NCBI GenBank assembly: GCA_002269645.1
Contig: NIVC01000102.1
Span: 81,950 to 145,949 of the forward strand
Length of the DNA: 64,000 nt
DNA from: Macrostomum lignano
Lineage: Eukaryota
Direction of reading: 5' to 3'
The first letter of the stretch is position 1. Every line of letters begins with the position of its first letter. Both the position numbers and the translations under genes were made by a program. Positions 1-64,000 of the stretch are shown here, piece after piece. The notes under the pieces were generated by a model that did not search any database, was not told the DNA's origin, and saw nothing but the letters and a program-made list of their open reading frames with translations.

Positions 1-345
1 GGGTAGTTGAGGATCTGGGTAGTTGAGGATGTTGGTAGTTGAGGATCTGGGTAGTTGAGGATGTTGGTAGTTGAGGATCTGGGTAGTTGAGGATCTGGGT
101 AGTTGAGGATCTGGGTAGTTGAGGATCTGGGTAGTTGAGGATGTTGGTAGTTGAGGATCTGGGTAGTTGAGGATCTGGGTAGTTGAGGATGTTGGTAGTT
201 GAGGATCTGGGTAGTTGAGGATGTTGGTAGTTGAGGATCTGGGTAGTTGAGGATCTGGGTAGTTGAGGATCTGGGTAGTTGAGGATCTGAGTTGAGGATC
301 TGAGTTGAGGATCTGAGTTGAGGATCTGAGTTGAGGATCTAAGAA
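1..345. repeat. 16-bp minisatellite (GGGTAGTTGAGGATCT) in a DIP2 intron
   Basis: Direct tandem copies, with GATGTT variants and a terminal 11-bp GAGTTGAGGATCT-type decay. Confidence 0.95.
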
Positions 346-511
346 AAAATGAGGATCTGCGATGATCTAAGCTGAGGATCTGGGAAGTTGACTGAGGATC
401 ATAGAATCTATTTAAGGATCTATGAAGCTAGCTGAGAGTTTGAGACGCTACTCGAAAAATTATTTTTAATGTTAAAAAAACCACACAAAACAACCAGAGC
501 CACTCTCTTAC

Positions 512-3500
512 CGAAGTAGGCGGGCCCAGAAAGCCGATCAATCCGGTGCGCACAAAGGCCCCATCAGTGCCCGATCCCGCTGAGTCAATTTCGTCTCCCG
601 TAGCGCTCACAGGCCGGCAGTTGAACACCCGTTCATTCGGCGAGTCGTTCCCGGCGTACCTGGCCGCTGAGTAGCGAGAGCAGACGCAGATTTCGCCAAC
701 TTCATCAACGCGGCACAGCTGCGGCCGGGACTCCGTGGCGCCCTGACGGCCGAGACGGACCACCGCGACAGCCGACTGGGGCAGCAGGTGGCCGCAGTCT
801 TGCAGGGTGAGCGACGTGTAGGACGAATCAGAGTCCACCTGGCAGCGGCAGAGTGCAGGGGTTTCTGATAGGGTATTGACTCATTGACTGGGGGCCCAGA
901 AACTGAGGATTCTATTTGACTCTTGGAAGATATTTGAATATTCTAGAGGCCCTCTAGGGATCTGGGAAGCTAATTGAGCATTTGGGGAGCTTTCTAGGGA
1001 TCTGGGGAGCTTTCTAGGGATCTGGGGAGCTTTCTAGGGATCTGGGGAGCTTTCTAGGGATCTGGGGAGCTTTCTAGGGATCTGGGGAGCTTTCTAGGGA
1101 TCTGGGGAGCTTTCTAGGGATCTGGGGAGCTTTCTAGGGATCTGGGGAGCTTTCTAGGGATCTGGGGAGCTTTCTAGGGATCTGGGGAGCTTTCTAGGGA
1201 TCTGGGGAGCTTTCTAGGGATCTGGGGAGCTTTCTAGGGATCTGGGGAGCTTTCTAGGGATCTGGGGAGCTTTCTAGGGATCTGGGAAATTATTTGAGGA
1301 TCTGGGGGCTTTCTAAGGATCTGGAAAGCCATTCGAGGATCTGGGAAGCTATTTAAGGATCTGGGAAGCTATTTAAGGATCTGGGAAGCTATTTCAGGAT
1401 CTAGAAAGCTATTTGAGGATCTAGAAAGCTATTTAAGGATCTGAGAAGCTAGTTGAGGATCTGAGATGCTAGTTGAGGATCTGGGAAGCTATTTAAGGAT
1501 CTGGGAAGCTATTTAAGGATCTGGGAAGCTATTTAGGGATCTGGGAAGCTATTCAAAGATCTGGGAAGCTATTCAAGGATCTGGGAAGCTAGTTGAGGAT
1601 CTGGGAAGCTATTTGAGGATCTGAAAATCTAATTGAGGATCTGGCAAGCTAATTGAGGATCTGGAAATCTAATTGAAGATCTGGGAAGCTAATTGAGAAT
1701 CTGGGAAGCTTTCTGAGAATCTAGGATGCTAGTTGAGGATCTGGGAAGCTATCTAAGGAGCTGGAAAGCTATTTAAGGATCTGGGAAGCTAATTGAGGAT
1801 CTGGGAAGCTAATTGAGGATCTGGGAAGCTATCTAAGGAGCTGGAAAGCTATTTAAGGATCTGGGAAGCTAATTGAGGATCTGGGAAGCTAATTGAGGAT
1901 CTGGGAAGCTATCTAAGGAACTGGAAAGCTATTTAAGGATCTGGGAAGCTATTTAAGGATCTGGGAAGCTATTCAAGGATCTGGGAAGCTAGTTGAGCAT
2001 TTGGGGAGCTTTCTAGGGATCTGGGGAGCTTTCTAGGGATCTGGGGAGCTTTCTAGGGATCTGGGGAGCTTTCTAGGGATCTGGGGAGCTTTCTAGGGAT
2101 CTGGGGAGCTTTCTAGGGATCTGGGAAATTATTTGAGGATCTGGGGGCTTTCTAAGGATCTGGAAAGCCATTCGAGGATCTGGGAAGCTATTTAAGGATC
2201 TGGGAAGCTATTTCAGGATCTGAGAAGCTAGTTGAGGATCTGAGATGCTAGTTGAGGATCTGGGAAGCTAGTTGAGGATCTGGGAAGCTATTTAAGGATC
2301 TGAGAAGCTAGTTGAGGATCTGAGATGCTAGTTGAGGATCTGGGAAGCTAGTTGAGGATCTGGGAAGCTATTTAAGGATCTGGGAAGCTATTTAAGGATC
2401 TGGGAAGCTATTTAAGGATCTGGGAAACTATTCAAAGATCTGGGAAGCTATTCAAGGATCTGGGAAGCTAGTTGAGGATCTGGGAATCTAATTGAAGATC
2501 TGGGAAGCTAATTGAGGATCTGGAAATCTAATTGAAGATCTGGGAAGCTAATTGAGAATCTGGGAAGCTTTCTGAGAATCTGGGATGCTAGTTGAGGATC
2601 TGGGAAGCTATCTAAGGAGCTGGAAAGCTATTTAAGGATCTGAGAAGCTAATTGAGGATCTGGGAAGCTAATTGAGGATCTGGGAAGCTATCTAAGGAGC
2701 TGGAAAGCTATTTAAGGATCTGGGAAGCTAGTTGAGGATCTAGGAAGCTAATTGAGAATCTGGAAAGCTTTCTGAGAATCTGGGATGCTAGTTGAGGATC
2801 TGGAAGCTATTTAAGGATCTGGAAGCTATTTAAGGATCTGGGAAGCTAATTGAGGATCTGGGAAGCTAATTGAGGATCTGGGAAGCTATCTAAGGAGCTG
2901 GAAAGCTATCTGAGGATTTGAGAAGCTATTTGAGGATTTGGGAAGCTAATTGAGGATCTGGAAATCTAATTGAAGATCTGGGAAGCTAATTGAAGATAAT
3001 GGAAAGCTATTCGAGTATCTGGAACTCCAAATTACAATGCAAGAAGCTATTTAAGAACTTGGGAGGAGTTCCTTACCTGCACTAGTCCATAGCTCAGCCC
3101 GTGCATGCTGACAACGCCCCGACCAACAGAGTAGCCCGGTCTGCGCAGGCTGACAGTCAGAGACTCAGGCGAGTAGGCACACGTGACCAGACAGTTCGGG
3201 CTCAAGCCCCGGCTTCGAAAACAAGTCAAGAAAGAATCGCACGACGTCAACGACCAAGGATTGGTGGAGTCTGCTACTAGAAGACAGCGCAGACTAGCCA
3301 GACTCATTCCGCTAGTAGAGCTCTCGTCTTTTCCAGCCAGCAGAGACCAGTAGAGATCGCGCGATTTCGCCCAAGCATAGGCCACCCGTTGCTTAGCAAC
3401 CAGACGCAGCCAAGCTAATGAATCGGATTTCATCAGACTGTAGGGTACAAAATACACGTGCAGACCGGCTAGCATAGCGGCTACCAGGCCGTGCCATAGG

Positions 3501-6500
3501 CCGACATCACGGCGAGGATCCAGCAGACATACGGCCGTGTCGCCTTTGCCGTAGCCCAGCGCTGAGCAGAGCGCTTTGCCGTGGCTCAGCAGAGCAGCTC
3601 TGGATATGCACACAGCTCTGGCGCTGCCGTCTCTGGCTGGGCCGCATTCAGCATAGGCTAGCGGCTGCTGCTGGCTCTGCTGTCCAGACTGGGGCGGTCG
3701 CCAGTCCTTCGCCGGTTTAGTCAGGCCCTGGGCATCGGCCAGGATCCAGTGCAAGCCGCTCGGCCAGCCCGGGTAAGAGGGCGGCTCGTGCTGGGACTGA
3801 GTCTTCAGCTGGCGATAGAATGATTCGCTAGTGAGCACGGCTCGGGCCTTGTGAGGTGGGGGCGGTGGTTTGCGTTTTTTGTATGCCAGTGTAATATAAA
3901 AACTTAATTAGTCAATAGACATGCCGGGAAGTGTGTCAGGTGTGTAGATAGGTGTGTTATTAGGCATACAGGGAGGGCACTATTAGGCACGCAGGGAAGG
4001 CACTATTAGGCACACCGGGAGGGCACTATTAGACGTACAGGGAGGGCACTATTAGACATACAGGGAGAGCACTATTAGGCACACCGGGAGGGCACTATTA
4101 GGCACACCGGGAGGGCACTATTAGGCACACCGGGAGGGCACTATTAGGCATGCAGGGAGGGCACTATTAGGCATGCAGGGAGGGCACTATTAGGCACACC
4201 GGGAGGGCACTATTAGGCATGCAGGGAGGGCACTATTAGACATGCAGGGAAGGCACTATTAGGCACACCGGGAGGGCACTAATTAGGCATGCAGGGAGGG
4301 CACTATTAGACATACAGGGAGGGCACTATTAGGCATGCAGGGAGAGCACTATTAAACACACCGGGAGGGCACTATTGGGCACACCGGGAGGGCACTATTA
4401 GGCATGCAGGGAGGGCACTATTAGGCATGCAGGGAGGGCACTATTAGGCATGCAGGGAGGGCACTATTAGGCACACCGGGAGGGCACTATTAGGCATGCA
4501 GGGAGGGCACTATTAGACATGCAGGGAGGGCACTATTAGGCACACCGGGAGGGCACTATTAGGCATGCAGGGAGGGCACTATTAGACATGCAGGGAGGGC
4601 ACTATTAGGCATGCAGGGAGAGCACTATTAAACACACCGGGAGGGCACTATTAGGCACACCGGGAGGGCACTATTAGGCATGCAGGGAGGGCACTATTAG
4701 GCATACAGGGAGGGCACTATTAGGCACGCAGGGAGGGCACTATTAGGCACGCAGGGAGGGCACTATTAGGCACGCAGGGAGGGCACTATTAGACATACAG
4801 GGAGGGCACTATTAGGCACGCAGGGAGGGCACTATTAGGCATGCAGGGAGGGCACTATTAGGCACACCAGGAGGGCACTACTAGGCACGCAGGGAGGGCA
4901 CTATTAGACATACAGGGAGAGCACTATTAGGCACACCGGGAGGGCACTATTAGGCACACCGGAAGGGCACTATTAGGCACACCGGGAGGGCACTATTAGG
5001 CATGCAGGGAGGGCACTATTAGGCATGCAGGGAGGGCACTATTAGGCACACCGGGAGGGCACTATTAGGCATGCAGGGAGGGCACTATTAGACATACAGG
5101 GAGGGCACTATTAGGCACACCGGGAGGGCACTATTAGGCACACCGGGAGGGCACTATTAGGCACACCGGGAGGGCACTATTAGGCATGCAGGGAGGGCAC
5201 TATTAGACATGAGGGAGGGCACTATTAGACATACAGGGAGGGCACTATTAGACATACAGGGAGGGCACTATTAGACATGAGGGAGGGCACTATTAGACAT
5301 ACAGGGAGGGCACTATTAGACATGAGGGAGGGCACTATTAGACATACAGGGAGGGCACTATTAGACATGAGGGAGGGCACTATTAGACATACAGGGAGGG
5401 CACTATTAGACATGAGGGAGGGCACTATTAGGCACACCGGGAGGGCACTATTAGGCATGCAGGGAGGGCACTATTAGACATACAGGGAGGGCACTATTAG
5501 GCACACCGGGAGGGCACTATTAGGCACACCGGGAGGGCACTATTAGGCACACCGGGAGGGCACTATTAGGCATGCAGGGAGGGCACTATTAGACATGAGG
5601 GAGGGCACTATTAGACATACAGGGAGGGCACTATTAGGCACACCGGGAGGGCACTATTAGGCACACCGGGAGGGCACTATTAGGCACACCGGGAGGGCAC
5701 TATTAGGCATGCAGGGAGGGCACTATTAGACATGAGGGAGGGCACTATTAGACATACAGGGAGGGCACTATTAGACATACAGGGAGGGCACTATTAGACA
5801 TGAGGGAGGGCACTATTAGACATACAGGGAGGGCACTATTAGACATGAGGGAGGGCACTATTAGACATACAGGGAGGGCACTATTAGACATGAGGGAGGG
5901 CACTATTAGACATACAGGGAGGGCACTATTAGACATGAGGGAGGGCACTATTAGGCATGCAGGGAGGGCACTATCAGGCATGCAGGGAGAGCACTATTAA
6001 ACACACCGGGAGGGCACTATTAGGCATGCAGGGAGAGCACTATTAGGCACGCAGGGCATTAGACGCGCCAGACGATATTAATTGATAAAAGCAAGCAAGC
6101 CAACCTCCAGAGCAGCCAGCATCTGGCCAGTCTCGGCAGTGGCAGTAGGCGGCGGTTCAACAGGTACAGGCACCACACCAGCCAGCTGACAGGCGGCAAA
6201 GGCGGTGGCCAGAGTGCACACATCAGATGCTGGCAACAGCAGAGCAGCCCGATCGCCTGGTTTCAAACTGCTCGAACCCTTGTGCCCGACCTTATTCAGC
6301 AGGTAATAAGCCAGTCTCCTAGAGGAGCTGTACAGCTTGGCGTAGGTCAGAGTGCGACCAGTTTTACCGTCGGCCTCCATACAGGTGATGGCCAGGGATT
6401 TGCCAGAGCCTTCGCCTGCGTGACGCTGCAGAGCTTCATCAAATGTGCCAGGCAGACTGCTGGGGCTGTCCTCCGAATCAGCGAACTCTGCGCCCAGCAC

Positions 6501-8303
6501 GGGCAGCGATTCGAAACCGCGGGCGGTGCCAACGGAGGAGGCGGTCGGGGAAGTCAGCAGGGGACGGCGTTTGAGGCGGGAAAGCGACTCCTGTTGGTGA
6601 GGGGTGCGCATAAATAATGCGGATGGATTAGACAGATAATTTGGTAAAGTGAGATGAAGGGAGAGGAAGACAGGTAGAGGGTGAGAGAGAGAGACAGGTA
6701 GAGGGGAGAGGAAGACAGGTAGAGGGGAGAGAGGGAGACAGGTAGAGGGGAGAGAGGGAGACAGGTAGAGGGGGAGAGGGAGACAGGTAGAGGGGAGAGA
6801 GGGAGACAGGTAGAGGGGAGAGAGGGAGACAGGTAGAGGGAGAGAGGGAGACAGGTAGAGGGGAGAGAGGGAGACGGGTAGAGGGGGAGAGGGAGACGGG
6901 TAGAGGGGAGAGAGGGAGACGGGTAGAGGGGAGAGGGAGACGGGTAGAGGGGAGAGAGGGAGACGGGTAGAGGGGAGAGAGGGAGACAGGTAGAGGGGAG
7001 AGAGGGAGACAGGTAGAGGGAGAGAGGGAGACAGGTAGAGGGGAGAGAGGGAGACGGGTAGAGGGGGAGAGGGAGACGGGTAGAGGGGAGAGAGAGAGAC
7101 GGGTAGAGGGGGAGAGGGAGACGGGTAGAGGGGAGAGAGGGAGACAGGTAGAGGGGAGAGAGGGAGACAGGTAGAGGGGAGAGAGGGAGACGGGTAGAGG
7201 GGGGAGGGAGACGGGTAGAGGGGAGAGAGAGAGACGGGTAGAGGGGGAGAGGGAGACGGGTAGAGGGGAGAGAGGGAGACGGGTAGAGGGGAAAGAGGGA
7301 GACGGTTAGAGGGGAGAGAGGGAGACAGGTAGAGGGGTAGAGGAAGACAGGTAGAGGGGTAGATGGAGACAGGTAGAGGGGTAGAGGAAGACAGGTAGAG
7401 GGGGAGAGGGAGACGGGTAGAGGGGAGAGAGGGAGACAGGTAGAGGGTAGAGGGAGACAGGTAGAGGGGAGAGAGGGAGACGGGTAGAGGGGGAGAGGGA
7501 GACGGGTAGAGGGGAGAGAGAGAGACGGGTAGAGGGGGAGAGGGAGACGGGTAGAGGGGAGAGAGGGAGACGGGTAGAGGGGAAAGAGGGAGACGGTTAG
7601 AGGGGAGAGAGGGAGACAGGTAGAGGGGTAGAGGAAGACAGGTAGAGGGGTAGATGGAGACAGGTAGAGGGGAGAGAGGGAGACAGGTAGAGGGGGAGAG
7701 GGAGACGGGTGGAGGGGAGAGAGGGAGACAGGACGAGGGGGAGAGGAAAACAGATAGAGGGAGAGAGGGAGACAGGTAGAAGGGTAGATGGAGACAAGTA
7801 GATGGAGAGAGGGAGACAGGTAGAGGGGAGAGGTAGAGGGAGACAGGTAGAGTTGAGAGAGGGGAGTAGGGGTAGGAGACAGGTAGACCGAAGATGGAGA
7901 CAAGCAGAGGGCGCTAGAAAGAAAAAAAACTAACAAACAGGCAGAAGACTGATAGCCACATAGGTAAGCCAGTGGAGATATATCAGAGCCCAGAGGCACA
8001 ATAGCCTCACCTGCAGCAGTTTAACCCGGCCAGAAACTGGCAGAGTGGCCGAGACAGGCGTCGACTCGGGCCCGAACCCGCCGTCAGCAGCTTCCAGAGC
8101 TTCGCTGGTCCGTCTGGAGTGCTGCTGCTGTTGCTGCTGCTGAAGCTGTTGATGCTGCAACATCAGCTGCTGCAGAGAGGCTGGCCGCCACTGATTGGCA
8201 GGTGTGCCCTGATAGACGTTGCCCTTGACAATGTAGCATCCGGATGCTGAGGATGCGGCGTCATCTGATGTTGTAGCGTGCACTGAACTGGAACCATCCG
8301 GGT
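512..8303 (-). CDS. DIP2: Disco-interacting protein 2 (DIP2) homologue, partial (continues off the left edge). Exons 8303?-8011, 6590-6105, 3847-3077, 838-512
   Basis: GT-AG introns 8010-6591, 6104-3848 and 3076-839 plus the donor at 511 are all phase 0 and keep one frame. Translation has DIP2 motifs: RVKLLQ|ESLSRLKRRPL, TLTYAKLYSSSRRLAYYLLNK, LKPGDRAALL, VPVPVEPP, GWPSGLHWI, LWHG, SLASLRCLLVADSTNPWSLTSCDSFL, LCRVDEVGEICV, FVRTGLIGFLGP. The 5' boundary of the 8011 exon is uncertain (acceptor at 8304/8305 or ATG at 8379). Confidence 0.92.
945..3010. repeat. 20-bp minisatellite (GAGGATCTGGGAAGCTA[AG]TT / GGGGAGCTTTCTAGGGATCT) with a ~1-kb higher-order duplication, DIP2 intron
   Basis: Tandem copies; the block starting GAGCATTTGGGGAGCTTTCTAGGG occurs at ~976 and again at ~1996. 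Confidence 0.95.
3960..6060. repeat. 23-bp minisatellite (ACACCGGGAGGGCACTATTAGGC and variants), DIP2 intron
   Basis: Period 23 read directly (unit starts at 4081 and 4104); about 90 copies. Confidence 0.97.
6650..7900. repeat. Polypurine ~23-bp minisatellite (AGAGGGGAGAGAGGGAGACAGGT), DIP2 intron
   Basis: Period 23 (6721 to 6744) with some shorter variants; nearly all purine on +. Confidence 0.95.
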
Positions 8304-8934
8304 CTGCGAGAGAAGTGCTGCTGACTGCCAATTGTTTAGAGGGGGGGGGTTTCCACAGGTTTGAATTTGACAGAATCATTATTTACTTTTTAATTTAAAT
8401 TGACTGTCAGTGGCTTAAATTAGGTTTTAGACTAAGGTTTAAGAGGTTGGAGCTAGTTTATTAGAATAGTGTTTAATTTAGGTTTAATGTGAGGGGTTTA
8501 AGATAGCAGTGAAGTTAAGATCTACAGTTAATTTCAGCAGTCAATTGTTGTGGACCCTTCTAATTTGTATATAATTGGTACAACGAAACATCATTTTTAT
8601 GATGTAAGATAGGACATAGGCCAAGCCAGTTCTATTTTGTAACCCTAAAATTTGGACTAAAAAATAAGCCACTACTATTATATTATGCATACAAGCTGTT
8701 GAAACCCGCGGATTTTGAACCCGGGGAACTCTATTCCCCGGAATTATTTTTGCATCCATTCTAAAATCGGAGTCAAACTCAAACAAAAACTTGTTAATAG
8801 TTGGATAGAGTTAAACATAAAATATATACATTCGTGTAAAATTAGGACATTTGAAGCAAGCATTGATATTGATATTGGCTGGGATGCTACACAGAGTGTC
8901 AGGCAAACTCTGGCCTCTGCCACTGCCTCTCCCT

Positions 8935-9952
8935 AATGTCCCTTGCATCCTTTGCAACTTCTATTTTCTCTTCTGTTTCCTATCTTCTCTCTCTCGTCTC
9001 TCGTCTCTTCTCTCTCGTCTCTCGTCTCTTCTTCTTTTCTCATCTCTTCTTTTTCTCTCCTCTCTCCTCTCTCCCCTCTTCTCTCGTCTCTTCCCTCTCC
9101 CCTCTATTCTTTTCTCTCTCCTCTCATCTCTCTTATCGTCTCTTCCCTCAACTCTCTTCTCTCTCGTCTTTGCTCTCTTATCTCTCCTTTCTCTTCCTTT
9201 ATCTTCTCTCTTGTCTTTTTTCATTTCTCTCTGCTCTCTCTCCTCACATATCTCTGCTCTCTCCTCCATCTCTCTAATCTCTCCCCTCTTTCCTCTCCTC
9301 TCTCATCCTTTTCACCAATTTCCGCTGTCCTCTCGATTCTCTCCCCTCCCCTCCTCTCTCCTCACTCACTTCTCATCTCTCCCTTGTCTCCACTCATATC
9401 TTATTTCTTATCTCTCCTCTTTTCTCTCTACTCTCCCATCTCTCGCCTGTTTACTATCGTTTCTGCTCTCGCATCTCCCCTCTCTCATCTGTCATCTTTA
9501 CTCTCATATGTTCTCTCACCTCTCTCCTCTTGTACTCTTCTCTTTCCCCTTTTTGACTCAGGACTCTCTCTCCTTTCTTCTCTCTTCTCGTCTCTTCTCT
9601 TCTCTCTTCTATACTCTCTCCCTCTTTTGTCTTCTCTCTTCCCTCTCCACTTCTCTCCTCTCATATATCGTCTGTTCATTCTCATCTTTGCTCTCTCATT
9701 CCCCCTCTCTCTTCTGTCATCTCTACTCCCCTCTCTCCTGTGTACTCTTCTCTTTCCCCTCTTCTGACTTCTCTTTCCTTACTCCTCTCCTCTCTTCCCT
9801 CTTCTATACTCTCTCCCCTCTATTCTCTTCTCTCGTCTCTCTGCACCCTGCTGTGTATTCCTTAATCTCTCATCTCTACAATCTCATATCTTTCCTCTCT
9901 CCTTCTCTTCTCTTTACTCTATCATCTCTCCTTTCTCCTCTCTTCTTTCTCA

Positions 9953-10025
<73 letters not shown>

Positions 10026-10335
10026 ACTCCTCTCCCCCTCTTCCCCCTCTTATCTCCTCTCCTTGATCCTTTCTAATCTCTCCTCTCGATCCTCTCATCT
10101 CTACTCTCATCTCACTCTTCTCTACTCTCCTCTCTCATCGATCCTGTCTTATCTCTCCCCTCTTCTCACCTCTACTCTTTCCTCTCTCCCCTCGTCTCGC
10201 TTTTTCCTCGCATATTCTCTGCTCTCTCCTCACCCCTCATATCTCTTGTTATCTTCTATCATTTCTCTTATTCCCCTCTCTCTCGCCCCTCCTCTCTTTC
10301 CAACAGTCTATTCCTTCTCCTTTCCACTCTCATCT
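8935..10335. repeat. Polypyrimidine (CT-rich) low-complexity tract including perfect (CT)n at ~9960-10021
   Basis: Composition; the long ORFs across it are Ser/Leu/Phe low-complexity artefacts. Confidence 0.95.
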
Positions 10336-10880
10336 GGCCCGTAGCCATGAGCTGGATTCTTTATCTGGCCTTTGAGATAAAAATCTGCCGATCCCTGCTT
10401 CGAAAGCCAGTTTGTGGGACGTAGTACTATCATGGTTGTTATCATTTCTCATGCTTTAATCACGTCATCTTTCTGGTCAATTAGCAGCCCTGAGAGAAAT
10501 TTGTATATCTCCAGCTCCAACACAACAGTCTGCAGCAGTCTAACAACCATGGAAATACGCATTTCTTAGGAGGCCATTTAAATTTTAAAGTACCTTATGC
10601 GAATCCTAATGTTAAAATTTTCATGGTGTAACTAATTTAGTAGGATTGCATTGTAATTGTAATCAGTTATTCATTAATTTTTCGATATTTTTACAAACCA
10701 TCCCACATCGCCTTGATTTGCCATCCCTGTTTAACTGCTGCAGACTTGTCTATTCAGAGGACAGTGGTTTGAAATTGAATCTCTCACTAAACTCTCTCCT
10801 CTCCACGCCTCTCCACTCGCGGGGGTACAGAGAAGGCTATTAAAAAGTTATTCCAAAACACTGTACATTCGCTATGTACA

Positions 10881-11545
10881 TTGAGCCCTATCGCCTGACC
10901 CTTCGTCTGGGGAATGAGTTGGATGAGCGGCAAAAAACAGAAAAAGCAGACAAACTTCACATGCTTACAGTTTCTGTCCTGATTGAGATACAGAATTGAG
11001 ACTTTACATGTAGACAGAGAATGAGTCAATAAAGAATTGTGTCAAGTTTGAAGTCAATCGCTTTACGTGGAGCAAACTTATGGCAGCTGAAAGTTAGTCA
11101 ATTTTGAAACCCTTTTACACATCTGGGCCCAGATCGGGAAAGAGAGGCAGGCGGGCGGAGGTTGGGGTGGTTGCTACGCTGAAAAAACAGCCTAACTTTA
11201 AAAGTGCACAGCACCGCTCAGGATTAACTTTGAGACTCAAAATTTTACATGATTGTGCCAAAATAGTTTAAGATTATCTGTGTCAAATTTGAAGAGAATC
11301 GGTAGAAGTGGAGCGGCGCTATGGAGGATTAAGTGAAAAAATCGCGCATTTTGAGCAGTTTTTTGTACTTTTAGGTAGGAAGACTTGAGTCTAGGAAATT
11401 TAAAGGTAGCCTAAGACATTCTCCGTAGTAAGTTTAGGGTGGGTGTAAAGTTTGGTGTAATTTGGTTGAGCGGTTTGGGAGTCCATAGCGATCAAAATTG
11501 TCCACACACACACACACACAGAGTTTTGGTTTTTATATGTAGAGA
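10881..11545 (-). mobile_element. Non-autonomous Helitron-like element (solo copy)
   Basis: Minus strand begins A|TCTCTACATATAAAAA followed by a (TG)n microsatellite and ends with an imperfect hairpin (CCAGAC-GAAGG-GTCAGG) then GGGCTCAA|T, i.e. inserted in an A|T site. Shares a 19-bp exact match (11151-11169) with 63474-63492. The 3' end is not the canonical CTRR. Confidence 0.55.
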
Positions 11546-12548
11546 TAATGTTCAGCATTAAAAATTAAAACAAAGATTTCTGCTTACCAGACTCCTGCAT
11601 GGTGATTTGCAGTGTTGTTGAATTCAAGGATATTAATAAACTATAAGAGCTTTATTCAAATTGCCCTTAGTAATAATTATCCTTATGGTCTAAATAGATG
11701 TTGAACAAGCTGCAAAAATAAAGGAATAAGTTAATAAGAATAATAATTGACCAAACTATTGACCACTATACTATATAAATTATAATTTGTAAATACAACT
11801 AATGCTATTTATGATCTAGTTTATAGTCAAGGTACCTACTAAGAAAGTCAATTCCTTGCTGCTAAAACCTTGAAGTTTTGGATTTAGCTTACAATTTTTT
11901 TATTTTTAATATTCTAAACTATCGAGACTTTACTCACATTTTATCTGCTAGACAATGCCCTCTGTAGCTAAGTCAAATAAGCCAAATTATTGAGATTAGG
12001 AAAAGTCTAGGATTTTGACTGATCTACAACCTAATATGCAAAATTTGAAAACATTTTCTAGTTTTAAAATGTGTTTATTAAATAGAATATACATAGCCTT
12101 AATTGAAAAGCTAAAATAGTTATTATAATTTAAACTAAAGACAAGCTTTTTATTGTTAGAAAATGTAGAAGTGGTTAATAGTTTCTAGGAATATTACAGT
12201 TTGAATCTGCGCTAATAATTAGTTTTATTCTACAAAATATTCTATATATTCTCAATATTTGATGTTTGTTAAAAAATACACACGTTCAAATAGTATAAAT
12301 AGGAGAAGGCTGAGAGGAAGAAGAGACAATTCGTTTGCTAGCTATAAGCTCAAAACGTGTTCAATAAATCTTTCTCAGATCATTGTTCATTTCTAAGAGT
12401 ATTGTGAAGAAGGTTGAAGGTTGCACTTAGGATTCATGTAAAGAGAAGTACCAAGAGTAATCGCCGTGACCCTCTAATCTCAGTAACGCCCAGACTGGAG
12501 AGAGAAAGTACATATACCAATAAGACCACTCAGGCCATATACTAAGAA

Positions 12549-12630
12549 CGCTACCAGACTAATACATAAGACGCTACCAGACTAATACATAAGATGCTAC
12601 CAGACTAATACATAAAACGCTACCAGTATA
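12549..12630. repeat. Short 23-bp tandem repeat (CGCTACCAGACTAATACATAAGA) x3-4
   Basis: Period 23 (12549 to 12572). Confidence 0.85.
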
Positions 12631-13410
12631 CTCAAATTAAATTATAAGAAACAGTTAGAAACATTAAGGCAAGATTTAGTTTCAGCAGTATAAGTTTAAT
12701 AGAGGGAAATTGAAAACCTACGACAACTTTGGTGTCAGCAGTAGAATTAGTGAGATATTATTTAGAAGGAAGAATCAGCCCTGTGACAACTTTGGTGGCA
12801 TAATGGTAGAATTTTATAGAGCCAAAAGGCCTGTTACAACTTGGTGACAGCGGTGAGATTTTGTATCGTATGGGAATACCCCTGTTACAAAAAAAACATT
12901 ACCTCTAAAAGTCTTATACTAATATGACCAAGAAAGAATTATTAAGAAAATTAATAGTGTCCTACCTTTTATATTGCTTCAAATAATACATAGGCCTAAT
13001 TAAGATTTATATAGGCCTAGCAACAGACAGGCTAGCAATATGGCATATTGAACTATATATGTATTGAGAAGTGTATATTAAAAAATAGCCAATTATTGAT
13101 ACAGTAGTTTGCCAACTTAGTGGTAGCAGTGGCACTGGCACAGGGGGACAGTAGATGTTGCTATCCCTAGGTGACCACCCTCTTAATCTCTTGTCCCTAC
13201 AAGGTGATCATCCTCTTATCTCTCTATGAGATAACCCACCATAATTTTTAGTATAAGCTTATAGTGACTATCTTAGGCCTATATAGAATTGTTCATTAAA
13301 TTATTTTTTTCTCTTGAATTTGATTTTCTTGTTTTATAGTGCAAAAATATAAAACAAGTTAATAAATTAATAGTTTTTTAATATGTAGGCCTACTGGTAG
13401 CAAAATAATG

Positions 13411-13807
13411 TTCGAAGAGCTTGCGTGCACGGCCGCCGTTCACGTAAGCTTAGAATTGCGTGCACGGCAGAGCTATATCTTATAGGCTTATACAGTAAGT
13501 CATATACTATTCGAATTAATATTCAAGTTAAAAAAAAACAATGAATTAAGATTACATTTGCAGTCCATGGTGTACGGGGGATAAAACGTTATAAAACAAT
13601 ATAGTAAAAATATTTTTTAATCAGGTTAGCCAATGCCAATGTGTGGATTTAAAGGCCCCAGTCCTGGCCAATTGCCGGCTGCCATGCACGCAATTACAAC
13701 ACTAGGTGTACGGCTGCATACATGCAAATAAAGCACTAGGTAGATAGCCGCCGTGCACGCAATTCTGAGCTTACATGAACGGCTGCCGTGCATGTAAGCT
13801 CTTCGAA
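13411..13807. mobile_element. MITE-like element with ~70-bp imperfect terminal inverted repeats
   Basis: 13411-~13485 (TTCGAAGAGCTTGCGTGCACGGCCGCCGTTCACGTAAGCTTAGAATTGCGTGCACGGC) is the reverse complement of ~13742-13807 with a few mismatches; no clear TSD. Confidence 0.75.
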
Positions 13808-15444
13808 TTATGTTATAGTCAATCACTAGTCTAAACTAAAGCTAATCATAATTTTATAAATGGCACAATCCAACTTGAGGCTGCTGGTTGACTAGCCATT
13901 GAGAGAGTAATAGTCCAAAATTAGAAAAGTAATCAAATAGTTTTTTTAATCCCAATTATATTTCTTTTTAAAGGTCCCCTCACACTAGCCTTTTGACCAT
14001 AAACATATTTCCATGCTTACCATGTATAAAACTGATAAGTACTATTTTAAGAATTTTTGATATATCAGCACACAAATTCAAATGTAGATTTAGTGGAGAT
14101 GTGTCCTGGATAAAATTACCTAATCATAGGCCTACTAGGCATATTAGGCCTACTCAACATCAAAGTACTATAGTACCCTCCCTTATAACATAGTAGTAGT
14201 TGTGATATACTGATATGGCAATTGACTATAAGTAAAACAAACAATTTTGGTGCTTTTGCTGCCAAATTTTTGCTGCAATACATTATGTTAAATGGTTAAT
14301 TTATTAACCTGTTTTAGATTTTTAGACTTTTATAAAACTGAAAAGAATTTAATTCAAGCAAAAAAGTAATTTAACAAGTGATTTTATAGGATAGCCCTTA
14401 TAATATGCATTTTATGAGATTTTAGTGTAATGCACTAGCACTGCTATAATTCTATAAAAATTTGCTAGGGGAGGGGTGACAGTCTATACTATACTATCCT
14501 CAATAATTATAGATAGGCCCTAGGCCTACTGTGCTGCCATTGTGCCAACTTGTTCTTAAGGTAAGATCCTAATCCTAACCAGACCTACAAGTATAGGATA
14601 CTTGTCTTAAGTTTTTTTTTCATACTTGGTACTTAGTACTCATTTATTATTGTTTTGATGAGTATTCAACAAGTAGGCCTAGTAATGTTCAACAGTTCGC
14701 ACTTGTAAATTCACAATACACAAGTGTAATTTTGCTTAGGCAAGTGAGATCTATCATATGGAATAAAAATTACCAAAGAATGGCTAAAAGTTTCAATGGT
14801 ATAAAATTATTAAGGCAACAAAATAGGAACACGCACATCCAGATGTTGATATATGGATGGGCCCATGGGGATTAGGGTGGGGTCTATCTATTACTATTAG
14901 TATCTAACAGGGACTAGGGCTATGCATGGTGAGTTACAGATCTAAATACTAGGCCTAGAGCCTTATATCTAAAGCCTAGAGCTCCAACAGTCAGTCAGTG
15001 TAAACTGTCAGTCTGTCACTTGGTATTGGACCGCAACGCGGCAACGCCCGTTGAACGCCGAACGCCTGTCATGTCATCGTGGCCCTGCAAATTTCTTAAA
15101 AAGTTGCAGCTTGAAATTGGTCTCTTTTGATGATTAAATTTTACTTAATTTTCTTAATTTTAAAAATACGTATAAAATATTAAACCAAGCAGCTATTTGC
15201 TATAATTTTAGCAGGTTACATAACAAAGTGGGAGTAGATATGCCGAACTTTGTTTTAACACACTAAAAATAAAAAAATAGAGAAATTTGAGCTTATGGCA
15301 GGCATCACAGGGCCCTATCTAGAGGCTTTAGCCGCTTTAGGTCAAAGCTAGTGGCAAATGTACGAATCAGAGGTGCATTAAATTAATACAAATTCATATA
15401 ACTGCGGCTCGCATGTTTACAGTATAGATTCGATTCAATTAGCA

Positions 15445-15808
15445 CAGGGGCGTCGCCACCGCGGATGGACAGGGTCATGTCCCCCCCCCAGTAAAAGTTG
15501 TAGGGTGACTGCCAATGCTTTGTCCCCCCACCCAACCTCATGACCCGTTATTAAAATTATTAAATTTTGCTTCAGGGTGACAATATATATAAGTGCCTGC
15601 GGCGCTAAATGATCGTGCCTGCGGCGCTAAAATGAGTAGGCGCTATAATGTCGCGAGTGCCTGCGGCGCCAACATATGTAAGTGTGGCGCCAAAATGAGC
15701 AATGAGCGCTGACAACACCGATTCTAAAATAATATGCACGTGCGTACATGTACATGTAGAATTCTTGGCTTTTGTCCCCTCACCATAAAATCCATGGCGA
15801 CGCCCTTG
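15445..15808. mobile_element. MITE-like element with 14-bp TIRs (CAGGGGCGTCGCCA ... TGGCGACGCCCTTG)
   Basis: 13/14 inverted match at the termini; internal GTGCCTGCGGCGC repeats at 15594-15670. Confidence 0.7.
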
Positions 15809-16717
15809 TCAACAGTCAGTGCATACATATACATGTAATGTATTCAGTCGATCGAACTTCAATCAGAACGATACTGTTAAATTTAAAAATGCTGTGTTTG
15901 TAGCGCAAATGTGACGATTCTCTTACTCTGTGATCTTTGCGAGGCTGCTGTGTTAAGTTAAAAAATAATGGGAATTTTGGGGCTTTTATAAGATTTAGCT
16001 GTAGTAGACATGCCCGCAAACGAGTTTCTATAGAAATAGCAAAGTGGGAATTAAGTTATTAAAATGGGAATAGGGGATTATTAAAAAATAAGGGGAATTA
16101 AAGAAATTGGCTTGAGGATTATGAAAATCGGATTGAGGATTAAAAAATAGGTTGGGGAGTCAAATAAATGGGAATCGGGGATTAAAGGGAAAGGGATCCG
16201 GATTCAACAAGAAAAATGCGCAGACACAAAGAAATACTTGGAGGCTTTTGCTGCGAGCGTTTTAGAAGCGACAACTATGCGATAACACAAGATCGATGTG
16301 ATGAGACATGATGGGATGAGAAGAGATCGTGAGAGAGTGGAGATCAGAAGGGATTGAGGAGATGGAGAGGATATATATGTGATGATCGATGCATGTAAAT
16401 ACATAGCTATAGCTCGCAAGGAGATCGGGAGAAGAGCTGAGGAAAGACGTGCGTGTATGCATGCAACAAACCCTGAGCTGCAGTACATAGCCGCCGGTGT
16501 AGTAAGGCTTATAGTTCTGATTAAATTTGTTGGGCATATGCAGGCATCGCAACGCAAAACATAATTGTCCCTTGGAATATTCTAGAGCAAACTATAGATT
16601 TAAGACAATATATCGTTAAGTCTAATACATTTCCGAAGCTGTATTTGTATTCGTAATAAATTTACAGAAAGGGCGCATTAAATACGATTACACGAGATCT
16701 GCAGCAGGCCGCGGAGT

Positions 16718-18214
16718 TCACATTCCGAGTGACTGCATCAACTTTTTGAACTCGGCAAAGTCGATGCAGCCGTCGCGGTTGCTGTCAGCCAGGCGCAGCA
16801 TCTTGCGCAGCTCAGACTCGGTGATGTCCTCGCCCAGGTTGTCCATGGCGATCCGAAGCTCGTCCAGCGTGATGATCCCGTCTTTGTTTTTGTCCATGAC
16901 GCGAAATATTGCCGCCATCTCGGCGTCACTCATCCGTTGGGCGGTGCGGGCCTCCATCATGCGAATGAATTCGTCGAAGTCGATCTTGCCGCTGCCGTCG
17001 CCGTCGACCGATTTGATCATTTCCTGGAAATGAAAATATTTCAAAATTTATTATTTTGTTACCCTGAGTTAATAAAACATACGCCGAAAGGGGTGGGACG
17101 ACAGTGGAGGCAAGGCTTCATTTATTAAGGCCCCTCAAATAAAATGGCACCACCTCAAATAAAATGGCGCCAACTCAATTAAAATAGCACCACCTCAATT
17201 AAAATGGCGCCACCTCAAATAAAATGGCGCCACCTCAATTAAAATAGCACCACCTCAAATAAAATGGCACCACCTAAATTAAAATGGCACCACTTCAAAA
17301 AAATGGCGCCACCTCAATTAAAATGGCGCCACCTCAAATAAAATGGCGCCACCTCAAATAAAACGGCACCACCTCAAATAAAATGGCACCACTTCAATTA
17401 AAATGGCACCACCTAAATTAAAATGGCACCACTTCAAAAAAATGGCGCCACCTCAATTAAAATGGCGCCACCTCAAATAAAATGGCGCCACCTCAAATAA
17501 AACGGCACCACCTCAAATAAAATGGCACCACTTCAATTAAAATGGCACCACCTCAATTAAAATGGCACCACCTCAAATAAAATGGCGCCACCTCAAATAA
17601 AATGGCGCCACCTCAGTTAAAATGGCGCCACCTCAAATAAAATGGCGCCACCTCAATTAAAATGGCACCACTTCAATTAAAATGGCATCACCTCAAATAA
17701 AATGGCGCCCCTCAAAGTGAAACGGCGCCCTTCAAATGAAATGGCGCCACCGCAAGTAAAGTGGCGCCCCTCAAATAAAATGGCAACCTCTTAAATGAAG
17801 TAGCAAATTTAATGAAATGGCGCCCCAATCTAATGAAATGGCGCCCACAATCAAATGAAATGGCACCCCAATCAAATGAAATGGCGCCCACAATCAAATG
17901 AAATGGCGCCCACAATCAAATGAAATGGCGCCCACAATCAAATGAAATGGCGCCCACAATCAAATGAAATGGCGCCCCTATAAAATGAAATGGCGCCTCC
18001 TGAATTGAAATGGCGCCAATCCTCACATAAAAATGGCGCCTTACTCAAGTGAAACACCTCACCTACCTTGAGCTCTTTTTTTGCTCGGTGACTCGCCCAG
18101 ATTCTCCATCACCGCTGACAGCTCCCTGATGCTGATCCGGCCGTCCCGATTCGAGTCGAACGAGTCGAAGGCCTCGCGGTATTGCGCGAGCAGAGCCGCA
18201 TCCAGCGACGACAT
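16718..18214 (-). CDS. Calmodulin-like protein A, four canonical EF-hands, ~150 aa; apparent +1 frameshift in an A7 run. Exons 18214-18067 and 17023-16718
   Basis: EF loops DSNRDGRISIRE, DGDGSGKIDFDE, DKNKDGIITLDE, DSNRDGCIDFAE. Donor AAG|GTAGGT, acceptor TTTCCAG|GAA. The frame joins only if the A7 run (plus 18076-18082, T7) is A6, giving PSKKELK|EMIK. Confidence 0.85.
17130..18040. repeat. ~20-bp minisatellite (AAAATGGCGCCACCTCAAAT) filling the intron of CaM-like gene A
   Basis: Tandem copies with a GGCGCC/GGCACC core. Confidence 0.95.
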
Positions 18215-19476
18215 GCTGTCGTGAGAAGTAGACGGCTTAAACATTTTTGCTATGTGCCTTTTTATCAGGCTTTTTTCTCTGCTTGCCCAGATAAATATTT
18301 ACTCTACTCTGGCTGCATCAAATTTTCGAAACTATTTAAATATGCTCTGAATATCAATTTGGGTGCGCATATTTGAGCACGGCACTCAGTCCAACAGCCA
18401 CCCCCGTGTGCTTTTCATTGTGTGCCACAGCTAGAGAGTACGGCTGTTTTTTATAAGTTTCTCTGAGTACAGCTAGCAAAAGAAAAGTTTGCTTTTATCT
18501 TTGTAAACGCACAAAAAGATGGGTGGGTGAAATTGTTAATACTGCTAAACTGCAATGGCTCTCTTACCCAACGAATGAAATTCTTTATGCGCAGTTTAAC
18601 GCCTTATTCACATTTTTTTTCTAAGTGAGCCTCTTCAACTGCCGATATCTCGAATGTCTTTATACCATCTCTCCCCTATCATCAATCAAATTCCTTCGTA
18701 TAGGTTCATATTTCTCTGTCGCCTATAGTTATTACTGTAACTGGGCAGTGGCTGCTCAAGAGTGTCTCAGCTAAGAGAGAGTTTCTAATTGTCGATTTTT
18801 ATTCACCATGTACGAGCTACACCGCCGCAGGTTGTATTATTTTTGGTTTTTGGCAAAGCAAGGCATTTAAAAAAACTCAACTCAAAAGACCTAGCTCTCC
18901 TCAAAACTCGACCTCGAAGCTTAATTTACCTTCGTTCCTTTGCTTGCCTTTTTTCTCTGTGATGTTCACCCGACGTACATGGCTATATGTGGGGTCCACT
19001 GTAAGTTGATTAAGGGCTTAAGTATAGGACTGTCGACTCAAAAACTCAAAATCTTGATGCCGTCTTTTTATATTTATAGTTTATAGTTTCACTATAGAAA
19101 ATTTAAATACCATTTGCTAGCCAGTTAAACAAAAAATCGACATTTCCGAGTAGGCCGAGAGTATACTGAAGCACGAATTTAAACAAATTGAATAAGTATC
19201 GTTTTCATGCTGCTGAGCATGGTAAAAACGTTAAAATTTAATGAAAAACAAAGCAAAATAATGAGTGAAATAGTGGAAAAGTTCTTACTTGGCTTAAAAA
19301 ATTATTTTTTTTCGCTGCACACGAATGCACTTTTAAAAATTTTTAAATTTATAGAAACGAACCGAAGATTATGAATCTATCATGAAGTTTTCAGCTGCTA
19401 AAATTATTGATTAAATTATTGATTAAATCAGATTTATCCAGGTGGTTCAGATGAATCATTTTGGCGCCTGTAGTCA

Positions 19477-21350
19477 CTAACTGGCTGCCTCGGCTTTGCG
19501 CCACAGGTCAGCGAACTCTGCGAGATCCACGCTGCGACCCTGGAGCAGCTCAATCACAGCAGTCAGGACTTTGGACTCCTGACTGGTCAGTCCGTGATCG
19601 TCAGGTGAGAGAGCTTTGAGTTCGTCAGGGCCCACCAGATCGAATCCATCAGATGCGACATCGAAGAGCTGCTGAAGTCGCGGTGATGTCTCAGCGCTGT
19701 CCTGGGCTGCTGTCTTTGAGGCCAGTTTCAGGAATGCAACGAATTCTTCATAGTCCAAGCCGCCGCTGCAGTCAATGTCTGCGCTTTTGAGAATCGACTG
19801 AAGACAATTACGATAAGGATGGATGTTCAATGTTTTCAGGTTCTGTGTTTCTGAGATTCTGTGACTAACTCGTGAATTCTGTGATCATTTAATAATGTGA
19901 CTTTTTGACTAACTCGTGATTCTATGATTCTGTGATTCTGTGATTCTTATTTGATTCTGTGATTCTATAATTATGTGATACTGTGATTCCTATATGGTTC
20001 TATGATTCTGTGATTTTGTGATTTTGTGATTCTGTGATTCTGTGATTCTTATTTGACTCTGTGATTCTGTGATTCTGTGATTCTGTGATTCTTATTTGAC
20101 TCTGTGATTCTGTGATTCTGTGATTATGGGACTCTGTGATTCTGTGATTCTGTGATTCTGTGATTCTGTGACTCTGGCTCTGTGATTCTGTGATTCTGTG
20201 ATTCTGTGACTCTGGCTCTGTGATTCTGTGATTCTGTGACTCTGGCTCTGTGATTCTGTGATTCTGTGATTCTGTGATTCTGTGACTCTGGCTCTGTGAT
20301 TCTGTGATTCTGTGATTCTGTGATTATGTGACTCTGTGATTCTGTGATTCTGTGATTCTGTGATTCTGTGATTCTGTGATTCTGTGACTCTGGCTCTGTG
20401 ATTCTGTGATTCTGTGATTCTGTGACTCTGGCTCTGTGATTCTGTGATTCTGTGACTCTGGCTCTGTGATTCTGTGATTCTGTGATTCTGTGATTCTGTG
20501 ACTCTGGCTCTGTGATTCTGTGATTCTGTGACTCTGGCTCTGTGATTCTGTGATTCTGTGACTCTGGCTCTGTGATTCTGTGATTCTGTGACTCTGGCTC
20601 TGTGATTCTGTGATTCTTATTTGACTCTGTGATTCTGTGATTCTGTGATTCTGTGACTCTGGCTCTGTGATTCTGTGACTAACTCGTGAATTCTGTGATC
20701 ATGTAATAATGTGACTCTTTGACTAACTCGTGATTCTATGATTCTGTGATTCTGTGATTCTGTGATTCTTATTTGATTCTGTGATTCTATGATTATGCGA
20801 TACTGTGATTCCTATATGGTTCTATGATTCTGTGATTTTGTGATTTTGTGATTTTTCCATATGCTAAAAATGGTTTGTCTGTGTCTATGTCGGTATGTGA
20901 TCGATTTTAGCAAAACTTGTGAATTCGTGATTCTGTGATTCTGTGACTTTAGCTCTGTGATTCTGTGATTCTGTGACTCTAGCTCTGTGATTCTGTGACT
21001 CTAGCTCTGTGATTCTGTGACTCTAGCTCTGTGATTTTGTGATTCTGTGATTCTGTGATTCTGTGATTCTGTGATTCTGTGATTCTGTGATTCTGTGATT
21101 CTGTCATTCTGTGATCAAGTGCTATTCAGTCGGGGTGATTTTGCCTAAAAGAAGTCACTGAAGTCTCCTTGCACAGTCGCCCAGCCCATACCAGTGCTTA
21201 AATTCAAGTGTTGTTCACCTGTAGGCTCTCCTTGCTGATATTCACTCCCGCAGCTTGTACAGCCACTGTCAGCTCATTGATGGTGATGTGACCGTCACCG
21301 TTTAGGTCGAACTGCTTAAACGCCTCTCTGTACTTTCTGTTGTCGTCCAT
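19477..21350 (-). CDS. EF-hand protein B, 150 aa, two canonical N-lobe EF-hands plus a degenerate C-lobe. Exons 21350-21219 and 19797-19477
   Basis: MDDNRKYREAFKQFDLNGDGHITINEL...SLQ|SILKSADIDCSGGLDYEEF; phase-0 CAG|GTGAAC donor and GTCTTCAG acceptor; ends LWRKAEAAS-stop. Confidence 0.88.
19850..21115. repeat. 8-bp microsatellite-like array (TCTGTGAT)n with an internal block duplication, intron of gene B
   Basis: Direct reading; the block at 19860-20040 recurs at ~20675-20855. Confidence 0.95.
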
Positions 21351-22052
21351 GTCAATTGGCTTTTGTTTGTTTGTTTTTTGTTTTTGCAACCGCTGAAAAC
21401 GACAGAGGAAACTTGAAGTCGCAAGCTCACTAGAAAGCACACCTGGTCCACGGATATATACACGAAAATTAAGTCTAGCTAGGTAGGGGGCGGGGGTAGA
21501 AATAATATCAGTAAATAGTTTAGTTTCAGTTTTCATAACCCTACGAAGTGTGTACGCGGTTGTTTCTGGACCAGATCGAGCTCAATAAGAGACAGCAGAA
21601 GAGGGGTACAATATGGCCAGTTCTCACCCTAGCTAAGCTGCACGTTGAATATAATATCAGAGAGAGAACTATAGAGAGTGTACTCACAAAGGCTCAAAGT
21701 CTTGCGGAAGAAAGTAGAATGTAGAGACAAGCCAGAGGGGTTTATTAGAGATTTATAATAAGTATTGTGTATTGTAACGCTTGCAACTCGACTAGAATAA
21801 AAATAAGAAAGTTTTTATGTATTACCTGCCCTATTAGAGCGTTACTGGCTTCAGCTATGTAGTCATGTACATTCTCAGGAGAAAAACAAAGAAACAGAAA
21901 GCCAGATATAATAGTAAAGCTTTTAATCGAACCGAAAAAAATGCCGATTTATTTAATGAACTTGACTATTGAAATCAACAATTGGAAATATAAAAAGGCT
22001 TATTTTTTCTTAGAGGGCGCGCGCACACCGTCCAAGCTACACAGATTATTCA

Positions 22053-23122
22053 TTACTCCTTCTTCTGCAGCTCAGCCTGAACGTCACGCCAGAGTTTGGC
22101 AAAGCCGATCATTTCTAGACCGCGATCCTGCAGACGCTTGGAAATGACCGCCAGAATGTTGACCTCTTCGGGTGTCAGGTTGTGCTCTGCCGGGTTGAGC
22201 TTGGCAAGCTCCTCGCAGCCAACAGCCTCGGACTCGTCGTGAACCAGATAGAACAGCTGGACCGCTCTGGTTGGCAGGAGGTCCTTGTCCGTGGTGGCGT
22301 TGATTTCCATGATTTTCATGAACGAGACGAAATCGTTCTGGCCCAGACTGCGACTTCCTCCCATGGTGGCGAGCTTGTGCATGTTCTGCGAATTTAGAGT
22401 GAGAGTCGGGAGCAAATGTGAATTGCAGGGGTATAAGGCTTACGGGGAATTGCAGAGATTACACTGCTTACGGAGGGGTTGCTAAGATGTCACGGCTTAC
22501 GGAGGTGTTGCTAAGATGTCACGGCTTACGGAGGGGTTGCTAAGATGTCACGGCTTACGGAGGGGTTGCTAAGATGTCACGGCTTACGGAGGGGTTGCTA
22601 AGATGTCACGGCTTACGGAGGGGTTGCTAACTAAGATGTCACGGCTTACGGAGGGGTTGCTAACTAAGATGTCACGGCTTACGGAGGGGTTGCTAAGATG
22701 TCACGGCTTACGGAGGGGTTGCTAAGATGTCACGGCTTACGGAGGGGGTTGCTAACTAAGATGTCACGGCTTACGGAGGGGTTGCTAAGATGTCACGGCT
22801 TACGGAGGGGGTTGCTAACTAAGATGTCATGGCTTACGGAGGGGGTTGCTAACTAAGATGTCACGGCTTACGGAGGGGTTGCTAAGATGTCACGGCGAGA
22901 GTGGGTATTGCCGAGACGCAAGGGCTTATGGGAGCGTTGATAGCTAGTCTGGCGCTAAAAAGGATTAAAAAATAGACTAACTCAAACTCTTACCTCAAAC
23001 TCAGAGTCGCCCATGTCTGGAAAACTTGTTCGCAGAGCCGAGGCCATCTCGTCCGGACTGATGGATCCGTCGCGGTCTTCGTCAAGCTTCTGGAAAACTT
23101 CGATATACTTGTCGTCGGACAT
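22053..23122 (-). CDS. EF-hand protein C, 153 aa, only EF1 canonical. Exons 23122-22994 and 22385-22053
   Basis: MSDDKYIEVFQKLDEDRDGSISPDEM...EFE|NMHKL; phase-0 GAG|GTAAGA donor and TTCGCAG acceptor; C-terminal half aligns with gene B. Confidence 0.87.
22480..22895. repeat. 29-bp minisatellite (GGAGGGGTTGCTAAGATGTCACGGCTTAC), some units with a +4 CTAA, intron of gene C
   Basis: Period 29 (22501 to 22530). Confidence 0.95.
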
Positions 23123-23225
23123 GATGCAGTGACGAGACACTTGGTTGACTACGAGACAGTTGAAAAGTTGATCAGAATGGCTTGTTGGCACTTGAGTGGC
23201 TTGCAGTCTTGAGTAGGGGTGCCAC

Positions 23226-23233
23226 TATTTATA
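23226..23233 (-). promoter_or_regulatory. Candidate TATA box (TATAAATA) of EF-hand gene C
   Basis: Consensus TATA about 105 bp upstream of the ATG on the minus strand. Confidence 0.5.
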
Positions 23234-23734
23234 GAGCAAAAATATCAATGGCTACTACTCACAGAGACGGTCAGATGGATTTGATTTTCACCCCCCCCCT
23301 TAAGCCACTCCGACAAAGTTTTCTAATTGGGTGCCAGAAGTTTTGAGTGCCGTCACAGACAGCCTTATATAGAAGTCGACTTTACAAATTGCTACCAAAG
23401 TCAAAGCACAAGTGAGACTTGACTATTCCAGTGTATGGCTGAGACTTAGGGGTGGGGCTAAAAAAATTACAGACGCGGGAGAATTTTTATCTCCGCTCAT
23501 CACCTTTCAGTGTATTAACCTGCTAGCTGAACTTTGTCAACAAAAATTATTGTAACACTTATTATGGTTTTACTTTATTTATCATTCAGGTGTTTGTATT
23601 GTTCAAGCTTCATGCACATATGATGCTATGTCATTTGTGACTCGGCTACCAAAGGACTTCCATCAACTGGTTGGCGATCAGGATGACTCGTAGGGCGCAG
23701 CCTGGGGCGCTCTGTCCTTGGTTTTAAAAAATAT

Positions 23735-25003
23735 GGCACCCCTTATAGTATAGCCTGGCGCCCCTTATAGTATAGCCTTGGCGCCCCTTATAGTGTAGCC
23801 TTGGCGCCCCTTATAGTGTCTTGGCGCCTCTTATAGTACAGCCTTGGCGCCCCTTATAGTGTCTTGGCGCCTCTTATAGTACAGCCTTGGCGCCCCTTAT
23901 AGTGTCTTGGCGCCTCTTATAGTACAGCCTTGGCGCCCCTTATAGTATAGCCTTGGCGCCGCTTATAGTGTAGCCTTGGCGCCCCTTATAGTATCTTCGC
24001 GCCCCTTATAGTATCTTGGCGCCCCTTATAGTATAGCCTTGGCGCCGCCTATAGTATAGCCCTGGTGCCGCTTATAGTATAGCCTTGGCGCCGCCTATAG
24101 TATAGCCCTGGTGCCGCTTATAGTATAGCCTTGGCTCCCCTTATAGTGTCTTGGCGCCTCTTATAGTACAGCCTTGGCGCCCCTTATAGTGTCTTGGCGC
24201 CTCTTATAGTACAGCCTTGGCGCCCCTTATAGTATAGCCTTGGCGCCCCTTATAGTGTAGCCTTGGCGCCCCTTATAGTATCTTCGCGCCCCTTATAGTA
24301 TAGCCTTGGCGCCCCTTATAGTGTAGCCTTGGCGCCCCTTATAGTATCTTCGCGCCCCTTATAGTATCTTGGCACCCCTTATAGTGTAGCCTTGGCGCCC
24401 CTTATAGTGTAGCCTTGGCGCGCCTTATAGTATAGCCTTGGCGCTCCTTATTGTATAGCCTTGGCGCCCCTTATAGTATAGCCTTGGCGCCCCTTATAGT
24501 ATAGCCTTGGCGCCCCTTATAGTATAGCCTTGGCGCCCCTTATAGTATAGCCTTGGCGCCCCTTATAGTATAGCCTTGGCGCCTCTAATAGTGTAGCCTT
24601 GGCGCCCCTTATAGTGTAGCCTTGGCGCCTCTTATAGTGTAGCCTTGGCGCCCCTTATAGTGTAGCCTTGGCGCCCCTTATAGTATAGCCTTGGCGCCCC
24701 TTATAGTGTAGCCTTGGCGCCCCTTATAGTGTAGCCTTGGCGCCGCTTATAGTATAGCCTTGGCGCCGCTTATAGTATAGCCTTGGCGCCCCTTATAGTG
24801 TAGCCTTGGCGCCCCTTATAGTATAGCCTTGGCGCCGCATACGCATATAGCATAGCCTTGGCGCCCCTTATAGTATAGCCTTGGCGCCCTCCCACCAGTG
24901 CTGGCACCCTTTAGCCAATTGGCGCCCCCCGGTGCTGGCGCCCCCCGGTGCTGGCGCCCCCCGGTGCTGGCGCCCCCCGGTGCTGGCGCCCCCCGGTGCT
25001 GGC
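23735..25003. repeat. 23-bp minisatellite (GCCTTGGCGCCCCTTATAGTATA) followed by a 16-bp array (GGCGCCCCCCGGTGCT)
   Basis: Direct reading; the 16-mer runs ~24921-25003. Confidence 0.95.
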
Positions 25004-25800
25004 AATCGACGCAATTCGACAAGTGATAAGCATTTACGCATGCTCGCGGTTCCAATTCACACGTTATTTATACTTTATCGATGCCATTGTTAAAGCTCTT
25101 GTCATGTGACAGTTCGAGTATTGGTTGGGAAACTATACTGTTTTTTAGTGAAGAAACATTTCGACTGCAGACACTTTCAGAAGGTCTACATTGAGCTTGC
25201 CGTTAAAGTCGCTCCAGACATGAACCCCAGCATCGCAAGTATCAATTGCCCAGCAGAATGGCTGAACTGTTGCGGTTCCTACACCTGATACTGAAACAGA
25301 TAATGATATAGATACGGATACTCGTTTACTGATACTTTCGATACATAGTTTCTGTCGCGTGATCCCAGTTTTGTTAGCTGTTGCAGAAATACAAAACGTT
25401 TCTATATTTAAATTTAGCTCGTACAAACATACAATACTTTACGTCAGCTACATCTTTGAAAATTACGATGGAATAATTTTTAACTTTTATAAAGCTTGAT
25501 TAGCGTAGTTTTGCAAATTTCGACGACTTACGAGTAATTGCTTCATTTTGAATCAATTTGTGAGAGATAAATTTTTCATGGAACTGAAAATAATAAAGTC
25601 CCAAACACTACCGACGCAGTTTAAAAAGAGATTTGAGTCGACTAATTCGAAATGCCATCTTTTATTTCAGCTACTACGATTTAACAGTTCAAGCGCAAGA
25701 AATTAATATTTAGGGGTATAAAAACACTGATTTGAAGGATCTGACGGCAAGACAAAAGTTGTTCAACAGAAGACTAGCGGCTCTCCAGGGCCAGAGGTCT

Positions 25801-26022
25801 CTACTCGCTGCGGGATGCCTCGACAGATTGCATGAAGGCCACGAACTCGTCCACGTCCAGGCACTCCTTGTCGCCTTTCATCGCCAGCAGATTCTCCATC
25901 TCGGAGTCGTCCATCTCGCCGAAGGCGCTGCGCAGAGCTGTCCGCAGCTCGTCGGAGCTGATGGCGCCGTTGCCATCCTCGTCGAACTGCTGGAAGGCTT
26001 CGCGGTACTTGTCGTCGGACAT
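25801..26022 (-). CDS. Small EF-hand protein D, 73 aa (~8 kDa), single lobe, no intron in the CDS
   Basis: MSDDKYREAFQQFDEDGNGAISSDELRTALRSAFGEMDDSEMENLLAMKGDKECLDVDEFVAFMQSVEASRSE-stop; start context CATCATGTCCGACGACAAGTA is identical to gene C. Confidence 0.87.
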   Translation of the reverse strand: MSDDKYREAFQQFDEDGNGAISSDELRTALRSAFGEMDDSEMENLLAMKGDKECLDVDEFVAFMQSVEASRSE

Positions 26023-27352
26023 GATGAGCTCTGCTTGTTTGTCTTGGCGGATGAAAATAGGACTTGCAGAAGTAACAACACTTGTAACGTGTTTCAATTG
26101 GCGCTTGTGATGTCTGACTGGTTGCAGGCAAATTAAACTAACTTATATACTCGTATTTTTTCATTTGTTTCTCTCGCTCTTTCTATTGTGCCCTCTAATT
26201 CCACGGAGGCTTTGACTTGAAGGCTGCTAAGGCGTGAGTTTTGTACACTCTTGTCCAGTCACGTGCCTATATCGTACATTTTGAGTTAGAAAAAGGGGCA
26301 CAGGGTAAGAAGATAAGGCGCATCTAAAATGAGTCAGTCACCACCAACCCCACCCCTAACCCACCGACCCCCACCCCCACTTTAACCTCTGGTTCTCGCT
26401 TATGATTGGTTGGAGAAATCTGCTATATTACCCAGTGAGTGCAATGTGAACTCTTGTTTCTATTTTTGTAGCTAAATGAATACTGTGCACCAGAAAGAGT
26501 ATCTGTAATGCAAAAACATAAACTAATTGACAGATATTAGGGTCATTTCAATGAAATTTATGAAGTTATTTACCAAGCACTAGATTTTGTTTAAATCCAC
26601 TCTCTGTTTAAAAATAACGGTATTCACACACATGTTGCACGCATTTTTATTTAAAAAAACTCTCTGAATCTAACAGTTAGTGACATATTAAAGTTTCCAG
26701 CCCGGAAATTAGGACAATTTTCTATGAAACCTGGGTGAAAATGGACTTAAATGACGTCTGTTTGGATTACGTACCGCATACGAAAGCGCTAGCTCGTACC
26801 CCATCAGAAAAGCAATCACCAACTCTTGTGATGCTTATTTATAGAATAGTGGAAAATTGCAAGCGGGAAATAGTTGAATCTGTTCTCTTTCATTGTGAAA
26901 ATAGGACTTGGTTGACATAAAAAGAGCAGAAAGCAGAAAATCCTCATAAATAAAAAACTGCTTGCTTTGCTCTGTTCATTGCCTTTTTTACCTCTAAATA
27001 TAGATTTGAACAATATTTCATTGTTTCGACTGCCATGGGTACTGTACATATTTAGAAACAGGCAATGAGAAGTAAAGAGTGCTGGTGTTTCTATAGTACA
27101 TCAAAGTAAAACGCCGCATTAAAGTCAGCAATCGAAACTGCTTTGAAGTCATAGCGATTGAATATCTGGGAGTCTTGAAAAGAGACAAAAGAGACTCGAA
27201 CTACTCAAAAATAGATTGCTTTTAAGCTTCACTAACAAATCAAATCTTTTGTGAAAAAACAATTGGCTGCAAAAAAGTCCTTCAGTTTTAGAAACTGCCC
27301 TAGCTGGTGCATAAATATATGCCTCCGGAAACCACTATTGTTGCAGACAAGC

Positions 27353-28099
27353 ATGAGAACTCACCGACTGATGCAGCTGCTTCTGTACGTACAGCTTCAT
27401 CTCTTGCTGCTACAAGTCTGTGCCACCGCCTGCCCTCCTCCATTCCAGCTCGAGGCCGGCAGGTGCATCTTCGTGAACACGTCGCAGAATTTCACCTGGT
27501 GCGACGCCAACAGGCACTGCGCCGCTCTGGGAGGTGAGCTCATCAACTCTTATGACTCCTTGAAGCTGGTCAGAAACATGCCAAGCGTGGTTTGCCTCTG
27601 CAAGCTGTGGCTCGGCATCACCGACCTGCCGGACGAGAGGCAGACCAGCCGCTCTGGCTGGCACAGGGTCCATGGACGCGGCTTTTTGCCACTAAATGAC
27701 TCGCTCTGGTACCCCGGAATGCCCAATAGTTCCGGAAATCAGGACTGCCTGATAACTTCAGCCACAAGCGACGCTCTACTGATCGACTCCAGCTGCTCAT
27801 TATTCCGAGGATTCGCTTGCGAGCTGTACGCCCCGACTGAGTTCGTCGGCAGTGCCACCTGGAAGGTGACTCCGTTCAAGCAGACCAACTACAATCTTCA
27901 AAATATTTACTGCTACCAGGATTTGAATGACGTGGCAATTCCACTGCAGTGCACTGCTGCAGCTGTGAGGTCCGGCATCAGCAAGCAGGTGCTGTACAAC
28001 AGCAAGCTCAGAACCTGCCGTTTGCTGCAGTTCACCGACTCTCAGGTGGAACAGTCGATTGAGACGAGCTCTGATTGGGTCAAGTTCGGCTTGGTTTAA
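27353..28099 (+). CDS. Secreted C-type lectin-domain protein with a C-terminal PAN/apple-like module (intronless, 248 aa from ATG 27353; alternative ATG 27371)
   Basis: Hydrophobic signal peptide (MQLLLYVQLHLLLLQVCATA), CTLD pattern CPPPF..GRC, TWCDANRHC, LWLGITD, WYPGMPN, QDC, SC..F.CE; C-terminal C..C..YN...C.L; AATAAA at 28111-28116. Confidence 0.85.
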   Translation: MRTHRLMQLLLYVQLHLLLLQVCATACPPPFQLEAGRCIFVNTSQNFTWCDANRHCAALGGELINSYDSLKLVRNMPSVVCLCKLWLGITDLPDERQTSRSGWHRVHGRGFLPLNDSLWYPGMPNSSGNQDCLITSATSDALLIDSSCSLFRGFACELYAPTEFVGSATWKVTPFKQTNYNLQNIYCYQDLNDVAIPLQCTAAAVRSGISKQVLYNSKLRTCRLLQFTDSQVEQSIETSSDWVKFGLV

Positions 28100-28110
28100 C
28101 GGACTTACAA

Positions 28111-28116
28111 AATAAA
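28111..28116 (+). promoter_or_regulatory. Polyadenylation signal of the C-type lectin gene
   Basis: AATAAA 12 bp after the stop codon. Confidence 0.55.
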
Positions 28117-28400
28117 ACATTGCAAACTTAAATTCTTGCGAACTTTGAACTGTTCCACTATTATAAAATATATAATAGGAAAATACCACTAATAGGCGAC
28201 TAATATACCACTAGATTCGGAATTAGTCGAGTCGGAGCTGCAAACTTTAGTTCTGTTTTATTCGATCCTATAAACTGATTCGTAGCTATGGCTTTATTGC
28301 AAAATTATATTGTAATTCAGTACTTCAGTCCGCAGAGTTTCGCTGGGTTTCCAACCAAGGAAACAACGGGAGTTCATTCCCCTTTCACCACATCCAGGAG

Positions 28401-29011
28401 CAGGGGCGTAGCCAGTGGGGGGGGGGCAAGGGGGGCCGTGCCCCCCCCCCCAATCACCAACTCTGGCCTTGGCCCCCCCCCTATAAGAAACTGGCGCCCC
28501 CCCCTAAAAGAAACTGGTGCCCCCGGCCCCTCCTAAAAGAAACTGCATGGCGCCCCCCCCCCCCCCTATAAGAAACTGGCGCCCTGCCCCCCCCCCTAAA
28601 AGAAACTGGTGCCCCCGGCCCCTCCTAAAAGAAACTGGTGCCCCCGGCCCCTCCTAAAAGAAACTGGTGCCCCGGCCCCTCCTAAAAGAAACTGGTGCCC
28701 CCGGCCCCTCCTAAAAGAAACTGCATGGCGCCCCCCCCCCCCCTATAAGAAACTGGCGCCCTGCCCCCCCCCCTAAAAGAAACTGGTGCCCCCGGCCCCT
28801 CCTAAAAGAAACTGGTGCCCCGGCCCCTCCTAAAAGAAACTGGCGCCCCCCCCCCCTATAAGAAACTGGCGTCCCCCCCTAAGAAACTGGTGCCCCCCCC
28901 CTAAAAGAAACTGGCGCCCCCCCCTAAAAGAAACTGGCGCTCCCCTATATGAAGCTGGCGCCCCCTAACTCACGCCCCCCCCCCCAATCAAAGTCCAGGA
29001 GGCACCCCTAG
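28401..29011. mobile_element. Probable MITE-like element (5' CAGGGGCGTAGCCAG) filled with C-rich AAAGAAACTGG[CT]GCCCC repeats
   Basis: 5' end resembles the 15445 element; the right end matches only weakly (GCACCCCTAG); ~28-bp tandem units at 28490-28960. Confidence 0.5.
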
Positions 29012-29814
29012 TTATGGCGTGAAGTTTCCAAACATCTGAAGTGTTCGGCCCTCATGCCCCTAGCGGGTCATTAATTGGTAAAGAACAACCCACCCATCTT
29101 CTGCATGATTATCCGAGTCATGGGCACTCAGACACATGAGCATAGTCAGTTTTGCCAGCAGGGTTCGATTCGATCGTGGAAAAATCTGCAGAAGAGTCAC
29201 CCAACAACGACAACAACAGCAAAATACGTTGTCAAGCGAGTCAAAGAGATGCAAAGACAACGTCAGAGGGCGCGTTTCCGAGCGTGGGCGCAAACGTAGA
29301 TCGCACCGCATCAGCCAGCCGGCAGTCGACGAAACGCCGAGTGCGCGCCTGTACCCGCCTGTAGCGTCAGCTGCGGCACCTCCTGCACCGGCTGCGGGCA
29401 GTAGGACTCGGCTCGGATGATGAGGGCTGCCAGCTGGAGTCACCGACGGCGCAACAGTTCGCTGGGATGGGACAGGCCGGAGCGGCTATAGAGTGAATAT
29501 GGGTGAATTGGTACCCGCTGCTTTCAGGGAGGCTCCGTATGGAATTAGAAATGTGAAACTAAGAAACGGAAATGCTTCCGAGTCTTGCCAGCCATAAAAA
29601 ATCAGTATGAGAACAGCTTTCCATGTGCTGATAGGAACTTGTGTTTCTCAGCCATAAACAAGAGGATTTTAGCGCAGGTGGCACTGAGTGAAATAGAGTT
29701 TCCTCACAGATTCAAATGCTGTCAGGCTGCTAAGTTTTTTCTCTAATTGGGTCAATCTTTGTTGCTAGATTTACGCTTATATTGTGTACCGCCTAATGAG
29801 AAGTAGTTACAAGT

Positions 29815-30975
29815 ATCGCCCATAAAAATCGCCCATCGAAGAATCGCCCATCAAAGAATCACTCATCGAAGAATCGCCCATAAAAGAATGACCCATAAAA
29901 GAATCGCCCGTAAAAGAATCGCCCATCGAAGAATCGCCCATCGAAGAATCGCCCATCGAAGAATCGCCCATCAAAGAATCGCCCATCGAAGAATCGCCCA
30001 TCGAAGAATCGCCCATCAAAGAATCGCCTATAAAAGAATCGCCCATCGAAGAATCGCCCATCAAGGAATGACCCATAAAAGAATCGCCCATCGAATAATC
30101 GCCCGTCCAAGAATCGCCCATCGAAGAATCGCCCATAAAAGAATGACCCATAAAAGAATCGCCCGTAAAAGAATCGCCCATCGAAGAATCGCCCATCGAA
30201 GAATCGCCCATCAAAGAATCGCCTATAAAAGAATCGCCCATCGAAGAATCGCCCATCAAGGAATGACCCATAAAAGAATCGCCCATCGAATAATCGCCCG
30301 TCCAAGAATCGCCCATCGAAGAATCGCCCATAAAAGAATGACCCATAAAAGAATCGCCCGTAAAAGAATCGCCCATCGAAGAATCGCCCATCAAAGAATC
30401 GCCCATCGAAGAATCGCCCATCGAAGAATCGCCTATCGAAGAATTGCCCATCAATGACCCGCCCATCAAAGAATGGCCCATAAAAAAATCGCCCATCGAA
30501 GAATCGCCCATCGAAGAATCGCCCATCGAAGAATTGCCCATCAATGAATCGCCCATCGAAGAATCGCCCAACGAACAATCGCCCATCAAAGAATCGCCCA
30601 TCGAAGAATCGCCCATCGAAGAATCTCCCATCGAAGAATCGCCCATTAAAGAATCGCCTATAAAAGAATCGCCCATCGAAGAATCGCCCATCAAGGAATG
30701 ACCCAAAAAAGAATCGCCCATCGAAGCATCGCCCATCAAAGAATTACCCATCGAAGAATCGCCCATCGAAGCATCGCCCATCAAAGAATTACCCATCGAA
30801 GAATCGCCCATCGAAGAATCGCCCATCGAAGAATCGCCCATCGAAGAATCGCCCATCGAAGAATCGCCCATCGAAGAATCGCCAATCGAAGAATCGCCAA
30901 TCGAAGAATCTCCCATCGAAGAATCGCCAATCGAAGAATCGCCAATCGAAGAATCTCCCATCGAAGAATCTCCCT
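29815..30975. repeat. 15-bp minisatellite (GAAGAATCGCCCATC), ~77 units
   Basis: Direct reading; gives MGDSS-repeat (minus) and RRIAH/EESPI-repeat (plus) ORFs. Confidence 0.95.
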
Positions 30976-31844
30976 TTTCTCCAATCAGCAGCAGTCAATT
31001 GCCCTTTTCAGGAGATCAAGTATCACACAAAAGCCCTTTTCTGCAGTAATGTTTTTCAGTTACCACTTAAAAAGGTTTCGTTTGCAAAGTGTTTTTTTTA
31101 CTTAAATCGCAGAGTTGAAAGTGCAAGCGCAAAGGATTAGTTTTTACTTTCTAGCATGCTGCACGGCTCTTCAAAACGACAGACTACATCACAATTTCTG
31201 TCCGCACGGGTCACGTCTGACTGACAGGGAGAGCTGCTGCCCACAGCCTTCCAGTCAATCTGGACGAGATTTTTGAAACTTTCATGCCGCCCTCGAATCG
31301 TATCAATCAAATCTGGAGAGGTCCAGCGCTCCTTGGCCTATCTTGTGATTTTTTCTCTAGCGAGAACTGCAGTGTCGGTCTGAAAGATAAACATTTAACA
31401 GCTGGCATTTCGAAGCTGCAGTGTTTCCGTTTTCACTCCCATACCTTCGCAATGAACTACTTTGGGAAGTTATCCCTCGTCTGTTATTATCATTATAGTT
31501 ATTTTTTATATGTACACGCCGAGAGTGCTGACTTTTATATTTTATGATATTATGATATTACTTTAGGCGTACTTATTGGCTAGTTCGGGCAGGTCCTATT
31601 CCCGTAAAGGATCTTTCGGTAATGTGATTTTTGGTAAAACCTGCCCTAAAACGTAGTTTCTCTCCCCTTCTTCTTGAGTAGTCCTTGATTTTGGATTGGA
31701 AACTTCTAGGACATGCTTTTCGGCTGACTAGTGCTATTTGAAGCTGTAGTAATAGTGACTTTGCTTTGAAGCTTTCTCTACTCTTTGTCTCTCTTTACTA
31801 CACTTATATGTAACTGAGGGACATTTTTGAATGACTACTATTGG

Positions 31845-32290
31845 TTTTGTCAGCCTAACTGAGAATAAAGCCATCCAAAGTGAGAATCCTGCCTACGCTG
31901 ACTGCGAAGGGCCTGGCTGCGTGCAGCCTTAGTCTATGGGCCATAGACAATAAAGGACAAGCAAAGTGATAAAAAGCCATCCAATGTGAGAATCCTGCCT
32001 ACGCTGAATACGAAGGGCCTGGCTGCGTCCAGCCTAGTCTATGAGCCATAGACTATAAAGGATAAGCTAGGATTGGCTAGTCATATGGCTCAGAAGCTCA
32101 GAAGGTATAAAAATAAAAGAATACGACGCATAGACCAATCGATTCTCACATTGGATGGCTTTTTATCACTTTGCTTGTCCTTTATTGTCTATGGCCCATA
32201 GACTAAGGCTGCACGCAGCCAGGCCCTTCGCAGTCAGCGTAGGCAGGATTCTCACTTTGGATGGCTTTATTCTCAGTTAGGCTGACAAAA
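31845..32290. repeat. Perfect 150-bp inverted repeat (31845-31994 / 32141-32290) with a 146-bp spacer (foldback structure)
   Basis: Arms checked base by base as exact reverse complements. Confidence 0.95.
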
Positions 32291-33223
32291 GCAATACCAA
32301 TGCTGACGCAGGGTGCACAGCGGCTTGACTGTCTCATCTTCAGGCATGTACTCTACTGGACCCTGACAGACTCGCTCGAATAGCAGGGCGATGCAGCGCG
32401 AGCACACGTCACCAATGCGGCACTCTGCTTCGATATAAAAAAATTAGTTAATTCCGTTTTAATTTCTCTATCATGCCAAATTAAGCTAATGTAGAAGTTT
32501 CCTTTCCCCCCAGGACAGCCCCAACCGATGCATCTGTTCCAAATTGCAGTTCCAGATGAGTTGCAGATGGCTGCAGTCCCTCGAAGTTATTGATACTTAT
32601 CTTTGCAGAACAGTGCAAGCGCCGCAGTAGCAGCAGCAGCAGACAGCCACCCGGCCTCTTAAACTCTAGCAGCCACCCCCTACCAAAGCGAAATAAACTT
32701 ATTCCCAACACAGATGCCCTTATCCAGCTTGATGTTTGACTGATCGCGGAGACTTTCAGATAAGAGTTTCGAGCCTAAGGCGATGACGCCTGGGAAACTG
32801 TTCCTCTTCCCTCCCCAAATAAGCCCTTTTCCTTTCCTCTCTCCCCCCCACTCTCTCTTCCCCTCTCCTCTCTCTAAGCTGCCTCTATCCCGCGCTTCCG
32901 CTATCCTTCTGCATGGGCAGACGTTCTACACATATTAATCCATAAAACTTCTACGCGGCAGTTCTGCTAGATACACAGAGAGTCAAAGCTAGGGAACGCA
33001 GGCATTTCGTGGCACCCAATTCTTCCTTCAGCCAATCATGCTTTGGTAGTTGTGTGTGGCCAAACAAACTGTATATTTTCTCAGGCACAGTTTGCGGAGC
33101 TCCTCTGCTCGTTTGACAGATTACCCTGTGTTTTACTTACGAGTACAGAATTGCGGAACATTGTAAAAGGACTTGCTTGCCCCATGGGGGCTGGACTTTA
33201 ACTAGGGAAGAAATTCAATTAAA

Positions 33224-36200
33224 ATGGAGGCCGATGACTCTGAACAGTCACATCAGCCTCCGCCAGCTATTCTTGTGGTCACGTGCAGCAGTGCAAATGT
33301 CAGCAAGATCACTGATGAGGCGGCAGCTGCAGAAAGCAAAGAAGCTCACGTCCGTGACGTTGAACAAGACATTAGCACCTGCTTGGCGCAAGATGTTCAG
33401 CCCGATGCTCTGAGCAGTCAGGCGGGTTTGTCTCCATTTCCAACTGTCGAGTTGAACAACGAGTTCGAACTGCAACAGCTGGCCTCATCTGAGACCCAGA
33501 TTGATGGGGCGAATTCATCAGCTGCAGCAGCTGCAACTGCCCCACCTAGGACTGAGACGCCAAAACGATTTTCATTGACGAGACAGCGGATTAGATTCTG
33601 CGTTCGAGAAACTCCAGCCATGTCTCGCGGTGAACAGGTGAGTAATTTTTTCAGTGGCTTTTTAAAGATGCGATTTCTTAGAAAACATGTACTTTTATCT
33701 TATGATTTCTTTTTTGGATTTTTTTATGCGTCACTGGGAATAGGTCTTTTCGTTAATTAAAACGATTGTCATGGTGGGCCATTTCGAATGATTGTCATGA
33801 TGGGTCATTGGGACGATTGTCATGATGGGTCATTGGGACGATTGTCATGATGGGTCATTGGGACGATTGTCTTGATGGGTCATTGGGTCGATTGCCATGA
33901 TAGGTCATTAGGACAATTGTCATGATGGGTCATTGTGGTAATTGTCATTATAGGTCATTGTGGTGATATTGTCATGATGGGTCATTGATGTGATTATCAT
34001 GATGGGTCATTGTGGTGATATTGTCATGATGGGTCATTGATGTGATTATCATGATGGGTCATTGTGGTGATATTGTCATGATGGGTCATTGGGGTGATGT
34101 CGACAAGATGGTTCACTGTGGTGAATGTCATGAAGGGTCATTGAGGCGATTAACCACCCTATCTGTCTTCCTCTACATGTAATACTGCAACAAATTTCAG
34201 GTTCGCTTTCTAAGAAAATTCCGTTTCGGAGACACGTACAAATTGAAAGACCGCAGCTGGCTGATACCGCAGTTCCTATCGGGTGCTCTCACGTTGATGG
34301 GTGTCGTGCTATTCCTTGTAGGCATCATCAGCTTGCAGATTAACAAATATTTACACGCGTAAGTTCACACCACGGTATCTGGTTACGCTGACATGAATAA
34401 CCGCATTGGAAATCAATTCTCAATTTTGGTTACTTTTTTAGCTGCGACGCTGAGGATGGAATCGACTGCAAGAGCAACACGGCAAAAATCAATAAGTAGG
34501 TCATCGGTGCAACTACGAGTAATTCGTGCATCTGAGTTCTTTCTTGTCTACTTACAGTAGCAATAACAGAAAATGTTGAATTTTATTTTTCTTTAGCGTG
34601 ATGATGCCAATCGGAGTCGGGACCACGGGTGGCGGCCTGTCGCTAATCCTAATCTCCGGATTTGTGTTCGTGCACGCTTTCTGCGTCATCTATGAGGATG
34701 CTGATAATGAGGTGAGATGCCTGGAATAAGATAATCAGGGAGATACCTGGAAGATGATCGGGGAGATGCCTGGAATAAGATAATCAGGGAGATACCTGGA
34801 AGATGATCGGGGAGATGCCTGGAAGACTATCGGGGAGATACCTGGAAGACTAACGGGGAGATGCCTGGAAGACTATCGGGGAGATACCTGGAAGACTAAC
34901 GGGGAGATACCTGGAAGACTATCGGGGAGATACCTGGAAGACTATCAGGGAGATACCTGGAAGACTATCGGGGAGATACCTGGAAGACTATCGGGGAGAT
35001 ACCTGGAAGACTATCGGGGAGATACCTGGAAGACTATCAGGGAGATACCTGAAGGACAATGGAAAAGATACTTGGAAGATAATGGGAGAGATACCTGGAA
35101 GACAATAGGAGAGATACCTGGAAGACAATAGGAGAGATACCTTGAAGATAATAAAAGAGAGATACCTGCAAGACAATAGGAGAGATACCTGGAAGACAAT
35201 AGGAGAGATACCTTGAAGACAATGGGAGAGATACCTGTACCATGGAAGATAACGTGAGAGGTACCCGAGAGGCATTTGGGGTGATACCTGAAAGAACCAG
35301 AGGCTCATAGACTCCAGGTGATACCTAAAAAGAAACAGGTTTCTAATATTTAAGGTGTGCCCTCTTGATGTGCAGTTGGAATTTTCGTGTATCGACCAGA
35401 ATTACATAATAAGGCTAACTTAATTTGTAGTGCGGCTGTCACACCTCAGGATAAAAAAAATTCGTAAATGTACTTTAGCTAGATAATTTTCCTGTCACCA
35501 ATACCACAGCCAAATCCCCTGCTATCATTAAACTGATTGCATCGGACATTCGATTTCATTATACCGTACTATATTAGTAATTGCTTTGCCAACCGCAAAT
35601 ATTGATCTAAATAAACAGTCATGCTAAGTAAACAAAATGATTGATTATTTCAGTTGCTATGCGTGTAAATCCGAAAATGTAAGGAAAAAATGTAATCCTG
35701 AGTTCTCACAATGAGATCGTTGGTGATTCGCTGAACCTTCACAATGAGAAGTTGGTGATTCACTGAACCTTCACAATGAGAAGTTGATGAATCACTGAAC
35801 CTTCACAATGAGAAGTTGATGAATCACTGAACCTTCACAATGAGAAGTTGGTGATTCACTGAACCTTCACAATGAGAAGTTGGTGATTCACTGAACCTTC
35901 ACAATGAGAAGTTGCTGATTCAAGAACCTTCAGAACGAGAAGTTGGTGAATTACTGAACCTTCACAATGAGAAGTTGCTGATTCACTGAACCTTCACAAT
36001 GAGAAGTTGCTGATTCACTGAACCTTCACAATGAGAAGTTGCTGATTCACTGAACCCTCATTTAAACCCGCGCGCATCCGCAGGAGGACGGAATTCACGA
36101 CGGCGTGTTGCACATCCCGAAAACTTCGGCCAGAGCGGCTCTGCTGGGATCCAACACCGCTCTGTCTCCGGAGGACATCGCCAGGTGTCAGAGTTACTAT

Positions 36201-36230
36201 GACAACCTGCAGGGCTACGCCGCAAATTAA
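33224..36230 (+). CDS. Uncharacterised two-transmembrane protein, 277 aa. Exons 33224-33637, 34201-34358, 34597-34711, 36084-36230
   Basis: All introns GT-AG with compatible phases (0, 2, 0), total 834 nt. Acidic disordered N-terminus; TM1 LIPQFLSGALTLMGVVLFLVGIISLQI; TM2 IGVGTTGGGLSLILISGFVFVHAFCVIY; AATAAA at 36286. Confidence 0.8.
33790..34140. repeat. ~25-bp minisatellite (ATTGTCATGATGGGTCATTGGGACG), intron 1 of the 2-TM gene
   Basis: Period 25 (33791 to 33816). Confidence 0.9.
34715..35300. repeat. 23-bp minisatellite (GGAGATACCTGGAAGACTATCGG), intron 3 of the 2-TM gene
   Basis: Period 23 (34864 to 34887). Confidence 0.93.
35705..36057. repeat. 32-bp minisatellite (CTTCACAATGAGAAGTTGCTGATTCACTGAAC), same intron
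   Basis: Period 32 (35961 to 35993). Confidence 0.93.
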
Positions 36231-36552
36231 CCATCCGCTGTATATCATGGCGATGGTGGAAATGTTTACGTAGCGTTCGTGTTATAATAAATGCATTCGT
36301 ATGTCCAAAACATGATTAGTTTTATTTCTCTGACATTCAAATATATACAATAAATTGATAAAAGCCGATAAGGCGTTATTGACAGGCAAAAGTCAAATAA
36401 GTGTTGTAAATTTAACGCCATGCTGTCACTCAAACTGACGGGATCGTGCTGTTTGTGACAGTTTGCTGACGGCTTTATTGTGAATGAATGCTTGGGTTAT
36501 GCAAATGGTCACGGCTGGGAATGTGACGGGTGCACTATAATCAGTGTTCATT

Positions 36553-36553
36553 C

Positions 36554-36612
<59 letters not shown>

Positions 36613-36636
36613 CACAAACAGACAGACAGACAGAAC

Positions 36637-36670
<34 letters not shown>
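36553..36670. repeat. (GACA)n microsatellite
   Basis: Direct reading. Confidence 0.95.
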
Positions 36671-37559
36671 AATTAAGTTTCTAAAGATATTCAGAAAAAC
36701 GCTTTTTCTAACATATCTTCTTTTTAAGAAATCGGATTCACGTTGGTGAGAATATTCTTTATTGATCGAAGAATTTCATAGAAAAAGAACTTTTAGAATC
36801 TTAGAACAAAACTACATGCCCCCAACGATACAGCAAGCTTAAGTTTCCCCGATCCCGCGACCTTCAAGCTCATTTCTAAAAAAAATTCACGGAATCCTTG
36901 TCCTAGATCTAGATGTCTAGGTTGAGCTGTCCATGAATGCGGGGAGCTCTGCCCATAGCTAATTTCCTGTTGGATGGAGGCTGCGGGAGCCAACAGGGAA
37001 TCAGGGAAGCTGTGTGCCTGCATAGGACTTACAGGCACATAAATATAAACTAATTCTAGAAACTGACCCTCCGGAACTTCATCGCGGAAATTCAATCTGA
37101 CTTTATGCCTGTATATTTCTTTGGTATTGATCGATACAGCTGTTGTCAGACTGACTGAGGAAATACGTCTAGCATAAGACTAACCAGAAATGGGTGAGTA
37201 TGATATCAACCAGCTGTTTATCTGTCAGAATTTTACATTGCAGAAGAATATTCCCTGTTTGTCTGCATTTTTTTGAAATTTAAAAATGCTACTTAAGGAA
37301 GTAGAAGTTTCGGCTTTTATAAAAGTAAAAAAACTTGACTGAAAGCAAAAATCTTGGCTTCCCCGAAAGCAGAAAGCTTGGCTTGTCTGAGGATATCTTG
37401 ACTTCCCTAAAAACAGAAACCTTGGCTTTTCTAGAAGCAGAAATCTTGGCTTTCCTGAAAGCAGAAATCTGTCAGAACGTTGAAATGCTTGTGCATCTCA
37501 CGAAAGCAGAAAGTTTGCTCATCCAGAAAAACTCGCGATCCTTAAACTAAACAGCGGAA

Positions 37560-37626
37560 ATGCTTGGCTATTTAAAACGCCGGTTGTCTCACGGAGATCT
37601 GCAAGGCGAGGCTGCTTTTAGTAGAG

Positions 37627-37657
<31 letters not shown>

Positions 37658-40600
37658 GGAGCAGCAGCCCAAGCAGCCACAGAAGCGATGCAGCCACGCT
37701 GGGATTGCCGGTCACTGCAGCGGTCAGCCTCACGAGCAGCGCACAGAGCAGCTGCAGCAGCATCATCATAGACACAAACTCTCCACTGGCAGCGGCAGCA
37801 GTGTGCTCTCAGCCGCCAGAGACATTCTCGAGAACAGTCTTCACGGCAGCTGGAGTCACCATCTAAATCTGCATCACCATGGCGACAGGTGCAAGATGCT
37901 ACTGGTGATTGACGATTCGCAAACTAATTGGTAAATAACTTGCGCTCTGCTAGTAAAATATTTACACGCATTTCAGTAGGACATCAGCTACTAACGAGGA
38001 TACCAATGCTCTATTTATACTGATCTTTTTTAAATTTCAGGTCGAAATACTTTCACCATAAGCGGTGTCCCAACGGTCTGGATATCAAAGTTGAACAGGT
38101 GAGTGAAGTTTCACTTTGACCGAACACAGGTCTGCTTAGACAAGGGGGTAAAGGGGGGCCAAAGGGGGCTGGTACCCCTGGTGCTAAAGCCCCTGGTGCT
38201 AAAGCCCCTTGGTGCTTAAGCCCTTGTTGCTAAAGCCCCTGGTGCTAAAGCCCCTTGGTGCTTAAGCCCTTGTTGCTAAAGCCCCTTGGTGCTAAAGCCG
38301 CTGGTGCTAAAGCCCCTGGTGCTATAGCCGCTGCTGCTAAAGCCCTATGCAAAGACGTCCTGACTTCGTCTCCAAACCCGCAATGCCCATTTTCAAGACT
38401 TAATATAGCACAATTTCCTGGAATCGCAGGCCCCACTCAGCCAGATAAACATTTCCGTGGCCTCCAACGGTCCCGCTGAAGTGATCCTGGACCGTCATCA
38501 GTCTGCCAGTCTGCGATCGGAGAACGACATTGCCTCCATGATTCAGTGAGTAGGTGTACGCTGTACACTCTAAATGACTTCGTGTGTCCGTAAGTGTACG
38601 CATCCTACTTGACCGCTTGTCCCCTCACACTGGCTGCAACTCGTCTGCTGCTAAATTCGACCAACTGTTACTAGCAACAATTTCTCACTGTCCAGCGAAT
38701 CGAAAATTAAAAATATGCAAATTGGAGGGCAATTTTCGTGTTCCACGAAATTGGTTGCTTGGCTGCAAATCGAATTGGAATTCTGGCTGATCTGAAAATT
38801 CGAGTTTACATCCCCTCATAACTTCCCCGTTACTTCCGCGTGTTTAACTCTGAAACGAGTGTTTATCAAAACTATTTTTTAAGGAAGTTCAATTCCTTTG
38901 GAGGGGCATTGTTGCCAATTCTGTCATTTAGTATGTAATGTAGAAACTCTGTGCCTTAGGGTTGAATGCCTGCTTCACATCACGTGATCCAAACCGACTC
39001 TCAGCCTCACTGATCAATCCTGCATCATCAGATAACTAACAACTCACCTGCGCAGGCCTTTCCGTCCGAATTTCGCCCTGCTGCTGCAGCCACCGCTGGG
39101 TCCCGAATGGCGTTCTATTCTGATTGGCCTAGACCGCGCGAATGTACCCTGCATCAACCAATCGCTGAGCGTGTACAACTTCTCAGACAGAGGCTGGGTT
39201 GTAAGCGAATTTTTGTAGCCTTTTCCATTCTACTTAACTTTTAAGTGGCTATTTTTTTCGAGGAAAGGGTTTCCTAATTGTTTTATCCTTGATTAATTCA
39301 TACAAGTAAAATTCCCGCTCCGCAGTATAACAACTTGGCGCGAATTCAAAAACGTTTGGGAGACAACTATTTTCCGTTAATTGAACAGGCGTTTTATTCA
39401 AATTGGCGCAAGCAGGTAAGAAAAAAATTACCTGTATGTTCTTCATCTTGTTCAATAGTAAAATAAAAAAAAATTTTCTCAATAAAATAAAATAAAATAA
39501 AATAAAATAAACAATTTTTCAGGCGTTAAGCAACCAAAAAGCCACCTATCCGTTATTGCTCAAGTCTGGCAACCGTCACGGTAACTTTGGAAAGGTACAG
39601 TTAAGAGGAATTAAATTTCAAGATATGAAACAGTCTTTGAAATAATTCAAACTATCAAACTGACTTCAGATCATTGCAAATAATGCGGAAGAGATGTCGA
39701 ACTTTGCTGCTTTCGCTGCGGCTGGAGGAACATCTTATGAACATAAGTGGGGCACAGCCGAGGCTGCTCTCGGAGCGAGCAACGAAATTATTGTGCAAAA
39801 AGTTGACAAAAACTATTGGGCGTTCGCGTGAGCTGAAGAATGAATGGCTTTGATGTGGCTAAAAATTTCTCTAAGTGGTTTTGTGTCCTGGTATCTTCTT
39901 GTCTTTGTGTCTCAGCGTCTTAGTGTCTTGGTGTCGTGGTGTCTTCTTGTCCTGAGTGTTTTCTTGTCTTTGTGTCTCAGCGTCTTAGTGTCTTGGTGTC
40001 GTGGTGTCTTCTTGTCCTGAGTGTTTTCTTGTCCTGGTGTCTTCGCGACTTAGTGTCTTAGTGTCTCAGCGTCTTAGTGTCTTGGTGTCGTGGTGTCTTC
40101 TTGTCCTGGTGTCTTCGCGACTTAGTGTCTTAGTGTCTCAGCGTCTTAGTGTCTTGGTGTCGTGGTGTCTTCTTGTCCTGAGTGTTTTCTTGTCCTGGTG
40201 TCTTCGCGACTTAGTGTCTTAGTGTCTCAGCGTCTTAGTGTCTTGGTGTCGTGGTGTCTTCTTGTCCTGGTGTCTTCGCGACTTAGTGTCTTAGTGTCTC
40301 AATGTCTTAGTGTCTTGGTGTCGTGGTGTCTTCTTGTCCTGGTGTCTTCGCGACTTAGTGTCTTAGTGTCTCAATGTCTTAGTGTCTTGGTGTCGTGGTG
40401 TCTTCTTGTCCTGGTGTCTTCGCGACTTAGTGTCTTATCGTTTCAGTATCTCAGTGTCATAGTGTCTTCTTGTTTTAGTGCTTTCTCGGCTTAGCGCTTA
40501 ATGTATCAGTGTTTTAGTACCTTATACGAGCGTAATTGGTGTCTTGATGTCTTATTGTCTTTGTGTCTCGCAGTGTCTTAGTGACTTTTTTAGTGTCTTC

Positions 40601-42369
40601 CTTGGTGTATCAGTGTCTTACGTAGTTACCGTGACGGCAAATCTCAATGTCTCAAACACTGAGACACCAAGGCACGAAGACACGAAGACACTAAGTCTGT
40701 CATAGTGTGTCTGTCGGTATGCCTTATTTCTTCATTTCTCAATTCTAGTAAAGCTTTCGCAATTAGCCAAATTGGGAAATTTATGATTAATTTTAGTCGA
40801 CGCACATCAAAAGTTGGTTTAAAAGACGGTCCAGTGGAGAAACTTCCCGTAACGGACAGGTAAGAATTGTGAGTGACTGAGCATTCTTATCACTACCAGC
40901 AAAGAATCAAACTGCTTTTCTCTCCGGGAAATCCAGGCTGCGCAGCTGGACTGAAGCGATTTCTGACCACTTTGGCGGACTGGACATTTGCTCGTTGGAG
41001 GCCGTGCAATGGAGCGAGGATGACGTGCAAATTGTTGATGTAAGTGCCGTTAATTTTGGCGATATGTTGTGCGCTTTCAATGGTGAGCTGATCATACGAG
41101 CGTATTGTTTGAATCTCTGATATTATTAAAGCTGATAAAACCCTATAATCTGTCATCTTGAGCCTATTTTACATTCTAAAGTGAGGCGTGCTTATCAATT
41201 TCTAAGTTATGTGCGGTTAAATATCTTTAAAGATGCTACAAGTTTTCTTGATAGCTCGCAATGAGGCAAAGATGCCTTTAAAGATGTTGATACAGTTCCT
41301 TCAATTAGGATGTTGCCAAATTGCCTTCAAGGATGTCGCCAAATTGCTTTCAAGGATGTTGCCAAATTGCTTTCAAGGATGTTTCCAAATTGCTTTCAAG
41401 GATGTTGCCAAATTTCTTTCAAGGATGTTGCCAAATTTCTTTCAAGGATGTCGCCAAATTGCTTTCAAGGATGTCGCCAAATTGCTTTCAAGGATGTCGC
41501 CAAATTGCTTTCAAGGATGTTGCCAAATTTCTTTCAAGGATGTCGCCAAATTGCTTTCAAGGATGTTTCCAAATTGCTTTCAAGGATGTCGCCAAATTGC
41601 TTTCAAGGATGTTTCCAAATTGCTTTCAAGGATGTTGCCAAATTTCTTTCAAGGATGTCGCCAAATTGCTTTCAAGGATGTTGCCAAATTGCTTTCAAGG
41701 ATGTTGCCAAATTTCTTTCAAGGATGTCGCCAAATTGCTTTCAAGGATGTTGCCAAATTGCTTTCAAGGATGTTGCCAAATTGCTTTCAAGGATGTCGCC
41801 AAATTGCTTTCAAGGATGTCGCCAAATTGCTTTCAAGGATGTCGCCAAATTGCTTTCAAGGATGTCGCCAAATTGCTTTCAAGGATGTCGCCAAATTGCT
41901 TTCAAGGATGTTGCCAAATTGCTTTTAAACACGACTCTACAATAGTTCTTTCGATAATTTTGCAAAACTTCCTTCAAGGATGCAGAGAACGTTTAACGAA
42001 TCTCACCAAAACAAGAATTGGGATATTTACACTCCAACTAATTTACTTTGTTCTCACGCCTGTCTCATTCAATCCTCCAAGGCTCACGGCTCAGAATCAC
42101 TGCAGCTGGTGCTTGATGAGGCGTCCAAATTCTGTCCAGACGAGGCTGACAGCATCAGGCGCAGCGTGGCGGAGCTGACTCTGGCTCGAATGTCGGCCGC
42201 GCCATCGTCCAACTCAGCTCATTGCGACAATCAGCTGCCAGCTCAACCGATAGTCGTCAAATCGCCCCTGGCAGATGGTCAGCATCCGGTCAAAACAAAC
42301 GAAGATTCGAAAGAGCCGGATGCGATCCAGAGTCTTAGGCGCACCTTTGCTGGGATTTTTGGAGACTAA
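37560..42369 (+). CDS. Syn: Synapsin (divergent), 487 aa. Exons 37560-37930, 38041-38098, 38430-38545, 39056-39200, 39326-39415, 39523-39594, 39670-39827, 40797-40859, 40937-41039, 42082-42369
   Basis: A-domain YLKRRLS (PKA site). C-domain motifs CKMLLVIDD..TNWSKYF, DIKVEQ, PFRPNF, VPCINQSLSVYNFSDRGWV, RIQKRLGDNYFPLIEQAFY, YPLLLK, VQK, FGGLDIC. E-domain SLRRTFAGIFGD. Nine GT-AG introns in compatible phases; total 1464 nt. Confidence 0.95.
38170..38345. repeat. ~15-17-bp repeat (GGTGCTAAAGCCCCT), synapsin intron 2
   Basis: Direct reading. Confidence 0.85.
39885..40620. repeat. 72-bp repeat built of GTGTCTT sub-units, synapsin intron 7
   Basis: TCTTCGCGAC recurs at 40201, 40273 and 40345. Confidence 0.9.
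41300..41925. repeat. 23-bp minisatellite (GCTTTCAAGGATGTCGCCAAATT), synapsin intron 9
   Basis: Period 23 (41461 to 41484). Confidence 0.96.
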
Positions 42370-42589
42370 GCCTGGACCCTATAGTTACTGGAATTGTCAG
42401 TTTAACAAACTATTTCAGGTTGAAGATTAACAAATATTAACTCTTCTCACCGATTTTCTCTAATATTTTTCAATGTTGTGGAAAGTTTGCGTTTTTGGGT
42501 TCCCATTTACCAATTATTTATTATTATGGATAAGAAAAATTGGTCGCAGGAACTCATTATCTAATTATTTGCCTGAAAACTGATTCGAT

Positions 42590-42870
42590 GTGAGTGGAGA
42601 GACCTCATTACCTAAATATCTACCTGGGGACTGATTAGGGTTGTGAGTGGAGATACCGTATTACCTAATTATCTACCTGAGGGCTTATCAGGGTTGTCAG
42701 TAGAGGGACCGCATTACCTAATTATCTACCTGAGGGCTTATCAGGGTTGTGAGTGGAGGGACCTCATTACCTAATTATCTACCTGAGGACTTATCAGGGT
42801 TGTGAGTGGAGAGACCTCATTACCTAATTATCTACCTGAGGACTGATCAGGGTTGTGAGTGGAGGGACCC
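42590..42870. repeat. 53-bp tandem repeat x~5 downstream of the synapsin stop
   Basis: ATTATCTACC at 42721 and 42774. Confidence 0.88.
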
Positions 42871-44698
42871 AGTACCCGAGCACGGAACAGATAATGAAGA
42901 ACCCACTGATCGCGGTTGAATATAGCAATTAAATGCATGACTAATTTTTTGGAAAACTATAGTACTTGTACTTGCCTTCATTGTTCTAGCTTGTAGCACA
43001 ATTAGATATACTACACTTTAATTGTTTTCTTCTATATTTAGCTGTGTTGTTGTTTTAAATTTTCATCTATGTAGCATTACGAAGAATTCCTATGATACGC
43101 TCGTAATCACAAAGCTTAGTGATAAATGTCTGTACTTTTAGACTTTCTTTGTAGTGTCACTAACTGTATTATGAATCTCGTCCAGCACTCTACACCTCAT
43201 AGTTTCTGTATCAGACAGAAATCAACTGATCATAGTTTGGAAATAAAATCAGAGAAGTGACTTTACGTAGAGTAGTTAATCAATTTTCAATGGAAGTAGT
43301 TTAATATCTGCAATATTCTTCTATTTCTACTGTAAGTAGAGCATACATTTATTATTTCTATTTTCATTGTTTTATCGATAATCGACAAAAGTAACGTTAT
43401 TACTTGAGATTTTCTTTGCTCGTTCAATTTATAAATTTAGTTTAGTGATTTACGCTGCCACAACACCTGTCATTAAAAGCAAATGTTGCTCCCAAGCAAA
43501 CTGTTCACAGGAAATGAAGGCAGTCACAGAACTAACGCTTCTTTTGGTGTCTGACTAATAATAAAAATATCAAAGCGATAGATAAACAATTCGATTATTT
43601 TTTTGTTAAAGTTCTTCAATTAAACTTCGCGCAATTTCGAAATCAGTTTTGAGCACGTAAATTGTAAACTGACATTTCGAGGTTGTTAAAAACATTAGCA
43701 GTCCACTTGGGATTTCGCAGATCGTGGTGAATTGCAAAAGAAAAACAACAAAGATGGCAATAAGAACAGACAGGTGATAAAGATTTGCGCACAGTCTGAG
43801 ATGCACTCAACAGCTGGACTCCAAGCCAGAAAATAAAATTAAAAAGCAACATCGAACACAAGACTAAGAGTGCTTTGAAAGAGTTTCCGCGCAAACAAAT
43901 TTCAAAATGAATTTTTATAACCTCATCGCACTACTTAGTGAATAAGTAGTACTGACTTTCAAAGGGAAAGAACTATTTTTGTTTACAAAATCGACAGAAC
44001 CTTAAAAATTTGTGTCGAAAAAATTCGAGATTCATTACAAATAATTTAGATTCGATCATGTCGCTTATTATCAAAGCATTTTTGTCACTGGCTTTACGAG
44101 AACATCATGTCAGACCGATGAAAAAATGCGAAAAATAGGTTATTCATGTCATTGTCAATTAGAATTTAAGTTTAAGTAGAATAATGTTTGAGTGTAGCAG
44201 GTGCTGCGTTCAGGTGTTTTGAGTAGTGTTAGCTACAGGATGTGAATGCACACTTCACGGACTAATAAAGTAGATTAGCGCTTTTACAATCGGTGTTTCA
44301 GGTTGGTTTTTTGTTGCTTTTTTCGGTTTTAAGTTCTCTCACCTTCTGGACTTTCAAATTAAAAATGAAGCTATAAAGTGCGTCACGTGCGTGCAGTTTC
44401 GTCCGAGGGTTGCTACTCACAAGCTTGTCAAAGCTATTTTTCTTGAAATTCTACCGGACGGAGATTTCAGATTCTATTATACATGTATACTACTATACTT
44501 TCTGAACGAAGCCACATCTCTACTGTCTATGGTTGGACTCGGTCTGCGAACAAACCTGACTAAAAACACATACAAAATTCGTTCCTGTACTTTAGAGACC
44601 ATGTTGCACCAAAATCAACCAGAACTATAGGCAAGATTGAGTTGCTAAATAGAAGATCAGATGATCAGAATTGACCATGACGTCACTTCGTCAGTCTG

Positions 44699-46341
44699 TC
44701 ACTTCAGTGATGGAGCGGCTACCGCTCGCATTCGAACCAGCGAGGGTCTACGACGATTCCAGCTCGAGTTGGACGGCTGCTGGTTAGTCGGCTGCTCGGG
44801 CTGCTGCTGCTGTTGCAAGTCCTGCTCGCTAGAGGAGTTCGAACTATCCGCGGCGATTTCGTACACGTAGCTACATGTTGGTGGATTAATGCGTTTTAAT
44901 GCGTGTGTTTAATGCGAGTGGAGTGTGGTAGATGGTGGTGTTACGCATTCGATGCTGTCAGATTCAGGCCAGAGTGAACCCAGAGTGACACCAGTTTGAC
45001 ACTAGAGTAACATTAGAGTGATAAACGAGTGAAACGAGTAACATCGGAATGACGAAAGAGTAGCACTTGAGTATCATCAGCTTTAATTAGAGAAAAGAGG
45101 AACTTTAATTAAAGGGAAGGGACAAAAGGCGACTGTGGAAGATTGCTTATACAAAAAGAGTGACACTAGAGTGACTCCACTACACAAGATCACAACCAGC
45201 TACCAGAGTGACAACAGAGAGGCATTAAAGTAACACCAGAGTGACTTTAGAGTGACAACGGAAGGACCCTACCTGAAGTTCAGTAAAGTGAGTAAATACA
45301 GTACCTGGTACATCAGAGTGATAAGAGTGACCCACTAGATTAATACGAGGTTGACACCAGAAGGACCCAACAGAGAGTGACAATATATTGACACTAGTTT
45401 GACATCAGAGTGACACCAGAGTGACATAAAAAGGGAATAAGATTGACATTAGAAGGGCACCAGATTGATCAGCAGGATTTCTAACAGAAAGATGCTGTAA
45501 TTGACATCATGAGCGATGCCTAAACTATTTTTTGATATTACTAAAATAGCTCGGTCGTAGCATGCAAGCTCGTCAAAAAAAGATTGAACTCTATTACTGT
45601 ACAGTGTCATACGCAAAGTGTAAAACTAGTTTCAACAAGGCAAAGCACTTACTTAAGTCCGTCGTTATTTTTGGATGAAGCTGGCGAGCTCGAGTACATG
45701 CCCTTGTCCAGACTGATGCCTTCCAGACTCATCGCCTTCAGCTCTTCGTCCATCATGGCGAACACGGACACGAGAAGCTCGGGATTCTTCTGGAACTCGG
45801 GCTCCAGAAGGTTGTTGCGCTCCAGTCGGTCCTGCCAGTGCGGCGGCAAGTCGACGAACTTTCCGCTGTTTCGGTCGTAGGTCAGGCTCAGCAGCTCCTT
45901 GGGCGGCGTTAGCGGCTTCTCGTTGGCCGACTGATCCGCTGAAGTTGGCGTCTTCGGACTGGTTGCCATGGAAACGCCGGAATCGTCTGTTCTAACAGCG
46001 CCAGGTGGGGTCTCCGCCTCGACAGCTTCGGTGAGAGTCTCTGCAAAGGAGTGGCTATCAGCGGGACCAAAGTAGGACCTCCAGTGCTCCGGAATGCCAC
46101 TGAACGACTGTCGCCCAGCGTCGAAAGTGATATGCAGAACACGACGGACGTTCTGCGGCGTCGAGATGGTGTTCGCCGTGGTGGCGGAGCCGCTTTCCTC
46201 AGTCGGACAGACGGTTGCATTGTTAGAGCTAGTGCTGCTGGTGCTGGTAGTGCGCTGACTCGACTTGCTTGTCCGACGGCTTTTGAATAGCGAAGCGAGC
46301 GACTCCTTCATGCTGTCCAGTTTCTGGTTGAATGTCGACAT
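44699..46341 (-). CDS. Kinase-less PAK-like protein with two tandem PBD/autoinhibitory modules, 286 aa. Exons 46341-45653 and 44870-44699
   Basis: Exon 1 has ISTPQNVRRVLHITFDAGRQSFSGIPEHW and LTYDRNSGKFVDLPPHWQDRLERNNLLEPEFQKNPELLVSV, both aligning to the PAK/STE20 PBD. Phase-2 donor AA|GTAAGT and acceptor ATGTAG|C; exon 2 encodes a Q-rich tail with RRRPS, then TGA. Confidence 0.78.
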
Positions 46342-47524
46342 TTTGATTGCGGCACAATGTCAGGGGCTATTGCTGGTTGTCAGTTTGGTAGGTTTTCTGT
46401 ATGAGGTTATTGCTGATTGTGGTTTGTGGCCGAGAGTGAGTGGGTGTAACTCCCGCTTTACTATCAAATCTGATCATGGGGGTTGGTGGGGTCGCGGGGG
46501 GAATGTACACCTTGGCTGAGTGAGCTTTGACTTGATTGGCTCGGAATGATCCAGTTGTGCGCAGAACCTGCGCGATGAAAATAATTGCATTTGGAAGTAC
46601 ATGTAAATTATTAAAAAGCTGTGAAATACACTTATAAAGCCTACGATCGCGTGCACGAAGCTAATTTGCTAGAAAAAAGTAACAAAATTTTCCATAGCTG
46701 GTCGTTGCGCCACATTGCCATGCCAAGCTGAGGGTTTCTAGATGCTATGATAATTTACACAGCTAGATTTGTGCACCTTCACTACGTAGCAGCTGTGTTG
46801 AAGAAGGAATGTGCGTTTATTTCGCATATTTATGCAGCAAAATTCGCACTCTGTTGAATGACGTTTCTTAGTTTATAACTCTCTCTCCCTCTCGGAATTG
46901 CCGGCGCAGCTTTTTATCGTTTCGAAATATGTATCATTCATATCATTTCACAGTCACCACCTACCCATTGCATCAATACATGTAGTGTCCATCCGAATTA
47001 ATTTCTGACTTTCAAAGCTTCACGTTTACACTTGTCGTCGCATAGCGCAATTTTTGTAGGGGTAGTGCACACATGTACGCACACACATGCGCTGGAATCG
47101 ACTGCTGCGCAAATCAGTATGCAGCAGGGCGTTTTATATTTTGCTTCTACAGTACGCTCGTAGCATACGACCGGTCTGCGAGACTGCAATTATGAGGAGC
47201 ATACTAGCAATCTTCGCCCCCCGTTGGGGGACATCTGTTCTCTGTTCTCTACATCTGAATCTCTGTTCTCTACAAGTAACAAAAAGATAGCGAAATAAAG
47301 CCTTCACAAAGAAAACAGACAAAATACTAAAATGAAGTGCAATGCTAAAAGAAATCATCCCAAGACAGCAAGCATCCCCCAGATAGCAAGCATCCCCCGG
47401 ATAGCAAGCATCCACCAGATAGCAAGCATCCACCAGAAAAAAAGTAGCTAGTGCGACAATTTCCTTAGCATTATAGCGGCTCCTTTAAAATTAGCTTACT
47501 TTTACGTTTGAAATTGTGTATCTT

Positions 47525-48630
47525 TTATGTTTGACATGGTGGCTCTTTAATGTTTGACATGGTGGCTCTTTTATGTTGACATGGTGGCTCTTTTATGTTC
47601 TACATGGTAACTCTTTTATGTTTGATACGGTGGCTTTTCAATGTCTGACATGGTGGCTCTTTTATGTTGACATGGTGGCTCTTTTATGTTCTACATGGTA
47701 ACTCTTTTATGTTTGACATGGTGGCTCTTCTATGTTTGACAAAGTGGCTTTTTAATGTTTGACATGGTGGCACTTTTATGTTTGACATGGTGGCTCTTTA
47801 ATGTTCGAAGTGGTGGCTCTTTAATGTTTGACATGGTAGCTCTTTTATGTTCGACATTGTGGCTCTTTTATGTTCGACATGGTGGCTCTTTTAGGTTTGA
47901 CATGGTGGCTCTTTAATGTTTCACATGATAGCTCTTTCATGTTCGAAATGGCGGCTCTTCAATGTTCGAAATGGTGGCTCTTTTATGTTTGACATGGTGG
48001 CTCTTTAATTTTTGACATAAAGTCACTTATATGTTTGACATAAAGTCACTTATATGTTTGACATAAAGTCACCTATATGTTTGACATGGTGGCTCTTAAA
48101 TGTTTTACAATGTGGCTCTTTTATGTTAGACATGGTGGCTCTTTTAGGTTTGACATGGTCACACTTTTATGTTTTGACATGGTGCCTCTTTAATGTTTGA
48201 CATGGTGGCTCTTTAATGTTTGACATGGTGGCTCTTTAATGTTTGACATGGTGGCTCTTTAATGTTTGACATGGTGGCTCTTTAATGTTTGACATGGTGG
48301 CTCTTTAATGTTTGACATGGTGGCTCTTTAATGTTTGACATGGTGGCTCTTTTATGTTCAACATACTAGCTCATTTATGTTCGACATGGTGGCTCTTTTA
48401 GGTTTGACATGGTGGCTCTTTAATGTTCGAAATGGTGGCTCTTTAATGTTTGACATGGTGGCTCTTTAATGTTTGACATGGTGGCTCTTTAATGTTTGAC
48501 ATGGTGGCTCTTTAATGTTTGACATGGTGGCTCTTTAATGTTTGACATGGTGGCTCTTTAATGTTTGACATGGTGGCTCTTTAATGTTTGACATGATAGC
48601 TCTTTCATGTTCGATATGGTGGCTCTTGAC
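47525..48630. repeat. 23-bp minisatellite (GTTTGACATGGTGGCTCTTTAAT)
   Basis: Period 23 (48241 to 48264). Confidence 0.95.
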
Positions 48631-48644
48631 ATTTGTCAATGTTA

Positions 48645-49150
48645 TATTTGGGGTGGCCAGCGCTGGCTGCATTTATGCATTTTGTTTAGGGGGGCTAGCG
48701 CTGGCTACATTTGTGCATTATGTTTTGGGTGGCTAGCGCTGGCTACATTTGTGCATTATGTTTGGGGTGGCCAGCGCTGGCTGCATTTATGCATTATGTT
48801 TGGGGTGGCCAGCGCTGGCTACACTTGTGCATTATGTTTTGGGTGGCCAGCGCTGGCTACACTTGTGCATTATGTTTTGGGTGGCCAGCGCTGGCTACAC
48901 TTGTGCATTATGTTTGGGGTAGCCAGCGCTGGCTACACTTGTGCATTATGTTTGGGGTGGCCAGCGCTGGCTACACTTGTGCATTATGTTTGGGGTGGCC
49001 AGCGCTGGCTACACTTGTGCATTATGTTTTGGGTGGCCAGCGCTGGCTACACTTGTGCATTATGTTTTGGGTGGCCAGCGCTGGCTACACTTGTGCATTA
49101 TGTTTGGGGTGGCCAGTGCTGGCTACACTTGTGCATTATGTTGTGCATTA
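48645..49150. repeat. 38-bp minisatellite with a 12-bp palindromic core GCCAGCGCTGGC
   Basis: Period 38 (48901 to 48939); no unique spacers. Confidence 0.95.
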
Positions 49151-49254
49151 TGTCACTCTGGAGGCCACATGTTGGCAAATATGGTCAGATTGCTCAGATT
49201 GCTAGTTCTTTTTTTCCGCACAATGCCGAGCCCACGAGTCCGGGGACAGTGGCG

Positions 49255-49325
49255 CCGGCCCCGGACGCGCCGGCCCCGGACGCGCCGGCCCCGGACGCGC
49301 CGGCCCCGGACGCGCCGGCCCCGGA
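49255..49325. repeat. 15-bp GC-rich repeat (CCGGACGCGCCGGCC) x~5
   Basis: Direct reading. Confidence 0.9.
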
Positions 49326-49359
49326 AGCCGGTAGTAGTATATTAAGAACACAAGATCTA

Positions 49360-52300
49360 TACTTACTTACTTACTTACTACTGACGGGGGGGGGCGCAGG
49401 CGCCGCGAATAGGCCGCGAGGCCCCTATCGCAACCCCAAGGTAAAAGAGCACAAGGATTAACCTTGGGGGTGCGCCCAGTCCCCGCCAGTAGTCGGCAGG
49501 TTCGCAGTGGAGGCATCGGCGACCCTCATCCGGCCAGAGTCCCGGACGAAGGCGCGCAGGTCACGGATATTGTCCGGGGTGGTCAGCTCGTCCATCCGCT
49601 GGGGGTGGCCGAGGTATTTGTGCCGCGCCTTGTTGAAGTAAGGGCAGAAGGTGACGTGATGCTCCGCGGTCTCCTCTCCTATGCCACAGAAAGGACAGGT
49701 GGGAGGGCAGCCGGTTTGCAACGATATATGTCTCTGCAAGAATCCATGGCCGGTTAGGACCATGCACATCTCCCTGAGGTCGGTTCTGTTAAGCGAAATC
49801 AGATAATCAGAGACTTTCCTGTTCAGGTTAGGCATGGCAGAGCGGCTCTGCCTGTACTCGGTGCAGCTGTTCCAGTGGAGCTGGTGCTGCTGATGGAGCC
49901 ACCTGTTGATATGGCGGGTGACTTGCGACCTGGGAGTGGGTAGCCTCATCAGACGGTGGTTGCTGCCCTCCTTGGCGAGAGAGTCCGCGAGCTCGTTGCC
50001 CAAGATGTTGCTGTGACCAGGTGTCCAGATAATTCTAATCCTGTTAAGGACTGAGAGAGATTGCACACTGCGGTGGCATTGGGATACTGTAGCAGCGGAG
50101 ATATTCTCAGTGGTTAAGGCCTTAATAGCAGCTTGGCTATCAGTGTAGAAATTAATGTCAAAGTTATTAATGTTCGCCTGAAGCAGTTGCTGGGCACACT
50201 GCTCAATGGCGCAAATTTCAGCTTGGAAAACTGAGGTGTTCTCACCGAGGTGCAGACTTTCCTGGAAAAGCATCTTACCCTCGTGGAAAATGGCAATACC
50301 CGCTCCAGCGCGGCCGTTGAACAGCGAGCCGTCGGTGAAGCAGTGAATGCCCTGGCTGCGCCGGTTCACACCGACATCCAGCGGAATATTGTCTCGGCCA
50401 GGGATGGCGGTCTTGAAGCCCCTCCTGATGTTGAGGGCGGGAGGTCGACTATCCACATTGCCCAGGTCCATGTGGATGTTGTTGAGGTCGCGGCGGACAA
50501 AATCCATATGCGGGATTAATGTTTTCATTGGCATAAAGCCAGAGGGTGCGTTATTTAACGTTTTATCTCTGATAAGCCGGGAGGCAGACTTCATAGCCTC
50601 CGCCCTAATGAATAGGTGAAGCGGAGGCAGGTTAAGGATAGTGTTCAGCCCCTCGTAGGGGGTAGACGGGTACGCACCTGTGATGGCACGGCAAATGCTG
50701 CCCTGAAGCTGGTACAGGCGCTGACGGGCGGTCTTCTGCTCCAGCACGCTAGTCCAGATGAGACTCGCGTATGTGATACTGGGCCGGATGATGCCGGTGT
50801 AAATCCAACGGACCGTTCTAGGCGAGAGGCCCCAAGTCGGCCCGATGGCTCTGCGCAGCTGGGCAAAGCAGCGTTTTGCCCGACCGATGACGTTATCAAG
50901 GTGCTTCGTCCAGCGCAGGTCATGCGTTAGCGTCACACCGAGGTATTTGACCTACTTCTTGAAGGGGATGTTTCTGCCATAGACGGTGAGGTTTTTCATC
51001 TCCCACGCACGGCGCTTGGGAAAACGACAGCGACAGTCTTGGTGACGCTGATATTTAGGCCATGCTGCGTAGCCCAGTCGGCCGCCTTGTCGGCGAATTG
51101 CTGCATCAGGTTGCGCAGAGTGGCGGGGTCGGGTCCGCTGACGACCGCGGCAACGTCATCGGCGTAGCCCGCCCTGGTGATACTGCTGGGAATGTCAGCG
51201 GTTAGAAGTTCGTCCATGACGAGATTCCAAAGAAGTGGAGTTAGCACGCCACCTTGAGGGCCGCCTTTCATCACCGCTCGGGTGTAGGTAACGCCCATAA
51301 GCGTAGATGTCGCAAACCTATTGCGGATCATAAAATAAATCCAGCGAACAATGCTGTGTCTCACATTCCTGCGGGAAAGAGAGTTTCTGAAGGAGCGGAA
51401 AAGGACATTGTCAAACGCTCCTTCGAAGTCAACAAACATCCCGCAAGCGAGTTGTTTGCTAAGGATGGCACTCTCGATCTTGGAGGTAATGGCATGGAGA
51501 GCATGCTCAGTCGTCTTTCCAGGCTGGAAGGCGTACTGGTACTTACTGACGGCGTCGGAGCGCAGGTCGCACTCTCGAAGCCTCCACAGGATGAGCCTCT
51601 CCATCAGCTTAACACAAAAGGAAGTGAGGCTGATGGGCCGGAAGGATTTCACATTGGTGTAGTCACCCTTGGCGGGTTTCGGGATGAACACGACTCTGGA
51701 CATTCTCCAGATTGTGGGAATGTAACCTGTAGTAAAACAGTCAACAAGCAATTTAGAGAGAGAATCAGCAAAGTTTTGCAGCTTAAGCGCCTCCTGAAGG
51801 ATACAGGGGGCGATATTGTCAGGGCCAGGCGATTTACAATATACGGTTTAAAAGAATTTGCCGCCAGCTGGAGCAGCCGGGGACTGGCGCACTGCTGGAA
51901 AAGCGGACGGTCACAAGGCCTGTGGTCTTCGACCACGTACTCCGGTTCGTCAACCTGCGGAAAGCAGGTGGAGAAAAGAAGATTTAGCGAACCTTCGGTA
52001 CTGGTAGTGTAGTTACCATCTAGGTGCAGAAGGGAGTTACACTGAGAGAGTGTGTCGTGCCTGAGAGTCCTGACCAGCAGGGCTGTGGGGTGTTGCCCTT
52101 CCAGGCTGGCGCAGTAGGCTTTCCAGGTGGTCTTCTTAGCCCTTCGGATAGCACTTTTGTACATCCTCAGAGCAGAGTGGTAGTTCTCCCAATCCTCTGG
52201 GGTATTCGAGCCGTTTGCGAGGCGTTGCAGTCGGCGGGTGTTCTTCTTCATGCGAGTGAGTTGACTCCACCAAGGAGAGTATTTCTTCCTGCAATACAAC

Positions 52301-52975
52301 TTAGGGGCGTTAGCGCGTATGGCGGTGTTTAGGATCTCAACGAGGGAGTTGCACCGATGCTCAATGCCAGGGAGATCCTCGCTGGAGTCCGGTAAATTGG
52401 CTTCGGTTAGGAGTTTTAGCAGGTCTCTTCGGAAACCTGTCCAGTCGGCCTTTTTCAAATTAAGGCGGTCTCGGTTCTCATGACGGGCTCCGACGGAGCT
52501 GATGCTGTACTGGATGTACGAGTGGTCGGAAAGCGATGGAAAGTCATCCCTAACCAGCCAGTTGTGGACCTGATTGAGGGCGTTGTTGGAAACGAGAGTG
52601 AGGTCGATAACCTCACGCCGATTAGAAACAATAAATGTGGGTTTGCTGCCCCTGTTACAAATGTGTAACGAGGAGGAGTTAATGAAATCAATAAGTAAGT
52701 CACCGCGCCTGTTAGTATCGCTACTAGACCAGGCAGTGTTGTGGGCATTAGCATCGCAGCTGACGATTAGCTTCCGGTCCTGGAGGTTACAGAAGTCCGC
52801 CAGTTCCTGCAGGAGGGGGGGAGGGACGTCTTCCTGGATGTCTAGGTAGGCGGAAACGAAGGTCAAGTCAAAGACTGAGAAAGTACACATGTCTTTAGAG
52901 CAAAACATTGGCATAATAGTGGCCGGGAGGTCGTTTTTGACGAGGGCGATTGCCCTGGGGGTGTCGTTCGGTTTA
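49360..52975 (-). mobile_element. 5'-truncated, inactivated non-LTR retrotransposon (APE-RT-RNaseH-CCHC; LOA/I/R1-group-like)
   Basis: APE: CDANAH, IDLTL, SDH. RT: KSPGPD, FRPISL, QYAF, DFEGAFD, GGPQGGVLTPLLW, YADD, KYLG. RNase H: TDGS, FQAE, TDS, WTPGH, GNELAD. CCHC: CPFCG...EHHVTFC. The 3' tail is (TAAG)n at ~49361-49380. Lesions: 5-bp insertion ~51835-51841, 1-bp deletion ~51018-51021, TAG at 50952-50954. Confidence 0.95.
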
Positions 52976-53310
52976 ATTCATTAAAATTCATTAATTTAAG
53001 CGAGACCAAAAAAAGTTCAGACTGAAAAATAAACTTGGAATATCGCGAAATTTGGCCGTTACGTGTACAATGTACACCTCTATCAGTACGATCAGACAGA
53101 GCTTCAGAGTAAGATCTACCTGGATATTCAGTCGCGCTCTGGTGTTCAGAGATAACCTATTTTTCAAGTATTCGTCACCTTTAAAGTCTATCCAGTTTTG
53201 CTTGCGGCATGTTTTCTCACTGACACTGAAGTACGCAATAATAATATTTTTGCACATTTTCTTATCACCGTGCACAAAAATTTTGCCTTTGACTTTTTAT
53301 TTAGGAGAGC

Positions 53311-56300
53311 ACTAGCAATCTACGCCCCCCCCGTTGGGGAGCCAAAGAAATGCAATACACGTTTTTTTAATAAGCTACATGTATCCTTGAAATCTTAAAA
53401 AATCTCCTATCAAACCTTGTAAGCCTTGACATGTCAGTAATTCCCCCCCCACAAGCTTTAACATATCAACTTCCCCCCTTGACATCTCAGCCATGCCCCC
53501 AATAAGCCTTGGAAATCTAAAAATATCTGTCAACCTTCTAACCCTAACCCTAACCTAACCCTAAAGCATTGAAATTTCAGTAATTCTCTCTAAGAGTCAT
53601 TATAGCACTACTACAGCATTATAGCGATTCCCTGCAAGCCTCGACATCGTAGGGATTCCCAAATGAATATCTTAACTTCGACATGAAGCTTCTTTTATTT
53701 TTTACATTACGCTTTTTTAATCAGCGATCCCTCCCCTGAGGAGGCATCAAATAATGTAATAAAAAGTTTTCAATAAACTACATGTAGCTTCTGACTTTAG
53801 CCTTGAAATCTCATTTATACCCCGTGAGCCTTGACATCTCAGCTATTCCCCCCGTAAGCCTTGACATGTCAGCGATGGCCTCCATAAACCTTGAAATCTG
53901 AAAAATCCCCTGCTAACCTTGAAACTCGATAAAATATAACCCTCAACCCACACCTGACCTAAACCTAACTTTAACCCAACATAAAGCCTTGAAATCTCAG
54001 CAATTCTTCTCCCCTAAGCCTTGACATTTTAGTGATTCCTTCTTTAAGAATCACAGCACTATAACGATTTCCACCTAGCTTTGACATCGTAGCAATTCCC
54101 AAATGAATCTTTTAACTTCGACATGACTTTTCTTTTATGTATATATAGTGCTACTTTTATTTTTTACATGACTCTTCTTCTATCAGCGCCTCCCGTGGCG
54201 AGCCAACAAAGAATGCAATAAAAAAAATTGAGTAAAGTACATGAACTTTGAATTAGCTTCTGACTTTTGCTTTGACATCTCAGAAACCCCCCCCCGTAAT
54301 CTCAGTTATTCTCTGAGAGCCTTGACGTCTCAGTTTTTCTCCCCAGCACAGCATTATAGCTGCATTTAATTTTTCCATGACACCTTTCATGTCTGACATG
54401 ACGCTTCTTTTATTCTACTATGATGCTTCTTAATTTTTTAAATGACACTTTCATTAGTTTTTAAATGACGCTTCTATGATTTTTTCATGACGCTTCTATG
54501 ATTTTAACATGACGCTTCTATGATTTTTTCATGACGCTTCTATGATTGTTTACATGACGCTTCTATGATTGTTTATATGACGCTTCTATGATTTTTAAAA
54601 TGACGCTTCTATGATTTTTTAAATGACGCTTCTATGATTGTTTACATAACGCTTTTATGACTTTTACATGACGCTTCTATGATTGTTTACATGACGCTTC
54701 TATGATTTTTTACATGACTCTTCTATGATTGTTTACAGGGCGCTTCTATGATTGTTTACATGGCGCTTCTATGATTGTTTACATGACGCTTCTATGATTG
54801 TTTATATGACGCTTCTATGATTTTTTACATGACGCTTCTATGATTGTTTACACGATGCTTCTATGATTTTTTTCATGACGCTTCTATGATTTTTTACATG
54901 ACGCTTCTATGATTTTTACATGACGCTTCTATGATTTTTACATGACGCTTCTATGATTGTTTACATGACGCTTCTATGATTGTTTATATGACGCTTCTAT
55001 GATGTTTACATGACGCTTCTATGATTTTTTACATGACGCTTCTATGATTGTTTACACGATGCTTCTATGATTTTTTACATGACGCTTCTATGATTTTTTA
55101 CATGACGCTTCTATGATTATTTCATGACGCTTCTATGATTTCTGCAGGACGCTTCAATGATTTTTACATGACGCTTCTATGATTGTTTACATAACGCTTC
55201 TATGATTGTTTGCATGACGCTTCTATGATTGTTTATATGACGCTTCTATGCTTTTTACATGACGCTTCTATGATTTTTTACATGACGCTACTATGATTTT
55301 TACATTACGCTTCTATGATTGTTTACATGACGCTTCCATGATTGTTTACATGACGCTTCTATGATTTTTTACATGACGCTTCTATGATTGTTTACATGAC
55401 GCTTCTATGATTGTTTACATGACGCTTCTATGATTTTTAAATGACGTTTTTTTGATTTTTATATGACGCCTCTATGATTTTTTAAATGACGCTTCTATGA
55501 TTTTTATATTACGCTCTTACGATTTTTTACATGACTCTTCTATGATTTTTACATGACGCTTTAATGATTTTTTTCATGACGCTTCTACGATTTTTTACAA
55601 GAAGCTTCTATGATTGTTTACATGACGCTTCTATGATTGTTTGCATGACGCTTCTATGATTGTTTACATGACGCTTCTATGATTTTTTACATGACGCTTC
55701 TATGATTATTTCATGACGCTTCTACGATTTCTGCAGGACGCTTCAATGATTTTTACATGACACCTCTATGATTGTTTACATGACGCTTCTATGATTTTTT
55801 ACATGACGTTTTTTTGATTTTTATATGACGCCTCTATGATTTTTTAAATGACGCTTCTATGATTTTTATATTACGCTCTTACGATATTTTACATGACGCT
55901 TCTATGATTGTTTACACGATGCTTTTATGATTGTTTGCATGACGCTTCCATGATGTTTATATGACGCTTCTATGATTGTTTACACGATGCTTCTATGATT
56001 GTTTACATGACGCTTCTATGATTGTTTACATGACGCTTCTATGATTGTTTGCATGACGCTTCTATGATTGTTTACATGACGCTTCTATGATTTTTTACAT
56101 GACGCTTCTTTGCTTTTTACATGACGCTTCTTTGCTTTTTACATGATGCTTCCACGATTTTTTACATGACGCTTCTATGATTTTTTACATGACGCTTCTA
56201 TGATTATTTCATGACGCTTCTACGATTTCTGCAGGACGCTTCAATGATTTTTACATGACACCTCTATGATTTTTACATGACGCTTCTATGATTTTTTACA

Positions 56301-56780
56301 TGACGTTTTTTTGATTTTTATATGACGCCTCTATGATTTTTTAAATGACGCTTCTATGATTTTTATATTACGCTCTTACGATATTTTACATGACGCTTCT
56401 ATGATTGTTTACATGATGCTTTTATGATTGTTTACATGACGCTTCTATGATTGTTTACATGACGCTTCTATGATTGTTTGCATGACGCTTCTATGATTGT
56501 TTACATGACGCTTCTATGATTGTTTACACGATGCTTCTATGATTGTTTACATGACGCTTCTATGATTGTTTACATGACGCTTCTATGATTGTTTGCATGA
56601 CGCTTCTATGATTGTTTACATGACGCTTCTATGATTTTTTACATGACGCTTCTTTGCTTTTTACATGATGCTTCCACGATTTTTTACATGACACTTCCAC
56701 GATTTTTTACATGACGCTTCTATGATTTTTTACATGACGCTTCTATGATTTTTTACATGACGCTTTTATGATTTTTTTAG
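53311..56780 (-). mobile_element. Helitron-like non-autonomous element with CCCTAA repeats (53539-53564), an internal ~420-bp duplication and a long 23-bp minisatellite; 5' end not located
   Basis: Minus-strand 3' end CCCC-AAC-GGGG hairpin then CGTAGATTG-CTAG|T, the same terminus as 47203; AGCATTATAGC motif shared with 47468. Confidence 0.55.
54400..56780. repeat. ~23-bp minisatellite (ACATGACGCTTCTATGATTGTTT), ~100 copies
   Basis: Period 23 (54781 to 54804), with T-run length variants. Confidence 0.96.
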
Positions 56781-57379
56781 TTTTCTTGGCGTTAAAAAGC
56801 TTTAATTAAAAAACTCTACTCTCTAAAAATTCGAACCATCGTTTCTGCATTTAGCAGTTCAGTCTGTTTACCTCTAGGCTAGCTCTCATCGTTTTGATAA
56901 CATGAATTCAGCACTTATAATTATAAGTTTCAAAACTCCAAGCATAGAGTAAATCACACGAGGCAGTTATTACATAATCAATTTCTCAGTCAGTCAGTAT
57001 CAGTTAACAATATTGTTGCGCAATCTAAATCAAGTCTGGTGCTACGCTTCCACACTGCATTTTCAATACTGTGACGCAATTCAAGTCGGAGTTACAATTC
57101 AGTTATGATGTAATCCATTTCAGAATCAGAATTCAACCAGTCAGTTTTTTCTCTAGCATTCTTACAATGCATTTCAAGTCGAAAAGTTTGCTTGACCTTT
57201 GCAAAAAGCATGTTTTTCGAATATTTAATCGCTTTAACATGGAGCAATTTCTTAGCCAAGATGCATGTACCGTCCCAGGAAAATTTCTGATCGAACAGTG
57301 CAAGTTCGAAGAAAATCGGTCCAGCCATTTTTTCTCTAATCGATTGCGTACAAACAAACAACTCATTTTTAGTATATAC

Positions 57380-60300
57380 GAGGCCAACTCCTCCTCTGGA
57401 GGAGAAAGGGGAAGAACTCCCATCACCGGAATTCCATTCCCTGATCTCCATCAGCTGAATCCCATCATCTAACTGTTCTCCAAATCCATTAAAATCCTCT
57501 CCGTGAAACTGAACACCATCGAAATCCTCTCCGCGAAACAGAAATCCTCTCCGCGAAACTGGACCCAATCGAAATTTTCTCCGTCAAACAGAACTCAACT
57601 CTCAGGATTCATTAGTTAGGGTTAGGGTTAGAGCTGCACAGAGCTGCAGGTTGAAAGGCGCCGATAAAAATATAAATTAATTGAATCAATTTATTGCGCA
57701 ACCGTTTTCTCATTCAGTCAGTATCAGGCTCAGGTAAAGTTAACGAAATGATTGCGCAATCTAAATCAACCCTCCAATACACAGCGACTGAACCCCTTCC
57801 GCAGTGGCAATTAAAAGTTGAACCGCCCCCCCCCCTCCCACCAACTGTTGGGGGGTTGGTCGAACCCCCATTGAACCCCAAAATGAGTACAATATTTCCA
57901 GAAAGTAAAAAGTATTGAAGTGGTTTTCGATCGCTGTGTTTTTTCTTTTCACATTTAAAACAAACAACTTATATCCCCGAACTCAGTGTTGCGAGATCTT
58001 TCCAGCAATATAAGTATATTCTTTTAAAGTTTAGAACTCGAAGAACAGTTTGCGTTTGAAATGTCCCGATTTAAAGCATTGAAGTATCGAGTGTACGTTC
58101 ACCTGCCTGCTAAAAAGGCTCGCAAGTTGATGCATTGAATTTCAGTGTGCAAAAAATACACCGGGCTGCCTAATTGAAAATCAGAGCACATATCGTTGCG
58201 CGATTGTCTATACAGTCAGCCCGTGCGCCAAGGTCCAAGTGTACACACGCCGCCACTGAGAACGCAAGCACCCCCACTGGAGAGAAAATACACTGCAGAG
58301 ATAGGAGAAAGTTATGGCGCAATCACTCAAAATTCATGCAAGTTTTCAGCTCCAAGCAGAAAGAGGGGACAAATAAGATTATCAAAGGTCAATATTGCAG
58401 TTTTTTGCTTTTTTCGGGATCTTAAAATGCAAAAATAAAAAATTGAAATAGCCCACTGCCATCCTCGGAAAATTTGCAGTTTTCCCATATAAGTTTCGAC
58501 GCTGACTTGCAAGTCGTCTAGGAGGAGATATGTATCACACAGACAAACAACGCACCACTTTTAGTATTTACGAGGCCAACTCCTCCGATGGAGGAGAAAG
58601 GGGAAGAACTCCCATCACCGGAATTCCATTCCCTGAACTCCATCAGCTGAATCCCAAGACCCGAATCCCATTATCTAACTGTTCTCCAAATCCATCAAAA
58701 TCCTCTCTGTGAAACTGAACACGATCGAAATCCTCTCCGCGAAACAGAAATCCTCTCCGTGAAACTGGACTCAATCGAAAGTTTCTCCGTCAAACAACTA
58801 AACTCTCAGGATTCAGTGGTTAGGGTTAGGGTTAGGGTTGGAGCTGCACAGAGCTGCGTGTTGAAAAGGTCCGATAAAAAATGAGATAATTGAATCAAAA
58901 GATTGCGCAATTTACGCTCGTATTTCTAAGTCAGTCAGTATCAGTCTCAGTTAAAGTTAACAAAAATATTGCGCAATCTAAATCAACCCTCCATCCAATA
59001 CACAGCGACCGACCCCCTTCCAATACGCAGTGGCAATTAGAAATTGAACCCCCCCCAACTGTTGGGGGGTCAGTCGAACACCATTGAACTCCTAAAATGA
59101 GTACAATCTTTGCAATAAGTTAAAAGTATGGAAATAGTTTTTCCAATGCAGAGCATTTAGTTTTCATATTTAAAGCAAACAATTTATATCCCCGAACTCA
59201 GCGTTGCAAGTTCTTTCCAGCAATATAAGTCTCTCCTCTCAAAGTTAAAAACTCCAGCAACAGTCTGAGTTTGAAATTTGCCGATTTATAGCATTGCAAT
59301 ATTGAGTGTACGTTCATACGTTCACTGCCTGCTAAAGAGGCCCGCAAGTTTATTCATTGAATTTCACTGTCTAACCAATGCACAGGGCAGTCAATTGAAA
59401 GGCGCTGATAATAAAACCAATTGAATCTCAGCACAATAGCCATATAATTGCGCTTACTTACCCACCACCCCACGAAATACACACAGTTCAATTTTTCAGC
59501 CGGGGTCCGCTTGTACACACGCTGCCACTGAGAACGCGACCAACCCCCACTGGCGAGAAAATACACTACAGAGATAGGAGAAAGTTGTGGCGCAATCGCT
59601 CAAAATCATGCAAATTTTCGGCTCCGAGCAGAAAAAGTGTCCAGAGAAGGTTAGGAAATCAGTTTTCTGCTTTTTTAGGGATCTTAAAATGTGAAAATAA
59701 AAAATTGAAATAGCCCACTGCAGTCCCCGGAAAATTTGCAGTTTCCCCATATAAGTTTCAACGCTGACTTGCAAGTATTCTAGGAGGAGTTATGCAACAC
59801 ACAAACAAACAGACAAACAAACAAACAATCATCGCACCAACTTTAGTATTAGGAGACGAGGCCAACTCCTCCGCTGGAGGAGAAAGGGGAAGAACTCCCA
59901 TCACCGGAATTCCATTCCCTGAAATCCACTAACTGAATCCCATCATCCAACTCCTCGCCGCAAAACTGAACACCATCAAAATTCTCTCCACGAAACAGAA
60001 ATCCTCTCCGTGAAACTGAAAACCATCGAAATCCTCTCCGCAAGACAGAAATCATCTCCAAGAAACTGAAAACCATTGAAATTCTCTCCGTGAAACTGGA
60101 CTCAATCGAAATTTTCTCCGTCAAAGGGAATAAACTCCTAGGATTCAATGGTTAGGGTTAGGGTTAGGGTTAGGGTTAGAGCTACACACAGCAGCGTGTT
60201 GAAAGGCGCCGATAAAAAAATTGAACCAATTGAATCAGTTGAATGCGCAACCAATTTCATAGTCATTCAGTATCAGTCTCGGTAAAATTAGGAAAAAAAA

Positions 60301-63300
60301 TTGCGCAATCTAAATCAACCCTCCAATACACAGCGACCGACCCCTTCCAATACGCAGTGAAGGTTAGAAATTCAACCCCCCCCCCTAACTGTTGGGGTGT
60401 CGGTCGAACCCCCATTGAACCCGTAAAATGAGTACAATCTTTGCAGAGAGTTAAAAGTATTGAAATATCGTCTTTGCTTTTGCTTTGCTTTTTGCTTTCA
60501 TATTTAAAGCAAACAACTTATATCCTCGAAGTCAGCATTGAAAGATCTTTCCAGCAATATAAGTCTCTTCTCTCAGAGTTCAAAACTCGAGGAACAGTTG
60601 GCGTTTGAAATATCCCAATTTAAAGCATTGAACTATCGAGTGTACGCATACGTGCACTGCCTGCTAAAAAGGCTTGCAAGTTTATTCATTGAATTCCACT
60701 GCCGCCCCAGCACCCTCAACACAGGGGGGTTTGGTTAAGTTCTCAGTGCACACAGTTGTGGCGCAATCGCTAAAAATTGATGTCAACCGGCCCAGCTTAC
60801 ACCCCTTCAGTTGAAAGAATACACTGCACAGATAGGCCGGCTGTTGTGGCGCAATAATTGTAAATTACGCAAGATGTTCAAATTCCCCTATTGTTTTACT
60901 ACTTCTGCTTTTTTAGGGATCTTAAGACGTGAAAATAAAAAATTGAAATAGCCCACTGCCATCCTCGGAAAATTTGCAGTTTTCCCATGTAAGTTTCAAC
61001 GCTGACTTGCAAGTCATCTAGGAGGAGATATGTATCACACAAACAGACAAACAACGCACCAACTTTAGTATTAAGACGAGGCCAACTCCTCCGATGGAGG
61101 AGAAAGGGGAAGAACTCCCATCACCGGAATTCCATTCCCTGAAACCCCTTAGCTGAATCCCATGACCCGAATCCCATCATCAAAACATCTCCAAATCCAT
61201 CAAACTCCTCTCCGTGAAACAGAAATCCTCTCCGTGAAACTGAAAACCATCGAAATCCTCTCCGTAAAACTGGACTCAATCGAAATTTTCTCCGTCAAAA
61301 AGAACTCAACTCTCAGGGTTCAGTGCCATCAGTGGTCTAGGGTTAGGGTTAGAGCTGCACAGAGCTGCGGGTTGAAGGCGCCGATAAGAATATTGAATTA
61401 ATTGAATCAATTTATTGCGCAACCGATTTCTCATTTAGTCAGTATCAGGCTCAGGTAAAGTTAACAAAATGATTGCGCAATCTAAATCAACCCTCCAATA
61501 CACAGTGGCAGTAAGAAGTTGAACCCTTCCCATAACTTTATCTATTACGTCTCGCGAAACTAAGTGCAATCTTTGCAGAAAGTTAAAAGTTCGGAAATAG
61601 TTTTTGAATGCTGTCCTTTTTGTTTTCATATTTAAAGCAAACAACTTATACCTCCAAACTCAGTGTTGCAAGCTCTTTCCGGCAATATAAGTTTTTTCTC
61701 TTAAAGTTTAGAACTCGAGGAGCAGTTAGCGTTTACAACTTTCCGATTTAAAGCATTGAAATATCGAGTGTACGCTCACCGCCTGTTAAAGCGACTCGCA
61801 AGTTATGCAATGAATTTAACTGTCCTACAATACACAGGCTTCATATTGAAAGGCAGAACAACTTAACAGTAGCCAAATCATTGCGCAATCATCTATACAG
61901 TGCGCCAGTGAGCTAGGGTCCAATTGTACACACGCAGCCACTTAGAACGCCCCATCCCCCAACTGGAGAGAAATGCACTGGCGAGATAGGAGAAAGTTAT
62001 GGCGCAAGCAATCAAAATTGATGCATTTTATCAGCTCCGAGCAGAAAGAGGGGACAAATAAGATTATCAAAGGTCAAGATTGCAGTTTTCTGCTTTTTTA
62101 GGGATCTTAAAATGTGAAAATAAAAAATTGAAATAGCCCACTGCAGTCCCCGGAAAATTTGCAGTTTACCCATATAAGTTTCAACGCTGACTTGCAAGTA
62201 TTCTAGGAGGAGTTATGCAACACACAAACAAACAGACAAACAAACAAACAATCATCGCACCAACTTTAGTATTAGGACGAGGCCAACTCCTCCGATGGAG
62301 GAGAAAGGGGAAGAATTCCCATCACCGGTACTCCATTCCCTGAAATGCCATTCCCTGAATCCCATCATCCAACTCCTCTCCGCGAAACTGAACATCATCG
62401 AAATCTTCTCCGTAAAAGAGAACTCCATCAAACACCTCTCCGTGAAACTGACATTCATCAAAATCCCCTCCGAGAAATAGAAATCCTCTCCGTGAAACTG
62501 GACTCCATGGAAATCCTCTCCGTGAAACTGACATTCATCAAAATCCCCTCCGAGAAACAGAAATCCTCTCCGTGAAACTGGACTCCATGGAAATACTCTC
62601 CGTGAAACTGACATTCATCAAAATCCCCTCCGAGAAACAGAAATTCTCTCCATTAAACTGGACTGAATCGAAATTTTCTCCGTAAAAAAGAATCAACTCT
62701 CAGGATTTAGTGGTTAGGGTTAGGGTTAGGGTTAGGGTTAGAGCTACAACGCAGCAGCGTGTTGAACCAATTGAATTAATTAAATGCGCAACCGATTTCA
62801 CAGTCAGTCAGTATCAGTCTCGGTAAAAAGTTAACAAAAAGATTGCGCAAACTAAATCAACCCTCCAATACACAGCGACTGACCCCCTTCCAATACGCAG
62901 TGGCAATTAAAAGTTGAACCCCCCCCCTCCCACCAACTGTTGGGGGGTTGGTCGAACCCCCATTGAACTCCAAAATGAGTACACTGCCGAAAGTTAAAAG
63001 TATGGAAATCGTTTTTTAAATGCTGTGCTTTTTGTTTTCACATTTAAAGCAAACAACTTATATCCCCGAACTCAGTATTGCAAGATCTTTCCAGTAATAT
63101 AAGTCTCTCCTCTGAAAGTTTAAAACTCGAGGAACAGTTAGCGCTTGAAATTTCCTGATTTAAAGCATTAAAGTATCGAGTGTACGTTCACAGCCTGCTA
63201 AAGAGGCTCGCAAGTTTATTCATTAAATTTTACTGCCCAGCAAATACACATGGCTGCCTATTGAATGCCGCCGATAATAAAACCAATTAAATCTCGACAC

Positions 63301-64000
63301 AGTCCTAGCTATCTCCTTACACTGTACAACTGCTATGTACACTCAGCCCAAGCCCAACCCCCTCCCATTCCGGGGGAATCGTTAAATTTAATTGAACCCC
63401 CCAACACGCGGGGGGGTTATTTGCATTGAACGCGTAACACGCGCACCCACCACCCCTCAATACACAGCGGCCCGCGGGCGGAGGTTGGGGTGACTATTTT
63501 TACAAACTGGCTGCAGCCCCAGTCAGAGTGGCCAAAGAAGGTTATTGAGGGTTAAAAAAACAGTTTTCTGCTTTTTTAGGGATCTTAAAATGTAAAAATG
63601 AAATATTAAAATAGCTATAAACCCAATCCGGAAAATTTGCAGTTTTCCCATATAAGTTTCAACGCTGACTTGCCAGTAGTCTAGGAGAAAAATTGCAACA
63701 CACAAACAAACATCGCACCAGTTTTAGTATTAAGACGAGGCCAACTCCTCCGATGGAGGAGAAAGGGGAAGAACTCCCATCACCGGAATTCCATTCCCTG
63801 AACTCCATCAGCTGAATCCCAAGACCCGAATCCCATTATCTAACTGTTCTCCAAATCCATCAAAATCCTCTCTGAGAAACTGAACACGATCGAAATCCTC
63901 TCCGCGAAACAGAAATCCTCTCCGTGAAACTGGACTCAATCGAAAGTTTCTCCGTCAAACAACTAAACTCTCAGGATTCAGTGGTTAGGGTTAGGGTTAG
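57380..64000 (-). mobile_element. Head-to-tail tandem array of ~1.2-1.5 kb Helitron-like units, each with an internal (TTAGGG)n tract; unit 3' ends at about 57380, 58572, 59858, 61078, 62279 and 63737; runs off the right edge
   Basis: On minus each unit ends with the hairpin CTCCTCC-nnn-GGAGGAG then TTGGC-CTCG, joined directly to the next unit's T(C/A)..AATACTAAA start and (TTTG/TCTG) microsatellite. TTAGGG tracts at 57616, 58821, 60152, 61337, 62714 and 63985. Confidence 0.75.

Follow-up and report, generated by a model that had tools for sequence, protein, structure and literature searches.

Group I PAKs are controlled by an autoinhibitory domain (AID), which in PAK1 comprises residues 83-149 and overlaps with the PBD (67-113) and its CRIB (75-90) (PMC11852631, PMC3490965). 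A gene of the flatworm Macrostomum lignano raises the question of whether such a regulatory region can exist without a kinase, and what it would then do. It occupies positions 46341-44699 on the minus strand of the 64-kb stretch of DNA that was analysed (the window), and an earlier note had described it as a kinase-less PAK derivative with two PBD modules. In literature searches, neither a natural gene encoding a PAK autoinhibitory domain without a kinase nor a kinase-less, two-module PAK architecture was found, nor any description of the gene itself, Mlig019290. Judged from its sequence, the protein corresponds to a regulatory region of the group-I-PAK type, copied in rearranged form and standing alone without the kinase.

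The gene has two exons and a 286-aa product, labelled "hypothetical / CRIB domain-containing protein" in GenBank and identical to database protein P0001 (PAA75406.1 / PAA90854.1 / PAA90862.1). A 230-aa ORF (46341-45649) joins exon 2 via a canonical GT...AG intron (Table 1); the splice junction that the earlier note had proposed, 45653-44870, is exact, and the joined product is P0001. GC content is 57.6% in the CDS versus 40.7% in the intron. The convergent neighbour, 2.3 kb downstream, is synapsin, as had been recognized from the letters, and canonical AATAAA is absent on the gene's strand within 1.2 kb past the stop codon. The GenBank gene models of M. lignano derive from a genome-guided RNA-seq transcriptome with experimentally defined transcript ends (PMC5730564). 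Mlig019290 is a real, expressed and selectively maintained gene, the basis for expression being this RNA-seq-derived annotation; the supplements of M. lignano expression studies contain no mention of Mlig019290 or Mlig032438.

Table 1. Features of Mlig019290, in window coordinates
Feature	Residues	Position	Strand	Description
Whole gene (Mlig019290 copy)		44699..46341	-	861-nt CDS, two exons, 286 aa; = P0001 / PAA75406.1
Exon 1		45653..46341	-	Codons 1-229 + 2 nt; holds both PBD modules; donor AA|GTAAGT, same in 3/3 copies
Intron		44871..45652	-	782 nt; GT...AG ends; degenerate 11-nt repeats
Exon 2		44699..44870	-	Codons 230-286 + stop at 44701-44699; acceptor ...TGTAG|C; joined product = P0001
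N-terminal amphipathic helix	2-20	46282..46338	-	KLDSMKESLASLF; AF2 helix, pLDDT about 70; basic patch KSRRTSK after it
Module 1	57-92	46066..46173	-	Variant CRIB ISTPQNVRRVLHITFD, then beta-hairpin and short helix (PEHWRSYF); equivalent to PAK1 72-108
Proline motif PLTPPK	143-148	45898..45915	-	Fits PxxPx[K/R]
Module 2	148-200	45742..45900	-	CRIB-less inhibitory-switch (IS) domain, beta-hairpin + three helices; equivalent to PAK1 82-134
Post-IS conserved segment	198-218	45688..45750	-	DEELKAMSLEG...MYSS; sits where the PAK kinase-inhibitory tail would
Acidic Ser-rich stretch	231-247	44819..44869	-	YVYEIAADSSNSSSEQD; conserved; predicted disordered
C-terminal basophilic phospho-site candidate	269-275	44735..44755	-	RRRPSLV; S273 and V275 invariant

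Three genomic copies, a number that may be inflated in part by the redundancy for which the DV1 assembly is known (PMC5730564), encode identical proteins. Among them, 3 of 861 coding columns vary, all synonymously and without indels, versus 61 of 1534 non-coding columns (Fisher p=3e-9); in the intron, 17 columns show substitutions and 24 show gaps, compared with 3 and none in the CDS. Mlig019290 thus appears to be under purifying selection. The homologue search that the earlier note had proposed as a check, carried by an exhaustive phmmer search and a search with P0005, delineates a small family: M. lignano has three paralogue groups, and one further transcript comes from elsewhere. Both modules are under constraint: all members keep the two modules while the linkers drift, and identity across paralogues is 39-69% in the modules and 0-35% in the spacers. 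A candidate isoform, P0018, skips module 2. An intronless contig from another organism (L004) carries a complete 259-aa ORF with stop codon and AATAAA; for P0017, no genomic locus is on record. A search of a 5.8-billion-protein collection with the concatenated modules gave 10 candidates and no true match, and a scan of JGI metagenomes with family motifs gave 442 pattern matches, of which 0 were confirmed. Two phmmer hits were discarded as repeat artefacts, P0003, a 29-fold repeat containing 'LQKNPELL', and P0004, an unrelated, highly repetitive protein. Intron positions were set aside as evidence, the intron of P0001 lying at codon 230 and that of P0002 in the linker near residue 159.

The assignment to the PAK regulatory region is carried by profile and structure-database searches. 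Pfam PBD (PF00786) matches the whole protein in two stretches with E=9e-12 and 45.6 bits (cut-off 21.3), which bears out the earlier note's expectation for such a scan, and no animal PAK scores above about 46 bits in the exhaustive phmmer search. The two modules align with each other in register (hhalign 90%, E=1.6e-6; BLASTP E=1e-5) and have a hairpin-Trp core in common. Their coverage of the PBD is complementary by both Pfam and hhalign, as the note had claimed: module 1 represents the CRIB half and module 2 the inhibitory-switch half. They give the impression of a duplicated ancestral PBD whose two copies then underwent complementary degeneration. The AF2 models are of low confidence (mean pLDDT 47 and 62); their top Foldseek matches are PAK chains only (1f3m_A, 2ov2, 2odb, 9m41), at a non-significant E of about 1.5, and were not counted as evidence on their own.

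No kinase accompanies these modules. The Pfam scan of the 286-aa protein, which is predicted to be mostly disordered, found PBD as the sole family and no Pkinase; tblastn of the PAK1 kinase domain against the whole window gave nothing better than E=2.9; no kinase is present at the paralogue locus L005; and the stop codon is kept in all members of the family. The view that no kinase exons follow is in keeping with a transcript-based gene model that ends without a kinase, and Pfam, PDB searches and hhalign together uphold the broader claim of a real kinase-less gene made from a PAK-type regulatory region.

Module 1 alone reaches 35.4 bits against Pfam PBD (E=1.4e-8, profile positions 2-34 of 59) and aligns with PAK1 72-108 in hhalign (97.9% probability, E=4.8e-13); its sequence matches in the PDB are CRIB peptides of PAK1/4/6, and AF2 places a hairpin at residues 72-81 and a helix at 85-90. 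Compared with the CRIB consensus I-S-x-P-x(2-4)-F-x-H-x-x-H-V-G, module 1 reads I-S-T-P-Q-N-V-R-R-V-L-H-I-T: the Ile, Ser, Pro and second His are retained, whereas Phe is replaced by Val (Val65), the first His by Arg (Arg67), Val by Ile and Gly by Thr, and this variant form is invariant in the family. The invariant residues of module 1 are I59, S60, T61, P62, Q63, V65, R67, H70, G82, P84, W87 and F91. A CRIB in which Val replaces Phe and Arg the first His might plausibly still bind a GTPase. The residues named in the earlier note (ISTP, Arg at H83, His at H86, Phe at the L107 position) are all correct; the Phe, however, says little on autoinhibition, as module 1 is devoid of the two kinase-packing helices and the Phe is invariant in the family.

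Module 2 is the most conserved region in the family (53-65% identity). Alone, it scores 21.5 bits with Pfam PBD, 0.2 bits above the cut-off (E=3e-4, profile positions 16-55 of 59), and hhalign aligns it with PAK1 82-134 of the PAK PBD/AID (95.5% probability, E=1.4e-8). Searched against the PDB, its profile finds 1F3M_A, the autoinhibitory domain of PAK1, as the top match (E=4.6e-4), and its significant relatives of solved structure are exclusively autoinhibitory domains of group I PAKs (1F3M and PAK2 9lbf/9m41). AF2 predicts strands at residues 154-156 and 161-163 and helices at 167-175, 181-184 and 187-210. Its invariant positions include the equivalents of L107, N111, N120-P121 and V127 of PAK1. 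The residues read by eye in the earlier note stand: ISxP and His are missing, and W169, L173 (=L107), N177 (=N111), E182 (=E116) and K185-N186-P187 (=K119-N120-P121) are present. Its statement that the whole inhibitory segment is kept applies to the IS domain (PAK1 ~88-134) and not to the kinase-inhibitory tail (137-149), which neither HMMER nor hhalign aligns.

In PAK1, most of the kinase contacts are made by two IS-domain helices, I-alpha-2 and I-alpha-3. The kinase-inhibitory tail occupies the active site and pushes the activation loop aside; an IS domain in isolation is unfolded (PMC3490965), with which the modest pLDDT of module 2 is in agreement. In the flatworm protein, the position of the tail is taken by the post-IS segment, in which D198, E200, L201, M204, S217 and S218 are invariant and for which neither HMMER nor hhalign yields an alignment with the PAK tail. 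By eye, EL[KR]xM of this segment bears a loose, purely visual likeness to QK141YM of PAK1 ('QKYMS').

Outside the modules, the N-terminal helix has 13 of 22 residues identical with P0002 and invariant A16 and S17. The proline motif occurs in 4 of 4 family members (PPTPPPR, PPTPPSR, PPTPPPR, PLTPPK; family pattern P-x-T-P-P-x-[KR]), and we infer a candidate SH3 ligand or proline-directed phospho-site. The acidic Ser-rich stretch is common to P0002 (YVFQIEADKSNSSSESD) and, in part, to P0017. At the C-terminus, the Q-rich tail and the RRRPS site (44755-44741) mentioned in the earlier note are both present; the tail is specific to this paralogue, and only the R-S-[LF]-V core is conserved, with an upstream Arg (RRRPSLV, QRRSLV, RQQRSFV).

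Compared with group I PAKs (PAK1-3), the likeness thus comprises the CRIB, hairpin and first helix in module 1 (PAK1 72-108) and the IS domain with its NP turn and the equivalents of L107 and N111 in module 2 (PAK1 82-134); an upstream basic patch, a PxxP motif and a downstream acidic stretch are shared as well. The differences are the missing kinase domain, the presence of two partial copies, separated by about 60-130 residues, where PAK has an overlapping PBD/AID, Val and Arg in the CRIB in place of PAK Phe81 and His83, and a kinase-inhibitory tail that is unrecognizable. The closest experimental counterpart is the PID (PAK1 83-149), which, expressed by itself, acts in trans as an inhibitor of every group I PAK and no longer does so with L107F (PMC6110733): it, too, is a kinase-less polypeptide with an IS domain, and module 2 has Leu at the L107 position in all family members. 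The PID, however, is an engineered fragment that includes the kinase-inhibitory tail, whereas the flatworm gene is natural, has an extra CRIB module and shows no demonstrable tail. Among the negative modulators of PAK1 listed in a 2025 review (CRIPAK, Merlin, Nischarin, PAK1IP1 and SKIP), none is described there as AID-related (PMC11852631). Tandem PBDs are found in PAKs of protists (P0007-P0012; Pharyngomonas, Baffinella, Ancoracysta and others), in which a short first PBD (CRIB, hairpin, Trp) likewise precedes a complete second one that has IS helices, and some first modules have Arg at the first-His position, e.g. ISGPTNVVRELHVGYD. These proteins differ in possessing a kinase domain and, in the second PBD, an intact CRIB; since they resemble the flatworm protein only as PBDs in general do (E 1e-5 to 1e-3), a shared origin of the tandem arrangement is not established. 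The pakA of Trichophyton (PMC6274995) was rejected as a precedent: there, a kinase is freed of its CRIB, which is the opposite case.

On the basis of these comparisons, we tentatively propose, as a possibility short of an even chance, that the Mlig019290 product is a Cdc42/Rac-targeted protein that binds the kinase domains of group I PAKs in trans. Module 1 would dock on GTP-bound Cdc42/Rac-type GTPases at membranes, and module 2, which resembles the PAK1 IS domain, would fold onto the kinase-domain C-lobe of a group I PAK. Localized by GTPases, the protein may then bind PAK and attenuate or buffer it, as an endogenous equivalent of the PID peptide, and its C-terminal basophilic site might serve phosphorylation or feedback by PAK or AGC kinases. 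Since the CRIB and the IS domain sit on different modules, a bound GTPase is expected to localize the protein rather than to release it, and need not free the IS domain in the way it does in PAK; the notion of 'Cdc42/Rac-gated' action is therefore the weakest part of the original idea, and its trans-inhibitor or decoy role is conjectural. Against the proposal count the undetected kinase-inhibitory tail, which the minimal experimental inhibitor (83-149) includes, the margin of 0.2 bits by which module 2 clears the Pfam cut-off, the lack of the consensus Phe and first His in the CRIB of module 1, and the low confidence of the AF2 models. The fuller picture, a macrostomid family of natural stand-alone AID proteins that arose by PBD duplication and complementary degeneration, that active Cdc42/Rac recruits via the separate variant CRIB and whose targets, clamped in trans, are the kinase domains of group I PAKs, is rather doubtful. 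If it is true, GTPase binding and kinase inhibition reside on two independently mutable modules, and if module 2 clamps PAK kinase domains, evolution has used the stand-alone autoinhibitory domain as a solution, in an animal for which RNAi and transgenesis are available. If module 2 does not clamp PAK, the protein is another lineage-restricted CRIB effector, and still a clean example of within-protein duplication followed by complementary degeneration.

Such an effector is somewhat unlikely in our estimate, and it is the alternative that survives best. It would be an ordinary small effector or adaptor of Cdc42/Rac, comparable to BORG/CDC42EP, SPEC/CDC42SE, Gic or plant RIC proteins, in which module 1 binds the GTPase and PAK is not the target; module 2 might then work as a WASP GBD-like switch within the molecule, clamping either the N-terminal helix or the C-terminal tail of the same protein, or it might bind a non-PAK partner. 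The Pfam PBD family covers non-kinase effectors too, and the conserved amphipathic helix, the PxxPx[KR] motif and the conserved tail are possible ligands or clamped elements; moreover, the kinase-inhibitory tail is not conserved, and module 2 has diverged well beyond any PAK, as reflected in the ceiling of about 46 bits for animal PAKs. Like the flatworm protein, BORG/CDC42EP, SPEC/CDC42SE, yeast Gic1/2 and plant RICs are small and largely disordered, with a CRIB/PBD as the sole recognizable domain and a basic region near it; to our knowledge, these families possess a short CRIB only and no PAK-type IS domain. The hallmark of the SPEC family, an N-terminal Cys-rich lipidation motif, is absent from the N-terminus MSTFNQKLDS... 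of the flatworm protein, and the Pfam scan, with PBD as its only hit, detects no BORG or other effector-specific domain. The WASP/N-WASP GBD, in which a CRIB precedes a helical, helix-clamping autoinhibitory module, is another member of this Pfam family; yet WH1/EVH1 and VCA regions are missing from the flatworm protein in that scan, and its PDB sequence and fold matches are all PAKs, with no WASP chain among them. Against an effector of this kind also speak the significant structural relatives of module 2, confined to group I PAK autoinhibitory domains to the exclusion of WASP and other GBDs, and the invariance of the PAK-specific NP turn and of the L107 and N111 equivalents. A kinase-less effector with two CRIBs, gnrC, is listed for Dictyostelium (PMC8847673).

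Less probable is a GTPase decoy or buffer, in which module 1 would sequester active Cdc42/Rac and damp signalling through all CRIB effectors while leaving kinases untouched, the hairpin and helix of module 2 perhaps providing a second low-affinity site. Module 1 has the length of a complete GTPase-binding peptide of the PAK4/PAK6 type, and both modules keep the hairpin-Trp element, a switch-region contact in PAK-GTPase complexes. The atypical CRIB speaks against a high-affinity sponge, however, and such a function leaves unexplained why conservation in the family is highest in the last two IS helices and the segment after them. Slightly more improbable still is a docking substrate or scaffold of PAK or another basophilic kinase, for which module 2 would serve as the dock and R-x-x-S-[LF]-V as the phosphorylated site, so that the protein would relay rather than inhibit. 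Group I PAKs prefer substrates with Arg at -2/-3 and hydrophobic residues at +1/+2, and the site of P0001 matches this preference; the core and an upstream Arg are kept in all members, whereas the Arg at -2 is absent from the P0017/P0005 branch (RQQRSFV), and the site suits many AGC and CaMK kinases. IS-domain binding is, furthermore, inhibitory in every characterized PAK (PMC6110733, PMC3490965).

That the gene is a mis-annotated 5' fragment of a PAK gene with its kinase exons elsewhere, or a decaying pseudogene fragment, is hardly credible and close to refuted: although polycistronic, trans-spliced transcription units occur in M. lignano (PMC5730564) and AATAAA is missing after the stop codon, the three copies share the in-frame stop with two further paralogue groups, whose C-termini are homologous, the CDS appears to be under strong purifying selection among the copies, the window is free of kinase similarity, synapsin converges close by, and the independent contig L004 has the same complete ORF. 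All matches in the window (8 of 8) to the 15-nt pattern GTCACTCTGGTGTCA, which spans the intron repeat, fall inside the intron.

The gene lies on the minus strand of contig NIVC01000102.1 in the M. lignano DV1 assembly (GCA_002269645.1), of which the window is part; locus L001, one of three genomic copies encoding the protein, matches window 56341-34699 at 100%. In an ORF scan, the ATG that opens exon 1 starts a 230-codon ORF. The earlier note had proposed a 45653/44870 junction, which proved exact, since splicing yields a 286-aa protein with exactly the sequence of database entry P0001 (PAA75406.1, PAA90854.1 and PAA90862.1). The GenBank annotation of the assembly is based on a genome-guided RNA-seq transcriptome, with transcript ends taken from trans-splicing and poly(A) reads (PMC5730564), and the gene model therefore provides transcript evidence for the mRNA ending without a kinase that the note had anticipated. 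Likewise, no kinase exons were found: Pfam detected no kinase domain in P0001, and tblastn with the PAK1 kinase domain gave best E-values of 2.9 across the 64 kb window and 0.68 in the 21.5 kb locus of a paralogue. The intron contains eight degenerate GTCACTCTGGTGTCA-like units with an 11-nt period; by chance 0.04 would be expected, and the rest of the window contains none. The tandem arrays just upstream of the 5' region of the gene might be relevant to its promoter or might merely mark a repeat-rich genome.

Coordinates of the PBD gene and of other features in the window
Feature	Position	Strand	Remark
Exon 1	46341-45653	-	canonical donor AA|GTAAGT at 3' end
Intron	45652-44871	-	
GTCACTCTGGTGTCA-like units	44975-45425		in intron
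Exon 2	from 44870	-	stop codon 44701-44699
Upstream tandem array	47499-48627		23-bp unit, 49 copies
Upstream tandem array	48642-49142		38-bp unit, 13 copies
Synapsin gene	37551-42366	+	N-terminal 'MLGYLKRRLSHGD'
Synapsin_C exon match	39293-39463	+	
ORF-like tandem array	39844-40491	+	
Synapsin_C exon match	40881-41117	+	
ORF-like tandem array	41221-42175	+	
Synapsin C-terminal sequence	ends at 42366	+	'SLRRTFAGIFGD*'
Retrotransposon	49461-52977	-	non-LTR
Endonuclease	51652-52977	-	retrotransposon part
Reverse transcriptase	50999-51847	-	retrotransposon part
RNase H	49461-50951	-	retrotransposon part
EF-hand cluster	16721-26142	-	calmodulin-like gene fragments
EF-hand piece	16721-17047	-	Pfam EF-hand_1, E=1.6e-26
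EF-hand piece	25804-26142	-	scanned with Pfam
EF-hand-like ORFs	19480-19884; 22985-23224	-	
AMP-binding-enzyme fragment	3050-3907	-	weak match
Skewed region	1-10500		extreme GC and AT skew
Low-complexity arrays	5228-5997; 6081-8020; 8821-10421		long

The Pfam PBD profile (PF00786) matches P0001 in two stretches (E=9e-12). Scored alone, both halves exceed the cut-off of 21.3 bits, the N-terminal half with 35.4 bits over profile positions 2-34 of 59 and the C-terminal half barely, with 21.5 bits over positions 16-55. Profile alignment of the family to PAK1 places module 1 (residues 57-92) on 72-108 (probability 97.9%, E=4.8e-13) and module 2 (residues 148-200) on 82-134 (95.5%, E=1.4e-8); among all PDB sequences, the module-2 profile matches 1F3M_A, the PAK1 autoinhibitory domain, best (E=4.6e-4), followed by full-length PAK2 structures. 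The two modules also align with each other in register across the hairpin-Trp core (hhalign 90%, E=1.6e-6; BLASTP E=1e-5). These comparisons bear out the two PBD modules of the earlier note, and its residue-level alignment to PAK1 is correct: in module 1, ISTP is present, Arg67 and His70 occupy the H83 and H86 positions, and Phe91 corresponds to L107; module 2 is devoid of ISxP and of both His and keeps Trp169, Leu173 (L107), Asn177 (N111), Glu182 (E116) and Lys185-Asn186-Pro187. The protein thus carries a pair of partial PBDs that cover complementary parts of the domain and overlap in the middle, the outcome expected if a single PBD was duplicated and the copies then lost complementary parts. 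AlphaFold confidence is low (mean pLDDT of 47 for the full-length model and 62 when module 2 is modelled by itself), with a hairpin and helix in module 1 and a hairpin and three helices in module 2 reaching 65-75; the remainder is mostly predicted to be disordered, except for an N-terminal helix (residues 2-20). The top Foldseek matches are all PAK chains, at a non-significant E of about 1.5.

The three genomic copies (L001-L003) encode an identical protein. Only 3/861 coding columns vary among them, all synonymously and with zero indels, versus 61/1534 ungapped columns, plus 81 gap columns, in the intron and 400-nt flanks (Fisher p=3e-9). Redundancy of the DV1 assembly due to extra chromosomes is known (PMC5730564); the contrast is indicative of purifying selection in either case, paralogous copies or haplotypes. 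An exhaustive phmmer search of 1.84 billion representatives revealed only two further full-length relatives: P0002 (351 aa, 49% identity; M. lignano Mlig032438 g1-3) and P0005 (259 aa, 39% identity), the latter on a 990-nt intronless contig from SRA run SRR28338165 with a complete ORF, a stop codon and AATAAA. With P0005 as query, P0017 and P0018 were added, the former representing a third paralogue group in M. lignano. All members follow a common plan: an N-terminal helix, 'ISTPQxVxRxxH...G.P..W...F', PxTPPx[KR], 'FVxLPPHWxxRLxRNNL...F..NP..L..VF..MDxEL[KR]xM', [YH]SS and a terminal R-S-[LF]-V. Relative to P0001, identity amounts to 53-65% in module 2, 39-69% in module 1 and 0-35% in the spacers. 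P0018, labelled 'HTH APSES-type domain-containing protein' in UniRef, is a P0017 isoform or model lacking precisely the module-2 inhibitory-switch (IS) core and resuming at 'ELRKMDL'; if real, module 2 would be toggled by alternative splicing. The single intron of the P0002 gene (L005, 10001-11508) interrupts the linker between the modules, near residue 159, such that each module has its own exon, and differs in position from the P0001 intron, which follows module 2 at codon 230. No animal PAK outscored the protist PAKs, whose maximum was about 46 bits, and the family is therefore not a resident PAK gene that was recently truncated. Since no comparable protein was found in other flatworms, the family seems to be confined to one lineage, as far as the sensitivity of single-sequence searches allows.

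In PAK1, the Cdc42/Rac-binding part consists of the CRIB (75-90) and the hairpin and helix that come next; the IS domain (88-136), unfolded alone, makes most kinase C-lobe contacts via helices I-alpha-2 and I-alpha-3, and the kinase-inhibitory (Ki) tail (137-149) sits in the active site (PMC3490965; PMC11852631). PAK1 83-149 alone (PID) is a trans-inhibitor of every group I PAK, an activity abolished by L107F, and FXR1/FMR1 are PAK1-specific binding partners of such a domain (PMC6110733). Module 2 is the best-conserved region of the family and retains the core of the IS domain, together with its L107 equivalent, without a CRIB; because of this, and because the PAK kinase domain is, FXR1/FMR1 aside, the only established partner class cited, we tentatively favour P0001 as a PAK-binding attenuator or buffer, in which module 2 may bind the PAK kinase domain and module 1 may address the protein to sites of active Cdc42/Rac. 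Several points count against this reading: the Ki tail shows no detectable conservation in the family, either in the profile alignment to PAK1 or in the PDB search, and the module-1 CRIB is atypical. In addition, as CRIB and IS domain reside on separate modules, release of the latter by GTPase binding need not be assumed, and a GTPase-'localised' protein is more likely than a 'gated' one; of the earlier interpretation, the kinase-less, PAK-type two-module gene stands, and the gating is the weakest part. Only slightly less likely is that P0001 is instead a generic Cdc42/Rac adaptor whose module 2 would be an intramolecular or re-purposed switch. A GTPase decoy is improbable, and slightly more so a docking substrate or scaffold acting via the conserved basophilic site. 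An annotation artefact or pseudogene is nearly excluded by the data.

The kinase-less 'CRIB only' lifestyle is common to P0001 and the effectors BORG, SPEC, Gic, RIC and gnrC, in which we know of no PAK-type IS domain; Pfam found none of their family-specific domains in P0001. Two CRIBs without a kinase also occur in gnrC (PMC8847673). P0001 belongs to the Pfam PBD/CRIB superfamily; the search for a kinase domain showed that it has none, which excludes it from the PAKs. By functional analogy, it stands closest to the regulatory region of PAK and to the engineered PID. The protist PAKs P0007-P0012 have an identical module order (short first PBD, full second PBD), but possess a kinase; several carry two tandem PBDs, and in some the first module carries Arg in place of the first CRIB His, as in the flatworm family. 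Among JGI metagenome proteins (P0006/P0015), P0006 comprises six consecutive full PBDs in 422 aa and no kinase (Pfam E=3e-52). P0001 is already catalogued, as 'hypothetical protein BOX15_Mlig019290g1-3' and, in UniRef, as 'CRIB domain-containing protein', and solely from homology do we infer an inhibitor-type function. A non-exhaustive literature search yielded no paper on this gene or on a natural stand-alone autoinhibitory-domain protein, an architecture easily testable in a tractable flatworm.

The convergent synapsin gene, 2.3 kb downstream, was confirmed by Synapsin_C exon matches and N- and C-terminal sequences. The arrangement recurs at the P0002 locus (L005, 11509-21508): colinear similarity to synapsin exons lies on the other strand, and a TIMP/NTR gene follows after about 9 kb. 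The pairing with synapsin (and TIMP) is therefore older than the P0001/P0002 duplication; in other animals, the nesting of TIMP genes within synapsin genes is conserved. Long ORF-like tandem arrays (e.g. repeated 'CFQGCRQIAFKDVAKLLSRM') sit between the Synapsin_C exon matches and the last synapsin exon and are presumably intronic minisatellites. The non-LTR retrotransposon 3 kb upstream of the PBD gene is interrupted, as its endonuclease, reverse transcriptase and RNase H lie in different frames. Farther away are the cluster of EF-hand gene fragments and the strongly skewed, array-rich start of the window.
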